From assembly GCA_964388185.1 (NCBI GenBank), contig CAYLYJ010000001.1:25873-89872 (forward strand): 64,000 nt of DNA, written 5' to 3'. Within the stretch, counting starts at the first letter, position 1. Every line of letters begins with the position of its first letter. The notes below the pieces were generated by a model. That model was given only the letters and a program-made list of their open reading frames with translations, was not told where the DNA came from and did no database searches. Position numbers and translations under genes: made by a program. Positions 1 through 64,000 of the stretch are shown piece by piece. This stretch comes from an uncultured Coriobacteriaceae bacterium (lineage in GTDB: Bacteria; Actinomycetota; Coriobacteriia; Coriobacteriales; QAMH01).

Positions 1-3000
1 TCCATAACTGGAACATGAATGCCGGCACGAGCTATACCAACATGTTCCTCAATGACCTCAAGCTGACGCGAATCGATCTTGGCCCCCAGACCTCGTTTGG
101 CCATGACGCCGTCATCCAGTCAAGCACCTGGGGCAATACCGAGGGTTATGCGGCCAATGCCTCCCAGACCTGGACCATTACCCCGACTGGCAATGGCCCC
201 GTGACCATCACCATCGCTCCTGGCTCCGCCACCGAGTCTGCCTCCTACGACTACATCCAGTTCTGGAAGAACGTGACGAGCGCCAATCCCAGCGCCACGG
301 GCAGTGCCTCGGGTAAGCTCGGCGGTGCCAACATCGCTGGCAAGACCTATACCTATAGCGGTGTCTCGAGCCTCGTGGTGAGCTTCCGCTCCGACGGCTC
401 GGTGCAGAAAGCCGGCTTCAAGCTTTATATCACCGGCGGCAAGGTCACGGCATCCACGAACGGTGGCGTCTACGCTAATGTGGGCAACGATCTCGGAGTC
501 TTTGGCCCGCAGTATCCGCTGTGCGACGAGGGCAAGGGCGCCTGGCTCGAGTACCATCGCAACCCGGTCGAGGAAGATCCCGATACCTACGACACGATCC
601 ATCGCGATTATGGCGATTGGTTCGGTGCTCGACTTGCTCTTCTTGAGCACCACAAGACCACCAAGGGTCGCTACACGTACGTTTGGGATAAGGACTTCAT
701 GGGTGGCCGTCTGGCTGGCAACGACCACGTGTGGTGGTACTACACCGAGGAAGGCCATACGCGCCCCGAGGGCTACGTCGTCAAGCCGAACTCGCTCGTG
801 ATCGGTGCTGACGAGGGCTATCCGCCCGAAGACCTGACCGTCGACCTGGATCGCGCCACGACCAAGTTGCCGTGGGAGAAGATTGTGCCGGCTGGCGTCG
901 TCAAGCACGTGGCCACCATCGGCGGCTGGCGCGCGATGACGCTCAACCAGTGGTTCGCGGGCAATCACGACTTCCTGGCCGACGGCCTGCTCGACAAGGC
1001 CAATTGGGGCAATTCGGGCTTCAACTACATCAGCATTTCCAACCCCGCCAGCAACGCCGTTGATTTCAACTTCTACGACAACAATGGCGATGGCGCTGCC
1101 TGGCTCAACATTGGCAATCTGCGCGCTGGTGAGACGTATTACCTGCACATGACCTATTACTGGGATGCTTCCAGCATGAACCAGTGGAACTACCAGAACA
1201 ATCGTGGTTCCAACAGCAACGTGAATTTCCGCATTGCGATGGGTAGTTGGACTAACCAATGCCTGGGCCAGGCGCTGTACACGAACCGCACGAGCGGCAA
1301 TGGCGGCCTTACCAACTGGTACAAGCTCACCCCGACGGTGACCGGCACCTACTACCTTGGCTTCACGCTGCCGGGCAACGTCAACTTCAGCTGGAGCTCC
1401 ACGCTGCACCTCAGGGACCTCGAACTCGTCTACACTGGTAATACGAACAGCCCCAACCTCGTGTCCAATGGCAACGAGTACTTCAGCTACGAGAGCTTCA
1501 GCACTAAGCTCAACACGCGCTACACGACGAGCGACGGCAGGAACTACACCTCGCTTTCCTCCGTGCAGGACTATGTGGCCAAGCATCCAGGTGTTACCTA
1601 CACGGACACCTCGTACTACACGTATCCGCGCTCCACGAGCTCGAGCTACGTGACGGCCTACAATCGTCCGCCGGGATTCTTCGAGAACCTCGAGACCTTC
1701 GACGGCTCGGGCATCTACATGGACGACTGCCGCAGCGTGAACAAGATCTTCGAGGATTGCTCGAAGCTCACGGAGATCAACATCCGTGGTTGGTCCATCG
1801 ACGATGACGTGACCACCAAGGGTGCCTTTGACGGCGTCAATAAGCTCCAGCGCATCATCACGGACAACGGCACCTCGCTCACCGTCAAGAACGACGGCTT
1901 CATCAAGCAAATCCCGACGCACAATAACGGCGCGTGGATCGCCACGGAGGTTACGACCGACGATGACAACCCGAAGTACGACAGCGGCAAGAACCGCGTC
2001 TACGAGGGCATGCCCGTCAAGACCGTGACGCCGACCACCTCCACGAAGCGCAGTCTCGAGACGCTGTACGCCTACACCAATGGCGGCACCGACCACGGCA
2101 TCGTCACCTGGGAGTGGAAGTACGGCACGATCGTGAGCTTCGACGCCGTGCACCCGGCTGCCGCCGGCGAGATCCCCGAGGTCTTCCTCGAGGGTGGTCA
2201 GACCATCACCTTCGTCGAGAAGGATGACAAGAGCAAGTGGGTCGTATTCCCGAGTGGCGAGGAGTACCCGGTCTTCACCATGGACGGCTACGTGCTGCGC
2301 TACTGGAACACCGTGGCCAACCCCGCGACCGACAAACACGGCCGCCCGACGCAGGGCAAGGAATACGCCTACGGCGACAGTTACACGGCCCCCAACGTGG
2401 GCAACGACGACGCCGAGGAAGTCACCTTCTACGCGCAGTGGTACAAGGACGCCGACGTCATCGTCAAGTTCGTCATCGACGAGAAGGGCGGCGTGACCGG
2501 CGGCACGAGCGAGAGCAACGTCGGAAGCGACAAGGACATCACGACCGGTTACCTCGAGATCTCCGGCATGAAGGTGGGCGACACCTTCACGCTGTTCAAC
2601 GGCAAGGATTCCGGCCTGTCCATCTACGACCCGGCGCTGGGCTACAACGTCGACATGGACAGCTACGTGCACTTCAACCGCCCGGGCTACAACCTGATCG
2701 GCTGGAGCTTCTACGTGCGCCACGTCAACTCCGACGGCACCGTGACTGGTGGCACGTACAGCATCTACTTCAACGAGACCGACCAGACGACGCGCCTGTT
2801 CCTGCCGTTTGACGCGAGCGCCACCGATACCGTGGTCGTCGACACCTTCTACGCCCTGTGGGCGCCGAAGACCGGCTACACCGTCGAGTACATCGCCCCG
2901 GAGTCGAGCTACAAGCTGCCGAACAAGACCGGCGTCTCCTACACCGGCACCAACCTGCTTCCGTCCAACACCTCGCAGCTCGTGAACCCCGGCTACCGCC

Positions 3001-6000
3001 TGAAGGGCTGGTACGCGCTGGATGCCGCTGGCAACCGCATGACCTTTGCCGATGGTAGCGACCTGGTCACCAACGCCATGCGCTTCCGCGACCTGGCTCT
3101 CTCCGCCGACACGGGTGACGTGCTGCGCCTGTACGCCGAGTGGGTCGAGGGCGACATCACGATCAGCTTCGTTCCCAACAACAGCAACTACGGCAGCGTC
3201 TCCAAGCCGAGCCTGGACGTGCGCCTGACCAACGGCGATGCGGCCAACGGCTTTACCGTCGCGGCCCCCTCCAAGAAGGGCTACCACTTCCTGCACTGGA
3301 TCAACGATCGTGACGACGCCACCTACACCAACTACGTGCTGACCGGCGACCAGATCAAGGCCGTGGCCTACCTGGGTGGCAAGTGGTACACGACGACCTT
3401 CACGGCCGTGTTCGCCCCCAACGAGTACACGATCACCTTCGATCCGGGCGAGGGCGGCCAGGGCAGCATGCCCGACCAGAACGCCACCTTCGGCGTGAAC
3501 TTCGTCGTGCCGAGCGCGGGCGACACCACCGGCATCTACCGCGATGGCTACGTGTTCTTAGGCTGGATGACCGACGAGCCCGAGAACCCGAGCGACCCGA
3601 CGACGCCGCGTCAGCTGGCACCGGGCGCCAACATCGCCGACTTCCTCGCCGCGCACGGCGCTACGATCACGCTGACCGCCCTGTGGAAGCCGCAGGACAT
3701 CACCGCGACGTGGATTGCCGGCAAGGGCGGCAAGGTTGCCATCGCCGGTGCCGAAGGCAACGCGACGGGCAGCATCACCAAGGGCTACACGCGCAACGCG
3801 CCGGCGCTGGACAACGTACGCGCCATCGCCGATGCCGGCTACCGCTTCGTGGGCTGGCACATCACCGGCAACGACGACGTGCTGTCGACCGAGGCGCTGC
3901 TCAAGCTCGTGCGCCCCGACACGGGCCTGTGGCCGCTGTCGCAGAGCTTCACGGCCGTGTTCGAGCCCATCAAGTACATCATCGACTACGACTGGAGCCG
4001 CAACCCGCAGGGCGACCAGCTGGCCGAGGGCACGCTGCCCAGCCAGCAGGAGAAGACCTACGGCGTGGAGATCACGCTCGGCTCCATCACCGACCCGGAC
4101 ACCGGCGAGAAGGTTCTCGAGCGCGAGGGTTACATCTTCGCCGGCTGGGTGACGCGCGATGGCCTGCATCTCTTCGACGAGAACGGCAAGCTCACCATCG
4201 ACCTCTCCACGGTCGAGGGCGAGGTCATCTACCTCTTCGATAGCTGGACCCCGACCACCTACACCGTGACCTACTACCGCGGCAGCGACACGGCCAAGGG
4301 CACCATGCCGGTGCAGACCTTCACCTACGACGTGCCGCAGACGCTGCTCACCAACCAGTTCACGCGCAACGGCTACCGCTTCGTGGGTTGGTCGAAGAGC
4401 CTGTATGGCCCGATTCTGTACACGCAGGATTCCAACGGCGTGGGCGCCATCGTGACCAATCTGGGCAAGGACGGCGACAACATCGTGCTGTACGCACGCT
4501 GGGAGAAGGTCGATAGCTACTTCGTCACCTTCGACATCGACGACACGTCCAAGAACATGGCCACGATCGTCATGCCGCCGAGCTACGACCCGTACTACGG
4601 CGTGCAGGTCAAGAACGAGGGCTTCGTGTCCTCGGCCCAGGAGCCGACCTTCAACCAGACCCAGGACCAGATCGACAAGGAATACTACCTGAGCTTCTGG
4701 CGCTACACGATCACGCACGAGGACGGCACGGTCGACACCGGCATCACGCAGGATGTCAAGCGCATCGCCATCACCGGCGTCGCGCACTTCTCCGCGCACT
4801 TCACCTCGGGCCGCAAGTACATCGTCGTGTACGAGCCGGGCGAGCAGGGTATCTTCCCGGCCGTCGACAACAAGACCTACTTCTGGGATCTTGAGCCGAG
4901 CCTCGAGGGCCATCCGAGCTACGTGCCCGCGTTTGGCGACCAGCAGGCCGGCAGCAGCTACGACCCGACCTTCTTCGACACCGCGCAGTCCAACCCGAAG
5001 AACATCAACAAGCCCAAGGGCACGCCGGGCTACGAGTTCCTCGGCTGGAAGTGGACCGACAAGGACGGCAACACGCGCTATAGCTACGACGTCACCGACT
5101 CGACCGGACTGGTCATCATCGCCAAGACCCCGTTCCCGGCCGAAATCATCGATCAGAGCTACACCTTCATCGCCATGTGGCGCGCCTCGGAGGTTACGGT
5201 TTACCTCGACCCCAATGGTGGCGGGTTCATCCTCAACCCCGACGGCACTCTCACCAACCCGGATGCAGCCGGCGACTTTAGCATGACGCCTGGCGAGGTT
5301 CTCGCCACCGCCACGCAACTCACCGGCAATGCCGTGCTGCTTCCGGGTACCATCGACGCTGACGGCAACGCCCACGTGGACGGCCTCATGGAGCGCGAGG
5401 GCTTCAAGTTCCTCGGCTGGACCGACAAGCCGACCGGCGAGGTCATGTGGCAGCCGGGCGAGAACGTGCTCGCGCACTACGGCCTCGTGATCTACGCCGT
5501 CTGGGAGAAGTACACCTACGTCATCCACTTCAACAGCAACGGCGGCACGGCCGTGCCCGACAAGCGTGGCGTGGCGTGGGCCGACCGCAACGTGCTGGCG
5601 GGCGTGACCGAGCCCAAGAAGGACGGCTACACCTTCGACGGCTGGTACGTCGTCAACCCGAACGACCCGAAGTTCGACCCGACGCTCGACAAGATCTCCT
5701 ACACCGTCCCGTTCGCCGACCTGGCCCGCTACATCAAGCTGAGCTACATCGACGCGCTGGCCGACGGCGTGACGCTGTACGCCAAGTGGCGCGAGAACGA
5801 GGGCGTCATCAAGTACGTGCCCGCCATCCGCAACGAGGACGGCACCTTCACCGAGACCGCCGGCGGATCCGTGAACCCGAAGGAAGAGACGATCTTCATT
5901 ATCAGCCCGCTGGCTGCGCAGGGCTCCACGGCCAAGGCCGGCACCGGCTTCCACTTCGTGGGCTGGTACGACGCGGCCGGCAAGCTGCTGTCCACGTCGC

Positions 6001-9000
6001 TCGAGTTCGCGCCGACCAAGGGCGAGTACAACACGACGGGCCAGTACTGGGGCGATGAGGACCACGCCATCTACTACGCGGTGTTCGCTCCCAACAGCTA
6101 CATCATCGAGTTCGTCGTCAACGGCGGCATCGGCCGCATGGAGGCCATCGAGGTCAACATCGGCGAGGCTCGCAACTTGCCGCTCGTCGAGGGCCAGATG
6201 GCCCGCGTGGGCTACGTCTTCGACGGCTGGTGCACGCGAGCCGACGGCAGTGGCGTGCACTACGCCGATGGCGCGCAGATCTACAACCTGACGACCATCA
6301 ACGGCGGAGTCATCACGCTGTACGCCACCTGGAAGGGCCTCGACTTCAAGCTGACGCTCAACTCCAACGGCGGCAACCCCAACCCGTGGGACGGCGTGGC
6401 CAACCCGCCCGTGAGCTACGACGTGTCCGGCAACGTGGTCTACACGATGACCGCCGGCAGCTCGATGCGCCTGCCCGACGTGATGACCTTCGTGCGCGAG
6501 GGCTACACGATGGACGGCTGGGTCACGACGCCCAACGGCGACGACCTGATCGAGCCCGGCAGCATCTTCTGGATGCCCGGCGGCGACGTGACGCTGTACG
6601 CGCACTGGGTGCCCATCGACTACATCATCCGCTTCCAGCCGGGTGCGCCCGACGTCGAGGGCGCTGAGGACATGGTCGACGTGACGGCCAGCTTCGACCG
6701 CACGCTGTACCTGCCGGCCAACACCATGACCCGCGAGGGCTACGCGTTCTACCACTGGACCACGAAGATCAACGGCGTGACCTACACCTTCGAGGACATG
6801 GAAGGCGTGCTCAACCTGACCAAGACCGCCGGCGAGATCATCACGCTCACCGCCGTGTGGACCGCTCTGCCGCACAACGTCACCTTCGATGCAGGCGAGG
6901 GCGGCACCTTCGAGGGCATCGCCAACCCGCAGGAAGTCAAGAACGGCGACACGCCCGACATGAGCGGCTTCAAGGCCGAGCGCGAGGGCTACCAGCTCGT
7001 CGGCTGGACCTACGAGATGAAGATGGGCGGCAACCATGTCGAGACCGGCAGCACGTCCGATCCGTCCACCGTCAAGATCTGGGGCGACACCGTGTTCACC
7101 GCCGTGTGGGGCGGCCCGCGCGTCGTCGTCTACCTGCCCGGCAACCACGGCACCTTCGATCCGTACATCACGACCACCGGCTTCGAGACGATGTACACGG
7201 AGCTCCCCGCGGGCGCGACCGGCGAGCGCTACCAGTTCCACGGCACGATGACCGAGGACGGCATCCCCACCGGCGACGAGGGCTGGACCTTCGTCGGCTG
7301 GATCCGCACGGCGCTCGACCATGACGGCAACGACATGGGCGAGAAGCTGCTCATCCCGTACGACGAGTGGCGCGACGATCCGATCGACGTGCTCGGCAGG
7401 ATCGGCGACGACGAGTACACCGTCGTCTTCACCGCCAAGTGGTACAAGCCCTTCACGCTGACCTACGACCTGCTGGGCGGCGGCGAGTGGAAGCCCGACT
7501 ACGACTTCGGCTACGAGCGCCAGGGCGACGACCTGCCCGTCAAGCTCACCGTGGGCGCGGGCGAGATCGTGAACGTGCCGACGGCCGAGGCGCTGCTGCG
7601 TGCCGGCTACATGTTCGAGGGCTGGGCCACTTCGGTCGAGAACGCCGAGAACCACATCGTCGCCTACCCCGGCTTCGACGAGGACGGCAACCTGTGGACC
7701 GAGTTCGAGATGCCCGAGAACGACATGACGCTGTACGCCGTGTGGACGCAGCGCGAGTACCGCGTGCACTACGCGACCGGCGGCGGCACCTACATCGGCG
7801 TGCAGATCTTCCACTGGGATGACGATCACCTGATCCCCGCGGACGATCCGATCTGGCCGGGCTACGCGTTCAACAACTGGTACACCGCCGACAACTCCGA
7901 CACGGCGCCCGCCGACGGCCCGAAGGGTCAGCGCATCTACGACACGACCAAGATCTGCGACTTCCTGCTCAACGAGGAGATCACGGACATCATCCTGTAC
8001 GCGTGGTTCGTGCCCGGCAACGCCACCATCCACTACCTGGTGGACGGCGAGGGCGGCACCGTCACCAACCCGCGCGACGTGGACATCTCGGCTTCCGATG
8101 GCGTGCCGACCGGTTCGACGGCCGTGTCTGCCCCGGGCTACCAGTTCATGGGCTGGTACGACGCCAACGGCAAGCTCGTCGCCACGACCGAGAAGTTCGT
8201 CCCGCAGAAGAACGCCGACGAGGCATGGCTCGACGGCCTGACCTTCTACGCCAAGTTCGTGTACCAGCAGTACACCATCATCTTCGACTCCAACGAGGCG
8301 ACCGAGGGCAAGCTGCCCGACCAGCTCGTCGCCTTTGACGAGGTCGTCACCCTGACCCCGAACGCCGACCGCGTCAAGCGCGACGGCTTCAAGTTCATGG
8401 GCTGGACCAAGCAGCAGCTGCCCGCCTTCATGACGATGGACGAGCTCAACGACGCGCTGGCCGCTGACAACCTGACGCTGTACGAGGACGCCGCCACCGT
8501 CATCAACCTGCCGGACGGCAAGAACCTCGTCGTCACGCTGTACGCCGTGTGGGTCAACGTGGGCCACAAGGTGCACTACAACCTGGACGGCCAGGAGGAC
8601 TTCAACGATGACCGCTTCCTCGGCTACATCGACGACGAGGACAACGACATCCTGCACCAGACCGGCACGAACGTGACGACGCTGGCCAAGGACAAGACGC
8701 ATGGTGCGCACCGTAACGGCTACAACTTCGTCGGCTGGCGCTACCTGGATTCGATGGGCGATTGGCAGAACATCGGCTTTGGCGAGGACTTCGTCATGCC
8801 GAACCACGACGTGACGCTCACCCCGCTGTGGGAGCCGATTAGGTACACCGTGGTCTTCGTTCCCGGCGACGCCGCCATCGACCAGGACACCGGCGAGGTC
8901 ACCATCGGCAGCACCTTTGCCTACGACGTGCTCGGCCAGTACGCCAGCGACGTCTACCTCAACTACGACGCGAGCGGCAAGCCGTACTTCGCGGTCCAGG

Positions 9001-12000
9001 TCAGCTTCGGCGAGCTCTTCGACGCCAACTCGCGCTTCTTCCGCCCGAGCTACGACTTCCTCAAGTGGAACGTCACCGGCACGAACGGCTGGGGCGAGAG
9101 CAAGGACGGCGAGTACGAGGCCGGCTGGTACCAGGACTTCTCGAACCTCGACGGCTCCTACGTGCTGTTCACGGCCGTGTGGTCCGGCAAGAAGGTGACC
9201 GCCAAGTTCGAGAGCTATGACGAGGTCACGGGCGGCAAGATCACCGGCCAGACGACGCAGAGCGTCTACACCGGCGAGCCGGTCGACTACGACGCCATCA
9301 TCATCACGCCCGAGTACAAGAAGGCCCTGGCCTACTGGATCGCCCGCGTCACGCTCGTGGCCGAGGACGGCACCACGTCGGTCAAGGAGCTCACGCTGCT
9401 GCCGAGCGAGATCGCCGAGTACGCGCTCGAGGGCAACACCGTGTTCACCGCCTACTGGACCGACGCCAACGAGGTGTGGTACTTCGAGGGCACCTTCGGT
9501 GACTTCTACGAGGATCACGGCCATCTGGCCGGCCACGGCAGCGGCGAAGAGGGCAAGACCCGCTTCACGCACGCGGTTGCCGGACAGCCCATCCCCGCCT
9601 ATGACGGCATGGCCAACGGCCTGCCGCGCTCCGTCGTCGTCGAGCGCGACGGCAAGGAAATCGCCTACGCGTTCCTCGGCTGGGCGCTCGCCCTCATGGA
9701 GGACGGCAGCGTCAAGCGCGACGCCGAGGGCCATGCGATGTACCAGACCAACGCCGACGGCACGCCGTACTTCTTCCGCGACAAGGACGGCAACATCGTG
9801 ACGGCCGCCGACCTGTCGGGCTACGACCTGACCGGCGACCTGTTCCTCGTGGCCATCTGGAAGGAAGGCGACTTCACGATCGAGTTCGATCGCAACGACC
9901 CGCCGCAGCCCAACGCTTCGGAGCTTTCCGGCGTCGACTTCAACACCGGCGAGATGCCGAGCCAGGTCATGGCCTACGAGACCGTGCTGCCGCTGGCTCC
10001 CAACCAGTACAACGCCATCGGCTACGAGTTCGTGGGCTGGGCCACGATCGCCCAGAGCCCGTACGCGAAGGACTGGAAGACGGACAACATCGAGGCCGAC
10101 ATCCTGAGCAAGCACGGCAAGTTCTACGAGAACCAAGCGCTGTTCGGCCCCGAGACGCTGGCCACCGTGCCCTACGGTGACTCCGTGCAGCTCTACGCCG
10201 TGTGGCGTGTGCGCAGCTTCACCGTGACCTTCCTGGTCTCCGGCGACAACTACGGCGGCGTGCTCACCGACAAGAGCGGCAACGTCTTGAACGAGGGCGA
10301 CCCGCAGCTCACGCAGAACGTGCCGTACCTGGGTCATCCGAGCTCCGAGGACCTGCGCCTGCGCGCCAACGAGTATCCCGACCTCAACGCCTACTACGTC
10401 TTCGCCGGCTGGAACTACGAGGTGACGCTGCCCGACGGCACGAAGATCACCGGTACCTTCCCCGAAGAGGGCGAGATTTCCTCCATCACCGTATACGGCA
10501 ACACCATCGTGCGCCCGATCTGGGAGCGCCTGCACACGCTCGTGTACCAGCCCGGCGAGTACGGCGACTGGGCCGAGGACTCCATCTACCAGATCAAGCT
10601 GCGCGCCGAGAAGGATCACCTCGTCGACTTCAAGACGCTCGGTGGCCCGCTCGACCCGACCTTCACTACGCCGCTTGACTACGGCGACGGCAAGGGCGCC
10701 CTGGTGCGCAGCATGCCGCGCTCCAACAACCCGGACTACATGTTCGATGGCTGGGTCGGCAACGACGGCAGCTTCTACCAGACCGTCGAGGAAGTCGTGA
10801 ACGCCTACATGACGCGCGGCGACCTCGAGCTCACCGCCAACTGGGTGCGCAAGCCGGTCATCATCCACTTCGACGTCAACGGCGGCACCCCGACGCCGGG
10901 CTCCACCGCGACAGAAGACCGCGAGGCGATCCCGTACGAGCACATCACGCTGCCGTTCAGCTCGACGCTGACCAAGGCCGGCTACTACCTGGCCGGATGG
11001 ATGTACGACGGCAAGCTCTACAAGGTGGGCGAGCACAGCTCCGACGAGTTCGCCGTTCCGCGCCTGGGCGCCACGCTCGTCGCCTACTGGGCCGAGAACC
11101 TCGCCCAGCTCACCTTCAAGGCCGAGGCCACGAACACGACCGGCGCCGGCTACATCGTCTCCGACTACGGCTACAAGACGACGCATGATCCCGGCTGCGG
11201 TGCCGACGGCAAGGTCGGCAACGGCTGGTGCTACTGGCACGGCCTGCAGGGCTGGTACTACGACGACGCCGAGGGCCATCGCGTGGTCAAGGTCTCCGGC
11301 TTCAAGGACGAGTGGTGGCACGGCAACCTGGGCACCGTCGACATGGTCATCAACCCGGCCGTGCAGCCCGACGGCTCGATGTACCAGAAGTGGTACGACA
11401 CGCTGCAGTTCCGCGTGAGCGGCATCACGGGCGAGACCCGCGGCTGGCTGCCCGAGGACTCCACGCTCAAGATCCAGGACACGCCGATCAGCATCACCGC
11501 TGTCGCGCGCACCGGTTATCACTTCCTGCACTGGGTCGACGTGCATGGCGTCGTCGTGTGCGAGACCCCGACCTTCGTGGCGCCGGCCGGCTCCTCGGGC
11601 GTGTGGGTGGACGCCACCTACTACGCGATCTTCGCCGAGGACCAGGACGTCACCATCAAGTACGAGGTCGACGATCCCGACCATGCGTGGCTGAGCCGCG
11701 ACAAGGAGACGATCGCCCCGTCGACCGGCACCGCCCAGGGCACGAACGTGCGCCTGCTGCCGGGCTACGAGGTCATCGGCTGGGCCGTCGACGGCGACTT
11801 CGACAACCTCATCACCGGCGTGGGCCCGTCGCTCAACGACTTCATGCCGCCGCGCTACGGTGCCGGCCTGAACCCGGGCGCCCAGATCTTCTACGATCCG
11901 GCTGACCCGACCAAGGGCGGTCACACCTACACGGCCGTCATCAAGCCGCTGCCGCACATCGAGTTCACCGTCAACCACTACTTCCAGAAGACCGACGGCT

Positions 12001-15000
12001 CGCTGAGCTTCGACCTCAAGCTGACCGAGCAGCTCGACGGCCCGTACGGCACGCGCGTCGACGTGCGCGCCGAGGACGTGGTCGAGGGCGGCCAGACCGT
12101 GCGCAAGTGGCACATCTACCAGATCGACGACGCGGGCAACATCGTGCTCGACGGCTACTACGACGCCAACGACCGCATCGTGTCGTACCTCTCCGCCGAT
12201 GGCTTCAACTGGCTGTACGCGCAGGACATCAGCGCGCAGACCGCCACGGGCATCATCGGCCGCGGCGCCGACGCCCTCGTGCTCGACCTGTACTACCTGC
12301 TCGACCCGCGTAACGTGGCCACCATCGGCTACCAGGTCATCAACCTGCCGCACACCGGCAATGACCCGTACGGCAACGGCGACTACGGCTCCACCGAGCC
12401 GACCTTCGAGCTCATCGCCGCCGGCGCGGCGGGCCGCCCGAACGGCTCGACCGTGACCGTGCCCGACGGCTATGACTTCCTCGGCTGGTTCGCGCACTCG
12501 CTGGCCGACATCGAGGGTGGCATCCCGCCGCTGTCGACCGACCTCACCTTCGTCCCGACGCTTCCCGCCGAGGGCCTGAAGGCCGGCGACGTCGTCTACT
12601 ACTACGCGATCTTCCGCGAGAAGACCGACATCGTCATCGACTACAACTTCGCGCCGAGCAACGGCGGTTCCGTCTCGCTCGAGCATGACAGCTTCGCGCC
12701 GGTGACCGGTCACCCGCAGGCCGTGTACGCCACGCCCAAGCCCGGCTACCGCTTCAGCCACTGGGTGCGCGACGACGGTCTGTGGATCGCCGCCAACGGC
12801 GCCGCCATCGATGGCTCCGATGCCTGGACGAGCGTGCCGCAGGGCACCTCGCTCATGGGCTCGACCTTCTTCCCGCAGCACATCGACGGCTCCTACATGA
12901 GCTACAACGGCCACACCTTCACCGCGCGCTTCGTCATCGACGACGTGAACTTCACCGTCGTGCGCTACAAGGTGATCGAGGGCCACGTCGTGACGATCAA
13001 CGACGACGGCACCATCAACTGGGACGTCAACACCCCGACCGAGACCGTGAAGCTGTCGGCTCCCGCCAACTCGCGCGTCAAGGTGCTCTACGATGACGCG
13101 ACCGCCAGCTACTACATCGCCGGCGTCGACATGGCCGGCACGAAGCTCGACGGCGGCCTCGAGCACTTCTTCACCGACTGGCTGGGCTACCACTACCTGC
13201 CCAACTACGAGCTCTCCGTCGAGAGCGGCGTGGTCGTGGCCGACGGCAGCCTGACGCTGCGTCTGTACTACGAGGCCGACCCGAACATGCTGTTCAAGGT
13301 CGAGCGCTGGGTCTACAACACCGGTAACCCTGCGAGCCCCGTGACCGACCCCGTGCTCTTCGACACGACCAACTACGGCGGCGAGTTCAACAACAACGGC
13401 GCGTCCACTGACACGTGGCGCACGCTGCAGCTGCTCGCGAACGCGGGCGAGACCGTGCTCGCCGGTAACGTTGGCATCCTGGCCCCGGCCGGCTACCAGT
13501 ACAAGTCCGACCCGCTCGAGGTGCTCACCGGCATCGTCGCGGGCGACGGCAGCCTCGTGCTGCGCATGTACTTCGAGGCCATCGAGAACGGCTCGAGCTT
13601 CAAGGTCGAGCACTGGCTCGTCGACGGCCAGCACAACGCCAAGCTCGCCGACGGCGACCCGCAGACCGTCACGGGCGTGACCGCCGGCACGATGGTCACG
13701 ACCGACCCGAGCACCTTCATCCCCGCCGAGAACGGTCACCCGGGCTACACCTACGCGCCCGAGGCGCAGATCTGGATCAACGGCACGCTCACCACCGTGA
13801 AGTCGCAGACCTACGAGCTGTACGTGCGCGGCGACGGCACCACGGTGCTCAAGCTCTACTACGTGGCCGATGACCGCAAGCTCGCGTTCGACCTCGGCGA
13901 TGGCGACTGGGCCGACACCTTCGAGGGCGACCGCGGCCCGCGCGACATGCAGACCGGCAGCAAGACGACCCTGCCGACCACCGGCGACCTCAACCGTACC
14001 GGCTACACCTTCGTCGGTTGGTACATCACCAACGAGGGCACCGACGTCTCCGGCACGACCTCCATCGAGATCGCCGACCGCCTGAGCGACCCGACGCAGA
14101 CCACGAGCGGCTTCTTCGTCCCGGGCAGCGACTTCGTGATGCCCGAGCTCGACATCGACTCCGAGTTCCTGCAGCTCATCGGCACCGACTACGTGTACAC
14201 GCTGCACGCGGTGTGGCGCGCCATCCCCGCGACCTACACCGTCGAGGTGTGGAAGCAGAACGGCGACGGCTCGCTCGAGCGCGTCGAGATCGAGTTCGAG
14301 GAGGCCGACGACGATGGCCTGCTGACGGGCGTCTTCGGTGACACCATCGACTTCAATGACCCGAGCAATCCCTTCCGCGCATGGGGCGTGGGCGGCAATA
14401 GGCAGACCGAGGCACTGGGTGACAGCTACAAGATCACCGCGCCTCTGGGCTATGCCTTCAACCCGAACCTGGTTCTCACCGGCAACGAGACCATCAGGGG
14501 CTTTGACAAGACGCTGCCCACCCTCAACTCCGTGAACTCGCTCGTGCTCGACAAGGTGTCCGGCAACGTGCTGTACCTGTTCTTCACCGCCATCCCCGAC
14601 GGCGTGGAGTACACGGTCAACCGCTACATCGTCCTGCCGGACAAGTCGACGACCTACGAGGTCGACAAGAACGGCAACCGCCTGTGGCGCAACGCCGACG
14701 GCGAGGTGCTCGACGGCGAGAACGGCAACGTCGTGCCGAAGGAGGAGCTGGGCAGCTGGCTAATCATCGTGCGCGCCACCGCCGGCGAGGTATGCCGCGC
14801 GGTCACGACCGACGTGCTCGACGCGCTGGGCATCCCCTACAACCCGACCGATGACCATGTCGTGTACGACGGCGTGAACTACTTCATCGTGCGCAACAAC
14901 ATCCCCGGCTTCGCCTATGCCGTCGACCTGTCGAGCTTCCACAACGTGGGCCGCGTCGAGGGCGACAGCTCCACCGTGATCAGCCTGTACTTCGACGCGA

Positions 15001-18000
15001 AGAAGCAGGACCTCGTGTTCGAGCTCGGCGACGGCGACTGGACGCTCAACAACCTCAACCGCGACGACGGCATGTTCGACGGCACGCTCAACCGCGTCTA
15101 CACGATGCAGGACGTGAACGTGCCGACGAAGGGCAACGTCACCCGCGACGGCTACGAGCTGGCCGGCTGGGCGACGAGCGAGGCCATCCGCGACGCGGCG
15201 ACTGCGAGCGGCGACTACAGCGCGCTCATCGCTCCGGGCGCCCGCTGGAACGTCCCGGCCAACGAGACCGAGCTCGACTACGAGGGCTTCGGCATCGTGA
15301 GGCTGTGGGCTGTGTGGAAGGCCCTGCCGAGCCCCTACATCGTCAAGGTGTACCGCGTCGAGGGTGGCAAGGTCATCCGCGACAAGGAATTCGAGCGCGC
15401 GACGAGCTACACCGACCCGTCCGGCCAGCGCCAGACCAAGCCGGCCTACATCGATGCCGACGACGAGACGCTGCTGCAGGCCCCGACCGGCCAGACCGTG
15501 GGCTTCTACAGCTCGATGGTGCAGGGCCTGCACGGACATCTGCAGCCGCATCGCGCGGGCTACACGCTCATCACCGACGAGACCTACTCCACGGTCTACG
15601 GCAACGCCAAGCTCGAGGGCGAGGTCACGGCTGACGGCCGCATGACGCTCACGCTCTACTACGTGGCCGTGCCCGGCGGCTCCAAGTACACGGTCGAGTA
15701 CTGGTACTGGGATGCCATCACCGGCAAGCCGATGAAGTTCGACGAGGCCGTCGCCCCGACCGTCACGCTCAACGGCACCGCGGGCCTCATCGCCAACGCG
15801 AACACCGCCGGCATCAACAACGCGCCGGGCGTGCTCGACACGACCATGGCCGATGCGCCGGTCGAGGACCTCACGACGAACTACACCTCGCTGTCGTGGA
15901 TGTGGAAGGACATCGAGGGCTACATCAGCGCGGCCGCCTCGACGTGGCGCTACACCGGCAACAGCTACGACTACACCTACGCCACGACCGTCAACGGCGA
16001 GATCGTGAACCGCACCATCACCATCACGAGCGACACCTCGTGGAGCTCCACGTACTCCGGCATGATCATGGGCGACCCGAACAACATGCTCACGCTGCGC
16101 ATGTTCTACATCCCGGCGCCGCGCGAGGTCATCTTCTCGCCGGAGGCCGGCACCTGGACCGCGGGCAGCGACACGTTCAGCTCCTCGGCCACCGTGCAGT
16201 ACACGACCGGCCAGGTCATCAACATCCCGCGCGGCGAGAACATCACGCGCACGGGCTACACGCTGCTTGGCTGGACGACCGACAAGGCCAACCTGGATGC
16301 CTGGAGCGCGAACGCGAGCCGTGACCTGGACGGCCTGAAGGCGCTGCTCGGCGACAACTGGGCGGATTCGCTGTTCACCAGCAGCTACACGGTGGGCACG
16401 ACCACCCCGCAGACGCTGTACGCCGTGTGGGGCCCGTCGGCCACGACCGTGACCGTCGAGCACTACCGCGTCGTGTGCGACTACACGAGCAACCCCGACG
16501 GCAGCCGCGTGCTCACCAACGTGCTGCGCGTCGACACCGACCCGGTGTACACGACGACGCAGAACGCCACGACCGAGGGCGCCTTCACCCGCGAGATGCT
16601 CAAGTACATCACGCCCGACCAGTACGCGGCGTTCCCGCTGCTCAAGGGCTACGAGTACTTCGAGGGCTTCAACATGCCGTTTGGCACCGAGAACTACGCC
16701 GAGGTCGTCGAGATCCCGAGCGTGGCCGGTGACGGCTCCACGACGCTCAAGATCTACTACGTGAGCGTGCGCGTGGCCTACACCGTCGAGTTCTGGCAGG
16801 TGTCCGGCGAGGGCGTCGCGACCCCGATCAAGAACGCCGACGGCACCAACCTCGTGATCCGCCACGACGGCAACGAGAACGACGAGCATCCGATGGGTCT
16901 GACCGGTGCCTACGCCGCGGCTGACGCCCATAAGGATGGCAGCGGCAACTGGCTGCCCGTCGGCCCGTACGTGGATGCCGACGGCAACACCATCGTCCCG
17001 ACCGAGCTGTGCGACGGCGCCTACTACTTCGACGGCCAGATCATCGGTTACCACTTCGCGCCGGGCACTTTCACGATCAACGACGTGAGCTTCACCTCCG
17101 ACCAGTACAAGATGATCGAGGGCGACGGCTCCACGGTGCTCAAGCTCTACTACATCCCCGACACCTTCCGCCTGGGTCTCATCCTCAACGGCAACACCTA
17201 CTCGGATGCCACCTGGATCAAGAGCTACAACGGCGCCGGTAACGGCTTCGTCCAGACCGGCAGCCTGCAGGTCTCCTCCGGCCAGCAGCTCTACCTGCCG
17301 GGTAGCGCTGCTGCCAAGCGCCCGGGCTACAAGCTCATGGGCTGGTACGCCGCCGACACCTACATCGACGTCAAGGGCGCCGCCTCCATCGAGCGGTACA
17401 ACAAGATGCTCGCCGACGCCGACCCGGACTTCTTCGCCGCGGGCAGCCTCTTCACCTGCCCGAACGTCGACCAGGATGGCGAGTACTTCCTGTGGGCCGT
17501 GTGGGTTGCCGAGGAGTCCAACTACCGCGTGCAGTACTACAAGGTCGACTCGAAGGGCAACGCCACGCTCGAGTACACGAACGCCAACGTGGCCTTCAAG
17601 TACGCCACCGGCGACACCTTCGATCTGCGCGAGTACGAGACCGACGGCACGACCGTGAAGGGCCTCAAGGCCATCTACGCGCTGCCGACCAACGCGACGT
17701 TCTCCGACAACGGTCGCACCTACGACTTCCGCGGCTACACGCTCGACCTCGACAACATCGACTCGATCCTGGCCGCCATCATCAACGGTGACCCGAACAA
17801 CCCGACGACCTTCAAGGTCTACTACCAGGCCAACACCGACACCCAGTACAAGGTGCATCACGTCTTCGTCGACGGTGACGGCAACACCTTCGAGGTGCTC
17901 GTCGAGATGCGCCTGGGCGAGACCGACTCCGAGGTGCAGCCCTCCGACATCGGCCTGGCCTACCAGAACAAGAAGAACACGATCCGCGGCGAGATGAAGG

Positions 18001-21000
18001 GCAACGTGCTGTGGCTGTCCTACATCGCGGGCGAGGGCACCGAGTTCCCGTACGACTTCACCGGCTTCATGTTCCATCCGAACTCCGACGGCACCGTTCC
18101 GGGCACGAACCTGCAGACGAGCCTCGCCGCCAAGATCGCGGGCACGGGCCTCACCGAGTTCACGCTGTACTACATCGCCGACGAGCTGCCGCTGAACCTG
18201 TTCCTGGGCGACGCCGCCACGTCGACCGACATGGACAAGCGCAACTGGATGAGCGGCAGCGCCAACATCTCCGGCAACTACAAGGTCGGCAAGACCATCA
18301 CGCTGCCGGGCCGCGACGCCGCGAGCCGCAACGGCTACGAGCTCGTCGGCTGGTACTCCGGCCCCGACTTCGCGCTGTTCACCAACCTCATGGGCGCCAA
18401 CTCCGTCACCGCCGCGGCCTGGCTGTCGCAGCAGCAGACGATGGACCCGTACGGCGTGAACCGCCTGTTCATCCCGGCCGGCGGCGAGTTCAAGATGCCG
18501 CAGGGCGTCACGAACCTGTACGCCGTGTGGCGCGCCAAGCAGATCACCTTCACCGTGGACCGCTACCAGATCACCGGCGGCACGCAGGCCGACAAGCTCA
18601 CGACGCTCGAGTTCAAGGGCTACGCGGGTGACGAGGTCAGCTTCATCGACCCGGAGACGCCTGTTGCCAGGAGCATCGTGTACGAGACCTACACCGACGT
18701 CGACGGCGTTGAGCGCATGCGCGTCAAGATGGTCGACGACGGCACCGGCACGATGATTCCGCTGTACGAGAGCCGCGTCATGACCGGCCCCGAGGACGTC
18801 AACAACTGGCACGTGCCCGGCATCCCCGGCTACCACCTGTACCGCGACGCGAGCAAGGGCGGCACCGACACGCCGGCCGACGCCACCGTCCTGGGCGTGG
18901 ACTACAGCGCCAAGATCGTGACGACGGGCTGGATCACCGAGATCGCCGGCATGCCGCTGGGCGACCCGAAGATCGTCCTGGTCTTCGTGCCCGACACCGA
19001 CACGCCGTTCAAGGTCTTCCACCACCTGGTGCAGGGCGACGGCGACATCTACGACATCAAGGACGCATCCGGCGAGCTGTTCTTCACCATCGGCACCGGC
19101 AAGACCGGCCAGTTCATCGACGAGGCCACGGGCCGCACCTTCGAGCTCGGCAGCTGGCTGGACGCCCTGGGCGTGAGCCATGCCGACCTCATCGCCGGCT
19201 ACACCTTCGGTGACTACGCCGACCAGAAGCTCACCGGTACCATCCTGGCCGATGGCACCATGGAGCTGCACCTGTACTACCTGGCCGACCGCCAGCAGCT
19301 CAACTTCGAGCTCGGCACGGACGCGACCGGCACCGGCGCCAACGTGAACGACCCGTACGACAACGGCGCCTGGTGGCGTGGCGACGACCCGTCGACCGAC
19401 ATCTACCACAGCGCCGAGAAGGTCACGCTGCCCAACGCCACCGCCGGCATCCGCCCGGGCTACGAGCTGTACGGCTGGTACGAGAGCATCGACGGCTCCA
19501 TCGTCGACGTCGACGGCAACACCGTCATCCCGAGCAACCTGACCGGCGCGGCCGCCAACGAGTGGATCAAGAAGAACGCCAGCCTCATCAAGCTCGCGGG
19601 CGAGACCCTCGGCTTCTCGATGCCCAACCACGAGACGACGCTGTACGCCGTGTGGAAGGCCGTCGAGAGCGACTACAAGGTCATCGTCTACGTCAAGCAG
19701 GGCGACGGCTCGCTCGAAGAGCTCACCGTCTACGAGCGCACGGGTCTCACCGGCAACTGGCTCGACTACCGCACGCCGGGCAAGCCGGGCGAATACTTTG
19801 GCGACGACCACACGAAGATCTACGCCTGGCTCGACGCCATCACCATCCCGGCCGGCTACGAGCTCGTGCTGCCGAGCGACTACGACGCCATCCTCGGCGC
19901 GGGCGTGGCGCTGGGCGACCCGTTTGGCACCCTGAACGCCACGGGTGACGACGCCGACGCCGCCGGCATCGACAAGACGCTGCTGTACCTGTACCTGCGC
20001 GCCATCCCCAACGGTACGAAGTTCTTCGTCGAGCGCTACACCGTCGACGTGAACGACGACGGCGCGCTGCAGCTGCCCAAGCTCGTCGACCGCACCGAGC
20101 ACAACGGCACCGCCGGCCAGTACGTGCGCGTCGACGCGCTGTTCGATGGCATCGGCAACGTCGACCCCGAGATCGGCTGGCTGTACAAGGCACTGGCTGG
20201 CGTCATCACCGGCTTCACCTACGATCCGAGCTTCAGCAAGAACCTGCCGGAGAACTCGACCGTGGCGCAGCTGTACGCCACGAGCGCCACGGGCCGCATC
20301 ACCGGCATCGCCCTGGACGCCCAGTACACCGCCGAGGGTGCGCTCATCCTCAAGCTCTACTACACGATCGACAGCTACACGCTCACCTACAAGAGCCTCG
20401 GCGGCGAGATCACCGAGCCCGACGGCACGAAGGCCGAGAACGTGGACCGCACCGTGTGGTACAAGCACAACTTCACGCCGCTGGGTGCCGACAAGGTCAA
20501 GAAGACCGGCTACGACCTCATCGGCTGGCTCGACCCCGAGACCGGTACCGTCTACGACATCAAGGCCGACGGCACCTTCGACCCGATCTCCTACATCTGG
20601 GGCGCCAACAAGGTGCTCGAGGCCGTGTGGAAGGCCCAGCCCGCTGACGTCAAGGTCGTGCACGTGAAGGTCAACCATGACGGCGAGGCGCATATCGCCA
20701 AGACCGAGCTGTTCGAGAAGGCCAAGGACGTGGGCCTGACCTGGACCGTGGCCGAGCGTGACAACCTCACGCCGCACGACTCCGAGACCTTCGTCGACCG
20801 CCTGGGCCGCCTGAACCCGAACAAGATCACGACGGCTGCCGACGTCGAGTTCTGGAGGGGCTACACGCACCTGAAGTACGGCCCGTATCTGACGCGCACC
20901 ATCGTCATCGACGGCGTGCCGACCACGATCACGAGCTCCATCGACGCCTTCGGCTACGAGCGCGCCGTGATCACCGCCGACAATCAGACGACGATCTACG

Positions 21001-24000
21001 TCTTCTACTACGCCGGCTACTGGAACAACACCGACCCGACCGACCCGACGCCGATCGACCCGGATGACCCGAACCCGATCGACCCGGATCCGACGGACCC
21101 GTATGACCCGACCGACCCGGACAACCCCGATCCGTTTGGCCCGGACGATCCCGATCCGTACGACCCGGATCCCGATCCGGATCCGAATCCGCCCATCAAC
21201 CCCGATCCGGACAACCCGACGCCCGGCCCGACCGACCCGGACAACCCCGATCCGGACGGCCCGAAGCCCGATCCGAACGATCCGGACAACCCGACGCCTC
21301 CGACGCCGCCGCAGATCGACGACGCCCTGAAGGTCAAGTACGTCGTGAACCGCTACAAGGTCACCGGCGACGGCGAGCGCGTGCTCGTGAGCTCCTACTA
21401 CTACAAGGCCTACGTGGGCGACACGATCTTCGCCGACGCCAAGTACGAGGGCGAGACCGTGCGTCGCGACGGCACGACCGTGTGGCGTGCGTTCGACAGC
21501 GACATCGAGGGCTACACGTACCGCGACAGCCTGCTCGGCACCGCCGACTACTACGCGTCGCATGCCGACTGGGTCACCGTCGACCACGGCACGCTCGCGG
21601 GCGTGACCGGCAACGCCGTCAGCCTCGTGCTCAACCTGTACTACGAGGCCGACGTCCACACGCTCACGCTGAACCTCGATCCGGACACGACCAAGGGCAG
21701 CTTCACCGCGCCGGCTGGCTGGACGATCAGCGATGACGGCCGCAGCATCTGGCGCACCTACCGCACTGGCCAGACGACCGTGGCGCTGCCGAGCGACCTC
21801 GTGGGCACCGACGGCCGCCACGACAACGCTGCCGCCGACCCGTTCCGCAGCGGCTACGAGCTCGTGGGCTGGTCGACCAACGCCGACGCCGCCGGACTCA
21901 TCGGCGAGGCCTCCAAGCTCAAGGCCGACGAGTACCGCAACGACGCGAACCGCCTCGTGGGTGACAAGGCCGACACCTACCTGAACGAGTCGACCGCCAA
22001 TCCGAAGGCCGATGGCATCTACAGCCGCGTGCTCTACACCGAAGACGGCGTGCGCGTGCTCATGCCGGCCACCGACTTGCAGCTGTGGGCCATCTGGAGC
22101 GCGGACAGCAACACGGTGTTCACCGTGAACCGCTACAAGATCACCGGCGAGGGCAACAAGGTGCTGGTGGGCACCGACACGCTGACGGGTTACACCGATA
22201 GCACCGTGACGGTCGACGCCAACTACATCACGCGCACCACCGGCAGCGCCCCGGTCGACACCGACACGCACTTCTACCTGGCGCGCGACCTGGCCATCCA
22301 GGGCTACAGCTACCAGCGCGAGATCGCCGCGACGATCACGCTGCCGGACGGCACCGTCGTCAACGTCCCGGGCGCCGGCACCAAGTCGATCTACGAGGGC
22401 GTCGTCGCCCCGGACGGCAGCCTCGTGCTCGACCTGTACTACGCCTGCTATAACCTGGACGACGACGGCAACCCGATCATGTACAAGATCACCTTCGACC
22501 CGGGCAAGGGCACCTGGAACGCCGACCCGTCCAACGGCACGAGCGACGAGCGCACCGTGTACTTCTTCGCCGAGCAGAACACGGGCACGCTCATGCACGA
22601 CATCGAGCGCGCCGGCTACGACTTCCTGGGCTGGACCACCGAGCAGTTCCACGAGAACAAGGGCAACCAGGTCGAGGTCTCGAGCGCCATGGGCACGCCG
22701 AGCCGCGAGATCTCCAAGGACGGTGACGACCCGATCAACGGCTACGAGGGCTGGGGCACCACCGAGGGCGCCTACCTGACCGCCTCGCTGGCCGGCACGA
22801 GCCTCATCGACGGCAACGCCGACCTGTTCACGCGCATCCTGTACGGCTTCATCATGCCGGGTGCCGACGTGAAGCTGCACGCCGTGTGGTACGCACGCAA
22901 CGACATCGAGTACACCGTCGAGCACTACCGCGTCGACGGCAACGGCAACGTCAAGGACGTCATCACCGAGACGCGCTACGGCGTGACCGATGACCCGATC
23001 GTGGCCATCGACCACGTGGGCGACGCCGACACGATGGCGCGCTACGACGCGGCCGGCCAGCGCTACGTGCGCGACAACGACTTCATCGGCTACGACATCG
23101 TTGCCGACGGCACCGACATCACCTACAAGGACGCCAGCGGCAACACCGTGACCGCCCAGAACGTGCGCTACGGCACGCCGGACGGCTCCACCAGGCTCGT
23201 GCTCAAGCTGTACTACCAGGGCCGTCCGCTCAAGCTCAACTTCGAGGCCGGCCTGGGCACCTGGGATACGATCGACTCGAGCGTCCAGGGCTCGCTCAAG
23301 ACCGTGTACCCGGTCTACACCGAGCAGAAGTTCGACGTCGGCGCCGACTACTTCGACCTGCACCGCGAGGGCTACCGCCTCATCGGCTGGACCACGCTCG
23401 AGTACTTCGAGCATGACGGCAAGAACATCCACGTCGCCTGGGCCAAGGCCTGGGATTCCATCAACGTGTCCATGAACATCATGCCGCTGTACCAGCAGGG
23501 CGACATCTTCACGATGGGCCTGACCGAGACCACGCTGTACGCCGTGTGGGAGGCCAACACCTACACGCTGCGCCTCAACGAGGGCACCACCACCAGCAAG
23601 GACGCCACCTGGACGCCGAGCCACCGCCTGGTGACCGACGAGGAGATCCACCTGCCCGGTAGCACCGTGCTCGAGCGCGACGGCTACGAGCTCGTGGGCT
23701 GGTTCTACAAGCCCACCGTCGAGGTCGAGGTCGACGGCGTCATGCAGACCGTCTACGTGGGCACCTCCGAGGGCAAGATCAGCCAGCTGGCCGCCGCCAT
23801 CGCGATGCTCGAGGCCGGCAACGACCCGGTCACGGGCGGCAAGAAGTTCACCCTCAACGACGCCAACACCGTCTACGTCATGCCGCCGAGCAACGTGAAC
23901 CTGTACGCCGTGTGGCGCGCCAAGGGCGACACGGTCTACACCGTGCGCTACTACAAGGTCAACGGCAACGGCGAGCTGGAAGTGTGGCTCGAGGTCGAGA

Positions 24001-27000
24001 CCAAGGGCATCACCGGCGAGACCTACCAGATCGCCGACCCGAACAACGCCAGCGAGGTCAACAACGCGAGCTACAAGGCGCAGCTGCAGGCCATCGACTG
24101 GCGCGGCTACATGGCCAAGTACACGGCCACGCTGTTCAACGGTAACAAGAACGGCTTCGACGTGACCGACCCGACGCTGACCTGGGGCACGCAGCTCCCG
24201 ACCAGCGCCTTCACCATCGCCGATAGCGGCTGGACCACGACGGTCATCGGCAACATCAAGCAGATGGTGTCCGGCGACGGCTCCACCGTCATCACCATCG
24301 TCATGGAGGCCAAGCCCATCAGCCTGATCCTGGACAAGGGCACCTACGGCCAGTGGAACCGCGCTGACGGCCAGATGCCGGGCGTGTACCAGAACTACCA
24401 GGTGGACGCCGATGGCAAGCATGGCGTGCGCGAGGGCCAGGACCTGGCGCTGCCGGGTAGCGACGTGCTCATCCGCCCGGGCTACACGCTGGTGGGCTGG
24501 TACTACACCGACGCGGCCACCAACCTCAAGGGCAACGCCTCGATCGTGGAGGCCATGAACTGCGCGATGGACATGGGCACGACCGACGGCGTCATCCACT
24601 TCACGCCGCTGGGCAGCACCTTCCACATGCCGAACCACGACGTGACGCTGTACGCCGTGTGGAGCGCCAACACCGACACGAAGTACCAGGTCGTGCGCTA
24701 CATCATCACCGGTGACGGCAAGCGCGAGGTGTACGACACGATCGAGCACTACGGCGTCACCGACGAGGTCGCCAGCGCCATCGAGTACGACCCGAACAAG
24801 CAGCAGTACTGGAACATCGACAACCTGCCGATCAAGGGCTACGAGTACGTGCCCGGCGGCCAGAACGCGTACTACTTCGACGACGCGGGCACGCAGCACA
24901 CCGTGACCTCGATCGAGACCGGCATCCTCGTGGGCCATGAGGACTGGGACACCTGGGATCGCGGCACGAACATCGACGACATGGGCGTCTACGTCATCCC
25001 CGACGGCCAGCAGCTGCTGCAGCTGTTCCTGTACTACGCACCCAAGCAGTTCAACCTGACGATCGACCTGGGTGCCGGCAAGTGGGTGGACGACGCCGTG
25101 GAGACGCGCCCGAACGCCTTCCCGGCCTTCCCGAGCCAGCCGCAGGGCACGAAGGGCTACTACACCGGCACGAGCATCGAGCTGCCGATCGACGTGCGCT
25201 ACAACGGCCTCGTGAGCGTGGGCCTCGATAACCAGAACCGTCCGTACTCGCTGCAGGGCTACGCGTTCGACAACGGCTCGACCGTCATCATCACGCACGA
25301 GGACGGCACGCAGGAGGCCAGGTCGGCTGCCGACGTCATCGCGCTGGCCAGCCAGAAGAACGGCCTCGACAACTTCGTGTACCTGCAGGCCCTCATCGAC
25401 TCGCTGCTGTTCATCCCGGCCAACGACGCCGGTTCGACCTTCAGCATGTGGGCCGAGGACGTGACGCTATACGCGGTGTGGACGCTGTCGGTGCAGCCGC
25501 TGACCTTCGACCCGTCCGGCTATGCCGACATCAACGACCCGGATGACTTCCGCGACGCCCTCAAGGTGAGCGAGGAGCACACCGACAAGGACGCCCAGCC
25601 GGGTGGCGCGTGGTCGCTGCTCGAGCCCGACGGCTCCGTGTCGCTCGACCCGATCACCGGCCAGGCCAAGCCGGGCACGAGCGCGCCGGCCGAGTTCTAC
25701 GACGGCAAGCAGAACAACATCGGCGCCGCAGTCGAGCTGCCGCGCGAGGAGCTGCTCGTCCGCCTGGGCTACACGCTCGTGGGCTGGAGCGTCGACGAGT
25801 ACGCCACGGCGCCGGACGAGGGCCTGGACTACCGCAAGCTGTCGAAGAACGCCAAGGGCAACTACGTGTCGACGTGGACGATGCCGGCTGACCCGGCCAC
25901 GCTGTTCGCCGTGTGGATGGCCAACGACATCACGCTCGAGTTCGACGTCAACGGCGGCGACGACGGCAGCCAGCCCGACAAGATCTACAGCTGGACCGAC
26001 TGCTTCGTGACGATCCCCGAGCAGGAGCCGACCCGCGCTGGTTCGAAGTTCCAGGGCTGGGCGCTGGCCAGCGATAGCACCGACGTGTCCTACCAGCCGT
26101 TCGACACCTATCAGATGGTGGCGGCCTGGGACAAGACGCTCGGCGAGGCTAGCGGCACCGAGAACCCGAACGTGCTGTTCGCGCTGTGGAAGAACGAGGG
26201 CTTCACGGTCGAGTATTGGGCGACCTGCGATGATAGCCCGGATGAGGAGATCAAGGTCTTCGAGGTCACGGTGCCGTACGACACGTTCCTGTTCGACGCG
26301 ACCGTGGAGCCGGAGTTCGAGGGCTGGATGATCGAGGGTTGGTTCATTGATACGGCTTTCGGTTTGGCCATCGAGCAGGATTGGACGGCCGACCAGGTTG
26401 TCGAGGAGTATGGCTATTGCTTCCCCGATCCGTGGGATGGCGTGTCGCCCATCCAGGTGCATGCAGTGTGGACTGAGCGTGTCATCACTGTTAACTTCGA
26501 TTGGCAGGGCAATCCGAACGGTCCTGTGTCGACAGAGTTCTACTGGACAAATGGTATGCCTGGATTGACCTCTATCGCCATGAAGGGTTCCGAGTTCTAC
26601 GGCTGGATGACTGACCCGCTGTATGGCCGTTACACCGACGGCCGCTTCAGCCCCGACGAGGATCCCGATCATGAAATGACGCTTGGCGAGATTGTCAAGT
26701 CCATGCTCGAGGACCAGGTTGACCAGTTCTACCTCGAGAACATTACCAAGATCAGCGAGGTCAAGGAGATTACTCTGTACGCCATGTTCAACCCGATGGA
26801 TTACACAATCCATTACGAAACAGGATACGACCTCGAATTGGACGATGTGCATACGCCGTTCGATCTCTCCCAGGTTTACAGTCGTATGCCTGGTAATCGC
26901 GATGGATACGTGTTTGACGGTTGGTATACCGCCGAGGGCGTGCGCATCGATGAATCACAGCAGTATGCAAGCTTGGTTGCCAATGACACTGTTATGGAAA

Positions 27001-27035
27001 CTACCGTGTACGCGCACTGGACTCCGGTCTCGTAA
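1..27035 (+). CDS. Giant secreted/cell-surface repeat protein, 5'-partial (more than 9,000 codons inside the window)
   Basis: The frame of the 15..27035 ORF stays open back to the window edge (codons CAT AAC TGG AAC at 3-14), so the true start is upstream. Stop is TAA at 27033-27035. Translation shows many Listeria-Bacteroides/Flg_new-type repeats (Y-T-[IV]-x-F ... G-Y-x-[FL]-x-G-W ... L-Y-A-x-W) alternating with beta-sandwich (MucBP-like) modules ending L-[KR]-L-Y-Y. It also has N-terminal BspA/DUF285-like LRR motifs, a CUB-like segment (168-437) and a D/P-rich linker (21037-21315). There is no LPXTG, TM helix or other anchor at the C-terminus. Family assignment is by motif recognition only. 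Confidence 0.9.
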   Translation, partial: HNWNMNAGTSYTNMFLNDLKLTRIDLGPQTSFGHDAVIQSSTWGNTEGYAANASQTWTITPTGNGPVTITIAPGSATESASYDYIQFWKNVTSANPSATGSASGKLGGANIAGKTYTYSGVSSLVVSFRSDGSVQKAGFKLYITGGKVTASTNGGVYANVGNDLGVFGPQYPLCDEGKGAWLEYHRNPVEEDPDTYDTIHRDYGDWFGARLALLEHHKTTKGRYTYVWDKDFMGGRLAGNDHVWWYYTEEGHTRPEGYVVKPNSLVIGADEGYPPEDLTVDLDRATTKLPWEKIVPAGVVKHVATIGGWRAMTLNQWFAGNHDFLADGLLDKANWGNSGFNYISISNPASNAVDFNFYDNNGDGAAWLNIGNLRAGETYYLHMTYYWDASSMNQWNYQNNRGSNSNVNFRIAMGSWTNQCLGQALYTNRTSGNGGLTNWYKLTPTVTGTYYLGFTLPGNVNFSWSSTLHLRDLELVYTGNTNSPNLVSNGNEYFSYESFSTKLNTRYTTSDGRNYTSLSSVQDYVAKHPGVTYTDTSYYTYPRSTSSSYVTAYNRPPGFFENLETFDGSGIYMDDCRSVNKIFEDCSKLTEINIRGWSIDDDVTTKGAFDGVNKLQRIITDNGTSLTVKNDGFIKQIPTHNNGAWIATEVTTDDDNPKYDSGKNRVYEGMPVKTVTPTTSTKRSLETLYAYTNGGTDHGIVTWEWKYGTIVSFDAVHPAAAGEIPEVFLEGGQTITFVEKDDKSKWVVFPSGEEYPVFTMDGYVLRYWNTVANPATDKHGRPTQGKEYAYGDSYTAPNVGNDDAEEVTFYAQWYKDADVIVKFVIDEKGGVTGGTSESNVGSDKDITTGYLEISGMKVGDTFTLFNGKDSGLSIYDPALGYNVDMDSYVHFNRPGYNLIGWSFYVRHVNSDGTVTGGTYSIYFNETDQTTRLFLPFDASATDTVVVDTFYALWAPKTGYTVEYIAPESSYKLPNKTGVSYTGTNLLPSNTSQLVNPGYRLKGWYALDAAGNRMTFADGSDLVTNAMRFRDLALSADTGDVLRLYAEWVEGDITISFVPNNSNYGSVSKPSLDVRLTNGDAANGFTVAAPSKKGYHFLHWINDRDDATYTNYVLTGDQIKAVAYLGGKWYTTTFTAVFAPNEYTITFDPGEGGQGSMPDQNATFGVNFVVPSAGDTTGIYRDGYVFLGWMTDEPENPSDPTTPRQLAPGANIADFLAAHGATITLTALWKPQDITATWIAGKGGKVAIAGAEGNATGSITKGYTRNAPALDNVRAIADAGYRFVGWHITGNDDVLSTEALLKLVRPDTGLWPLSQSFTAVFEPIKYIIDYDWSRNPQGDQLAEGTLPSQQEKTYGVEITLGSITDPDTGEKVLEREGYIFAGWVTRDGLHLFDENGKLTIDLSTVEGEVIYLFDSWTPTTYTVTYYRGSDTAKGTMPVQTFTYDVPQTLLTNQFTRNGYRFVGWSKSLYGPILYTQDSNGVGAIVTNLGKDGDNIVLYARWEKVDSYFVTFDIDDTSKNMATIVMPPSYDPYYGVQVKNEGFVSSAQEPTFNQTQDQIDKEYYLSFWRYTITHEDGTVDTGITQDVKRIAITGVAHFSAHFTSGRKYIVVYEPGEQGIFPAVDNKTYFWDLEPSLEGHPSYVPAFGDQQAGSSYDPTFFDTAQSNPKNINKPKGTPGYEFLGWKWTDKDGNTRYSYDVTDSTGLVIIAKTPFPAEIIDQSYTFIAMWRASEVTVYLDPNGGGFILNPDGTLTNPDAAGDFSMTPGEVLATATQLTGNAVLLPGTIDADGNAHVDGLMEREGFKFLGWTDKPTGEVMWQPGENVLAHYGLVIYAVWEKYTYVIHFNSNGGTAVPDKRGVAWADRNVLAGVTEPKKDGYTFDGWYVVNPNDPKFDPTLDKISYTVPFADLARYIKLSYIDALADGVTLYAKWRENEGVIKYVPAIRNEDGTFTETAGGSVNPKEETIFIISPLAAQGSTAKAGTGFHFVGWYDAAGKLLSTSLEFAPTKGEYNTTGQYWGDEDHAIYYAVFAPNSYIIEFVVNGGIGRMEAIEVNIGEARNLPLVEGQMARVGYVFDGWCTRADGSGVHYADGAQIYNLTTINGGVITLYATWKGLDFKLTLNSNGGNPNPWDGVANPPVSYDVSGNVVYTMTAGSSMRLPDVMTFVREGYTMDGWVTTPNGDDLIEPGSIFWMPGGDVTLYAHWVPIDYIIRFQPGAPDVEGAEDMVDVTASFDRTLYLPANTMTREGYAFYHWTTKINGVTYTFEDMEGVLNLTKTAGEIITLTAVWTALPHNVTFDAGEGGTFEGIANPQEVKNGDTPDMSGFKAEREGYQLVGWTYEMKMGGNHVETGSTSDPSTVKIWGDTVFTAVWGGPRVVVYLPGNHGTFDPYITTTGFETMYTELPAGATGERYQFHGTMTEDGIPTGDEGWTFVGWIRTALDHDGNDMGEKLLIPYDEWRDDPIDVLGRIGDDEYTVVFTAKWYKPFTLTYDLLGGGEWKPDYDFGYERQGDDLPVKLTVGAGEIVNVPTAEALLRAGYMFEGWATSVENAENHIVAYPGFDEDGNLWTEFEMPENDMTLYAVWTQREYRVHYATGGGTYIGVQIFHWDDDHLIPADDPIWPGYAFNNWYTADNSDTAPADGPKGQRIYDTTKICDFLLNEEITDIILYAWFVPGNATIHYLVDGEGGTVTNPRDVDISASDGVPTGSTAVSAPGYQFMGWYDANGKLVATTEKFVPQKNADEAWLDGLTFYAKFVYQQYTIIFDSNEATEGKLPDQLVAFDEVVTLTPNADRVKRDGFKFMGWTKQQLPAFMTMDELNDALAADNLTLYEDAATVINLPDGKNLVVTLYAVWVNVGHKVHYNLDGQEDFNDDRFLGYIDDEDNDILHQTGTNVTTLAKDKTHGAHRNGYNFVGWRYLDSMGDWQNIGFGEDFVMPNHDVTLTPLWEPIRYTVVFVPGDAAIDQDTGEVTIGSTFAYDVLGQYASDVYLNYDASGKPYFAVQVSFGELFDANSRFFRPSYDFLKWNVTGTNGWGESKDGEYEAGWYQDFSNLDGSYVLFTAVWSGKKVTAKFESYDEVTGGKITGQTTQSVYTGEPVDYDAIIITPEYKKALAYWIARVTLVAEDGTTSVKELTLLPSEIAEYALEGNTVFTAYWTDANEVWYFEGTFGDFYEDHGHLAGHGSGEEGKTRFTHAVAGQPIPAYDGMANGLPRSVVVERDGKEIAYAFLGWALALMEDGSVKRDAEGHAMYQTNADGTPYFFRDKDGNIVTAADLSGYDLTGDLFLVAIWKEGDFTIEFDRNDPPQPNASELSGVDFNTGEMPSQVMAYETVLPLAPNQYNAIGYEFVGWATIAQSPYAKDWKTDNIEADILSKHGKFYENQALFGPETLATVPYGDSVQLYAVWRVRSFTVTFLVSGDNYGGVLTDKSGNVLNEGDPQLTQNVPYLGHPSSEDLRLRANEYPDLNAYYVFAGWNYEVTLPDGTKITGTFPEEGEISSITVYGNTIVRPIWERLHTLVYQPGEYGDWAEDSIYQIKLRAEKDHLVDFKTLGGPLDPTFTTPLDYGDGKGALVRSMPRSNNPDYMFDGWVGNDGSFYQTVEEVVNAYMTRGDLELTANWVRKPVIIHFDVNGGTPTPGSTATEDREAIPYEHITLPFSSTLTKAGYYLAGWMYDGKLYKVGEHSSDEFAVPRLGATLVAYWAENLAQLTFKAEATNTTGAGYIVSDYGYKTTHDPGCGADGKVGNGWCYWHGLQGWYYDDAEGHRVVKVSGFKDEWWHGNLGTVDMVINPAVQPDGSMYQKWYDTLQFRVSGITGETRGWLPEDSTLKIQDTPISITAVARTGYHFLHWVDVHGVVVCETPTFVAPAGSSGVWVDATYYAIFAEDQDVTIKYEVDDPDHAWLSRDKETIAPSTGTAQGTNVRLLPGYEVIGWAVDGDFDNLITGVGPSLNDFMPPRYGAGLNPGAQIFYDPADPTKGGHTYTAVIKPLPHIEFTVNHYFQKTDGSLSFDLKLTEQLDGPYGTRVDVRAEDVVEGGQTVRKWHIYQIDDAGNIVLDGYYDANDRIVSYLSADGFNWLYAQDISAQTATGIIGRGADALVLDLYYLLDPRNVATIGYQVINLPHTGNDPYGNGDYGSTEPTFELIAAGAAGRPNGSTVTVPDGYDFLGWFAHSLADIEGGIPPLSTDLTFVPTLPAEGLKAGDVVYYYAIFREKTDIVIDYNFAPSNGGSVSLEHDSFAPVTGHPQAVYATPKPGYRFSHWVRDDGLWIAANGAAIDGSDAWTSVPQGTSLMGSTFFPQHIDGSYMSYNGHTFTARFVIDDVNFTVVRYKVIEGHVVTINDDGTINWDVNTPTETVKLSAPANSRVKVLYDDATASYYIAGVDMAGTKLDGGLEHFFTDWLGYHYLPNYELSVESGVVVADGSLTLRLYYEADPNMLFKVERWVYNTGNPASPVTDPVLFDTTNYGGEFNNNGASTDTWRTLQLLANAGETVLAGNVGILAPAGYQYKSDPLEVLTGIVAGDGSLVLRMYFEAIENGSSFKVEHWLVDGQHNAKLADGDPQTVTGVTAGTMVTTDPSTFIPAENGHPGYTYAPEAQIWINGTLTTVKSQTYELYVRGDGTTVLKLYYVADDRKLAFDLGDGDWADTFEGDRGPRDMQTGSKTTLPTTGDLNRTGYTFVGWYITNEGTDVSGTTSIEIADRLSDPTQTTSGFFVPGSDFVMPELDIDSEFLQLIGTDYVYTLHAVWRAIPATYTVEVWKQNGDGSLERVEIEFEEADDDGLLTGVFGDTIDFNDPSNPFRAWGVGGNRQTEALGDSYKITAPLGYAFNPNLVLTGNETIRGFDKTLPTLNSVNSLVLDKVSGNVLYLFFTAIPDGVEYTVNRYIVLPDKSTTYEVDKNGNRLWRNADGEVLDGENGNVVPKEELGSWLIIVRATAGEVCRAVTTDVLDALGIPYNPTDDHVVYDGVNYFIVRNNIPGFAYAVDLSSFHNVGRVEGDSSTVISLYFDAKKQDLVFELGDGDWTLNNLNRDDGMFDGTLNRVYTMQDVNVPTKGNVTRDGYELAGWATSEAIRDAATASGDYSALIAPGARWNVPANETELDYEGFGIVRLWAVWKALPSPYIVKVYRVEGGKVIRDKEFERATSYTDPSGQRQTKPAYIDADDETLLQAPTGQTVGFYSSMVQGLHGHLQPHRAGYTLITDETYSTVYGNAKLEGEVTADGRMTLTLYYVAVPGGSKYTVEYWYWDAITGKPMKFDEAVAPTVTLNGTAGLIANANTAGINNAPGVLDTTMADAPVEDLTTNYTSLSWMWKDIEGYISAAASTWRYTGNSYDYTYATTVNGEIVNRTITITSDTSWSSTYSGMIMGDPNNMLTLRMFYIPAPREVIFSPEAGTWTAGSDTFSSSATVQYTTGQVINIPRGENITRTGYTLLGWTTDKANLDAWSANASRDLDGLKALLGDNWADSLFTSSYTVGTTTPQTLYAVWGPSATTVTVEHYRVVCDYTSNPDGSRVLTNVLRVDTDPVYTTTQNATTEGAFTREMLKYITPDQYAAFPLLKGYEYFEGFNMPFGTENYAEVVEIPSVAGDGSTTLKIYYVSVRVAYTVEFWQVSGEGVATPIKNADGTNLVIRHDGNENDEHPMGLTGAYAAADAHKDGSGNWLPVGPYVDADGNTIVPTELCDGAYYFDGQIIGYHFAPGTFTINDVSFTSDQYKMIEGDGSTVLKLYYIPDTFRLGLILNGNTYSDATWIKSYNGAGNGFVQTGSLQVSSGQQLYLPGSAAAKRPGYKLMGWYAADTYIDVKGAASIERYNKMLADADPDFFAAGSLFTCPNVDQDGEYFLWAVWVAEESNYRVQYYKVDSKGNATLEYTNANVAFKYATGDTFDLREYETDGTTVKGLKAIYALPTNATFSDNGRTYDFRGYTLDLDNIDSILAAIINGDPNNPTTFKVYYQANTDTQYKVHHVFVDGDGNTFEVLVEMRLGETDSEVQPSDIGLAYQNKKNTIRGEMKGNVLWLSYIAGEGTEFPYDFTGFMFHPNSDGTVPGTNLQTSLAAKIAGTGLTEFTLYYIADELPLNLFLGDAATSTDMDKRNWMSGSANISGNYKVGKTITLPGRDAASRNGYELVGWYSGPDFALFTNLMGANSVTAAAWLSQQQTMDPYGVNRLFIPAGGEFKMPQGVTNLYAVWRAKQITFTVDRYQITGGTQADKLTTLEFKGYAGDEVSFIDPETPVARSIVYETYTDVDGVERMRVKMVDDGTGTMIPLYESRVMTGPEDVNNWHVPGIPGYHLYRDASKGGTDTPADATVLGVDYSAKIVTTGWITEIAGMPLGDPKIVLVFVPDTDTPFKVFHHLVQGDGDIYDIKDASGELFFTIGTGKTGQFIDEATGRTFELGSWLDALGVSHADLIAGYTFGDYADQKLTGTILADGTMELHLYYLADRQQLNFELGTDATGTGANVNDPYDNGAWWRGDDPSTDIYHSAEKVTLPNATAGIRPGYELYGWYESIDGSIVDVDGNTVIPSNLTGAAANEWIKKNASLIKLAGETLGFSMPNHETTLYAVWKAVESDYKVIVYVKQGDGSLEELTVYERTGLTGNWLDYRTPGKPGEYFGDDHTKIYAWLDAITIPAGYELVLPSDYDAILGAGVALGDPFGTLNATGDDADAAGIDKTLLYLYLRAIPNGTKFFVERYTVDVNDDGALQLPKLVDRTEHNGTAGQYVRVDALFDGIGNVDPEIGWLYKALAGVITGFTYDPSFSKNLPENSTVAQLYATSATGRITGIALDAQYTAEGALILKLYYTIDSYTLTYKSLGGEITEPDGTKAENVDRTVWYKHNFTPLGADKVKKTGYDLIGWLDPETGTVYDIKADGTFDPISYIWGANKVLEAVWKAQPADVKVVHVKVNHDGEAHIAKTELFEKAKDVGLTWTVAERDNLTPHDSETFVDRLGRLNPNKITTAADVEFWRGYTHLKYGPYLTRTIVIDGVPTTITSSIDAFGYERAVITADNQTTIYVFYYAGYWNNTDPTDPTPIDPDDPNPIDPDPTDPYDPTDPDNPDPFGPDDPDPYDPDPDPDPNPPINPDPDNPTPGPTDPDNPDPDGPKPDPNDPDNPTPPTPPQIDDALKVKYVVNRYKVTGDGERVLVSSYYYKAYVGDTIFADAKYEGETVRRDGTTVWRAFDSDIEGYTYRDSLLGTADYYASHADWVTVDHGTLAGVTGNAVSLVLNLYYEADVHTLTLNLDPDTTKGSFTAPAGWTISDDGRSIWRTYRTGQTTVALPSDLVGTDGRHDNAAADPFRSGYELVGWSTNADAAGLIGEASKLKADEYRNDANRLVGDKADTYLNESTANPKADGIYSRVLYTEDGVRVLMPATDLQLWAIWSADSNTVFTVNRYKITGEGNKVLVGTDTLTGYTDSTVTVDANYITRTTGSAPVDTDTHFYLARDLAIQGYSYQREIAATITLPDGTVVNVPGAGTKSIYEGVVAPDGSLVLDLYYACYNLDDDGNPIMYKITFDPGKGTWNADPSNGTSDERTVYFFAEQNTGTLMHDIERAGYDFLGWTTEQFHENKGNQVEVSSAMGTPSREISKDGDDPINGYEGWGTTEGAYLTASLAGTSLIDGNADLFTRILYGFIMPGADVKLHAVWYARNDIEYTVEHYRVDGNGNVKDVITETRYGVTDDPIVAIDHVGDADTMARYDAAGQRYVRDNDFIGYDIVADGTDITYKDASGNTVTAQNVRYGTPDGSTRLVLKLYYQGRPLKLNFEAGLGTWDTIDSSVQGSLKTVYPVYTEQKFDVGADYFDLHREGYRLIGWTTLEYFEHDGKNIHVAWAKAWDSINVSMNIMPLYQQGDIFTMGLTETTLYAVWEANTYTLRLNEGTTTSKDATWTPSHRLVTDEEIHLPGSTVLERDGYELVGWFYKPTVEVEVDGVMQTVYVGTSEGKISQLAAAIAMLEAGNDPVTGGKKFTLNDANTVYVMPPSNVNLYAVWRAKGDTVYTVRYYKVNGNGELEVWLEVETKGITGETYQIADPNNASEVNNASYKAQLQAIDWRGYMAKYTATLFNGNKNGFDVTDPTLTWGTQLPTSAFTIADSGWTTTVIGNIKQMVSGDGSTVITIVMEAKPISLILDKGTYGQWNRADGQMPGVYQNYQVDADGKHGVREGQDLALPGSDVLIRPGYTLVGWYYTDAATNLKGNASIVEAMNCAMDMGTTDGVIHFTPLGSTFHMPNHDVTLYAVWSANTDTKYQVVRYIITGDGKREVYDTIEHYGVTDEVASAIEYDPNKQQYWNIDNLPIKGYEYVPGGQNAYYFDDAGTQHTVTSIETGILVGHEDWDTWDRGTNIDDMGVYVIPDGQQLLQLFLYYAPKQFNLTIDLGAGKWVDDAVETRPNAFPAFPSQPQGTKGYYTGTSIELPIDVRYNGLVSVGLDNQNRPYSLQGYAFDNGSTVIITHEDGTQEARSAADVIALASQKNGLDNFVYLQALIDSLLFIPANDAGSTFSMWAEDVTLYAVWTLSVQPLTFDPSGYADINDPDDFRDALKVSEEHTDKDAQPGGAWSLLEPDGSVSLDPITGQAKPGTSAPAEFYDGKQNNIGAAVELPREELLVRLGYTLVGWSVDEYATAPDEGLDYRKLSKNAKGNYVSTWTMPADPATLFAVWMANDITLEFDVNGGDDGSQPDKIYSWTDCFVTIPEQEPTRAGSKFQGWALASDSTDVSYQPFDTYQMVAAWDKTLGEASGTENPNVLFALWKNEGFTVEYWATCDDSPDEEIKVFEVTVPYDTFLFDATVEPEFEGWMIEGWFIDTAFGLAIEQDWTADQVVEEYGYCFPDPWDGVSPIQVHAVWTERVITVNFDWQGNPNGPVSTEFYWTNGMPGLTSIAMKGSEFYGWMTDPLYGRYTDGRFSPDEDPDHEMTLGEIVKSMLEDQVDQFYLENITKISEVKEITLYAMFNPMDYTIHYETGYDLELDDVHTPFDLSQVYSRMPGNRDGYVFDGWYTAEGVRIDESQQYASLVANDTVMETTVYAHWTPVS
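168..437 (+). other. CUB-like domain segment inside the giant protein
   Basis: The peptide TWTITPTGNGPVTITIAPGSATESASYDYIQFWKNV...GVSSLVVSFRSDGSVQKAGFKLYITG follows the CUB pattern (W-x-I ... Y-D-Y-[iv] ... s-L-x-V-x-F-x-S-D-x-S-x(3)-G-F-x-[la]-x-[yi]). Recognised by eye only. Confidence 0.35.
21037..21315 (+). repeat. D/P-rich low-complexity linker encoded by a (GAYCCG)n-like hexanucleotide tract
   Basis: Translation reads DPTDPTPIDPDDPNPIDPDPTDPYDPTDPDNPDPFGPDDPDPYDPDPDPDPNPPINPDPDNPTPGPTDPDNPDPDGPKPDPNDPDNPTPPTPP. The nucleotide sequence is reiterated gacccg/gatccg units, and all frames are open here (track ORFs 21017..21337 minus, 21064..21330 plus). Confidence 0.85.
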
Positions 27036-27158
27036 GCAGGGGAAATGGGCATGATGAACATCGTCGAAATATGCGCGAAAAAGATGATTGCTAACGCTGG
27101 TGAAAGCGGAATGCTATCAGGTATACTGCGCGCGCATCGAGAAGGGGAGAGGCAAGGC

Positions 27159-30100
27159 ATGAAGAAGCAGGCATCGTATAGCATGGCGCTCAGGCGCGTG
27201 TTGTGCTGCGTGCTGAGTTTTGCCCTCGTGTTCTCGCTGTCGGGCACGAGCGCATGGGCGAGTGAACTGGCGAACGAGGTCAGCGAACAGGATGTGACAG
27301 GAACGTCAGGCATCCAGTCACATTCGAAGAGCACGAATGTGACAGATGTGCCTGACCCTCTGTCACATCCTGACCCACAGTCACCTTCTGAAACATTGGA
27401 CGGGAGTGCCGAGAGCGAAGCGAACGGCACGAGCGACGCTACTGACGAAGGCGACGCTACTGAGGATGAAGATAGCGATTACGACGATAGGTACATGTTC
27501 GTCAACTCGCGCGTCGAGAAGGCGGCGGGCAACGAGCATGCGGACGTAGCCGAAGTCGGCGATACGATCGTCTACACCGTCATGGTGTGCGGACTGGGCG
27601 ACGATTTCGAGAGCGCGACCGTCAGCGACACGCTGGGCGTGTGGAACGGCGAGAAGGTCTCGAGCTACGGTTCTGATCCGGCGTACGTCGAGTTCGAGGG
27701 TCGTCACGTCGTGAGTGCGCAGGACGTGGCAAGCGAGAGCCTCGAGAACCGCGTCAGCGTCACGGGCTACGAGCCCGCATTCGCATGGGTATCGACGGCG
27801 ATCCCCGCGGCACCTGTACCTGTCGCAGACTATACGGTGGATCTTGCGGGTACGTACGCGCCCGAGCGCAACGTCATCGACTACGACCTCACCATTACCA
27901 ATACGGGCACGCTCGACCTGAGCGATCTCACGCTTTCCACGACGCTTGCCATCAACGACGCGGAGATCGATGCATCGGAGCTGCTGAGCTATCCGAGCGA
28001 TATGGGTGGTCTGCCCGAAAGCATCGATGTGGCCGTGGGTGAGACGCTGACGCTGCACCCGCGCGTGGTTATCCCGTACGATTACTTCGAGGCCGAGCAG
28101 CAGCCCGTGGTGGCGCTCGACGTGATTGTGGGCAATCCTGCTAGCATGGGCCAGACGGCAAGCGCACGCTGCGTCACGAACGCGTACGTCGAGCTCGTGC
28201 GCGACTGGCGCGTGGACGTGGCGACGCACCTGTACGACGCTCTGGGCAACGAGCTTACGGGCGAGAACCCGGCCGTGCCCGGAAACGTGGTGGAATACGA
28301 GTTCACCATCACCAACACCGGCACCGCGGACCTCGATAGCATCGAGGTCACGTCGCTGACGGATCGCCTCGTTCCCGCGAAGGCATGGGAGACGAGTTCG
28401 CTCATGCCCAGTGAGAGCGTGAGCTACGTGGGCCGCTACGTGGTGACGGATGATGATGTGGCCGTGAAGGAAGACGGCAGCATGGGCACGATATACGCCG
28501 AGGCGCGCGTGAGCGTGGACGGCGTCGAGAGCGTGCACGGCAGCGAGGCGTACAAGGTCGCCAACGAGTACGGCTACACGATCAGGTACTGGCTCGACGA
28601 AGGCTTTGACAACGACGAGGACGCCAAGCCGGAGTTGCTCGACGAGGTGAGTGGCGCCGCGGCGTTTGGCTCGGTCATCGAGCTTGCCGGCGGCATGGAG
28701 CCGGGCGAGTTCGGGTACCTGTGCCCCGAGGGCTACAAGGGCGACTACGAGGCGCTCGTGGTGGGCTCGGACGAGGCTAGCAACGTTCTGGACGTGACGT
28801 ACTCGCGTGGTGAGTACGGCTGGCGCGTGAAGTACTACGCAGACAGCGTGGCCGCAGATAACCTGATCGACGTGCGCGAGAGCACGGCGCTGCTCGGAGA
28901 GCGCGTGGAGCTCTCTGTCAACGAGCTGAACGCGGCGTTGCCGGATGGCTACATGGCGCTGGGACCCGAGGCGAGCCAGGCGATCACCGTGGGGCTCGAC
29001 GAGGCTGCAAACGAGATGACCGTCGTGTACGAGCGTGATAGCTTCGATTACACGATCAACTACTATGTGGATGATACCGAGGGCGCGCCCGTGGCAACCC
29101 TGCAGGGGAGCGCGACGTTTGGCGACACCGTGACGGTGGGCCAGGGCACGGAACAAGGCGAGCTCAACTATGCGCTGCCAGCGGGCTACGTGGCGCTCGT
29201 CGAAGCGCAGACGCTGACGGTGGGTTCGGATGAGGCCGCCAACGTGATCGATGTCGTGTATGCGACGAAGCGCAGCGACCTGAGCTTCACGATAGCGTAC
29301 TACGGCGGTGTCATGGGTGCCGATGGCACCGTGACGGCCGGCGAGCTGCTCGACGAGGTGACGGTGGCCGGCGTGGGCACGCTGGGCGAGACCGTGACCG
29401 TGGGTGCCGAGCTGCTCAACCTCGCGCTGCCCGCAGACGGGCGCTATCTGCCGATGGGCGATGACGAGAGCGCGAGCGTGCTCATCGAGGCCGACGAGTC
29501 GAAGAACCGCCTTGAGGTGGTATACGTGCCGGCTTCCTTCGAGTACACGGTGAGCTACTATGTGGACAGCGTGGGCGAGTACAACCTCGTGGGCGAGGAG
29601 AGCGGCAGCGCGCCGTTCGGCTCGCGCGTGACGCCTGATAGCGAGCTGCTGAACCGCTATCTGCCGGCGCTGGGTTACGACGCAGTCGTCGCGAACGAAG
29701 ACGACTACAGCATCCTCATCACGACGGACGTGGCAAGCAATCACCTCAACGTGGTGTACACGCGTGCGAAGTACGACTACGCGGTGAACTACTACGCTGA
29801 CGCCGTGGCGCCCGAGAACCTGCTGGGCAGCTTCACCGGATCGGCTAGCTGGGGACGTCCGCTTGTCGTGACGAACACGTCCGTGAACCGCTACGTGCCG
29901 GACGGCTATGCGAGCCTCGAGGGCACGCGCAGCATCACGATCAGCGAGGACGAGGGCCTCAACGTTATCAACATCGTGTACGGCAAGCGCACCGACCTGC
30001 CGTACACCGTCAACTACTACGTGGATAGCGTGGACGGCGAGCTGCTGGGCAGCGTGGCCGGCACCGGAACCTTCGGGGAGCCGATCCCCTACGATGCCGA

Positions 30101-31886
30101 GTACCGCCTGCCGCGTGGCTACGAGATCGACCCCGCGAGCGTGGCCGAGGTGCCGACGATCGGGACCGACGCGAGCGCGAGCGTGCTCAACGTGGTGTAC
30201 CGCCCCGCGAACTTCGAGTACGAGGTGCGCTACTACCGTGATAGCGTGAGCGACGAGGGACTGCTCGGCGTCGAGCGCGGCACGGGGCTGTATCGCAGCG
30301 AGGTGCCGTACACGGCGGGTGCGTTCTTGCCGGCGGGCTACACGGCCGAGGACGCCCAGGTCAGCGGCAACTTGCGCGTGAGCGACGTGCCGGGCAACAA
30401 CGTGCTCAACGTCGTGTACAGCAAGGACGCGCGCCTATCGTACACGGTGAACTACTACGCCGGCTCGATGGATGGCACGCCGATTGCGAGCGTGACCGGC
30501 CAGGGCACCTTCGGTGATACGATCGAGTTCGACAAGGGCGCGTTCTTGCCGGATGGCTACGCGCTGCCGGCGCAGGTGAGCGGCGCTACGACGATTGGCG
30601 CGACGCCCGAGGAGAGCGTCGTCAACGTGGTGTACCCGCTCGGCAGCTATGCCTACGAGGTGCGCTACTACCGTGATAGCGTGGACGGCGAGCTGCTGGG
30701 CACGACGCGCGGCGTGGCGACGTACCTGAGCGCGGTGCCGTACGAAATGGGCGCCTACCTGCCGGTCGGCTACTCTGCCGATGGTGCGCTCGTGGGTGCC
30801 ACGACCGTGGGTTATGACGACGCGGCCAACGTGCTCAACGTAGTGTACGCGCCCGAGCGCTACGGGTTTACGGTGAACTACTACACGGGTAGCGTGGCGA
30901 CGCGCAACCTGATCGCCAGCGAGGCCGGCGATGCGCGCGCGTACGGGTCCGTGGTGGAGCTCTCCGCCGAGGAGCTGAACGCGAAGCGTCCCGAGGGGTA
31001 TGCGGCGCTGACGGCGGGCGCGAGCGTGACGATTAGCGAGAACGAGGGCACCAACGTGGTGAACGTGGTGTTCTATCCCGACTTCGGCGAGTTCTACGCG
31101 GCGGGCGTGGATGCCGTGAGCGCGACGTACGACGGACGCGCGCACTACGTGGCGCCGCGCGCGAACGGCGTGATCGCGGGTGACGTGATCACGTATAGCT
31201 ACCGGGGCGCGGTGCAGACGCGCGTCGTGGGTTCTGGCGAGGCCGGGCTTGCAATCGACGAGATCGGCGCGGCGTTTTCGGAGGTCACGGACGGCGAGGT
31301 GCCGGTGCTCGTGACGATTACGCGTGCGGGAATCACGTCGAACGCCGTAGCCACGAGCGTGCGGATCGCGCCGGCAGTGCTCGGCGGCGATGACGAGCCG
31401 GGCGGCAACGGCGGCAACGAACAGCCGGGTACGGTGCCGGGCGGCAACGGCGGCGGCGCAGCTGGCGGCGCGGGCACGATTGGCGGCGGGCTTGCGGGCG
31501 GCGAGGTGCCGACGATCGGGCCGGCGATTGCGTCGGCGGTGCTGGGCGCGATTGCGGGCGCTGACGAGGCGGGCACGATCGGGCCCGAGCAGGCCGGCTT
31601 CGAGACGATAGCAGACGAGGAGACGCCGTTGGCGAGCTTCCCCGTGACGAATCCGAATGGACCGCATCAGATTGGATACTTGCTGTTCCTGTTGGGTACG
31701 CTGTGCGTGATCGCGATGATCGTGCTGATGGTGATTCGCCGTCGCTACGACAAGCGTATCGCGACGCTGAGCGCCGGCGAGACCGTGCTGGACCGCTACT
31801 ACGCACGGAGGCTGACGTGGGGCGTGCTTGCGACGTGCGGCGCGGCGATCGTGCTGTACGTGCTGTGGAGCGTGCTGCTGATTTGA
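27159..31886 (+). CDS. Membrane-anchored surface repeat protein (1,575 aa): signal peptide, DUF11-like and 11 MucBP-like repeats, Gly-rich tract, two C-terminal TM helices
   Basis: ATG at 27159 lies 6 nt after GGGGAGAGG (27144-27152). The N-terminus MKKQASYSMALRRVLCCVLSFALVFSLSGTSAWA/SE looks like a signal peptide; the track start at 27045 adds 38 non-signal residues. DUF11/conserved-repeat-like segments are present (PGNVVEYEFTITNTGTADLDSIEV). Eleven tandem ~75-90-aa repeats begin [YFW]-x-[IV]-x-Y-[YW] and end N-V-x-x-V-V-Y (about 28573-31075). After an MBG-like SATYDGRAHYV segment and a Gly-rich tract come the helices IGYLLFLLGTLCVIAMIVLMVI-RRRYDKR and LTWGVLATCGAAIVLYVLWSVLLI. Stop at 31884-31886. 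Confidence 0.85.
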   Translation: MKKQASYSMALRRVLCCVLSFALVFSLSGTSAWASELANEVSEQDVTGTSGIQSHSKSTNVTDVPDPLSHPDPQSPSETLDGSAESEANGTSDATDEGDATEDEDSDYDDRYMFVNSRVEKAAGNEHADVAEVGDTIVYTVMVCGLGDDFESATVSDTLGVWNGEKVSSYGSDPAYVEFEGRHVVSAQDVASESLENRVSVTGYEPAFAWVSTAIPAAPVPVADYTVDLAGTYAPERNVIDYDLTITNTGTLDLSDLTLSTTLAINDAEIDASELLSYPSDMGGLPESIDVAVGETLTLHPRVVIPYDYFEAEQQPVVALDVIVGNPASMGQTASARCVTNAYVELVRDWRVDVATHLYDALGNELTGENPAVPGNVVEYEFTITNTGTADLDSIEVTSLTDRLVPAKAWETSSLMPSESVSYVGRYVVTDDDVAVKEDGSMGTIYAEARVSVDGVESVHGSEAYKVANEYGYTIRYWLDEGFDNDEDAKPELLDEVSGAAAFGSVIELAGGMEPGEFGYLCPEGYKGDYEALVVGSDEASNVLDVTYSRGEYGWRVKYYADSVAADNLIDVRESTALLGERVELSVNELNAALPDGYMALGPEASQAITVGLDEAANEMTVVYERDSFDYTINYYVDDTEGAPVATLQGSATFGDTVTVGQGTEQGELNYALPAGYVALVEAQTLTVGSDEAANVIDVVYATKRSDLSFTIAYYGGVMGADGTVTAGELLDEVTVAGVGTLGETVTVGAELLNLALPADGRYLPMGDDESASVLIEADESKNRLEVVYVPASFEYTVSYYVDSVGEYNLVGEESGSAPFGSRVTPDSELLNRYLPALGYDAVVANEDDYSILITTDVASNHLNVVYTRAKYDYAVNYYADAVAPENLLGSFTGSASWGRPLVVTNTSVNRYVPDGYASLEGTRSITISEDEGLNVINIVYGKRTDLPYTVNYYVDSVDGELLGSVAGTGTFGEPIPYDAEYRLPRGYEIDPASVAEVPTIGTDASASVLNVVYRPANFEYEVRYYRDSVSDEGLLGVERGTGLYRSEVPYTAGAFLPAGYTAEDAQVSGNLRVSDVPGNNVLNVVYSKDARLSYTVNYYAGSMDGTPIASVTGQGTFGDTIEFDKGAFLPDGYALPAQVSGATTIGATPEESVVNVVYPLGSYAYEVRYYRDSVDGELLGTTRGVATYLSAVPYEMGAYLPVGYSADGALVGATTVGYDDAANVLNVVYAPERYGFTVNYYTGSVATRNLIASEAGDARAYGSVVELSAEELNAKRPEGYAALTAGASVTISENEGTNVVNVVFYPDFGEFYAAGVDAVSATYDGRAHYVAPRANGVIAGDVITYSYRGAVQTRVVGSGEAGLAIDEIGAAFSEVTDGEVPVLVTITRAGITSNAVATSVRIAPAVLGGDDEPGGNGGNEQPGTVPGGNGGGAAGGAGTIGGGLAGGEVPTIGPAIASAVLGAIAGADEAGTIGPEQAGFETIADEETPLASFPVTNPNGPHQIGYLLFLLGTLCVIAMIVLMVIRRRYDKRIATLSAGETVLDRYYARRLTWGVLATCGAAIVLYVLWSVLLI
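27294..27366 (+). repeat. Two degenerate REP-like sequences embedded in coding DNA of the 27159 gene
   Basis: The sequences are gtgacaggaacgtcaggcatccagtcac (27294-27321) and gtgacagatgtgcctgaccctctgtcac (27339-27366). Both keep the GTGACAG...TCAC / GTGACAG..CCTGACC.CTGTCAC framework of the island REP. They translate as DVTGTSGIQSH and NVTDVPDPLSH, compared with VTGVRPLSH for an intact REP. Confidence 0.5.
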
Positions 31887-31964
31887 CGCCGCTGCGCGTG
31901 GTGGTGCCGGGGCGGCACCGCTGACGCGGAAAACGGTGGCGCCGCTAACGCGGCTGAGATACAT

Positions 31965-31992
31965 GTGCCAGGGGGCCAGCCCCCCCCGGCAC
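31965..31992. repeat. REP-like palindrome, divergent variant
   Basis: GTGCCAGGGGG-CCAG-CCCCCCCGGCAC is an imperfect palindrome with the same G-run/C-run layout as the canonical REP. It lies 8 nt before a canonical copy. Confidence 0.6.
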
Positions 31993-32000
31993 ACTTTAAC

Positions 32001-32025
32001 GTGACAGGGGTCAGGCCCCTGTCAC
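32001..32025 (+). repeat. REP-like 25-nt palindromic hairpin element (also a plausible intrinsic terminator for the 27159 gene)
   Basis: GTGACAGGGG-TCAGG-CCCCTGTCAC read directly. It is followed immediately by GTTTTGTTTT, and it is the only copy with a clear T-tract. Confidence 0.9.
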
Positions 32026-32058
32026 GTTTTGTTTTGGGTCGCGGGGGCCGGCGGGAAT

Positions 32059-32083
32059 GTGTCAGGGGTCAGGCCCCTGTCAC
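32059..32083 (+). repeat. REP-like palindromic element (1 mismatch)
   Basis: GTGTCAGGGG-TCAGG-CCCCTGTCAC; the left arm has A>T. Confidence 0.85.
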
Positions 32084-32247
32084 ATTCGGGAGGTGCCGGT
32101 CAGGGGTGTAAAGCATGGCTGCTAAGTGGCTGGTCAGAGGGTCACGAGGCGCGGATTTTGGGTGTGTGGATGTATAGCAAATCGGGTGCTATCTCCGCAG
32201 GTCAGAGGCGTATAGCACGGCGATTTTCGAGGATGTGGGGGAGAGAT

Positions 32248-32272
32248 GTGACAGGGGCCAGGCCCCTGTCAC
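32248..32272. repeat. REP-like palindromic element (loop variant)
   Basis: GTGACAGGGG-CCAGG-CCCCTGTCAC; perfect 10-bp arms with loop CCAGG. Confidence 0.9.
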
Positions 32273-32391
32273 ATGGGGCGGCTTCGTCCGCAACCTGCTC
32301 GGGCGGAAGCCGGATTTCGCCCGGAAGAAAACCGGCGATTCCACGATTCCCGTTCGGCGAAACTGTCAGATCCGCTTGCTACGATTGCCCG

Positions 32392-32814
32392 ATGAACGGC
32401 GAGCGCGACATACGGGCCGAGAGGCGAGGACAGGCTTGCGGGAGGGTGATCATCCCGCCGGACGTGAACCTGTGGCCCCACGAGCTCAGGACCGCCGACG
32501 CGCTGGCGAGGGCGGGGCACGTGGTCGAGTTCGTGCGCAAGAACGACACGCCGCACGAAAAGACGGCGGATGCTCTTGTAGACGGCGTCCTGTGGGAGTT
32601 CAAGGCGCCGAGGTCGAGCCATCTGAGCGCCGTCGAGCGCAACCTGAAGAAGGGGCGTTGGCAATCAGAACGCATTGTATTTGACGGCAGGCGCATGAAG
32701 CGGCTGCCTGATTACGCAATTGAGCGAGAAGTTCGCACAAGAGCATATAGGATTCCGCATATCAGGAAGCTGCTTTACGTAAATAAGCAAGGGCAAATCA
32801 TTGACATAAAATGA
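32392..32814 (+). CDS. Small basic protein with a PD-(D/E)xK-like nuclease motif (CdiA-CT/toxin-domain-like), 140 aa
   Basis: ATG at 32392. The upstream 121 codons of track ORF 32029..32814 run through three REPs and are rejected. The sequence ...HELRTADALARAGHVVEFVRKNDTPHEKTADALVDGVLWEFKAP...GRWQSERIVFDG... carries a D-x(n)-E-x-K core (D..DGVLWEFK). From memory it resembles stand-alone CdiA-CT tRNase-like toxin domains. A TACGAT hexamer 6 nt before the ATG is conserved with the copy at 41180-41185, which suggests a possible leaderless mRNA. Confidence 0.55.
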   Translation: MNGERDIRAERRGQACGRVIIPPDVNLWPHELRTADALARAGHVVEFVRKNDTPHEKTADALVDGVLWEFKAPRSSHLSAVERNLKKGRWQSERIVFDGRRMKRLPDYAIEREVRTRAYRIPHIRKLLYVNKQGQIIDIK

Positions 32815-32839
32815 TTGTGCGCCTACAATTACTACCAGT

Positions 32840-32887
32840 AAAGCGCCGGAAAGGTACGTTAGTTACCTCCTCGGGCGCTTTCTTTTT
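32840..32887 (+). terminator. Intrinsic terminator-like hairpin after the 32392 gene
   Basis: AAAGCGCC (32840-32847) pairs with GGCGCTTT (32874-32881) around an imperfect inner stem, followed by CTTTTT. Confidence 0.6.
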
Positions 32888-32898
32888 ATGCGCAGAAC

Positions 32899-32942
32899 GT
32901 GACAGGGGTCAGGGAATGTGACAGGGGTCAGGCCCCTGTCAC
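32899..32942 (+). repeat. Half-REP plus full REP
   Basis: Half site GTGACAGGGGTCAGGG (32899-32914), then GTGACAGGGG-TCAGG-CCCCTGTCAC (32918-32942). Confidence 0.9.
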
Positions 32943-32995
32943 ATAAAGGCAGATCATTGACATTGGAAGAGGTCAGGAGATACAATAACCTCAGT

Positions 32996-33044
32996 AAAGC
33001 GCCGGAAAGGTACGTTAGTTTACCTCCTCGGGCGCTTTCTTTTA
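32996..33044 (+). terminator. Second copy of the terminator-like hairpin (part of a ~156-bp tandem duplication)
   Basis: It has the same AAAGCGCC...GGCGCTTT hairpin plus T-tract as 32840-32887, offset by 156 nt. The flanks also match (ggcaaatcattgacat at 32792 versus ggcagatcattgacat at 32948). Confidence 0.55.
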
Positions 33045-33054
33045 TGCGCAGTAC

Positions 33055-33079
33055 GTGACAGGGGCCTGCTCCCTGTCAC
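33055..33079 (-). repeat. REP-like palindromic element (variant)
   Basis: GTGACAGGGG-CCTGC-TCCCTGTCAC. Confidence 0.8.
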
Positions 33080-33115
33080 ATCGACGCGTTGGCAAGGGCG
33101 CGGCGTCGGATTGGT

Positions 33116-33141
33116 AAAAGAAAAGCCGCCCATGAGGCGGC
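33116..33141 (-). terminator. Rho-independent terminator for the minus-strand 33881-33167 operon
   Basis: The minus strand reads GCCGCC-TCATG-GGCGGC followed by TTTTCTTTT (plus strand aaaagaaaa gccgcc catga ggcggc). Confidence 0.7.
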
Positions 33142-33166
33142 CAGTCAGCACATATGTTCAAGCTAA

Positions 33167-33331
33167 CTATGCTGTGGTAATTTTAGCCGATTCAGCCGTA
33201 ATTCCAGCTTCCTCCTCCGGCTGTTGCGTCGGTGCGTCACCACTGCTTATCTCAGAGATAAAGATGTCACCGTTTCCGTCACTCGGAAACATGTCCCAGA
33301 AAGCCTTTCCGTGATCAGGTAAGTTCTTCAT
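33167..33331 (-). CDS. Possible 54-aa acidic microprotein overlapping the end of the JAB-like gene
   Basis: ATG at 33331 lies inside the last codons of the upstream gene (..ACA TAT GAA GAA CTT ACC TGA). The product is MKNLPDHGKAFWDMFPSDGNGDIFISEISSGDAPTQQPEEEAGITAESAKITTA. It ends 26 nt before the terminator. I recognise no homology. Confidence 0.3.
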   Translation of the reverse strand: MKNLPDHGKAFWDMFPSDGNGDIFISEISSGDAPTQQPEEEAGITAESAKITTA

Positions 33332-33881
33332 ATGTGACACCGTATCTTCGCTCGAGCGCCTTTGCCAGAGTATTGCTCCGGTCTCTCGACTCATAATACA
33401 TCAGATTCCTCAATATGAAGCTGTCTATCTCGTCGCCTCTTCCGGATTGCACAACGTCATTGAGCTTTTCCGCATCGGAGACACGATAGCGGATGACGCG
33501 GCCGTCATGGCAGGCAATCAGTCCGTATCTGAACGATCTGTGACTTACGAGGAGAAAATCCTTGAAGCTCGGCGGCATGCTCTCTGGGTGGTTATGCGCG
33601 GATATGAGGTCGCCGCGTTTTGCATTGTCTATTACGCGGATGTTCTCCCTCGACAGGGCGGCCATCTTTGGTTCCGATGAGGATGTCATCTTCGTGACGA
33701 CAGTCTTGCTACTTGCGCTTATAGCCGCGAAGTCCTCCATGACAGAACCGCTTCTGTGACGAAGCATGTCTCTTGCCGTGTCGCAAGCCGCGTCTCCCAG
33801 TTCATCGTCATCGAAGAAGTCGAATGCTCGCCTATATCCAGGTGAGCCTATTTCATCGAGATTGACGTTTGGGGTACGCAT
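33315..33881 (-). CDS. JAB/MPN (RadC-like) domain protein, 188 aa
   Basis: ATG at 33881 (the track starts one TTG codon earlier) sits after a purine-rich GGAAAGAAAG. The motif ISAHNHPESMPPSFKDF...GLIACHDGRVIRYRVS resembles the JAMM/RadC signature HNHPSGxxxPSxxD...DH, with one residue fewer between HxH and S. Confidence 0.45.
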   Translation of the reverse strand: MRTPNVNLDEIGSPGYRRAFDFFDDDELGDAACDTARDMLRHRSGSVMEDFAAISASSKTVVTKMTSSSEPKMAALSRENIRVIDNAKRGDLISAHNHPESMPPSFKDFLLVSHRSFRYGLIACHDGRVIRYRVSDAEKLNDVVQSGRGDEIDSFILRNLMYYESRDRSNTLAKALERRYGVTYEELT

Positions 33882-33923
33882 CAAATTCTTTCTTTCCTGC
33901 CGCCGTTGTGGTTCCTGGGCTAT

Positions 33924-33948
33924 GTGACAGGGGCCTGACCCCTGTCAC
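33924..33948 (-). repeat. REP-like 25-nt palindromic hairpin element
   Basis: GTGACAGGGG-CCTGA-CCCCTGTCAC read directly; 22 nt from the stop of the 33971 gene. Confidence 0.9.
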
Positions 33949-33970
33949 ATAAGGGTAAGGGAATAGATGT

Positions 33971-34624
33971 TTAGGGCAGGTCTAGTCCATTACTTTCTGC
34001 AACCTGTTTGATAACGAGCAATTTGTCTTCGGGAAGCTCTGCAAGATGGATTCGCAAGGCTTCCTGCTCCTGACAATTCTGTTTAATGAACCTTGGGAGT
34101 TCTCGTACGGCTTCTATGTCTTTAGGACGCTTTGTCTCTGGCCGCCTATTCGGGTTAATAAAAAGCTTGTGCGCGATATAAGATGCGGGGGTTGGGACTA
34201 TAAGGTGGTATCCTCGAACATCGATATTCATCGGGCAAAGCATATCCATATTGTCTAGGCTTTCAGCAGATATCCCTGTAAGAGGCAGTTCGTAAATCCC
34301 TTTTCCTTTGAAGGAGCTCAATAGGAATTCAACTTCTATGCCTTCTTTGAAGAATGAGCTTCCTGCACCAGGGTTTTCATAGAAGATGAATCCACTCTCG
34401 CGCAACGCCCAGCGCAGGTTTTCTGCCCCGTCTATTTCCAGAAAAGGGTTTATGTAGTACACGTCTATGTCATGTGTTCTGATATTGGGCAAAAAGTTAT
34501 CTTCAAAATAGTTCGCATAAAGGTACTCGGCCCAACTGCCGATAACCATGATATTTCTCAGGAATCCCGATTTATCGAGAACATCGATGAGATCCCAGAA
34601 AATGTCTTCGCGCGGTGAGTTCAT
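33971..34624 (-). CDS. Nucleotidyltransferase-fold protein (AbiEii/MNT-like toxin candidate), 217 aa
   Basis: Minimal NTase signature: VIGSWAEY...THDIDVYY (G-S ... D-x-D). The start MNSPRED at 34624 overlaps the upstream stop as ATGA (AAATGAAC), indicating translational coupling. The region is visibly AT-richer than its flanks. Confidence 0.55.
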   Translation of the reverse strand: MNSPREDIFWDLIDVLDKSGFLRNIMVIGSWAEYLYANYFEDNFLPNIRTHDIDVYYINPFLEIDGAENLRWALRESGFIFYENPGAGSSFFKEGIEVEFLLSSFKGKGIYELPLTGISAESLDNMDMLCPMNIDVRGYHLIVPTPASYIAHKLFINPNRRPETKRPKDIEAVRELPRFIKQNCQEQEALRIHLAELPEDKLLVIKQVAESNGLDLP

Positions 34625-34947
34625 TTGTGTCTCAGGGCCTTCTCGATGAAACATTGCTCTTGCTTGAGTCGCTTTAGCGTAAGCTCAAGCTGCTTTCGGT
34701 GCTCGACTTGCTGTCTAAGGCTAGATTCGACCTGTGCAGCGCGCCCGACGTAGTCGGTTACAACACGATTGCCGACGCGATGCTTGAGGTAGCAATATCT
34801 GTGATTGCTCCGCGTCTTGATTGCAACGCTGCCTTTCGGCAGAGAGGCAATCTCGGATTGGTAGGCTTCTTGTGCTCGGATGTTCCGGTCGAGCTCCTCA
34901 CGAAGTGTGTCTTTTATAATGTTAGATTCAGCCAACTGTTGCCCCAC
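34621..34947 (-). CDS. 108-aa coiled-coil/basic protein, putative cognate partner of the NTase
   Basis: GTG start at 34947. The product contains KTRSNHRYCYLKHRVGNRVVTDYVGR and a heptad-like C-terminus. It has a 4-nt ATGA overlap with the NTase gene. A perfect TATAAT lies on the minus strand at 34985-34980, upstream. Confidence 0.5.
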   Translation of the reverse strand: MGQQLAESNIIKDTLREELDRNIRAQEAYQSEIASLPKGSVAIKTRSNHRYCYLKHRVGNRVVTDYVGRAAQVESSLRQQVEHRKQLELTLKRLKQEQCFIEKALRHK

Positions 34948-35023
34948 AATTTGATAAAACGGGTGATTTGTAGGGCAACATTATAGCTAAAGTACAGCGG
35001 AGATAAAACGCAGGTATGCGAAC

Positions 35024-35048
35024 GTGACAGGGGCCTGACCCCTGTCAC
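35024..35048 (-). repeat. REP-like 25-nt palindromic hairpin element
   Basis: GTGACAGGGG-CCTGA-CCCCTGTCAC read directly. Confidence 0.9.
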
Positions 35049-35050
35049 GC

Positions 35051-35800
35051 TTAGCAGCGCTGGATGATGCCCCTGCCTATGCCAGTCATTCGCTCTATCT
35101 GGCGTATTGATAGCCCGCATGCCTTGAGCTTGCAGATCGACGTGTCACGGAAGCGCTTGTCCTTCGTCAAAAGCAGCTCCCTCCACTCCGGGCCAAGCTC
35201 GTGCTCGGCTATCCGCAAGGCCCTGCCGTTGCTTGGCTTTGCGGGTTGCCGGGGTTTTGTCTCGATCTCGATGTGGGCGTCAGTCGCCATTGCGTGAAAC
35301 GCCTGGAAGGCCGCCAGGTTGTCAAACATGCCGCTCACGAGAGTGATATCGCATATGTTGGGCTGGCCCGTGTACTCCTGGTAGCTGCTCCACGCGTAGT
35401 CGAGCGACTCGCAAAGACCGCCCTCGATCGGGTTTCGGTGTATGTAGCGCACGACCGTGAGCAGCTGCTCGTCGCTCTCTATGCCCTGGCTGCCGAACCG
35501 CCCTTGGAAAAGGTGCCCCGTGTGCCGGTGGCATTTGTTGAAATAGCTCGCGTAGGTTGACTGAAGCGTGCGCATGAACGATGAGATGGCCGTGATCGGG
35601 GCTTGTAGTAGCAGATGGACGTGGTTATCCATGAGAACCCACGCGAGGACCGTAACGTGAAGCGAGTCCGAGAAGCGGGCGATCAGCTCTAGGAACTCGA
35701 GGCGGTCGTCGTTGTCTTCGAAGATAAACTGGCGTCCCACACCGCGGTTGAACACATGATAGACGCCGCTTGTGCATTCAGATCGCATGATACGGGACAT
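35051..35800 (-). CDS. rayT: IS200/IS605-family Y1 HUH transposase of the REP-associated (RAYT) type with C-terminal HTH, 249 aa
   Basis: HUH motif in MDNHVHLLL; catalytic-Tyr motif in VVRYIHRNP; overall COG1943-like sequence (YHVFNRG...FEDDDDR...GHLFQGRF). The C-terminal ACGLSIRQIERMTGIGRGIIQRC looks like a DnaA-domain-IV-like HTH. A strong SD (AGGAAGGAGGACC) precedes the ATG at 35800. Confidence 0.85.
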   Translation of the reverse strand: MSRIMRSECTSGVYHVFNRGVGRQFIFEDNDDRLEFLELIARFSDSLHVTVLAWVLMDNHVHLLLQAPITAISSFMRTLQSTYASYFNKCHRHTGHLFQGRFGSQGIESDEQLLTVVRYIHRNPIEGGLCESLDYAWSSYQEYTGQPNICDITLVSGMFDNLAAFQAFHAMATDAHIEIETKPRQPAKPSNGRALRIAEHELGPEWRELLLTKDKRFRDTSICKLKACGLSIRQIERMTGIGRGIIQRC

Positions 35801-35821
35801 GGTCCTCCTTCCTGGACGTAT

Positions 35822-35846
35822 GTGACAGGGGCCTGACCCCTGTCAC
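35822..35846 (-). repeat. REP-like 25-nt palindromic hairpin element
   Basis: GTGACAGGGG-CCTGA-CCCCTGTCAC read directly. Confidence 0.9.
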
Positions 35847-35980
35847 ACCGCGCGCGGGTTTGTGCCGCTGAGCGGGGGAATCGTAGCACGGGAGCATCCG
35901 GGCGAAACACCCCCACAACCTGAACGGGTTCGGGATGATTTCGGTGCAATTTAGGAGTCTGTGCCGAGCGCGATAGGAAT

Positions 35981-36005
35981 GTGACAGGGGCCTGACCCCT
36001 GTCAC
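35981..36005 (-). repeat. REP-like 25-nt palindromic hairpin element
   Basis: GTGACAGGGG-CCTGA-CCCCTGTCAC with AAT/ATT flanks extending the palindrome. Confidence 0.9.
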
Positions 36006-36145
36006 ATTTCGGGGAAGCGCGACCGTTGCAGGAGAGACCTTAAACCGCCCCGCAAAGGCACGAAGCGCGCGTGGGGCGCCTGTTGCGCCGCGATCGGACG
36101 TCCGAGGCCTTCACGTGCGCGATCCGTGCCTTTACGGGGCGGACA

Positions 36146-36239
36146 GAGCCGGGCAAGCGTACCTGGGCTTGCCCGGCTCATCCCACGACAGGGCGAAGGC
36201 GCTGCCGCGGCAGTGCAATTTGCCCTACGCAAATTGCAC
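36146..36239. other. Two perfect hairpins in a gene-less REP-bounded slot
   Basis: GAGCCGGGCAAGC-gtacctgg-GCTTGCCCGGCTC (36146-36179, 13-bp stem) and GTGCAATTTGC-cctac-GCAAATTGCAC (36213-36239, 11-bp stem). There is no convincing ORF between REPs 36005 and 36266. Confidence 0.6.
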
Positions 36240-36265
36240 GTGGCTCACCAACGCGGGCAGGGGAC

Positions 36266-36290
36266 GTGACAGGGGCCTGACCCCTGTCAC
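36266..36290 (-). repeat. REP-like 25-nt palindromic hairpin element
   Basis: Perfect copy; 3 nt from the stop codon of the 36294 ATPase gene. Confidence 0.9.
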
Positions 36291-36293
36291 GTT

Positions 36294-37553
36294 TTAGGGA
36301 GCGAGCGCGGCAAGCGGAACAACGAGAACGCCGTCTTCGCGCTGGTAGGCAGCCGACGTCGCGGTAAGTACCATCAGGAACGAAGGGGCTCCCTCAGATT
36401 CCCGATCCACTCTCTCCGCAAGCTTTCTCAGGTTCTTTGCCGCCTGGTCAATTTGCGCGTTCCCCATCTTGACTTCAACGGGAGCCCATCGTCCGTCTTC
36501 TAGCACGATTACCGCATCCGCCTCGAGCCCGGTCTTATCACGGTAGTGGCACACACGACCGCCCATCGCATCTGCGTAGACGCGCAGATCGCGTATACAT
36601 AGGGACTCGAATAATAGGCCGAAGGTGTTGAAATCACTCATGAGTGTAGTCGGAGATGCCCCGAGTATCGCGATCGCAACCGACGGATCGCAGAAGTGCC
36701 GTGTCGGGCTGGTCCGAACGGCGGTCTTCGACCTTAACCTCGGATTCCAGGCCTCCAGATCATCGATGACGAACGCACGAGCGAGGGCATCGACATAGTC
36801 GGAAACAGTAACCATAGATGGTGGCTCGCCTTGCATGTCGGCCCGGATGGTGGAAAGGGGTGCCTCGGTCGATATATTTCTCGCATATGAGCGCATGATG
36901 GCCCTGAGCCAGGTCGAGTTGCGCCTCGTACCCTCGAGCTCATCTATGTCAGCATCCATCATCTCGTCAACGTAGTTTTTCGCCTGGGCAAGAGCAATCT
37001 TCGAATCATGCTCGATTACCGCCTGAGGCCATCCGCCTCGGCAAAGGGCATACGCGATTCTGTCTATGTCGAATTCAACGAGGGACTCAATTTCGCTGTT
37101 GCTATCAAATAGTTTTCTGAGCGAGACTGCGCCGCTGGACTCTCCCGACTCATACAGGGACATTGTTCGCATGCGGAGGCGAGCGATGCGTCCCACGCCC
37201 GAGTGGACTGGCCGCTTCTTGGGTGTTGCGGAGCCCGTGAGGATATAGGCGCCCTTTTCCCTCGTCATGTCCACGTCGAATCTAACCGCATCCCACAGCT
37301 GCGGCGCCATTTGCCATTCGTCTATGAGTCGCGGCTTCGGTCCCTCTAGAATTGCCGATGGCTTAATATCGGCAAGGGCAAGAAGTGATTGACTCGTGTC
37401 GGGATCCTGGAGAAGGACCGTGCTTGCCGCCCTCTGACGGCCGGTTTCCGTCTTGCCGCACCATTTGGGTCCGGTTATCTGAACGGCGCCCGACGTGCGG
37501 AGCATCCAGTCGAGCGTTTGGTCTGCAACACGCGGGATATACTTCCAACTCAT
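36294..37553 (-). CDS. AAA+ ATPase of the COG1373 type (AAA_14-like N-domain plus DUF4143-like C-domain), 419 aa
   Basis: Start MSWKYIPRV at 37553, after AAGGAA. Walker A is GPKWCGKT and Walker B-like is RLIDEWQ. The C-terminal GLEADAVIVLEDGRWAPVEVKMG carries a D...E-V-K motif. Closest paralog is the 39430 gene. Confidence 0.85.
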   Translation of the reverse strand: MSWKYIPRVADQTLDWMLRTSGAVQITGPKWCGKTETGRQRAASTVLLQDPDTSQSLLALADIKPSAILEGPKPRLIDEWQMAPQLWDAVRFDVDMTREKGAYILTGSATPKKRPVHSGVGRIARLRMRTMSLYESGESSGAVSLRKLFDSNSEIESLVEFDIDRIAYALCRGGWPQAVIEHDSKIALAQAKNYVDEMMDADIDELEGTRRNSTWLRAIMRSYARNISTEAPLSTIRADMQGEPPSMVTVSDYVDALARAFVIDDLEAWNPRLRSKTAVRTSPTRHFCDPSVAIAILGASPTTLMSDFNTFGLLFESLCIRDLRVYADAMGGRVCHYRDKTGLEADAVIVLEDGRWAPVEVKMGNAQIDQAAKNLRKLAERVDRESEGAPSFLMVLTATSAAYQREDGVLVVPLAALAP

Positions 37554-37609
37554 CTGCGTTCCTTTGCTCCGAGCTTTATTACCTTGCATTTTAGCAGACA
37601 ACTTTGCTA

Positions 37610-37665
37610 GTTGGACCGTTTTGAGTTTATGAGTTGGACTGTTTTGAGTTTACAAGTTAGACGAT
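37610..37665. repeat. 2.4 copies of a 23-bp tandem repeat upstream of the ATPase gene, truncated by a REP
   Basis: gttggaccgttttgagtttatga / gttggactgttttgagtttacaa / gttagacgat, then the REP at 37666. Confidence 0.85.
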
Positions 37666-37819
37666 GTGACAGGGGCCTGACCCCTGTCACATTTTGAGGG
37701 CCTGTGAGTGCGCAATGGGGTCTCTATGAGGCGTCGGCTGCTTGCGGGCTTCTGAGGGCGTTCTGGGGCTCCTACAGCCATGTTGCGACGCAACGTGACA
37801 GGGGCCTGGCACCTGTCAC
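37666..37819 (-). repeat. Composite element E1: REP - 104-nt conserved spacer - REP
   Basis: REP 37666-37690 is perfect; REP 37795-37819 is the variant GTGACAGGGGCCTGGCACCTGTCAC. The spacer aligns almost base for base with those at 39305-39408 and 40862-40968, and contains TTCTGAGGGC twice. Confidence 0.85.
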
Positions 37820-37821
37820 GT

Positions 37822-39135
37822 TTAGAGGAAGGCGGCCATGTAGATGGGAAGGTACGTGATGGCGCCTTGTTCCTCGACATTTTGCGTATGCAAAACCACC
37901 GCGCCTTCGAGCTTATAGTTCTTCACTTCGAGCAGCGCATCGAGCGCGGCGTGCTTGTGGGAGGATGCCCCCGATTTGACCTCGATGGGCACAACGAGGG
38001 GGTCTTGAGCCTCGTCAACGAGGAAATCAACCTCGCCGACGCCGCGCTTTTTGTAGTAGTAGATGCGCTCGTGTCCGTGCGCGCGCAGCTCTTGCGCGAC
38101 GGCGTTCTCGAAGACGCTGCTGAGGTTCATGTCCGGGGCCTTCGCCAGGAGCCTCTCGACGTCTGTGGCCGGTAACGTGGAGAACAGGAGCCCAACATCA
38201 GACAAGTAGAGCTTGAAGTGGGAGGCCTCTTCGGAAAGCCCAAGCGGGAACGTGGCTTGTGTGCAACGTCGAGCGGGGATGACGACGCCGGCGTCCTCGA
38301 GCCAGTCGAAGTCCGAGGCAAGGCGCTCGAAACGTCCACCCTCGGTCGCGGCGCTCACGTTGAAGCGGCGGTTTTCCTTGTTCAGTTGCGATGGGATGGC
38401 ATCGTAGATCGTCTTCACCTGCCGTGCACGGGGCTTGCCTTCGATGTAGCGCGTGATGTCGGCACGATAGGTGCTTAGGATGCCCCTTTGTCGGGCGCGA
38501 ACACGCTGCGTGTCCTGCGTGTCGAGCAAAAGCTGCACGGGCTCGGGCATGCCGCCAATGAGGAGGTAGCGCATCCAGAGGTCGAGAAGCTTTTCGTGGA
38601 TGAAGTCGGGGACGGGCGCGCGCGACGCGAAGCATTCGCGTGAGGTGTTCCAGAGGGTCGCATCGAGTCCATGCGCCCAGCAGAACTCCTCGAAGTCGAG
38701 GGGGAACATCTCGAGGATGTCGATGGTTCCCACAGGGAGCGAGCGGAAATCATACGCCTCGATGCCGAGCATGGAGCCCGAATAGATGACGTCGAAGCGG
38801 CTGTCTTGCGCGAGGTAGCGCATCCACGTTATGGCGTCTGCGCAGCGCTGCACCTCGTCGAAGAAGAGGAGCGTCTTTCCTTCGGAGAGGGGTTGGGACG
38901 AGAGGGACGTTATGCGCAGGAGGAGGTCATCAAGATCCTGTGCGGCGCCGATTACCTCGATGGCACGTGGTTGCTCGACGAAGTCGATTTTCACGGTCGA
39001 GTCGTAATGCTCGCGACCGAATGCCTCGATGCTATAGGTTTTGCCGATTTGCCGCGCACCTGTCACGAGGAGGCCCTGGGTGGTTTTTGTAGTGCGCCAT
39101 GCCTCCATTTCTGCTTCGATTTTTCGCTTGAGCAT
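37822..39135 (-). CDS. AAA+ ATPase of the COG1373 type (AAA_14-like plus DUF4143-like), 437 aa
   Basis: Start MLKRKIEAEMEAW at 39135, after AAGGGAG. The 54 upstream codons in the track ORF run through repeats. Walker A is GARQIGKT and Walker B is LLFFDEVQ. The C-terminal GVGEVDFLV...VVPIEVKSG carries a D...E-V-K motif. Stop TAA lies 2 nt from the REP at 37819. Confidence 0.85.
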   Translation of the reverse strand: MLKRKIEAEMEAWRTTKTTQGLLVTGARQIGKTYSIEAFGREHYDSTVKIDFVEQPRAIEVIGAAQDLDDLLLRITSLSSQPLSEGKTLLFFDEVQRCADAITWMRYLAQDSRFDVIYSGSMLGIEAYDFRSLPVGTIDILEMFPLDFEEFCWAHGLDATLWNTSRECFASRAPVPDFIHEKLLDLWMRYLLIGGMPEPVQLLLDTQDTQRVRARQRGILSTYRADITRYIEGKPRARQVKTIYDAIPSQLNKENRRFNVSAATEGGRFERLASDFDWLEDAGVVIPARRCTQATFPLGLSEEASHFKLYLSDVGLLFSTLPATDVERLLAKAPDMNLSSVFENAVAQELRAHGHERIYYYKKRGVGEVDFLVDEAQDPLVVPIEVKSGASSHKHAALDALLEVKNYKLEGAVVLHTQNVEEQGAITYLPIYMAAFL

Positions 39136-39175
39136 GGCGTGCTCCCTTGGTTGGATATCGGGGTTTCTACTGGGG

Positions 39176-39203
39176 AATATAGGCTGGATTAGCAAAAATG
39201 CAA
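39176..39203 (-). promoter_or_regulatory. Sigma-70-like promoter candidate for the 39135 ATPase gene
   Basis: The minus strand reads TTGCAT (39203-39198), a 16-nt spacer, then TATATT (39181-39176). The -35 hexamer is part of the tandem repeat unit. Confidence 0.35.
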
Positions 39204-39263
39204 ACTGAAAACCAGTGATTTTGGCAAAAATGCAAAGTGAAAAGAGGCGATTTTGGCAAAAAT
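39189..39263. repeat. 2.4 copies of a 30-32-bp tandem repeat upstream of the ATPase gene, truncated by a half-REP
   Basis: ttagcaaaaatgcaaactgaaaaccagtga / ttttggcaaaaatgcaaagtgaaaagaggcga / ttttggcaaaaat, then the half-REP. Confidence 0.85.
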
Positions 39264-39433
39264 GTGACAGGGACCAAACGTGACAGGGACCTGGCACCTG
39301 TCACGTTCTGAGGGCTTGTGAGTGCGCAATGGGGTCTCTGGAGGCGTCGGCTGCTTGCAGGGTTTCTGAGGGCGTTCTGGAGCTTCTACGGCCATGTCGC
39401 GACGCGATGTGACAGGGGCCTGACCCCTGTCAC
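39264..39433 (-). repeat. Composite element E2: half-REP, REP - 104-nt conserved spacer - REP
   Basis: Half site GTGACAGGGACC (39264-39275), variant REP 39280-39304 and perfect REP 39409-39433. The TGA stop of the 39430 ATPase gene (39430-39432, minus strand) is the TGA of GTGACAGG. Confidence 0.85.
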
Positions 39434-40734
39434 GTTGTTAGCGTGCGAATCGGGATGACGTAGATCCCATCTTCCACGACGCGCACGTATTCTCCAATGC
39501 CAACTAGCACCGCCATGAATTCGGGAGCGCGCGTCCTCGCCCCTTGCTGTTCGCACAGCTTGTTTCTCAGACGCGTAAGGTTCTTCACCGCTTCGTTGAC
39601 TTTTGACTCGCTCGTCTTTATTTCGATTGCCGCCCATCGTCCATCGACGAGTTCGATGATCGCATCGACCTCGAGACCGGAATCATCGCGGTAGTAGCGT
39701 ATCGGAACGGGTCGAGCTAGTTCCATTGCCCGCGTGTATACGGCAAGGTCACGCATGCAGAGGTTCTCAAAGACGAGTCCAAACGTCTGCCAATCGGCAT
39801 AAAGGGATTCCGAAGACATGCCAAGGGCGGCAATGGCAAGCGACGGGTCAGCTAGATAGCGACGTGGCTTGACCTGCAGCCTCTTCTTCGATCGCGCCGC
39901 CGGTTCCCAGCCTGGGATTTCCGTCGACAGATAGATGCGATTGAGAAAACTAAGATACTCGCCAATCTGCCTATCACTCAGTTGTTCGCCTGTTGCCCCC
40001 AAGGCGTCTTCGCGAATGGTCCTGTAAGTTGCGGATTGTCCCAGGTTGCGAGCGATTGACGCAATGATACGCTCGGTGACAGATGAATCGAGGTCATTGT
40101 CAGGCGCACTCTCATAGCAAACCGCGGCAAGATATTCCCTCGCGATGGTCTGGGCGTTTGTCACTGGCATGTTAATTGCCTCTGGCCATCCGCCACGGCA
40201 AACAATGTCCACAAGCTCTTTTGTGTCCGACGGGGTTTTCTCTGTAGCTGGAGGACCATCAAAAAGCCCTGACAGGGAAACCGAACCCGTGGAATCTTGA
40301 GATTCCGAGAGCGTCATGGGAGCCATCCTGATACGCCCTATACGGCCTGCGCCGCTATGACGCTTGTCTGCTTGCGGTTGTCCCTTTCCATGCTGCGGCG
40401 GAGTCGATGATCCTGTAAGGATCCAGCCGCCGTGCAAGCCTCGTTCCTCGTCTGCGGCATGACGAACCAGATTCCATATAGAGGGGACGCGTTGCCACTC
40501 GTCTATGATATGCGGCTTTTCCCCAACCAACATGAGGGAAGGATCGTCCAGCGCAAGTGCGTATTCCTTGTCTACGTAGCTGATTGACGCCCCGTGTTGT
40601 CTGGCGGTCCACGTCTTGCCGCACCATTTGGTCCCCTCTATTTCGACGGCGCCGAAGATATCGAGGTAGCGCTCGAGCTGCGCGTCGACGATTCGCGGAA
40701 TGTACCCTTTTGGAGCTATAGGGGAGGGTTGCAT
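39430..40734 (-). CDS. AAA+ ATPase of the COG1373 type (AAA_14-like plus DUF4143-like), 434 aa
   Basis: Start MQPSPIAPKGYIPRIVD at 40734, 7 nt after AGGAG. Walker A is GTKWCGKT and Walker B-like is HIIDEWQ. The C-terminus reads GLEVDAIIELVDGRWAAIEIKTS. Confidence 0.85.
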   Translation of the reverse strand: MQPSPIAPKGYIPRIVDAQLERYLDIFGAVEIEGTKWCGKTWTARQHGASISYVDKEYALALDDPSLMLVGEKPHIIDEWQRVPSIWNLVRHAADEERGLHGGWILTGSSTPPQHGKGQPQADKRHSGAGRIGRIRMAPMTLSESQDSTGSVSLSGLFDGPPATEKTPSDTKELVDIVCRGGWPEAINMPVTNAQTIAREYLAAVCYESAPDNDLDSSVTERIIASIARNLGQSATYRTIREDALGATGEQLSDRQIGEYLSFLNRIYLSTEIPGWEPAARSKKRLQVKPRRYLADPSLAIAALGMSSESLYADWQTFGLVFENLCMRDLAVYTRAMELARPVPIRYYRDDSGLEVDAIIELVDGRWAAIEIKTSESKVNEAVKNLTRLRNKLCEQQGARTRAPEFMAVLVGIGEYVRVVEDGIYVIPIRTLTT

Positions 40735-40758
40735 AGCAAGGCTCCTACGTTGGAAAAT

Positions 40759-40818
40759 ACCAAAATCCGAGTCATATTTTACCAAAATCCGAATTCATTT
40801 TCGCAAAAATCCGAGAAT
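40759..40818. repeat. 2.7 copies of a 22-bp tandem repeat upstream of the ATPase gene, truncated by a half-REP
   Basis: accaaaatccgagtcatatttt / accaaaatccgaattcattttc / gcaaaaatccgagaat, then the half-REP. On the gene strand the units end in TGGTAAAAT and TGGTATTTT, which are extended -10-like. Confidence 0.85.
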
Positions 40819-40993
40819 GTGACAGGGACCGACGATGTGACAGGGGCCTGGCACCTGTCACGTTCTGAGGGCCTGTGAGTGCGCAATGGGGTCTCTCTGT
40901 GAGGCGCCGGCTGCTTGCAGGGCTTCTGAGGGCGTTCTGGAGTTTCTACGGCCATGTTGCGACGCGATGTGACAGGGGCCTGACCCTTGTCAC
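40819..40993 (-). repeat. Composite element E3: half-REP, REP - 107-nt conserved spacer - REP
   Basis: Half site GTGACAGGGACC (40819-40830), variant REP 40837-40861 and REP 40969-40993 (CCCTTGTCAC arm). Confidence 0.85.
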
Positions 40994-40998
40994 AATTT

Positions 40999-41049
40999 TT
41001 AGCAGACACTTTGCAAGTTGGACTGTTTTGAGTTTACGAGTTGGACGAT
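40999..41049. repeat. Orphan copy of the 5' region of the 37553 ATPase gene
   Basis: ttagcagacactttgcaagttggactgttttgagtttacgagttggacgat matches 37591-37665 (same leader plus the 23-bp repeat, one unit fewer). Here it has no gene attached, and a REP sits on each side. Confidence 0.8.
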
Positions 41050-41073
41050 GTGACAGGGGCTGACCCCTGTCAC
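41050..41073 (-). repeat. REP-like palindromic element (24 nt, 1-nt deletion in loop)
   Basis: GTGACAGGGG-CTGA-CCCCTGTCAC. Confidence 0.85.
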
Positions 41074-41191
41074 GTAGGCGGGGTTTGGTCGGAATATGCT
41101 TGGGCGGAAGTCGGATTTCGCCCGGTAAAACCCGGTGAATCCGCGGTTTCCATTCGGCGAAACTGTTAAATTTGCTTGTTACGATAGGCCG

Positions 41192-41473
41192 ATGAACGAC
41201 GAGTGCAACATATGGGCCGGCGGACGAGCGAACGTGCATGTGGTCAAGGCGGTGGGGTCTGGCGATCCCGTTTGGCGAGGCGAAGCTACGCAAATGAACG
41301 GCGTGAAGGAGGTAACCAGGCAAATACAAGAGGCGTTTGCCATGCTTGAGATTTGCTCTGCCAAACTTGGTGTGTATAATACATTGTATGGGACTGGTCC
41401 TGTGGACCCTGGTCCTACCTGCGGCGGGGATATTCCCCGCCATTCCTCTTTCATGAGGTGTCCTCTTGCCTGA
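41192..41473 (+). CDS. Hypothetical 93-aa ORF sharing its leader and first codons with the 32392 gene (possible remnant)
   Basis: Bases 41097-41220 align with 32297-32420, including TACGAT, 6 nt and the ATG at the same offset; the sequences then diverge. The stop overlaps the TTG start of the next ORF (cTTGCCTGA). I recognise no domain. Confidence 0.3.
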   Translation: MNDECNIWAGGRANVHVVKAVGSGDPVWRGEATQMNGVKEVTRQIQEAFAMLEICSAKLGVYNTLYGTGPVDPGPTCGGDIPRHSSFMRCPLA

Positions 41474-41810
41474 TCTCGGGATCTTTATAGACGAGTCAGG
41501 CGATGTCGGATCGAACTCCGATTTCTATATCGTCACGCTCGTTCTACATGATCAGTCGAGTTCAATTGGATCTCAAGTTACGAGATTCGAAAATGAGCTC
41601 TCCTACCTTGGGATACCCGCTAATTCGATTATTCATGCTGGTCCGATTGTGCGCAGAGAAGAAGCCTATAAATACATGACGCTCGAGCTGCTGCGATTGA
41701 AAGAACGGCGCGGGGTTGCGCTGAGCCGGTCGGAGCAGATTTTTTTCGAAAGCAAGAGACGTCTAAACAAGGTCTTTCTCAAAACGTTGCGAAAGATCTC
41801 GTTTCAATGA
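41466..41810 (+). CDS. DUF3800-like protein, short/truncated form (114 aa)
   Basis: TTG start after GAGG. The N-terminus LGIFIDESGDVGSNSDFYIVTLVLHD...IIHAGPIVRREEAYKYM matches the DUF3800 pattern (yIDESG ... H ...), but the ORF is about half the usual length. Upstream are TGTGTATAAT and a GGCGGGGA-tat-TCCCCGCC hairpin (41423-41441). Confidence 0.45.
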   Translation: MPDLGIFIDESGDVGSNSDFYIVTLVLHDQSSSIGSQVTRFENELSYLGIPANSIIHAGPIVRREEAYKYMTLELLRLKERRGVALSRSEQIFFESKRRLNKVFLKTLRKISFQ

Positions 41811-41837
41811 TTGACCTAAGAGTGCGAAACGCAGAAT

Positions 41838-41852
41838 GTGACAGGGGGCAGG
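41838..41852. repeat. Partial REP (left arm only)
   Basis: GTGACAGGGGGCAGG with no right arm; 11 nt from the higA stop. Confidence 0.6.
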
Positions 41853-41863
41853 ATCTGGCGCAA

Positions 41864-42157
41864 TTATGCGTTCTTCACGAGGGGTGTGACCTGCGGGAGC
41901 TTGGACGCGTCGAGTAGTTTGAGCTGGTAGGTTGCCTCGAGGTTGAGCCAGAACTCCGGGGTAGTGCCGAGCGCCTTGCTAAGCAGCCAGGCCATTTCAG
42001 GAGTGATGGCTCTGCGGCCGTGGACGATTTCAGATATCGCGGATTGCGGCTTGCCGATTGCCTTGGCCAGGCGGTATTGGCTGATGCCAAGGGGATCCAA
42101 GAACTCCTCGAGCAGGATTTCGCCTGGGCTCGAGATGACATCGCTAATGGTAGTCAC
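41864..42157 (-). CDS. higA: HigA-family antitoxin (XRE-type HTH), 97 aa
   Basis: The GTG start at 42157 overlaps the end of higB by 14 nt. The product VTTISDVISSPGEILLEEFLDPLGISQYRLAKAIGKPQSAISEIVHGRRAITPEMAWLLSKALGTTPEFWLNLEATYQL is the classic HigA antidote pattern. The 233-aa track ORF is a read-through artefact. Confidence 0.9.
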   Translation of the reverse strand: MTTISDVISSPGEILLEEFLDPLGISQYRLAKAIGKPQSAISEIVHGRRAITPEMAWLLSKALGTTPEFWLNLEATYQLKLLDASKLPQVTPLVKNA

Positions 42158-42428
42158 AGAACTCAACTCCCGTCGCCTCGCCGTTTTCCCATGTAAAGCA
42201 CAGGCGCCATTGGCTGTTGACTCGTATGCTATAACGCTCAAAACGGGTGCCCCTGAGCAGTTCAAGCCTGTTTCCCGGCGGAATACGCAGGTCAGCAATT
42301 GCGTGGGCGGCATCGAGCATTTGAAGCTTGCGGTAGAGCGTTTTGCGCAGCTCGGGCGGTACGCGTCTGGGGTGGGACAGCATGGGGGCGTTCCAGAACG
42401 CCTCGATGTCTTTGTCTGCAAATTGCAC
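42144..42428 (-). CDS. higB: HigB toxin (RelE/ParE superfamily, plasmid-maintenance killer type), 94 aa
   Basis: ...LPPELRKTLYRKLQMLDAAHAIADLRIPPGNRLELLRGTRFERYSIRVNSQWRLCFTWENGEATGVEFCDYH matches the HigB-like toxin consensus. GTG start at 42428, 5 nt after GGAG. Confidence 0.9.
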   Translation of the reverse strand: MQFADKDIEAFWNAPMLSHPRRVPPELRKTLYRKLQMLDAAHAIADLRIPPGNRLELLRGTRFERYSIRVNSQWRLCFTWENGEATGVEFCDYH

Positions 42429-42458
42429 GCTCGCTCCATTGTTACGTGGCGCAGGAAT

Positions 42459-42487
42459 ATACTACTGTCGCGCGGAAGTATTGTCAA
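42459..42487 (-). promoter_or_regulatory. Sigma-70-like promoter for higBA
   Basis: The minus strand reads TTGACA (42487-42482), a 17-nt spacer, then TAGTAT (42464-42459). The spacer contains GCGCGGAA (plus strand 42470-42477). Confidence 0.55.
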
Positions 42488-42497
42488 GAGACACGAT

Positions 42498-42522
42498 GTG
42501 ACAGGGGCCTGACCCCTGTCAC
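42498..42522 (-). repeat. REP-like 25-nt palindromic hairpin element
   Basis: Perfect copy with CGAT/ATCG flanks. Confidence 0.9.
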
Positions 42523-42615
42523 ATCGCCGGGGTGAGCGTTGTTGACGGCATGAATATCTCCTCATCTGGGCATACGAAAGACGTTCGGTGTTTTACACCC
42601 TTTTCACTTAGAAAT

Positions 42616-42640
42616 GTGACAGGGGCCTGACCCCTGTCAC
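42616..42640 (-). repeat. REP-like 25-nt palindromic hairpin element
   Basis: Perfect copy with AAAT/ATTT flanks. Confidence 0.9.
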
Positions 42641-42702
42641 ATTTTGAGTATGTAAAGTGGGGAGTGTGATATAGTTATATAAAGTAGTTGAGAGGATGAA
42701 AA

Positions 42703-43863
42703 ATGATTCATCGCGCGTTAAGCGAAACGCTGTTGGAGATGGCGGGGGAGTACCCCGTTGTCGTGCTCACGGGGGCGAAGCAAACGGGAAAATCGACGCT
42801 TGCGAAGTCCTCGTTTCCCGGGTATCGACACATCTCGCTAGAGGATCCGGACGAACGGGAGTTCGCGCGGGATGACCCGCGGGCGTTTCTCGCGCATTGC
42901 GGCACGCGGGTGATTCTGGACGAGGCTCAGTTGGCACCCGATCTGCTCGGCTTCATCTTGCAGGCCCTCGACGCCAGGTGCGAGCCGGGGATGTTCGTGC
43001 TGACGGTATCGGCAAACTCCCTGCTCATAAGGCATATTCTCGAGAAGAACGATGATCGAGTCGGCGTTTTGCAGCTGCTGCCACTGACGTGCGCGGAGGC
43101 GGCGCAGATACGCGTCGAGTCCGATTGGACGTGGATTCTCAAGGGCGGTTATCCACGCATATATGATTTCGATAGCCGGCCAGGCGAGTACTTTCCTCGG
43201 TATATTCGAACGTATTTGGAGCGTGAAGTGCACGCTGACCTTGGCGTTCGGGAGCTAGAAGCGTTCGAGCGGTTCATGCGGGCGTGCGCGGTGCGGATTG
43301 GGAGGCCGCTCAATATCAACGAGCTGGCGCGGGAGTGCGGGGTTAGCGCGAAGACGGCGCGGAGTTGGTTGCGTGCCTTGCAGCGCGGGCAAGTGGTGCG
43401 ACTGGTGCCGGCGTTTTGGGCGGCGATTGGCAAGCGGCTGACGCGGTCGCCGAAGCTGTACTTCTACGACACGGGGCTGGCATGCAATTTGCTCGGGATC
43501 GGGCGGGTTGACGAGGCTGAGCGTGGTGCGTACCGGGGCGTTTTGTTCGAGAATGCCGTGCTGGCGGAGCTGCTGAAGGCGCGAGCGAATACGGGGCGGC
43601 CAGCTAACGTGCAGTATATGCGGGACAGCAATGGGAGCGGTGTAGACTTTATCGTTACCGGGGACGATGGGGCGCTGACGCTGATTGAGGCTGAGGCGTC
43701 GTCGACATATAACGAGTGCTTCTTCAAGCAGCTCGAGAAGTTCGGGCCGCTATTGGGTGTGCCAGTCGAGTCGCGATATGTGGTGTTTGGTGGCGAGGAG
43801 CGGATGGAGGCTCCGGGCGGTCGCGTGCTCGGCCTGCGGCATGTGCACGAGCTCGTTGAGTAG
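42703..43863 (+). CDS. AAA+ ATPase of the COG1373 type (AAA_14-like plus DUF4143-like), 386 aa
   Basis: ATG at 42703 after GAGAGGA. Walker A is GAKQTGKS and Walker B is VILDEAQ. The C-terminal GSGVDFIVTGDDGALTLIEAEAS has E-A-E in place of E-x-K, so the nuclease-like motif is degenerate. Confidence 0.85.
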   Translation: MIHRALSETLLEMAGEYPVVVLTGAKQTGKSTLAKSSFPGYRHISLEDPDEREFARDDPRAFLAHCGTRVILDEAQLAPDLLGFILQALDARCEPGMFVLTVSANSLLIRHILEKNDDRVGVLQLLPLTCAEAAQIRVESDWTWILKGGYPRIYDFDSRPGEYFPRYIRTYLEREVHADLGVRELEAFERFMRACAVRIGRPLNINELARECGVSAKTARSWLRALQRGQVVRLVPAFWAAIGKRLTRSPKLYFYDTGLACNLLGIGRVDEAERGAYRGVLFENAVLAELLKARANTGRPANVQYMRDSNGSGVDFIVTGDDGALTLIEAEASSTYNECFFKQLEKFGPLLGVPVESRYVVFGGEERMEAPGGRVLGLRHVHELVE

Positions 43864-43954
43864 GGCTAAATGTGAGTGTGCAAAATGGATACTAAAGAAA
43901 ATGAATATATAGAGATAATAGATATGCAAAATGGCCATATTCTAAATATCAAAT

Positions 43955-43979
43955 GTGACAGGGGTCAGGCCCCTGTCAC
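43955..43979 (+). repeat. REP-like 25-nt palindromic hairpin element
   Basis: GTGACAGGGG-TCAGG-CCCCTGTCAC. Confidence 0.9.
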
Positions 43980-44303
43980 ATGGGCGATCTCGCGATAAAG
44001 GCGATGCGATGAAGTGGAGAGAAATCTCGACGCATCGTGATACTGGATATGCCAGCAAAGCAAGGTTTCTGGTTATTGGGTAGAGCGACATGGTTGATAT
44101 GACCGTTATTCTTGGAATTGATTAACCGAGTTATGGCAACTTGATCGGATTTCTCGAGAGCCCTCAGAAAATAGCGCGTCAGAATGGCGTGTAACGGGTT
44201 TTTCTGAGTATCTATGAGTACCAAGTAGTTTAAAGATTTCGGGCCCTTAAATGGGCTCTATTTGCTTCACGTGATAAAAGCCCTGGTCAGATAGGGGCAA
44301 AAT

Positions 44304-44328
44304 GTGACAGTAATCTGACCTCTGTCAC
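44304..44328 (-). repeat. Degenerate REP
   Basis: GTGACAGTAATCTGACCTCTGTCAC keeps the GTGACAG...CTGTCAC ends and the CTGA loop core. Confidence 0.6.
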
Positions 44329-44344
44329 GGAAATGTGGATCGCT

Positions 44345-44611
44345 ATGGAAGCGGGAGTTTTTGCAGACACCGCAGAAGTTATGTCAAAAGGCCAGGTCAC
44401 AATACCCAAAGATGTCTGCAGCGCATTGGGTGTATTAACAGGTGACAAAGTCACATTCCTTGTTGAGGGCAGTAATGTGCGTATGGTAAATGCAGCAACA
44501 TATGCCATGCAGACTTTTCAGCAAGGGATGGCAGGCGAAGCTATGTCTTCGGGAATCACGAGTCCTGATGACGTCACTGATCTCGTTTCATCATTGCGGT
44601 CAAACGGATAG
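44345..44611 (+). CDS. AbrB/MazE/SpoVT-family DNA-binding protein (orphan antitoxin-like), 88 aa
   Basis: SKGQVTIPKDVCSALGVLTGDKVTFLVEGSNVRMV is the SpoVT-AbrB swapped-hairpin pattern. ATGs at 44333, 44345 or 44381 are all possible starts. No toxin gene follows; only REPs do. Confidence 0.7.
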   Translation: MEAGVFADTAEVMSKGQVTIPKDVCSALGVLTGDKVTFLVEGSNVRMVNAATYAMQTFQQGMAGEAMSSGITSPDDVTDLVSSLRSNG

Positions 44612-44618
44612 GGAAGAT

Positions 44619-44643
44619 GTGACAGGGGCCTGACCCCTGTCAC
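44619..44643 (-). repeat. REP-like 25-nt palindromic hairpin element
   Basis: Perfect copy, 7 nt after the AbrB-like stop. Confidence 0.9.
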
Positions 44644-44718
44644 ATCCAGATACCAAATGATGTGACGACCCGAGCTCATATCTCATACATTCGAAGCGAA
44701 TGCGATGCAATCAAAAAT

Positions 44719-44743
44719 GTGACAGGGACCTGACCCCTGACAC
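44719..44743 (-). repeat. REP variant
   Basis: GTGACAGGGACCTGACCCCTGACAC; part of a ~53-bp direct repeat (44692-44744 matches 44823-44875). Confidence 0.8.
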
Positions 44744-44794
44744 ATGAGCGCGACGCAAATCAATATCGCACTAATACTATATAGGGGTTCCGAT

Positions 44795-44819
44795 GTGACA
44801 GGGGCCTGACCCCTGACAC
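44795..44819 (-). repeat. REP variant
   Basis: GTGACAGGGGCCTGACCCCTGACAC; shares the right-arm T>A change with its two neighbours. Confidence 0.8.
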
Positions 44820-44849
44820 ATCGGAAGCGAATGCGATGCAATCAAAAAT

Positions 44850-44874
44850 GTGACAGGGACCTGACCCCTGACAC
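44850..44874 (-). repeat. REP variant
   Basis: GTGACAGGGACCTGACCCCTGACAC; second copy of the 53-bp direct repeat. Confidence 0.8.
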
Positions 44875-45547
44875 ATTTCGTCGCTTGACAAACGAGAAAC
44901 TAGCAAATGGTCTAAAAGGGAGTGACCCTTTTGAAGCATTTTGCAGCAACCGTATAGCCAGGTGTATAGGGAGATGTATATGCGATGTATAGAAAGATAT
45001 ACGGAGTTGTAGCAATATAATAGCGCCTGGTCAGAGCAGATTTAATCAGAATTGAAGATAAAGATGAAAAGGGGCCAATTTTGGGCCCCAAAAACGGCCA
45101 TCTTTGTAGCTGATGCAGTATAAAGATGGGGATATTTTGGGACTCAAAATGGGTCGGTTTTGACGTCAAAAGTGGCATCGGAAATGTGGCGAATTGTGGA
45201 GGAATTGTGAAGAGAATCGTGAAAATTGCCACTCACACTCCGAAAATTTGGCCGCCCGCTGACAAAAATCGGCTTTCTTTCGGAACTCTCCGAAGGAGTG
45301 TGGGATGCGAACGCGATCTGAAGGGGTTCCGCGCCTCTTTTCAGATCCCTTCCGCGCTCAAAATCTCACATTAAAGAGAAAAGAACAAAAAAGCGCGGAA
45401 CTCAAGGTCAACACAGGAAATACGCCCAAAACGCGAAAGCGCGGAATAGAAATCTCAGGGCTTCAGGGAGGGGGCTCCGCGTTGGTTTGCGCGGAGGACT
45501 CCGCGCCTCGAACCGGTAAAAAGCGCGGAACCCCAGGTCAGAGCGAT

Positions 45548-45572
45548 GTGACAGGGGCCTGACCCCTGTCAC
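45548..45572 (-). repeat. REP at the centre of a 59-nt extended palindrome
   Basis: CCCCAGGTCAGAGCGAT-REP-ATCGCTCTGACCTGCGG (45531-45589); the arms match at 26 of 27 positions. Confidence 0.9.
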
Positions 45573-45672
45573 ATCGCTCTGACCTGCGGAAATGTGAATG
45601 GAATTTTGTGTCAAGGATTTTGAGCGAAAAAAAGCGCGGAACCCTCGGTCAGCGGCAAGAGGCGCAGAGAAC

Positions 45673-45697
45673 GTGACAGGGGTCAGGCCCCTGTCAC
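45673..45697 (+). repeat. REP-like 25-nt palindromic hairpin element
   Basis: GTGACAGGGG-TCAGG-CCCCTGTCAC. Confidence 0.9.
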
Positions 45698-45725
45698 ATA
45701 GCATCTACCGGGAGAAACGAGAAAC

Positions 45726-45750
45726 GTGACAGGGGCCTGACCCCTGTCAC
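45726..45750 (-). repeat. REP-like 25-nt palindromic hairpin element
   Basis: GTGACAGGGG-CCTGA-CCCCTGTCAC. Confidence 0.9.
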
Positions 45751-46071
45751 GGGGAAGCGCGGAAGGAAAATTGAGGCAAAAGCCCAGGTCAGAGGCCATA
45801 TGAAGATTATCGGATTAGTTGATAAAGCGCTGACCTGCGGGTTTAGGAAGCGCGGAAGCCCGCGTTTTTGAGCGCGGAAATGGCCAAATTGTGCCTCTGA
45901 GCTGGACATCCGCGGAAGCGCGGAGTACTATTCCGTCTGCTTCGCCAAGGAGTGGGCTGTCTCGCTCCTGGCGATTGTCAAGAAGGAAGTCTCGATTCGG
46001 GGGAAGGATCTCGAGTCGGGGCGTTCGCAAGAAATGGGAACGAATTGTACGACCGCAAGGACATAGAGCAG

Positions 46072-49000
46072 ATGGGGCTAGCCAACGCTGGCACCACTTG
46101 TGCTGTGCCTGCGGCCAAGGCTCGTAACCCGCTTGTGGCCTTTATTGCCGTCGTCTTTGTGGCGGCGGCCCTTTTGTTCGCAATGCCTTCTCTTGCGTAT
46201 GCCTCTAGCGAGGCCGAAGCTAGCCCACAAGCTAGCGAAGCGCAGGAAATCCTGCTTTCCCAGAAGGAGAGCAGCACGTCGGCGAACAAAACGCCTGATG
46301 AATCCCCAACACCACCAGGCTACACCGCCCAAGATGCCTTCAACATCGACCTCGGAGCTCAAGCTACCGAGGTCGATCTGGTTTCAGGGGACGGTGCTAG
46401 CAGCTATACACCTGGGGATGATAAGGCATCTATCAATGACAAAGACAGCGATGACGACTCTGATAGCGATAGCAACCAGGGAACTCATGACAAGGCTGAT
46501 AGCAACACTACTGCTGATGAAGACAGTGATGCTACCGCCAACCCCAAAGACGAGACTGATAGCACCGTTGATAGCAACGGTGCTTCTTCGTCTATCACCG
46601 ACGAGAAAGCTGCTGGTAGCGATGCTAACCAGAGTGCTGGTCCAACTGGTGATAGCAAGGCCGACGACGTGATTGCTACTGACCGTGATGGTCAGAGTGC
46701 AGATCAGACTGCCGGTGCCGCCGCGGATAACGCGGGGGAGGTGCAAAAAGAGCAGACCAAGCCGCAGGTACAGCAGCCTGCGAAGTCGCAAGTTGGAACC
46801 GCTAGTACGGTAACTCCTGCAGCAACGTCGGGTACAGTCCATGTTGTTTTCCAAACGTATGCAGCGGGTAGCTATAATTCGCTAGCAGCTGTTCTCGCTG
46901 GTACGCATACCACAATTGGCAATGCGACTGATAAGGTATATAAAACGACAAATGCGTTTGCCGGCTATGCAAATGGCGGCGATTCTTCGGTTACTTCTTT
47001 TGGTATTGGTTCTCCGAACGTTCTTCCTACGTATTACCGTTACGGCTATACGTTGAAGTCTTGGACGCGTGTTATGTGGAACGAGCGTCGAAGCCGGCTT
47101 GTAGTAAATACTTACAATGTTGGTGCTACGACGAATACAACGATTTTCCCTGCTGGTACTGAGGTTGTTCTTTTTGCAAACTGGGAGAGGGTTCAGTATT
47201 CTCTCTCTTATTATCAGACTGGATCGGCGACGATTGTTTGGGACAACAATTCCTCGTCCTCTTACTGGGACACTGTCCTTCCCTCGGAAACTCAAGTTCC
47301 AGTTACCGTTAATCCCGATCCGAATGTTTTCAGCACCTCTGGTGAAAACGGCAAGTGGCATCTCAAACCGCTTCAGACGGCACAGTTCAATAACTATGAT
47401 TTTGGCCTGAAGGTTGCGGATCATGCTGCAGATGGCTCCACGTCTTCTCTCGTTTACTACAATTTCACTCCGGGAAAGCCTTATGCTAACGGCGTACTGA
47501 CTGTGGGCCAAATTATCTCTGCTTATTATCCGCAGGGAGATACGTACGATGCTGCTCTGGGCAGCATTACCAAGTGGGAAGTTTTCCCCTGCTGGAACCC
47601 CACTCCTTCTACTGAATACAAGATTACCTTCGCGATCGGCAGCGGCGACTCCTCCAAGGGCACCGTTACCGGTAAGGAAATCAAAGTTGCAAATGATGGC
47701 ACGGGCAAGGTGACCTCCGCTCTGTGGACGGGCGCCAATGTCAGTGCTTCCGATACTAATAAGACCGATGGTTACCAGCTCAAGGCAAACGCCTGGACTG
47801 GTAAGATCGGCACCAACAGCTACACCTTCAACTCCCTTGCCGAGCTCTATAACTTCGCCGTGTCCGGTGATATGGTGCTCTCTCCGGTCTGGGAGAAGAT
47901 TGCTGGTCCGTTTACCGTGACCTTCGATGCAAACGGCGGCAGCGTGACGCCCGGTAGCGCCAGCGCGACCGAGTTCACCGGCTCCATCACCATCCCCGCC
48001 GCACCGACTATGGAGGGTAAGACCTTCTCCGGTTGGTACACTGCGGCTTCGGGTGGCACCAAGCTCTACAGCGGCGGTGGCACCACCACCTACGCCGACC
48101 TCCTTAAGGCAATCTACGGCTCGAGCAATAACGGCACCAACCAATACAACGAGAACAACAAGAGCGTCACCATCTACGCACACTGGGGTGACGTCGAGTA
48201 TAAGTACCACTTCGAATCCAACGGCGGCAGTGGCATCTACAGCACGGTCGGCAGCGAGTCGACCACGACCTGGAACGGCACGATTACCGTTCCCGCCGCG
48301 CCGACCCCGGACTCCGGCTACAGCTTCGTGGGCTGGTTCACCGAAAAGGACGGTGCCGGCACGCAGGTCGCGACCGGCTCCGCGTACAAGACGCTGGCCG
48401 GCAACAACGCCGCGACGAAGAGCCTCACCTTCTACGCCTTCTTCAGGGAAGACGTCGTGAAGATGGAGTTCAAGGTCGCCGCCGGCTCGACGGGCAACGT
48501 GACCCTCGGCCACGGCTCGACGACCGGCCAGAACAGCATCACCCTGTACGTGGGTGCTGCGACCGGCAAACTCTATACCTATGATGGCGCCAACTACACG
48601 CTTGCCACCGGCAACGTCGGCGCCGTGACCCCGACCTTTGGCAGCAACTACCGCTACCAGAGCATCGGCTGGCTGGACGGCAGCGGTGCCGAGCTCAACT
48701 CCTCGAGCGCCCAGGCCCAGTACGTCACCATCAACACCACGACGGGCGTCTTGACTCCGAAGGCCTATAACGGCACCTACCGTGCGGGCACCTACAGCAT
48801 CAAGGCCGCCCCGAAGCCCTACTACTACAAGGTCGAGTATTACCTGCAGGGTCTCGATGGCTCGTGGGCCTCGACCCCGACCGAGTTCACGAGCGGCACT
48901 GCCAACTACGGCACCGCCGTGCAGGTGAGGAACTTCTCGGCCGATACGACCGCTACGCAGGTCGACCCGAAGACGTACGCCGGCTTCACCTACACCTCGA

Positions 49001-52000
49001 CCGTCATCGGCTCCGTGGGCCGCATTGACGCGATGGGTGTGGGCACGACCTCGAACTACGGCACGAACATCCTCAAGCTCTACTACACCCGCAACCAGCA
49101 CACCGTGACGCTCGACTGGGCAAGCGCGCCTGCTGGCGTTGCGGCTCCGACTTTCACCATCGGCGGCACGTCGATGAACTCCGGTGCTCAGGTGGGCTAC
49201 GGCCAGACGGCCGTGACCGTTCCCGAGCCTGCGGCCGTTCCCGGTTACGTCTTCGTGGGCTGGACCCGCGCGACGGGCTCTGCCGCCGTGACGCTTTCCC
49301 CGATCGGCTCGACCAAGGGCGTCACCTTCACGATGCCTGACGGCAACGTCGTGCTGACCGGCACCTGGCGCGCCATGAAGTACCGCGTCGAGTTCGTCAA
49401 CGACGACCGCACCGACCAGCACAGCTGGGGTTCCCTGAGCACCGGTAATGGCGCATGGAGCGTTTCCGGTTCGGGCATCAACGCCAAGTACACGATCGAC
49501 GTCGACCGCGGCACGCAGATCAAGCCGTCTGGCATGACCGCCATCAGCGCTCCGGGCGCGACGCCGTCCAACAGCAATAACTATTACTTCACCGGTTGGG
49601 AGTACTACAACGCTTCCGGCGCCAAGCAGTTCTGGGGTGCTGGTTCGACCAACAACCTCGTGATCGATCCCTCCAACTTCAGGGTCACGACTACGGGCCT
49701 GCCGAGCGGCATCGATGGCATCATCACCATCACCGCGCGCTGGGGCCTCGTGCGCGTCGTGAGCTGGACCACTTCGACGCCGGGCACCTTCGCCGGCGTC
49801 AACAAGACGCAGATCAAGGACGACGACGCCGGCAACACGCCGACGATGACCGAGGCCCAGGCGACTTTCGACCAGCTCAACGGCCAGAAGGACACCACGA
49901 GCACCAACCCGCGCAACACGGGCAAGCCCATGGGCAAGGTCGGCTACAAGTTCACCGGCTGGCATTGGGAGATGACCGGCGCCGACACCGGTACGCAGTA
50001 CTACACCACGATCGCCTCCGAGAACGGCCTTTCCATCGGTGGCCATCGTTACACGTACATGAGCGAGGCCGACCTGGCCAACATGCCCGTGACCTGCTCG
50101 ATCACCTTCCTGGCCCAGTGGGCCCCGACCAAGCAGGTCGTCACCATCACCAATACGAGTCCGTCCGGCACCGGCACGTGGGCCGCAGGCTTCGATCCGA
50201 CCGTCCCCGACGACAAGCAGAAGACCGGCTCCACCTTCACCCTGCCGACTGCCAGCCAGATCACCAAGCCCGGCTGCACCTTCCAGTGGATGGACAACAT
50301 GGGCAAGACCTACGCCCCGGGTGCGACCTACACCGTGGGCGAGGGCAAGCTGAGCCCCAGCACCGACCCGACGGTCGAGTCGAACTACGTCATCAATATC
50401 TGGCCCGTGTGGGTCGAGGGCAAGGCGACCATCAACTACAAGCTCGGCAACGGCGTTGCCACCGGTGCCGGCGTCCTCACCAAGGCGAGCGAGACCGTGG
50501 ACCTCTCTGGCGGCAACCCCGCTGGCTCGGAGGCCAAGGCCAACCCCCACTACACCTTCGTGGGCTGGTTCACCGACGCCGCCTGCACGCAGAAGATCAC
50601 CGATATGAACTGGGTCCATGACGGCTCCGCGGGCACAGGTACGCACCTCGTCCCCGGCAAGAACGCCTCGACCGGCCTGTTCGATACCGCGACCTACTAC
50701 GCGAAGTTTATCGCGACCACGTACACGATCACCTTCGTCTCCGACGACGACGACCACATCGGCAGCGAGCGCGGCACGGTTGCCACGGTGACCGGCAAGC
50801 AGAACCCCGCGCAGCTGACCTACAGCTCGCCTCTGTCCGGTAACGTGACCGTCACCGCCAAGCCCGGCTTCCGCCACACCGGTTGGAAGTACAGCGAGGA
50901 CGGCGGCACCACGTGGAAGACGATGGACACGGCCTTCAAGAACAGCGAGCACAACAACGCCGTGTGGGGCTCGATCATGCTGTACGCGACGTACAACATG
51001 CGCGATGACCTGAGCATCGCCTTCCGCGACGACACGTACACCTCTGGCCCGATCCACAACAAGAGCTACACCGGCATGTCGTGGGACGACAACGTGAGCG
51101 TAAGGCTCCCGAGCGGCTACGACGTGCGCCCCGGTTACAACTTCCTCGGTTGGTACTTCAACACCAATCCGAATGACGTCATGGACAAGGACATCAAGTT
51201 CTCGGCCGCGGCCGCCAAGTACGCCGCTCCGGATGGCGCGGGCGTCAATGGCCTCACGCTGTACGCCAAGTGGCAGGCCAAGGACGGCTACCAGGTCATC
51301 TACAACACGAACGGCGGTGGCACCGCTCCCGCTTCCAAGAACAACGTCAAGTGGGACCAGACCGGTCTGCTGGCTGCTGACCAGACCCGCGCCGGTTACA
51401 CCTTCCTCGGCTGGTTCGTGGATGACCCGAGCAACCATGACAACGACCGCAAGATCACCGCTGACAACGCCTACAGCGTGCTGGCAGCCGGCGATGACAC
51501 GAAGATGTCCGTCACGCTGACCGCGCACTGGAAGCAGAAGACCTACCAGATCCAGTACCTCGACAACGTGGGCACCACGCAGCTCGGCCATGCCGGCTCG
51601 TCTTCTGACACGCTTGCCAAGGTGCTGTACTGGGACAGCGTCGTTCCGACCTTCACCCCGACCAAGACCGGCTCCACCTTCATCGGCTGGACCTATGGCA
51701 CGGGCACGACCGTTGGCACCACGACCAAGATCTCCGATCTGGCCGGTGGCGTCGATGTCGAGGACGGCCACACGTTCATCGTGCGCGCCTCCTGGCAGGG
51801 CAACCCCACCTACACCATTAACTACTACCTCCTCAAGCGCAACGCTGACGGCACCTACACCGCCAATGGCGCTCCCGAGTCCCTGACCTTCAGCGGCTAC
51901 CTGACGCCGGGCGTCGACGCTGATGCCACGAACCTCCAGGGTGCTGGCGAGAGCGCGGCCGTGAACTACTGGACGAAGTTCGCCAAGGCCGGCTACGCTG

Positions 52001-55000
52001 CCGACACCACCAATATCCATGGCAAGAACGTGATCCGCTTCAACGGCGGCGCGATCATCGCCAACTCCGGTACGAACCACGTGTTCAAGCTGTACTTCTA
52101 CGAGAAGGAGTACACGCTGAAGTACGTCGACGACAACGGCAGCGCGTTCACCCCGCCGGTCGCCGACAAGGTCGTGGGCTGGGAGAGCTCGAGCCTCGCC
52201 CCGACGACTGCCCCGACGCGTCCGGGCTACGGCTCCGTGTCGTGGACCTACAATGGTACGCCCGTCGCGGGCAAGACCATCGCTGACCTCCTCGGCGCTT
52301 CCGGTGAGAACACCACGACCCTCACGCTCAAGGCCGTGTGGGGCGAGAACAAGACCACTATTACCTACACCGTCTCCGGTCCGAGCGGCAGCGCGAGCGT
52401 GACGCCCGGTAGCGAGCAGATCAACTCCGCCACGGGCACGGCCACCGGCTCCAAGGTGACGCTGTCCGATCCCACCAGCTACAAGCTGCTCGGTTGGTTC
52501 TACAACGACGGCGCCGGCGAGGTTGCCGTGGACTCCAACTGGGTTGTCAACAACGCCGACGGTTCCATCTCGATCGTTCCGCAGAAGGAGGGCGGCGTCT
52601 ACGTGGCGCGCACCTACTATGCGAAGGTCGCCGAGCTCTCCGCGCTCAACTACACCGTCGAGCACTACTTCATGAAGAACGACGGCACGTATGGCACCAC
52701 CGCTGACGAGACCGCCAGCGGCTCCGACAAGGAGAACGTGACCATCAACGCCGCTGACAAGAAGGTCACGCGCCAGGGCTTCACCTACGACGCCTCTGCC
52801 GCTGGCAGCATCACGTCGATCACGCTGCTCACCACCGATCCGGATGGCAGCCGCGTGCTCAAGCTCTACTACGTGCGCGATTCCTACACCATCGAGGTCA
52901 TCCCGGCCGAGGCTGGCAAGGACTCCCCGTCGCCGGCGCCGAGCATCGATGACTCGCACCTCACCGACGGCAAGAAGTACATGGGTTCCTCGCAGAACCT
53001 GCCGATCGTGGGCAACCATGACGGCTGGACGCTGACCTGGAAGCTCGACGATGGCACCACGCTTTCCGCCACCGACACCTCCTTCATCGTCCCGTTCGAG
53101 GCCGACGGCAAGGTGACGCTCACCGCCGTGTGGACCCGCAACAAGATGAACGTCTCGTTCACCGACGCCGACAAGCCGTCGACCCCGGCTGGCTTCTCCG
53201 TGACCGCCAGCCCGGTCAAGGTCGACTTCGGCAAGAACCTCTCCAGCGTGTCCGGCTGGAACATGAGCAAGGTCACCGTGACGCAGCCGAGCGAGTGGGC
53301 GCTCGTGGGCTGGGAGGTCTGGAACGCCGACCACACCGTGAAGCTGGGCGACGTCGCCGACCCGATGATCTGGACGATCGACCAGGACACGATCTTCAGC
53401 GCCAAGTGGGCCCAGACGCTCGTCGTCACCTACTACCCGGGTGACCATGCGGCTGCCGGCCAGAACTCCAAGACCTACCAGGACTACAAGTCCTCCGATA
53501 ACGCGCCGATGCCGAGCTGGGCTTCCAAGACCGGCGGCAACCCGAGCGCCGACCATCCCAATGCCGCCACCGGCTACGCCTGGATCGGCTGGAAGTGGAC
53601 GCTCGACGGCGTTGACTACTACTTCTACGCCAACCCGGCCGACGCGCTGGCTGGCACGACCAGCACCGCGATGCCGACCACGGTCGACAACAACTACGCA
53701 TTCACCGCGCTGTACAAGGCGCTTGACCGCACGCTCTCGTTTGACCTGAGCGGCACCGAGACCTGGACCGACGGCGACTCCGCCACGTCCAAGACGATCG
53801 CCACCAAGACCGGCGAGACCATCCCGTTTGCCTCGATGCCGACCCCGCAGAAGGCTGGCTGGAAGTTCGTGGGCTGGAAGGTTTCCGGCACCGATGATTC
53901 CACCGCCATCAAGACTGGCATGAACTACCTCGTGCCCGCCATCGCCGATGACACGATCCACTTCGTGGCCGTGTTCAAGGTCGATGCCTGGTACGTCACC
54001 TACATCGTAGAGGGCGACGGCGGCGTGCGCGACAACGACGAGGACACCGTCTCGCCGACGCTCGAGACCGCCCCGAAAGGCTGCACCGCCAAGCCGAACC
54101 CCGGCTTCAAGTTCGTGGGCTGGTTCTGGCGTGACACCGACGGCACCGAGCATACCGTTGACGAGTCCTGGCTGACCCGCAACGCCGACGGCTCCGTCAA
54201 GATCACCCCGCATGCCGACAGCGGCACGGCCGGTAACTACGTCTGGGCCGAGCGCACCTACTTCGCGCGCTTCACCGCTGGCGACACGAGCTTCAAGATC
54301 TGGTACATGCAGCAGAACGTGGATGGCACCTGGGGCGCCACCGCCGCTGACATCGAGACCGTGACGACGACCACCGCAGGCGCGAAGGTCACGACCGGTC
54401 AGACCTACCAGATCAGCGACTTCACGCTCAAGAGCTTCCTCGGCTTCGTGCTGAGCAGCGACAACAACGGCCAGCCGACCGACGTGACCGTCCTCGGCAA
54501 TGGCTCCAGCGTGCTCAAGGTCTTCCTCGAGCGCGTGAAGAACGACGTTACCTTCGAGTTTGCCCCGGGCGATGCCCCGAGCGGCGTGACCGTGCCTCCC
54601 GCGATGACCGACCAGGTCTTCGGCAGCACCGTCACCCTGCCGACCGTGAGCGCGCCCGGTTACAAGTTTGGCTGGACCGCCAAGTACACGGACGAGAACG
54701 GCGCGGAGCAGACGCTCGCCATCAGCGGCGGCAGCTTCACCATGCCGGCCTTCCCCGTGACCGTGACCGGCACGTGGACCAACCCCGTGTACCATATCGT
54801 CTTCACGACGGACCAGGCCGGCGCCGGCAACATGCCGAACGCCACCAATACTACGGACTTCGACCGTTACAACTCCGACCCGAGCTCGACTGCCAACACG
54901 ATCTCCTGGAACGGCAGCGGCTGGGTGCCCATGGGCATGGACGGCAACATCGTCATCCCGACCTACGATGGCATGACCTTCAAGGGTTGGTACTACAAGG

Positions 55001-58000
55001 ACGCTGCTGGCAAGTACCAGCCGCTGACCGACGACGTGACGTTCGCGATGCTCGCTGGCAACAACCCGAACAACGAGACCGCCTACATCTACGGTAGGTG
55101 GGACAAGGCCCTGTACCTCGTCATCTTCGAGTACGACGACGGCCGCGAGATCGCGACTGACGACGAGGTCGAGTGGGATCAGACCGTGAGCGTGGCCACT
55201 GGCGGCCGCCCGAGCATGCCTGGCTTCAGCTTCGCTGGCTGGTACTACATGAAGGACGGCGCGCAGGTTGCCTACACCGGTGGCAAGACCTTCGAGCAGC
55301 TGGCGGCCGAGCTTGGCCTGACCGCTGCCGACAAGGCCGACACGGGCCGTGGCATCCACCTCATCGCCAAGTTCACCCAGAACCAGACCTTCACTGTCAA
55401 GTTCTACAAGGGCGCCTACGACGAGAGCGGCAACCTGGTTGCCGGCCCGCTGTACGACGAGTCCGACGTGTACGAGATCGCCGACGGCGCGACCATCCAG
55501 CTCGTGCTGCGCGCTGATGGCGACTTCGACCTGGTGCTGACCGGCAACGAGGCCGACGGCTCCAAGCTCCCGAAGCTCATCGAGATGCCGTTCATCTCCG
55601 GTTACGTCTACGACGCCAACCTGAGCCGTGCGCTCGACATCCTCAGCACGACCGACGGACGCTTTGCCGGCGAGCTCGCCATCTACCTGGCGCCGCGCCG
55701 CGACTACAGCATCACGTACGTCATCCAGATGCCTGACGGCTCGACGAAGAACGTGACGACGCGCGCCAACCTGGCGTGGGATTCGACGGGCCACGCTGGC
55801 GTGACCGCCACCGCTCCCGCCGGTTACAAGATCGACGGCGGCTGGTTCTGGAAGAGCCAGTCCGGCAAGACCGGCACGGTGGCCGCGGCCGATGCGTACT
55901 CCGAGCTCGTCAACAAGATCTTTGGCAAGAAGGACACCTCCAAGAAGAACATCACGCTGTACATCAAGGCAGTGGCCCAGACCTACAGCGTCATCTTCGC
56001 CGACGATAACAACGGCGCGGACAACCCGTACACGCAGATCAGCCGCAAGGACGGCATCACGTGGGGCGGTAAGGTCGCGATGACTGCGGCCAGCAAGCCC
56101 GGCTACGAGTTTGCCGGCTGGCAGATCCGCCCGGCTGGCGGCTCGGCCGTCACCGTGAGCGATGGCAACGTCTTCAGCAGCCTGGCCACGCGCCTGGGCC
56201 TGACGGATGTCACCGCGCTCGACACGCCGGTCGTGATCTACGCCGTGTGGAACAAGTACGTGGGCGTCACCATCGAGTTCTACAAGGACAGCGTGAGCGA
56301 CGCCAACAAGCTGCCGCACGTGCAGAAGTACACGGGCGACCAGACCAAGAAGAAGGCCGGCGAGACCTACTCCGTCGCCAAGAGCCTGATCGACAGCCAG
56401 CGTCCGGCCGGTTACACCTCGCCTGCTGGTGCCTCGATGAAGCTTCTGGTCGACGAGGCCAACAACATCATCAAGGTGATTTACACCCTCAACAAGAACT
56501 TCAAGATCGTGCTCGACGCGAACTACACGGGCAAGCCGGCTGACCAGACCGTGAGCGGCCTGGCCTGGACCGAGAAGCCCGACGCGAAGATCACGTGGGC
56601 TCCGAGCCGCATGGGCTACGAGCTGAAGGCCAAGCCGCAGCGCTGGAACACCCGCGCCGACGGCAAGGGCACGAGCATCTCGGCCGACATGACCTATGCG
56701 CAGATCGCGCAGCTGCTGAAGCTGGACGAGAGCGCGGCGCTCAAGAGCGGCCTGAAGCTGTACGCCCAGTGGGCAGTCGCCAACAACTTCGAGGTCCTCT
56801 ACGACCTCAACAACGACCGCGAGACCAACAAGAAGGTCACGACCGCCGTGCCCGACGACCGCACCCCGATCGATGTCGAGGAGCTCAACGAGCACAAGGT
56901 CGCCTGGAACAAGGGTGGCTTCGACAAGTCCAACGACGGCGAGCTCGATGCCGCACCCAATGGCTACGAGTTCGACGGCTGGAACACGAAGGCCGACGGC
57001 ACGGGCCTCAAGATCGACAGCTCCATGACCTACGAGCAGATCTCGAAGTACATCAACAAGAACGCCGCGCAGAAGAGCATCACGCTGTACGCGCAGTGGA
57101 AGGAACTCGTCATCGAGATCACGTACGTGGTCGATAACGAGGCCGCAGGCACCATCGACCGCAAGGTCGACAAGGTGAGCGCCGTCACGAAGCAGGCCGT
57201 GAAGGACGGCTCCTCGGCTGGCACCCAGCTGCACTCCGTGGCGACCGCCAAGCCTGGCTGGCACTTCGTCGAGTGGGTCCTCGTGACCGACGACATGACG
57301 GCCAAGAGCGGCGAGACCTTCGCCAACGTGATGAAGAAGCTGCGCGACGACGAGAGCGAGCTGCAGATTCTGTCGCACGCCAACGACGGACGCCTCTACG
57401 GCGCCACCTACATGGCGAAGTTCGCACGCAACGACAACGCGACGATCGAGTACGATCGCAACGACGACCTTGAGAACAACATCCTGGGCACCGGCGAGAT
57501 CAAGGATCAGACCACCGCCCATGGCAGCCATGTGAACCTGTCCAACGGTTCCGAGTTCAAGCGTGGCCACTACACCCTCATGGGCTGGAACACCGAGCCC
57601 GACGGCTCCGGCACGCACTACGCGCTGGGCCAGACCGGCATCGTGATGCCGGTCGAGGGCATGAAGCTGTACGCCGAGTGGGGCATCAACAACTACGGCG
57701 TGACCGTGAACGGCCCGAAGGACGGCGGCTCCGTGCAGCCCGGCTCCACCACGATCACGTGGGGCGAGAAGGTCCCGAAGGAGTTCGTGGACAGCCTGAA
57801 TCCGTGGGCTGACCTCGGCTGGCACTTCACCGGTTGGGAGTACAGGATGGTCGACGCCGACACGGGCGAGGTCATCACCGGCTTCACGACCGACCCGACC
57901 ACGCTCACCGTCAAGGGCGAGCTGGAGCTCACCCCGGTGTTCGAGGGAGCTGACCTCGTGGACGGCCCGCCGCGCACCGGCGACGACTCCTACGAGTTCG

Positions 58001-61000
58001 AGCTCACGCTGGCCGCCCTGTGGACGGCACTGGCCGCGGCCCTGGCAGCGCTGCTGCTGATGGTGGTGGCCCGCCGCCGCCGTCGCGCCGAGGAGGCGTG
58101 CGAGGCGCTCGAGGCCGAGGCTGCCGGCGTGTACGGCGTGCACGCAGCCGCATGGGGCAACGGGCGCGCGACGCGCACGCTCGCGGCCAGCGGTTACGGT
58201 GCGCATTCGGTGCGCACGGACGGCTCGCGGGTGACGCGCGTGGAGCTGGCGGCTGCGGCGGCCAGCGCGAGCGTCGAGGGCTGCGAGACGCGCGAGGAAT
58301 ATGTGGAGCGCGCGATTGCGTGCGGTATGGGTGCTCACGCCGTGGCGTCGAGCGCCCTTTGCGATGACAACGAGCTGCGCTCGAGCTGCTGCGGCGCCCA
58401 TTCGGTGGCCGCTGCGGGTCGCGGCGCGCATGCGATACCGGTTCTGGCCGACGAGGCCGCCGCTGGCGCCGTGGAGCGCCTGGGCGCGGCCGAAGGAGCC
58501 CACACGGTCTCCAAGGCCGGAGAGAGCGCTCTGGATCGCCTGGTGGCGGCTTACGGCGAGCACAGCGTGCGCCGCGCCGACGATGGCGTCTGGGAGAGCT
58601 TCGACAACGTGGTGGCGCCGGTGCGACCGGCGGCTCCGACGGCCCGCGAGCGCGTGGCCGCTGCGATGCGCGGGCTCAAGCCGCGCGTGAGCGGCGCCGG
58701 TGCGCACGAGGTGGCGACGGCTGGCGAGCAGCTGGCGAGCGTGACAGGGGTCAGGCCCCTGTCACATGTGCAGCTGGCCTGCATTTATGCATGGATGTGC
58801 AATAGTAAACGTGAAATTTTCGGCACCGATTTCGTGGCATACGAAGCTCCGGTGCCTGCGAGCAAGGCGCAGCGCAAGGCTGCAAAACAGGCTGCGAAAA
58901 ACGCTGGCCTCCGCGGTGGACTATTTGGCCGCGGCAACGTGACAGGGGTCAGACCCCTGTCACATAATGGCGAAACCGCAGGTCAGAGCGTATTCGCCGT
59001 GAGAAATTTGCCCTTCGAAGGGGATAACTCTGCCCATTTACGGGCGTACTGTGCCCTCAGCCAGGCGGATGCGGAGCTCGCACCGCCTGTCGCGTATGAA
59101 ATGAACGTTTCCGCCGTTCGACCGCGGTCAAGGCGCATGAAATTAGCCTTGGGCATGCCATCGGTGATCTTGGCGTTGTGCCTGGCCACGTTTGGTGTGG
59201 GTGCGCATCTCTCACCGAGCGTCGCAATGGCCGACGAAACATCTAGTACTAGTGCAGCCGGCGTCGTGGCCGCCGTGATCGGGGACGATTCTACGGCCTC
59301 TCAGGCGTCTTCGGCATCTGGGACGGGTCTGGACAAGGCCCCGGCCTCTAACGGGGCTCAGACGGCAAATACGGGCGTTGCAGGAGATTTGGGCAACGCG
59401 GCTAATAACGCTTCGACCAGCGGAAACGGTACAGATACCGTGACTAAGGGCGAAAATGCCACTCTTAATACCAATGGTTCCGATACCAATACTAAGGACG
59501 TTCAGGACGCCGAGAAGGGCGTCGAGGGCGATTCTGAGGCCTCTGAGGGCCTCGAGAAGGCCCCCGAAGCCACTCCTGGCGAGGATAAGGACGCCGTGAA
59601 GGACGCTGCTGACGCCGATACGAGCGCTGCTGGCGATTCCTCCACCAATAAGGACGCGACCGCGGGGTCCGAAAATACCCCGAATTCCTCCGAAAATAAT
59701 TCCGATCGCCACCAGAATGATGGCGGAAACGACTCCGATTCCAACGATTTCGACGAGCCGGTGCTCCCCGCCGAGGGCCAGCCGACGGCTCCTTCCCCGG
59801 CAGATCAGCCGACCGACGATGATACCTCGACACCCCCATCTAGCGGGGATGATAGCAGCAATGCTAGCTCATTGACCACGCAAGATAGCCTAGCACCGCC
59901 GGGTGCTAGCACCCAATCCGATCCACCTCCATTGGACTCCGGAACGTACTTCATCCGATGGAACGAGCAATCGGACTTTTGGATCGGAGAAAAGGATAAT
60001 CAAGTCGCCGTTTACCACAACCCTGGTACCGGCTTGCCTATTTTCTGGAATATAGACTTCGTGTCTAATTCTTCTGCTTATGTGATCAAGATTGGCGATA
60101 TGTACCTTGGCCGGGCGGTTTCCGACGATGAGTACTCCCTCGTCCTTCTTGACTCCGTGAGCGATGGCCAAAGTGAAATTCTTTGGGATATTTTCGCGAC
60201 CGAGAATCTCGAGCCCGGAACCTACTTCATTTGCGACCCGACGCGTTCCATTTACGTACGCGCGAGGCAGACCGACGAGACCGAGCTGACGCTTCTGGTC
60301 CGTGGCGGCATGGCTGAGGTTCCCGTCGCGAACAGTTACATCTGGATGATTGGTCAGCCTCCCGCGCAGGATTGGTCGATTGAGTACTTCCCCGCGGGCG
60401 CGACTGAGGGTACGACTCCCGAGACGAGTGTTTCCAGCGTCTCCGGTGCTACCATCCCCGAGTGCGGCTACAAGCGCTTCGGCTATACCTTCATTGGTTG
60501 GAACACTGCCGAGGACGGTACGGGCACGGCTTACATGCCCGGCGACTTCGTTCCCGGCGACGGCGTGCTTTCCGAGGACTTCGTGCTGAGGCTCTTCGCT
60601 CAGTGGAAAGAGGCCTTCGTCAACATCACCGTTAGTATTAGTGGGGGCGGCACCGTCAAGGACGACGCCACTAATAAGAAGAGTGACAGCATCACGCAGA
60701 CCGTGAGCTCCGCGACGGGTCTGATCAAGGACACCGCCGACAAGGGCTTGAGTGGCGTGACTGCCGTTCCGGGCCGCGGTTTCCACTTCGGCTCGTGGCT
60801 CATCGATGGCGGCGTTGGCTCGATCGCGGATTCGCTGCGCTTCAACAAGACGCTGACCGCCGATCAGATCATGCAGCTTTCGAAGTTCACCGATCCCGAG
60901 ACGGGCTGGACGCTGTTCCATGACACGACGCTCGTTGCGGACTTCATCGCTAATACTTATATGATCAAGTACGACGCCAACGGCGGCCTGGGTACCATCG

Positions 61001-61659
61001 CCGCGCGCAGCGTCGATTACGGTTCCAGCGCCGTGCTCACCAAGGCCGACGCGCTCAAGCGCGACCGCTACAAGTTCAAGGGCTGGAACACCAAGGCCGA
61101 CGGCAGCGGCATTGCCGTGAGCGATGCCGAGACGCTCGAGCGTCTGCTGGCTGCCGGTGTCCTGGCCGATGCCGATGGTGCGATCACGACGCTGTATGCT
61201 CAGTGGGAGCTCATCCCCGAGGACACGCCCGCTCCTGCGCCGAACACCACTCCGAATGCCACGCCGAGCAACGGCGATGACGGCAACAACTATGGTGGCT
61301 ACCGCGGTTACCGCGGCTGGGGTTATGCGTACGCCGACGAGGCCGAGCTGCCCGCCGCCGAAGAGACCGACGAGATGCTCGACGCCACTCCTGCGAGTGA
61401 CGAGATGATCACGACCAAGGGCGGTAACCCGGTGCTCGACTTCTTCGGCACGGATGCCGGCAAGGTCGTCGCCGTCGTTGGCGGCGCCGCGATTACGGTC
61501 GCGGTTATTGCCGGCATCGCAGCACTCGTCGCCGCACATGGCGCCGCCGGTGCTGCTGGCACAGCCGGCGCGGCTGGAGCCGCGGCTGCAGAGGGCGGCT
61601 TCTTCTCCCGCCTGCGTAGGAGGATCGCGAACTTCTTTGGACGCGGCAAGCAGGGTTAA
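46072..61659 (+). CDS. Giant cell-surface repeat protein ORF, uninterrupted for 5,195 codons; probably two genes fused by lack of a stop
   Basis: ATG at 46072 gives MGLANAGTTCAVPAAKARNPLVAFIAVVFVAAALLFAMPSLAYA/SSE, a signal peptide; the track start at 45952 (GTG) adds 40 non-signal residues. An acidic S/T/D-rich region is followed by many Flg_new-type repeats and MucBP-like modules. A sorting-signal-like PPRTG + TM + RRRRR lies at 57967-58086. There is no in-frame stop until TAA at 61657-61659 (per the ORF track). The frame crosses a GAHxV-repeat tail, two REPs (58741, 58939) and a second signal peptide at 59101/59137. Confidence 0.8.
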   Translation: MGLANAGTTCAVPAAKARNPLVAFIAVVFVAAALLFAMPSLAYASSEAEASPQASEAQEILLSQKESSTSANKTPDESPTPPGYTAQDAFNIDLGAQATEVDLVSGDGASSYTPGDDKASINDKDSDDDSDSDSNQGTHDKADSNTTADEDSDATANPKDETDSTVDSNGASSSITDEKAAGSDANQSAGPTGDSKADDVIATDRDGQSADQTAGAAADNAGEVQKEQTKPQVQQPAKSQVGTASTVTPAATSGTVHVVFQTYAAGSYNSLAAVLAGTHTTIGNATDKVYKTTNAFAGYANGGDSSVTSFGIGSPNVLPTYYRYGYTLKSWTRVMWNERRSRLVVNTYNVGATTNTTIFPAGTEVVLFANWERVQYSLSYYQTGSATIVWDNNSSSSYWDTVLPSETQVPVTVNPDPNVFSTSGENGKWHLKPLQTAQFNNYDFGLKVADHAADGSTSSLVYYNFTPGKPYANGVLTVGQIISAYYPQGDTYDAALGSITKWEVFPCWNPTPSTEYKITFAIGSGDSSKGTVTGKEIKVANDGTGKVTSALWTGANVSASDTNKTDGYQLKANAWTGKIGTNSYTFNSLAELYNFAVSGDMVLSPVWEKIAGPFTVTFDANGGSVTPGSASATEFTGSITIPAAPTMEGKTFSGWYTAASGGTKLYSGGGTTTYADLLKAIYGSSNNGTNQYNENNKSVTIYAHWGDVEYKYHFESNGGSGIYSTVGSESTTTWNGTITVPAAPTPDSGYSFVGWFTEKDGAGTQVATGSAYKTLAGNNAATKSLTFYAFFREDVVKMEFKVAAGSTGNVTLGHGSTTGQNSITLYVGAATGKLYTYDGANYTLATGNVGAVTPTFGSNYRYQSIGWLDGSGAELNSSSAQAQYVTINTTTGVLTPKAYNGTYRAGTYSIKAAPKPYYYKVEYYLQGLDGSWASTPTEFTSGTANYGTAVQVRNFSADTTATQVDPKTYAGFTYTSTVIGSVGRIDAMGVGTTSNYGTNILKLYYTRNQHTVTLDWASAPAGVAAPTFTIGGTSMNSGAQVGYGQTAVTVPEPAAVPGYVFVGWTRATGSAAVTLSPIGSTKGVTFTMPDGNVVLTGTWRAMKYRVEFVNDDRTDQHSWGSLSTGNGAWSVSGSGINAKYTIDVDRGTQIKPSGMTAISAPGATPSNSNNYYFTGWEYYNASGAKQFWGAGSTNNLVIDPSNFRVTTTGLPSGIDGIITITARWGLVRVVSWTTSTPGTFAGVNKTQIKDDDAGNTPTMTEAQATFDQLNGQKDTTSTNPRNTGKPMGKVGYKFTGWHWEMTGADTGTQYYTTIASENGLSIGGHRYTYMSEADLANMPVTCSITFLAQWAPTKQVVTITNTSPSGTGTWAAGFDPTVPDDKQKTGSTFTLPTASQITKPGCTFQWMDNMGKTYAPGATYTVGEGKLSPSTDPTVESNYVINIWPVWVEGKATINYKLGNGVATGAGVLTKASETVDLSGGNPAGSEAKANPHYTFVGWFTDAACTQKITDMNWVHDGSAGTGTHLVPGKNASTGLFDTATYYAKFIATTYTITFVSDDDDHIGSERGTVATVTGKQNPAQLTYSSPLSGNVTVTAKPGFRHTGWKYSEDGGTTWKTMDTAFKNSEHNNAVWGSIMLYATYNMRDDLSIAFRDDTYTSGPIHNKSYTGMSWDDNVSVRLPSGYDVRPGYNFLGWYFNTNPNDVMDKDIKFSAAAAKYAAPDGAGVNGLTLYAKWQAKDGYQVIYNTNGGGTAPASKNNVKWDQTGLLAADQTRAGYTFLGWFVDDPSNHDNDRKITADNAYSVLAAGDDTKMSVTLTAHWKQKTYQIQYLDNVGTTQLGHAGSSSDTLAKVLYWDSVVPTFTPTKTGSTFIGWTYGTGTTVGTTTKISDLAGGVDVEDGHTFIVRASWQGNPTYTINYYLLKRNADGTYTANGAPESLTFSGYLTPGVDADATNLQGAGESAAVNYWTKFAKAGYAADTTNIHGKNVIRFNGGAIIANSGTNHVFKLYFYEKEYTLKYVDDNGSAFTPPVADKVVGWESSSLAPTTAPTRPGYGSVSWTYNGTPVAGKTIADLLGASGENTTTLTLKAVWGENKTTITYTVSGPSGSASVTPGSEQINSATGTATGSKVTLSDPTSYKLLGWFYNDGAGEVAVDSNWVVNNADGSISIVPQKEGGVYVARTYYAKVAELSALNYTVEHYFMKNDGTYGTTADETASGSDKENVTINAADKKVTRQGFTYDASAAGSITSITLLTTDPDGSRVLKLYYVRDSYTIEVIPAEAGKDSPSPAPSIDDSHLTDGKKYMGSSQNLPIVGNHDGWTLTWKLDDGTTLSATDTSFIVPFEADGKVTLTAVWTRNKMNVSFTDADKPSTPAGFSVTASPVKVDFGKNLSSVSGWNMSKVTVTQPSEWALVGWEVWNADHTVKLGDVADPMIWTIDQDTIFSAKWAQTLVVTYYPGDHAAAGQNSKTYQDYKSSDNAPMPSWASKTGGNPSADHPNAATGYAWIGWKWTLDGVDYYFYANPADALAGTTSTAMPTTVDNNYAFTALYKALDRTLSFDLSGTETWTDGDSATSKTIATKTGETIPFASMPTPQKAGWKFVGWKVSGTDDSTAIKTGMNYLVPAIADDTIHFVAVFKVDAWYVTYIVEGDGGVRDNDEDTVSPTLETAPKGCTAKPNPGFKFVGWFWRDTDGTEHTVDESWLTRNADGSVKITPHADSGTAGNYVWAERTYFARFTAGDTSFKIWYMQQNVDGTWGATAADIETVTTTTAGAKVTTGQTYQISDFTLKSFLGFVLSSDNNGQPTDVTVLGNGSSVLKVFLERVKNDVTFEFAPGDAPSGVTVPPAMTDQVFGSTVTLPTVSAPGYKFGWTAKYTDENGAEQTLAISGGSFTMPAFPVTVTGTWTNPVYHIVFTTDQAGAGNMPNATNTTDFDRYNSDPSSTANTISWNGSGWVPMGMDGNIVIPTYDGMTFKGWYYKDAAGKYQPLTDDVTFAMLAGNNPNNETAYIYGRWDKALYLVIFEYDDGREIATDDEVEWDQTVSVATGGRPSMPGFSFAGWYYMKDGAQVAYTGGKTFEQLAAELGLTAADKADTGRGIHLIAKFTQNQTFTVKFYKGAYDESGNLVAGPLYDESDVYEIADGATIQLVLRADGDFDLVLTGNEADGSKLPKLIEMPFISGYVYDANLSRALDILSTTDGRFAGELAIYLAPRRDYSITYVIQMPDGSTKNVTTRANLAWDSTGHAGVTATAPAGYKIDGGWFWKSQSGKTGTVAAADAYSELVNKIFGKKDTSKKNITLYIKAVAQTYSVIFADDNNGADNPYTQISRKDGITWGGKVAMTAASKPGYEFAGWQIRPAGGSAVTVSDGNVFSSLATRLGLTDVTALDTPVVIYAVWNKYVGVTIEFYKDSVSDANKLPHVQKYTGDQTKKKAGETYSVAKSLIDSQRPAGYTSPAGASMKLLVDEANNIIKVIYTLNKNFKIVLDANYTGKPADQTVSGLAWTEKPDAKITWAPSRMGYELKAKPQRWNTRADGKGTSISADMTYAQIAQLLKLDESAALKSGLKLYAQWAVANNFEVLYDLNNDRETNKKVTTAVPDDRTPIDVEELNEHKVAWNKGGFDKSNDGELDAAPNGYEFDGWNTKADGTGLKIDSSMTYEQISKYINKNAAQKSITLYAQWKELVIEITYVVDNEAAGTIDRKVDKVSAVTKQAVKDGSSAGTQLHSVATAKPGWHFVEWVLVTDDMTAKSGETFANVMKKLRDDESELQILSHANDGRLYGATYMAKFARNDNATIEYDRNDDLENNILGTGEIKDQTTAHGSHVNLSNGSEFKRGHYTLMGWNTEPDGSGTHYALGQTGIVMPVEGMKLYAEWGINNYGVTVNGPKDGGSVQPGSTTITWGEKVPKEFVDSLNPWADLGWHFTGWEYRMVDADTGEVITGFTTDPTTLTVKGELELTPVFEGADLVDGPPRTGDDSYEFELTLAALWTALAAALAALLLMVVARRRRRAEEACEALEAEAAGVYGVHAAAWGNGRATRTLAASGYGAHSVRTDGSRVTRVELAAAAASASVEGCETREEYVERAIACGMGAHAVASSALCDDNELRSSCCGAHSVAAAGRGAHAIPVLADEAAAGAVERLGAAEGAHTVSKAGESALDRLVAAYGEHSVRRADDGVWESFDNVVAPVRPAAPTARERVAAAMRGLKPRVSGAGAHEVATAGEQLASVTGVRPLSHVQLACIYAWMCNSKREIFGTDFVAYEAPVPASKAQRKAAKQAAKNAGLRGGLFGRGNVTGVRPLSHNGETAGQSVFAVRNLPFEGDNSAHLRAYCALSQADAELAPPVAYEMNVSAVRPRSRRMKLALGMPSVILALCLATFGVGAHLSPSVAMADETSSTSAAGVVAAVIGDDSTASQASSASGTGLDKAPASNGAQTANTGVAGDLGNAANNASTSGNGTDTVTKGENATLNTNGSDTNTKDVQDAEKGVEGDSEASEGLEKAPEATPGEDKDAVKDAADADTSAAGDSSTNKDATAGSENTPNSSENNSDRHQNDGGNDSDSNDFDEPVLPAEGQPTAPSPADQPTDDDTSTPPSSGDDSSNASSLTTQDSLAPPGASTQSDPPPLDSGTYFIRWNEQSDFWIGEKDNQVAVYHNPGTGLPIFWNIDFVSNSSAYVIKIGDMYLGRAVSDDEYSLVLLDSVSDGQSEILWDIFATENLEPGTYFICDPTRSIYVRARQTDETELTLLVRGGMAEVPVANSYIWMIGQPPAQDWSIEYFPAGATEGTTPETSVSSVSGATIPECGYKRFGYTFIGWNTAEDGTGTAYMPGDFVPGDGVLSEDFVLRLFAQWKEAFVNITVSISGGGTVKDDATNKKSDSITQTVSSATGLIKDTADKGLSGVTAVPGRGFHFGSWLIDGGVGSIADSLRFNKTLTADQIMQLSKFTDPETGWTLFHDTTLVADFIANTYMIKYDANGGLGTIAARSVDYGSSAVLTKADALKRDRYKFKGWNTKADGSGIAVSDAETLERLLAAGVLADADGAITTLYAQWELIPEDTPAPAPNTTPNATPSNGDDGNNYGGYRGYRGWGYAYADEAELPAAEETDEMLDATPASDEMITTKGGNPVLDFFGTDAGKVVAVVGGAAITVAVIAGIAALVAAHGAAGAAGTAGAAGAAAAEGGFFSRLRRRIANFFGRGKQG
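57967..58086 (+). other. Cell-wall-sorting-signal-like segment (PPRTG, hydrophobic helix, RRRRR)
   Basis: Codons read directly: P-P-R-T-G (57967-57981), DDSYEFE, LTLAALWTALAAALAALLLMVVA (58003-58071), RRRRR (58072-58086). The layout matches LPXTG-type signals, but the L is replaced by P and the ORF does not end after the basic residues. Confidence 0.5.
58087..58740 (+). other. Ala/Gly/Arg-rich tail with eight G-[AVE]-H-x-[VAI] motifs
   Basis: The motifs are at 58135 (GVHAA), 58198 (GAHSV), 58330 (GAHAV), 58393 (GAHSV), 58423 (GAHAI), 58495 (GAHTV), 58555 (GEHSV) and 58699 (GAHEV), all in the gene frame. The tail ends at the REP at 58741. Confidence 0.6.
58741..58765 (+). repeat. REP lying in frame inside the giant ORF
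   Basis: GTGACAGGGG-TCAGG-CCCCTGTCAC, translated as VTGVRPLSH. Confidence 0.9.
58939..58963 (+). repeat. REP variant lying in frame inside the giant ORF
   Basis: GTGACAGGGG-TCAGA-CCCCTGTCAC, translated as VTGVRPLSH. It is followed at 58976-58988 by CCGCAGGTCAGAG, a motif also seen at 32195 and, inverted, at 45577. Confidence 0.9.
59101..61659 (+). CDS. Alternative reading: separate surface protein (852 aa from ATG 59101, or 840 aa from ATG 59137) with signal peptide, beta-trefoil-like domain, Flg_new repeats and a C-terminal TM anchor
   Basis: MNVSAVRPRSRRMKLALGMPSVILALCLATFGVGAHLSPSVAMA/DE is a canonical signal peptide in the same frame as the upstream ORF. An S/T/N/D-rich region follows, then a triple [FLI]-W segment (59938-60360) and two Flg_new-type repeats (GYTFIGWNTAEDG...LFAQW; YKFKGWNTKADG...LYAQW). 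The C-terminus has the hydrophobic VVAVVGGAAITVAVIAGIAALVAA and a basic tail RLRRRIANFFGRGKQG. Confidence 0.55.
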   Translation: MNVSAVRPRSRRMKLALGMPSVILALCLATFGVGAHLSPSVAMADETSSTSAAGVVAAVIGDDSTASQASSASGTGLDKAPASNGAQTANTGVAGDLGNAANNASTSGNGTDTVTKGENATLNTNGSDTNTKDVQDAEKGVEGDSEASEGLEKAPEATPGEDKDAVKDAADADTSAAGDSSTNKDATAGSENTPNSSENNSDRHQNDGGNDSDSNDFDEPVLPAEGQPTAPSPADQPTDDDTSTPPSSGDDSSNASSLTTQDSLAPPGASTQSDPPPLDSGTYFIRWNEQSDFWIGEKDNQVAVYHNPGTGLPIFWNIDFVSNSSAYVIKIGDMYLGRAVSDDEYSLVLLDSVSDGQSEILWDIFATENLEPGTYFICDPTRSIYVRARQTDETELTLLVRGGMAEVPVANSYIWMIGQPPAQDWSIEYFPAGATEGTTPETSVSSVSGATIPECGYKRFGYTFIGWNTAEDGTGTAYMPGDFVPGDGVLSEDFVLRLFAQWKEAFVNITVSISGGGTVKDDATNKKSDSITQTVSSATGLIKDTADKGLSGVTAVPGRGFHFGSWLIDGGVGSIADSLRFNKTLTADQIMQLSKFTDPETGWTLFHDTTLVADFIANTYMIKYDANGGLGTIAARSVDYGSSAVLTKADALKRDRYKFKGWNTKADGSGIAVSDAETLERLLAAGVLADADGAITTLYAQWELIPEDTPAPAPNTTPNATPSNGDDGNNYGGYRGYRGWGYAYADEAELPAAEETDEMLDATPASDEMITTKGGNPVLDFFGTDAGKVVAVVGGAAITVAVIAGIAALVAAHGAAGAAGTAGAAGAAAAEGGFFSRLRRRIANFFGRGKQG

Positions 61660-61700
61660 GCCTGAGCGCGATGCCCGACCATGAGAGTACGTTACGAGAA

Positions 61701-61730
61701 GAGAGACCCGTACTGGGTCCCTCTTTATTT
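61701..61730 (+). terminator. Rho-independent terminator after the giant ORF
   Basis: GAGAGACCC-gtact-GGGTCCCTC (one mismatch in the stem) followed by TTTATTT. Confidence 0.7.
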
Positions 61731-61765
61731 ATGAGACGAGTACATGAATGTGGCTGGGGCAAAAT

Positions 61766-61790
61766 GTGACAGGGGCCTGACCCCTGTCAC
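61766..61790 (-). repeat. REP-like 25-nt palindromic hairpin element
   Basis: GTGACAGGGG-CCTGA-CCCCTGTCAC. Confidence 0.9.
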
Positions 61791-61807
61791 AAGTAAGTAG
61801 GCAAAAT

Positions 61808-61832
61808 GCGACAGGGGTCAGGCCCCTGTCAC
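61808..61832 (+). repeat. REP variant
   Basis: GCGACAGGGG-TCAGG-CCCCTGTCAC; it ends 20 nt before the next gene's ATG. Confidence 0.85.
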
Positions 61833-61852
61833 ATGTGGAGGAAGCAGTTTCG

Positions 61853-64000
61853 ATGGAGCAGTCTGAAACGAAAGAACATGTGTTTCAGATTCACCGGTAC
61901 CGTGCAAAGCGGATCGGGATGCTGGCGCTCGCCCTTGTGTGTGCGCTGCTCTCCGTCGTTATCTTCGCTTACAATTTCGGATTAGGTGCGCGGAATCAAC
62001 AGGTAGCTGTGCAATATGTGCAGCCCGAGCAGGCTGCTGCCGATGTGTTGCTCGTCATGTCGTATGACGAGTCCGAAGTGGGGACTCCGCTCGCACGCGA
62101 TGGCGTGCTTGATGTGATGGGTCGATCCTCGGTGGCCGTCGATGTCGTGTATATGGACGCGTACAATGCGCCGCTCGGCAGTGACGCATACAATGCCTGG
62201 GTATCACAAGTTACGCAAAAGGTTGCACAACATGGGCAATACGATGCCATAATCGCTGCCGATGATGACGCGCTCTATTTCGTAGAGTACAACCATGACA
62301 AGCTGTTCCAGTCGACGCCGGTCGTGTTCTTCGGCGTCAACGACTATAACCATGCGCTGCATGCGACCTCGAGCGGGTACATGACGGGCATGGTCGAGCA
62401 GAACTACGTTGGTTCGGTCATGCAGGCTGTGACCAAGTTGCATCCAGATGCCACGGGCTTTCTGGTGATTGTGGACCAGACACCGGCCGGCATTGGCAAC
62501 AGGTCGCAGTTCGACCTGGCCATGCGTTCCTTCGAGGGGATGGATGTGCACTACTTGGACGCGTCGTATCTCACGCGCGATGAGCTGACGGCAGCCGTTG
62601 CGGGGGCCGAAGCGGGCAACATCGTCTTTTTGCTCGATGCCAACAATGACCTTAACGGCAACGTCTACACCTTGGAGGATAGTGTCGCGGCCATCACAAA
62701 CGCGAGCAACACGCCGGTATATCGCGCGGCAATGGGCGGCGTGGGCAACGGCATTGCCGGCTCGGGCTACCATGATGCCGAGGAGGAGGGCCGCAAGGCT
62801 GCCGAGATAACGATTACCGTCCTCAATGGCGCGCGACCGGCGGATATCCCACTTTCGCTCGACGGCGATCTGGGTTATGTGTTCGACCACAAGGTACTGA
62901 ACGACTATGGGCTGTCCTCGATTGGACTGCCTGCCGGAAGCGCAGTGATCAATCGGCAGATTCTATCGGTCGATACGCTCATACTACTTGCGCTACCAGT
63001 TGCCTTATTGGTCCTCGCGCTGTTGTTCTTCCGCACGGCACATCGCGCAGCACAACGTGAGGCAGTTTCTGCAGCTGCCGTTCAAACAACGGCATCTACG
63101 CTGGTAGATAAGCCCTTACCAACAGCTAATACACGACCTGCAATTGAAGCGCAACCTATTGCTCACCATGAGGAGGCCGATCAGTCGCCACAAGAGGAGG
63201 ATAAAACTGACTGCACCGGCTCTAGTGCAGACTCAACTATTGAGGCAGATGAAGCAAAAACTAATGGCACCATTAAAAACGTCGCGATTCATAAGGCGAC
63301 TCCACGTGATGTGATACGCAAGGACACGAGCGCGAAGCGCTCCGGACGCAGGAATGGCAGTACGCGGCGCGTGCATGGGTCGAACGGCAGCGAAGTGCGC
63401 TCGCTCGTGGGCATCGAGGTCATCAACTACGGAGATATCGTCGATTTGTACGGCAGCAAGGCGGGGGAGGAGACCCTGCGCGTCATCCGCAAGCGCCTTG
63501 AGGGCGTGGAGAACACTGCCTTTATACGCGCGCGTGAGCATGGCTTTCTTGTCGGGCTTGAGAACGAGGTCGTGCGCAGCTCGCCGGAGATCGAGTTCGT
63601 CGACTTCGTGCTACGTCAGCCGCTGAGCATCGAGGATAACGTCATCACGCTCAAGACCTGCGTAGGTGCGATGAACCGCCAGCGCAACATGAACGCCGAG
63701 GAGATGGAAGAGGGTGTCGATTTCGCGATCGAGCAGGCCAAGGAGCTCGGCTTCGTCAACTCCGTCATCTTCTACGACAGCAACATGCAACGCGCGATGG
63801 AGGAGCGCAGTAGAATCACCGCGCTGCTCGAGGATGCCATCGCCAAGGAGGACTTCAGCGTCTTCTACCAGCCGCAGATCGACCTGCGCGACAACGACGT
63901 GTCCGGATACGAGGCACTCGTGCGCCTGAAAGACAAGGAGTACCCGCCGGCACAGTTCATCCCCGTGGCGGAGATGACCGGGCTTATCGTGGATATCGAT
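61853..64000 (+). CDS. Membrane-bound signalling protein, 3'-partial: periplasmic substrate-binding-like domain, TM, degenerate GGDEF-like domain, EAL domain
   Basis: Not in the ORF track because it runs off the window. I translated it from ATG 61853 (MEQSETKEHVFQIHRYRAKRIGMLALALVCALLSVVIFAY...) and found no stop through 64000 (716 codons). It has a second TM helix (LILLALPVALLVLALLFF). A GGDEF-like fold has REHGF in place of GGDEF. The EAL domain begins FSVFYQPQIDLRDNDVSGYEALVRL...FIPVAEMTGLI. Confidence 0.8.
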   Translation, partial: MEQSETKEHVFQIHRYRAKRIGMLALALVCALLSVVIFAYNFGLGARNQQVAVQYVQPEQAAADVLLVMSYDESEVGTPLARDGVLDVMGRSSVAVDVVYMDAYNAPLGSDAYNAWVSQVTQKVAQHGQYDAIIAADDDALYFVEYNHDKLFQSTPVVFFGVNDYNHALHATSSGYMTGMVEQNYVGSVMQAVTKLHPDATGFLVIVDQTPAGIGNRSQFDLAMRSFEGMDVHYLDASYLTRDELTAAVAGAEAGNIVFLLDANNDLNGNVYTLEDSVAAITNASNTPVYRAAMGGVGNGIAGSGYHDAEEEGRKAAEITITVLNGARPADIPLSLDGDLGYVFDHKVLNDYGLSSIGLPAGSAVINRQILSVDTLILLALPVALLVLALLFFRTAHRAAQREAVSAAAVQTTASTLVDKPLPTANTRPAIEAQPIAHHEEADQSPQEEDKTDCTGSSADSTIEADEAKTNGTIKNVAIHKATPRDVIRKDTSAKRSGRRNGSTRRVHGSNGSEVRSLVGIEVINYGDIVDLYGSKAGEETLRVIRKRLEGVENTAFIRAREHGFLVGLENEVVRSSPEIEFVDFVLRQPLSIEDNVITLKTCVGAMNRQRNMNAEEMEEGVDFAIEQAKELGFVNSVIFYDSNMQRAMEERSRITALLEDAIAKEDFSVFYQPQIDLRDNDVSGYEALVRLKDKEYPPAQFIPVAEMTGLIVDID

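What the first reader, a model, noticed from the sequence alone, without database searches (positions are those of the whole stretch)
58087..58740. Predicted cytoplasmic tail with an eight-fold G-A-H-x-V short motif
Immediately after the membrane helix and the Arg5 stop-transfer, the sequence is Ala/Gly/Arg-rich. It carries GVHAA, GAHSV, GAHAV, GAHSV, GAHAI, GAHTV, GEHSV and GAHEV at irregular spacing, often preceded by Y/G/C (coordinates are in the feature list). I do not recognise this motif. A stop-free run of this length in this frame argues for coding rather than chance, though that is rough reasoning from base composition only. A histidine-centred repeat on the inner face of the membrane could bind metal or a partner protein, or could mark an unusual processing or sorting tail.
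Basis: seen in the sequence. Interest (0 to 1): 0.6.

Follow-up and report, generated by a model that had tools for sequence, protein, structure and literature searches.

The report
His-motif cytoplasmic loop, not a tail
The eight G-A-H-x-V motifs are real and conserved, but they lie in a cytoplasmic loop joining two surface-protein modules in one 5,200-residue gene of a gut Coriobacteriia bacterium, an unusual layout whose function is unknown.

Summary
All eight histidines of the 218-residue stretch (58087-58740) sit in G-x-H-x-x motifs; none of 100,000 shuffles gave more than three.

The stretch is protein-coding in the stated frame and under purifying selection. dN/dS is 0.29-0.46 between lineages and pN/pS is 0.16 within the species, tighter than for the extracellular body. 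All eight motifs and their spacing are conserved in four lineages.

The "tail" reading is only partly right. The frame never stops. It runs from a PPRTG + helix + RRRRR sorting-type signal through the His-motif region and a variable linker. It then enters a signal-peptide-like helix (59137-59232), an ~800-residue second ectodomain and a third helix, and stops at 61659.

This continuous frame is found in nine strain assemblies and four lineages. The linker itself evolves as coding sequence (pN/pS 0.33). Two lineage-B loci have no start codon near the second module.

The region has no Pfam, NCBIfam or PDB match, only orthologues among 1.84 billion representatives, and no confident AlphaFold model.

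Best reading: a conserved, probably disordered cytoplasmic loop carrying a multivalent His motif array. Processing by sortase and signal peptidase, and binding of a partner or metal, are inferred, not shown.

The parts
46072..46203 (+). Probable true start (ATG) and N-terminal signal peptide of the giant ORF (MGLANAG...PSLAYA|SSE)
   Evidence: Translation. First of only four hydrophobic segments in the protein. The exact protein from ATG 46072 is on record in the public collection.
46204..57960 (+). Ectodomain 1 (~3,900 aa) with Listeria-Bacteroides (Flg_new) repeats
   Evidence: Pfam PF09479, E = 2e-39. pN/pS 0.20-0.37 within the species.
57961..57984 (+). DGPPRTGD, an invariant LPXTG-like (xPxTG) sorting-type motif
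   Evidence: Invariant in five loci, omega 0.03-0.07. A neighbouring gene in the related locus L014 ends VPKTGD + helix + RVARRVRQ + stop.
58003..58071 (+). Transmembrane helix TM1 (stop-transfer)
   Evidence: Kyte-Doolittle peak 2.42. The only confidently modelled part in AlphaFold, pLDDT 82-92.
58072..58086 (+). RRRRR positive patch on the cytoplasmic side of TM1
   Evidence: Translation. RRR, RRRR or RRRRR in all lineages.
58087..58716 (+). Conserved His-motif region: eight G-A-H-[SAT]-[VIA] motifs. The motifs start at 58135, 58198, 58330, 58393, 58423, 58495, 58555 and 58699. Three Cys are invariant: the C of CETRE and the CC before motif 4.
   Evidence: Motif statistics. Positional conservation and spacing of 21 / 38-61 / 21 / 10 / 24 / 20 / 48 residues in four lineages. 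Omega 0.29-0.46 and pN/pS 0.16. No family or PDB match. Only orthologues in 1.84 billion representatives. AlphaFold pLDDT below 50.
58717..59136 (+). Variable linker, translated in the same frame
   Evidence: Stops per frame 0/4/6 over 58741-59136; 0/5/6 for the slightly longer linker taken from the end of motif 8. Linker lengths are 429, 429, 393, 507 and 558 nt in five loci, all multiples of 3 with no in-frame stop. Within-species pN/pS is 0.33 in this frame and at least 1.39 in the other frames, apart from the third-position-sharing antisense frame (0.29), which contains stops.
58741..58765 (+). REP-like hairpin copy 1, inside the ORF and in frame (VTGVRPLSH)
   Evidence: The 45-nt unit VTGVRPLSHVQLADG is present one, two or three times among strains.
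58768..58857 (+). Conserved island within the linker (AI[YF]xW[LM]Cxx[KR]RE..GFVAYEAPxP)
   Evidence: Alignment of five loci. Omega 0.09-0.6. Ser is coded AGT in the window and TCC in lineage B.
58939..58963 (+). REP-like hairpin copy 2, inside the ORF and in frame
   Evidence: This region carries in-frame indels among strains.
59137..59232 (+). TM2, an internal signal-peptide-like segment (RSRR-MKLALGMPSVILALCLATFGVGAHLSPSVAMA|DE)
   Evidence: Hydropathy peak. Conserved n-h-c layout with AxA in all lineages. In the two lineage-B loci L013 and L014 there is no in-frame start codon within 45 codons upstream.
59233..61464 (+). Ectodomain 2 (~745 aa) with Flg_new repeats
   Evidence: Pfam PF09479, E = 5.7e-13. 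pN/pS 0.24-0.31.
61465..61659 (+). TM3, Gly/Ala-rich basic C-terminal tail and the only stop codon of the ORF

Best explanation
Shown by the evidence:
- The 654-nt stretch is translated in the stated frame and kept under purifying selection.
- It is the conserved core of a ~350-residue cytoplasmic loop inside one ~5,200-residue ORF of a gut Coriobacteriia bacterium.
- The ORF has four hydrophobic segments. The order is N-terminal signal peptide, ectodomain 1, PPRTG motif, TM1, RRRRR, His-motif region, variable linker, a signal-peptide-like TM2 with an AxA site, ectodomain 2, TM3 and a short basic end.
- So the gene looks like two surface-protein genes joined in frame through a cytoplasmic connector.
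- The connector carries eight positionally fixed G-A-H-[SAT]-[VIA] motifs and three invariant cysteines, set in Ala-rich sequence for which AlphaFold gives no confident fold.

Inferred, not shown:
1. TM1 stops transfer and TM2 restarts export, so both ectodomains end up outside the cell while the loop stays in the cytoplasm.
2. A sortase-type enzyme may cut at PPRT|G and signal peptidase may cut after SVAMA|. That would give a wall-linked giant protein, a membrane-anchored second protein and a left-over two-helix hairpin carrying the His-motif loop, in 1:1:1 ratio.
3. The motif array acts as a multivalent docking surface for a cytoplasmic partner or for metal ions through His and Cys.
For: Coding and selection:
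- Between lineages, omega is 0.386 in the ORF frame. It is at least 1.3 in the other frames, except the third-position-sharing antisense frame (0.52), which has stops.
- Omega is 0.29-0.46 in six lineage pairs.
- Within the species, pN/pS is 0.16 for the His-motif region, against 0.20-0.37 for ectodomain 1.
- Motif codons vary synonymously: four Gly codons, CAC 14 / CAT 18, and Ser TCG/TCC/AGC.
- All eight motifs and their spacing are conserved in four lineages.

Single ORF:
- The frame is uninterrupted in the window, L003, L011, L013 and L014.
- It is also uninterrupted in nine strain-level proteins of 5,195-5,344 aa from independent assemblies.
- Linker lengths are all multiples of 3 with no in-frame stops, against up to 6 stops in the other frames.
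- Linker pN/pS is 0.33 in the ORF frame.
- The conserved island uses different Ser codons in different lineages.
- No start codon lies within 45 codons of TM2 in L013 or L014, and there are no good Shine-Dalgarno matches elsewhere.

Topology:
- There are exactly four hydrophobic segments.
- Arg/Lys flank the loop side of both TM1 and TM2.

Sorting-type motif:
- DGPPRTGD is invariant.
- A neighbouring gene in the clade ends with VPKTGD + helix + basic tail + stop.

Orphan status:
- No Pfam, NCBIfam or PDB match.
- Only five relatives, all orthologous, in 1.84 billion representatives.

Disorder:
- Mean pLDDT is 38 in two AlphaFold runs, with only TM1 confident.
Against: - There is no direct evidence of translation, cleavage or binding: no proteomics, RNA data or ribosome profiling.
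- The AlphaFold alignments had only three sequences, so a real fold could have been missed.
- The linker holds REP-like hairpins and lineage-specific palindromes that normally mark intergenic DNA. The window also has an ATG at 59137, so separate expression of module 2 is not excluded.
- Some low-quality assemblies (L001, L002, L004) show frameshifts or a deletion in this region. These could be errors or real decay in some strains.
- The 90% cluster can only contain full-length ORFs, so nine of nine is partly a sampling effect.
- PPRTG is not a canonical LPXTG, and no sortase gene was seen in the DNA available.
- All known copies come from one narrow clade, so conservation is measured over modest divergence (dS about 0.4-0.8).
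Confidence: 0.6

Rival explanations
1. It is a true C-terminal tail. The transcript or translation of gene 1 ends at the REP hairpin at 58741, for example as a non-stop mRNA rescued by tmRNA. Module 2 is then a separate gene with its own promoter and start, and the open frame across the linker has no function.
For: - The hairpins are otherwise intergenic in this window.
- A promoter-like match overlaps hairpin 2 at 58939-58968.
- The window, L003 and L011 have an ATG upstream of TM2.
- Protein conservation drops sharply just after motif 8.
Against: - The linker evolves as coding sequence in the ORF frame, with pN/pS 0.33.
- The island is conserved at protein level with different Ser codons.
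- The linker has no in-frame stops and its lengths are multiples of 3 in five loci, despite many indels.
- L013 and L014 have no start codon near TM2.
- The hairpin has no T-run, and no terminator-like site was found on the + strand.
Confidence: 0.1
2. The His-motif region is a folded metal-binding domain for Zn, Ni or Cu. The eight His and three invariant Cys would act as ligands, rather than the region being a disordered docking array.
For: - Every His is invariant in position.
- The C of CETRE and the CC directly before motif 4 are invariant.
- Selection is tighter here than on the ectodomains.
- Short helices of regular length are predicted between motifs.
Against: - No known metal-site pattern is present (no HxH, CxxC or HExxH).
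- The histidines are single and 10-48 residues apart.
- There is no match to any solved structure or family.
- AlphaFold confidence is very low, though the alignment was shallow.
Confidence: 0.2
3. It is young filler sequence. A lost stop codon fused two genes, and the former GC-rich 3' or intergenic DNA is now translated as a passive connector. On this view the repeated motif is a leftover of internal duplication with no function of its own.
For: - No homologue exists outside a narrow clade.
- GC is 75% and the composition is Ala/Gly/Arg-rich.
- REP units expand in frame right next to it.
- No fold is predicted.
Against: - Omega of 0.16-0.46, lower than for the ectodomains, is not expected for a passive spacer.
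- All eight motifs are retained at dS of about 0.4-0.8, while the adjacent linker is saturated and full of indels.
Confidence: 0.1
4. It is an artefact: a chance open frame in high-GC DNA, a gene on the opposite strand, or an assembly error that removed a stop codon.
For: - High-GC DNA gives long shadow ORFs; the minus strand has a 3,941-codon one over the same region.
- The third-position-sharing antisense frame also shows low omega.
Against: - That antisense frame contains stops.
- The other frames give omega of about 1.3 or more.
- The same continuous ORF occurs in nine strain assemblies and four lineages from different projects.
Confidence: 0.02

Closest known systems
Sortase substrates with a C-terminal cell-wall sorting signal (LPXTG motif, hydrophobic helix, basic tail)
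   Same: The module has an xPxTG pentapeptide (PPRTG), about 9 spacer residues, a 23-residue helix and an Arg run. The same clade has an ordinary terminal version (VPKTGD...RVARRVRQ + stop).
   Different: The definition (from established knowledge) puts the signal at the extreme C-terminus, with only a few basic residues after the helix. Here it is internal, followed by about 350 cytoplasmic residues and another exported module. Position 1 is P rather than L. Cleavage is untested.
Viral polytopic polyproteins (e.g. flavivirus C-prM-E) that alternate stop-transfer and internal signal sequences cut by host signal peptidase
   Same: One ORF has alternating stop-transfer (TM1) and re-initiating signal (TM2 with AxA) segments. 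This would place two ectodomains outside and a connector inside. The background literature appeared (e.g. PMC3437442).
   Different: This is a bacterial chromosomal gene. The first cut would be by a sortase-type enzyme, and no processing has been shown.
Giant Listeria-Bacteroides-repeat (Flg_new / InlB B-repeat) surface proteins of gut bacteria
   Same: Both ectodomains carry PF09479 repeats. The window holds other giant genes of this type (ORFs of 9,006 and 1,613 codons).
   Different: The relatives found have no His-motif loop and no internal helix / loop / signal arrangement. The other giant ORFs in the window end at stop codons.
Sensing of the sortase-cleaved C-terminal peptide in Streptococcus gordonii (recalled from memory, not checked here)
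   Same: In that system, a membrane-retained remnant left after sortase cleavage can carry information to the cytoplasm. The TM1-loop-TM2 remnant proposed here would be such a remnant.
   Different: Known C-peptides are about 30 residues with no cytoplasmic domain. Nothing here links the loop to a sensor.
His-rich cytoplasmic loops of metal transporters (CDF/ZIP) and the N-terminal X-X-His (ATCUN) copper/nickel site (from general knowledge)
   Same: Both involve cytoplasmic histidines in flexible sequence. G-A-H would form an X-X-His site if a protease cut just before each Gly.
   Different: The histidines here are single and widely spaced rather than clustered. There is no evidence of cleavage before Gly, and there is no sequence similarity.

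Membership tests
Sortase cell-wall sorting signal (LPXTG-type) | LPXTG-like pentapeptide | tested here: inconclusive
   PPRTG fits xPxTG and is invariant in five loci. A neighbouring gene in the clade has VPKTG in a normal terminal signal. The NCBIfam NPXTG model scores below its cut-off (E = 0.04, 14.2 against 23.5 bits).
Sortase cell-wall sorting signal (LPXTG-type) | Hydrophobic helix followed by basic residues shortly after the motif | tested here: met
   A helix at 58003-58071 and RRRRR at 58072-58086.
Sortase cell-wall sorting signal (LPXTG-type) | Signal lies at the extreme C-terminus of the protein | tested here: not met
   1,190 further codons follow in frame before the stop at 61659. 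The same holds in all lineages.
Sortase cell-wall sorting signal (LPXTG-type) | Cleavage between T and G and linkage to peptidoglycan by a sortase | not testable with these tools
   Needs biochemistry. No sortase gene was seen in the window or the fetched flanks.
Sec-type cleavable signal peptide (for TM2) | Basic n-region, hydrophobic h-region, c-region with small residues at -3 and -1 | tested here: met
   RSRRMK / LALGMPSVILALCLATFGVGA / HLSPSVAMA|DE. The layout is conserved, with AMA or AYA at the site, in all lineages. This was judged by inspection; no predictor was available.
Sec-type cleavable signal peptide (for TM2) | Located at the N-terminus of the translated product | tested here: not met
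   It lies about 4,350 residues into the ORF. L013 and L014 have no start codon within 45 codons upstream.
Any curated protein family or solved structure (for the His-motif region) | Significant profile or sequence match | tested here: not met
   Pfam: none. NCBIfam: only a sub-threshold SDR hit, E = 0.007, 15.9 against 360 bits. PDB profile search: none at E up to 10. HMMER against 1.84 billion representatives: only orthologues.
Tandem-repeat domain protein | Head-to-tail repeat units alignable over their whole length | tested here: not met
   Only the 5-residue core recurs. Spacing is irregular (10-48 residues) and DNA repeat families are short and weak. Tandem Repeats Finder itself was not run.
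Listeria-Bacteroides repeat (Flg_new) surface protein | PF09479 repeats above the gathering score | tested here: met
   133.9 bits for ectodomain 1 and 49.2 bits for ectodomain 2, against a cut-off of 27. This applies to the ectodomains, not to the His-motif region.

The most novel reading that the evidence does not exclude
A bacterial polytopic polyprotein. One ORF would be threaded through the membrane three times and cut by a sortase-type enzyme at an internal sorting signal and by signal peptidase at an internal signal peptide. This would yield a wall-anchored giant adhesin and a second membrane-anchored surface protein. The third product would be a two-helix remnant whose clade-specific His-motif loop reports or organises surface display from the cytoplasmic side, by binding a partner or a metal.
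Probability: 0.3. Interest if true: 0.75.

Novelty: new variant of a known kind. Interest (0 to 1): 0.5.

Why it matters
Sorting signals of Gram-positive surface proteins are defined as C-terminal, and whatever follows the helix is treated as a few basic residues. Here, an internal sorting-type signal is followed by a selected 350-residue cytoplasmic segment and a second export signal.

If the ORF is made as one chain, bacteria can build multi-part surface structures from one polytopic precursor, in the way enveloped viruses do. Gene callers and annotators would then be wrong to split such genes or flag them as pseudogenes.

The His-motif array is also a clean example of a clade-restricted, possibly recently born protein segment that is already under stronger constraint than its neighbouring ectodomains. 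That makes it a tractable case for studying how new cytoplasmic motifs arise next to REP-rich DNA.

The practical limit is that the host is a poorly studied gut Coriobacteriia lineage and nothing here is experimental.

Tried and rejected
- The word-indexed homologue search with the tail found only two fragments. The exhaustive HMMER search added three, all orthologous, so there is no paralogous or distant family.
- The GTDB species-genome scan with tail peptides found nothing.
- Searches with ectodomain 2 and with the end of ectodomain 1 returned only the same clade or generic Flg_new proteins at 30% identity or less. The unfused ancestral state could not be found.
- Two AlphaFold runs gave mean pLDDT of about 38, so no fold search was run because its matches would be meaningless.
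- The PDB sequence search gave nothing, and the Rfam scan gave only two sub-threshold matches (E 0.2 and 0.58).
- Four literature searches found no report of an internal sorting signal followed by a cytoplasmic domain and a signal peptide in bacteria. They also found nothing on Coriobacteriia Flg_new giants.
- A DNA-level or RNA-level role for the motif was rejected, because motif codons vary freely at synonymous sites.
- Coding on the minus strand was rejected.
- Descent of the motif from the REP unit was considered (the unit encodes ..LSHVQLADG, compared with GAHSVRTDG). It was not pursued, because in DNA this GC-rich the resemblance is too weak to test.
Full report
**1. The observation**

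Translating the frame of the long + strand ORF (45952..61659) gives, right after a hydrophobic helix (58003-58071) and RRRRR (58072-58086), a 218-residue Ala/Gly/Glu/Val/Arg-rich stretch. They account for all eight histidines of the stretch. In 100,000 residue shuffles the maximum was three motifs. GC rises to about 75% here, against 62% for the gene body.

**2. Is it coding?**

GC by codon position (0.79 / 0.62 / 0.84) fits a high-GC coding frame.

Public data hold few relatives, and all of them are the same locus in close lineages.
- P0001-P0005 are protein fragments of the locus, and L001-L005 are the contigs that encode them.
- L011-L016 are further metagenome loci.
- Nine strain-level full-length proteins are at least 90% identical to the window's protein.

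Against L001, Nei-Gojobori omega is 0.386 in the ORF frame. It is at least 1.3 in the other frames, apart from the antisense frame that shares third positions (0.52), and that frame has stops. Across six lineage pairs omega is 0.29-0.46.

Within the species (window, L018, L019, L020), pN/pS is 0.16. This is lower than for ectodomain 1 (0.20-0.37) and ectodomain 2 (0.24-0.31).

Motif codons vary synonymously: Gly uses four codons, His is CAC 14 / CAT 18, and Ser is TCG, TCC or AGC. The constraint is therefore on the peptide, not on DNA or RNA.

All eight motifs are fixed in position in four lineages. Their spacing is 21 / 38-61 / 21 / 10 / 24 / 20 / 48 residues. The consensus is G-A-H-[SAT]-[VIA]. 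The window's GVHAA and GEHSV are lineage-specific departures from it.

**3. It is not a tail**

The frame does not stop at 58740. It runs through two in-frame copies of a hairpin (58741, 58939) and a conserved island (58768-58857). It then passes a basic patch and a signal-peptide-like segment, RSRR-MKLALGMPSVILALCLATFGVGAHLSPSVAMA|DE (59137-59232). After that come about 745 residues with Flg_new repeats, a third helix (from 61465), a short basic end, and the stop at 61659. The whole protein has exactly four hydrophobic segments.

The same uninterrupted frame is present in L003, L011, L013 and L014. It is also present in all nine strain proteins of 5,195-5,344 residues from independent ENA, Logan and NCBI assemblies.

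Several lines of evidence show the linker is translated:
- Linker lengths are 429, 429, 393, 507 and 558 nt. All are multiples of three with no in-frame stop, while off-frame stop counts reach 5-6.
- Within the species, the linker has pN/pS 0.33 in the ORF frame and 1.4-2.1 in the non-shadow frames.
- The island is conserved as protein with different Ser codons, AGT against TCC.
- In L013 and L014 there is no ATG, GTG or TTG within 45 codons upstream of the TM2 core. The candidates in other lineages have Shine-Dalgarno matches of 3/5 or worse.

Frameshifts or a deletion in L001, L002 and L004 occur in low-quality assemblies that also break the gene body. I treat them as probable errors, though strain-level decay is not excluded. 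The 90% cluster can only hold full-length ORFs, so its unanimity is partly a sampling effect.

**4. Topology and likely processing (inference)**

The N-terminal signal peptide puts ectodomain 1 outside. TM1 with RRRRR after it, and TM2 with RSRRMK before it, place the roughly 350-residue loop in the cytoplasm by the positive-inside rule. Ectodomain 2 is then outside, and TM3 returns the basic C-terminus to the cytoplasm.

DGPPRTGD is invariant, with omega 0.03-0.07. A neighbouring gene in L014 ends VPKTGD + helix + RVARRVRQ + stop, an ordinary sorting signal. So xPxTGD is plausibly this clade's sortase motif. TM2 has a textbook n-h-c layout with AxA.

If both enzymes act, the products are a wall-linked giant protein, a membrane-anchored second protein, and a two-helix remnant carrying the His-motif loop. 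None of this is shown.

**5. What the His-motif region is**

It matches no known family or structure:
- Pfam: no match.
- NCBIfam: only a sub-threshold hit.
- PDB profile search: no match at E up to 10.
- Rfam: only two sub-threshold matches (E 0.2 and 0.58), none near any family's gathering score.

AlphaFold with three-sequence alignments gives mean pLDDT of 38 for the region alone and for TM1-loop-TM2. Only TM1 is confident. I therefore ran no fold search.

My best reading is a flexible, Ala-rich, partly helical cytoplasmic segment. It presents eight fixed His-centred short motifs plus three invariant Cys, forming a multivalent site for a partner protein or for metal. I cannot separate these two options. 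A passive-spacer reading is disfavoured, because this segment is more constrained than the ectodomains while the adjacent linker is saturated and full of indels.

**6. Comparison with known systems**

It works like a sorting-signal protein up to RRRRR, but it fails the defining feature of a C-terminal location. TM2 looks like a Sec signal peptide but is not N-terminal.

The overall logic, alternating stop-transfer and internal signal segments in one ORF, is that of viral polytopic polyproteins. Literature searches returned only viral and eukaryotic examples, with no bacterial surface-protein case.

The ectodomains are ordinary Flg_new giants.

**7. Host and context**

The 25-nt hairpin GTGACAGGGGTCAGGCCCCTGTCAC has about 30 sites in the window. 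All are between genes except the two in this linker. Its exact matches in species genomes are all in uncultured gut Coriobacteriia MAGs. An IS200-type Y1 transposase ORF (35051-35800) is flanked by hairpins, as in REP/RAYT systems.

Among strains, a 45-nt hairpin unit is present one to three times in frame just after motif 8. Other lineages carry different palindromes in the linker. So the linker behaves like REP-colonised DNA that is nevertheless translated.

**8. Verdict**

- Novelty: a new variant of a known kind, a Gram-positive giant surface protein with an internal sorting-type signal, an orphan His-motif cytoplasmic loop and an internal signal peptide.
- Interest is moderate (0.5). The layout would surprise specialists and is testable. 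However, it is confined to one narrow clade and its function is unknown.

Noticed in passing
window 32001-45750, 58741, 58939, 61766, 61808: A 25-nt perfect hairpin, GTGACAGGGGTCAGGCCCCTGTCAC, occurs at about 30 sites in 64 kb. It flanks nearly every gene between 32 and 46 kb. Shuffles give none. Its exact matches in species genomes are all in uncultured gut Coriobacteriia MAGs.
   Followed up: partly
window 35051-35800 (- strand), with hairpins at 35024 and 35822: An IS200-like Y1 transposase ORF (PF01797, E = 3.7e-15) is bracketed by two hairpin copies. This is the arrangement of a REP-associated tyrosine transposase (RAYT) with its REP elements.
   Followed up: partly
window 58741-58785; strain proteins P0021, P0027, P0028: The hairpin-containing 45-nt unit (VTGVRPLSHVQLADG) is present one, two or three times in tandem, always in frame, in different strains. 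The second hairpin region also carries in-frame indels of -6 to +8 codons.
   Followed up: partly
window about 46800-47630 (protein residues about 245-520): The ~275-residue domain after the acidic N-terminal region is hypervariable among nine strains. It has six alleles at 33-65% identity, while the next 3,000 residues are 93-99% identical. It looks like an exchangeable distal tip.
   Followed up: partly
window 15-27035 and 27045-31886: Two more giant + strand ORFs of 9,006 and 1,613 codons. The first ends without any helix or sorting signal, 9 nt before the second, which starts with its own signal peptide. The second ends with two hydrophobic segments.
   Followed up: no
window 32029-32814: A 261-codon ORF with a CdiA C-terminal toxin domain (PF18451, E = 2.7e-10) lies just downstream of the giant genes and is flanked by hairpins.
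   Followed up: no
window 36294-37601, 37822-39297, 39430-40785 (- strand) and 42703-43863 (+ strand): Four paralogous AAA_14 + DUF4143 ATPase genes lie in a row, each separated by hairpins.
   Followed up: no
window about 61855 onward (+ strand); L018 16785-17591, L019 17208-18014: The next gene downstream is called as a 902-residue EAL-domain (c-di-GMP phosphodiesterase type) protein in the strain contigs. My own translation from 61854 was one base out of frame.
   Followed up: no
L003 8924-8958, L011 2407-2484, L013 8947-8983: A palindrome built on AGACAAA...TTTGTCT recurs in the translated linker about 100-200 nt upstream of TM2 in three lineages, but not in the window. It could be an operator or another REP type.
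   Followed up: no
window 46882-58707 (- strand): A 3,941-codon open frame runs antisense to the giant gene. It is a high-GC3 shadow of the + strand frame, not a gene.
   Followed up: yes
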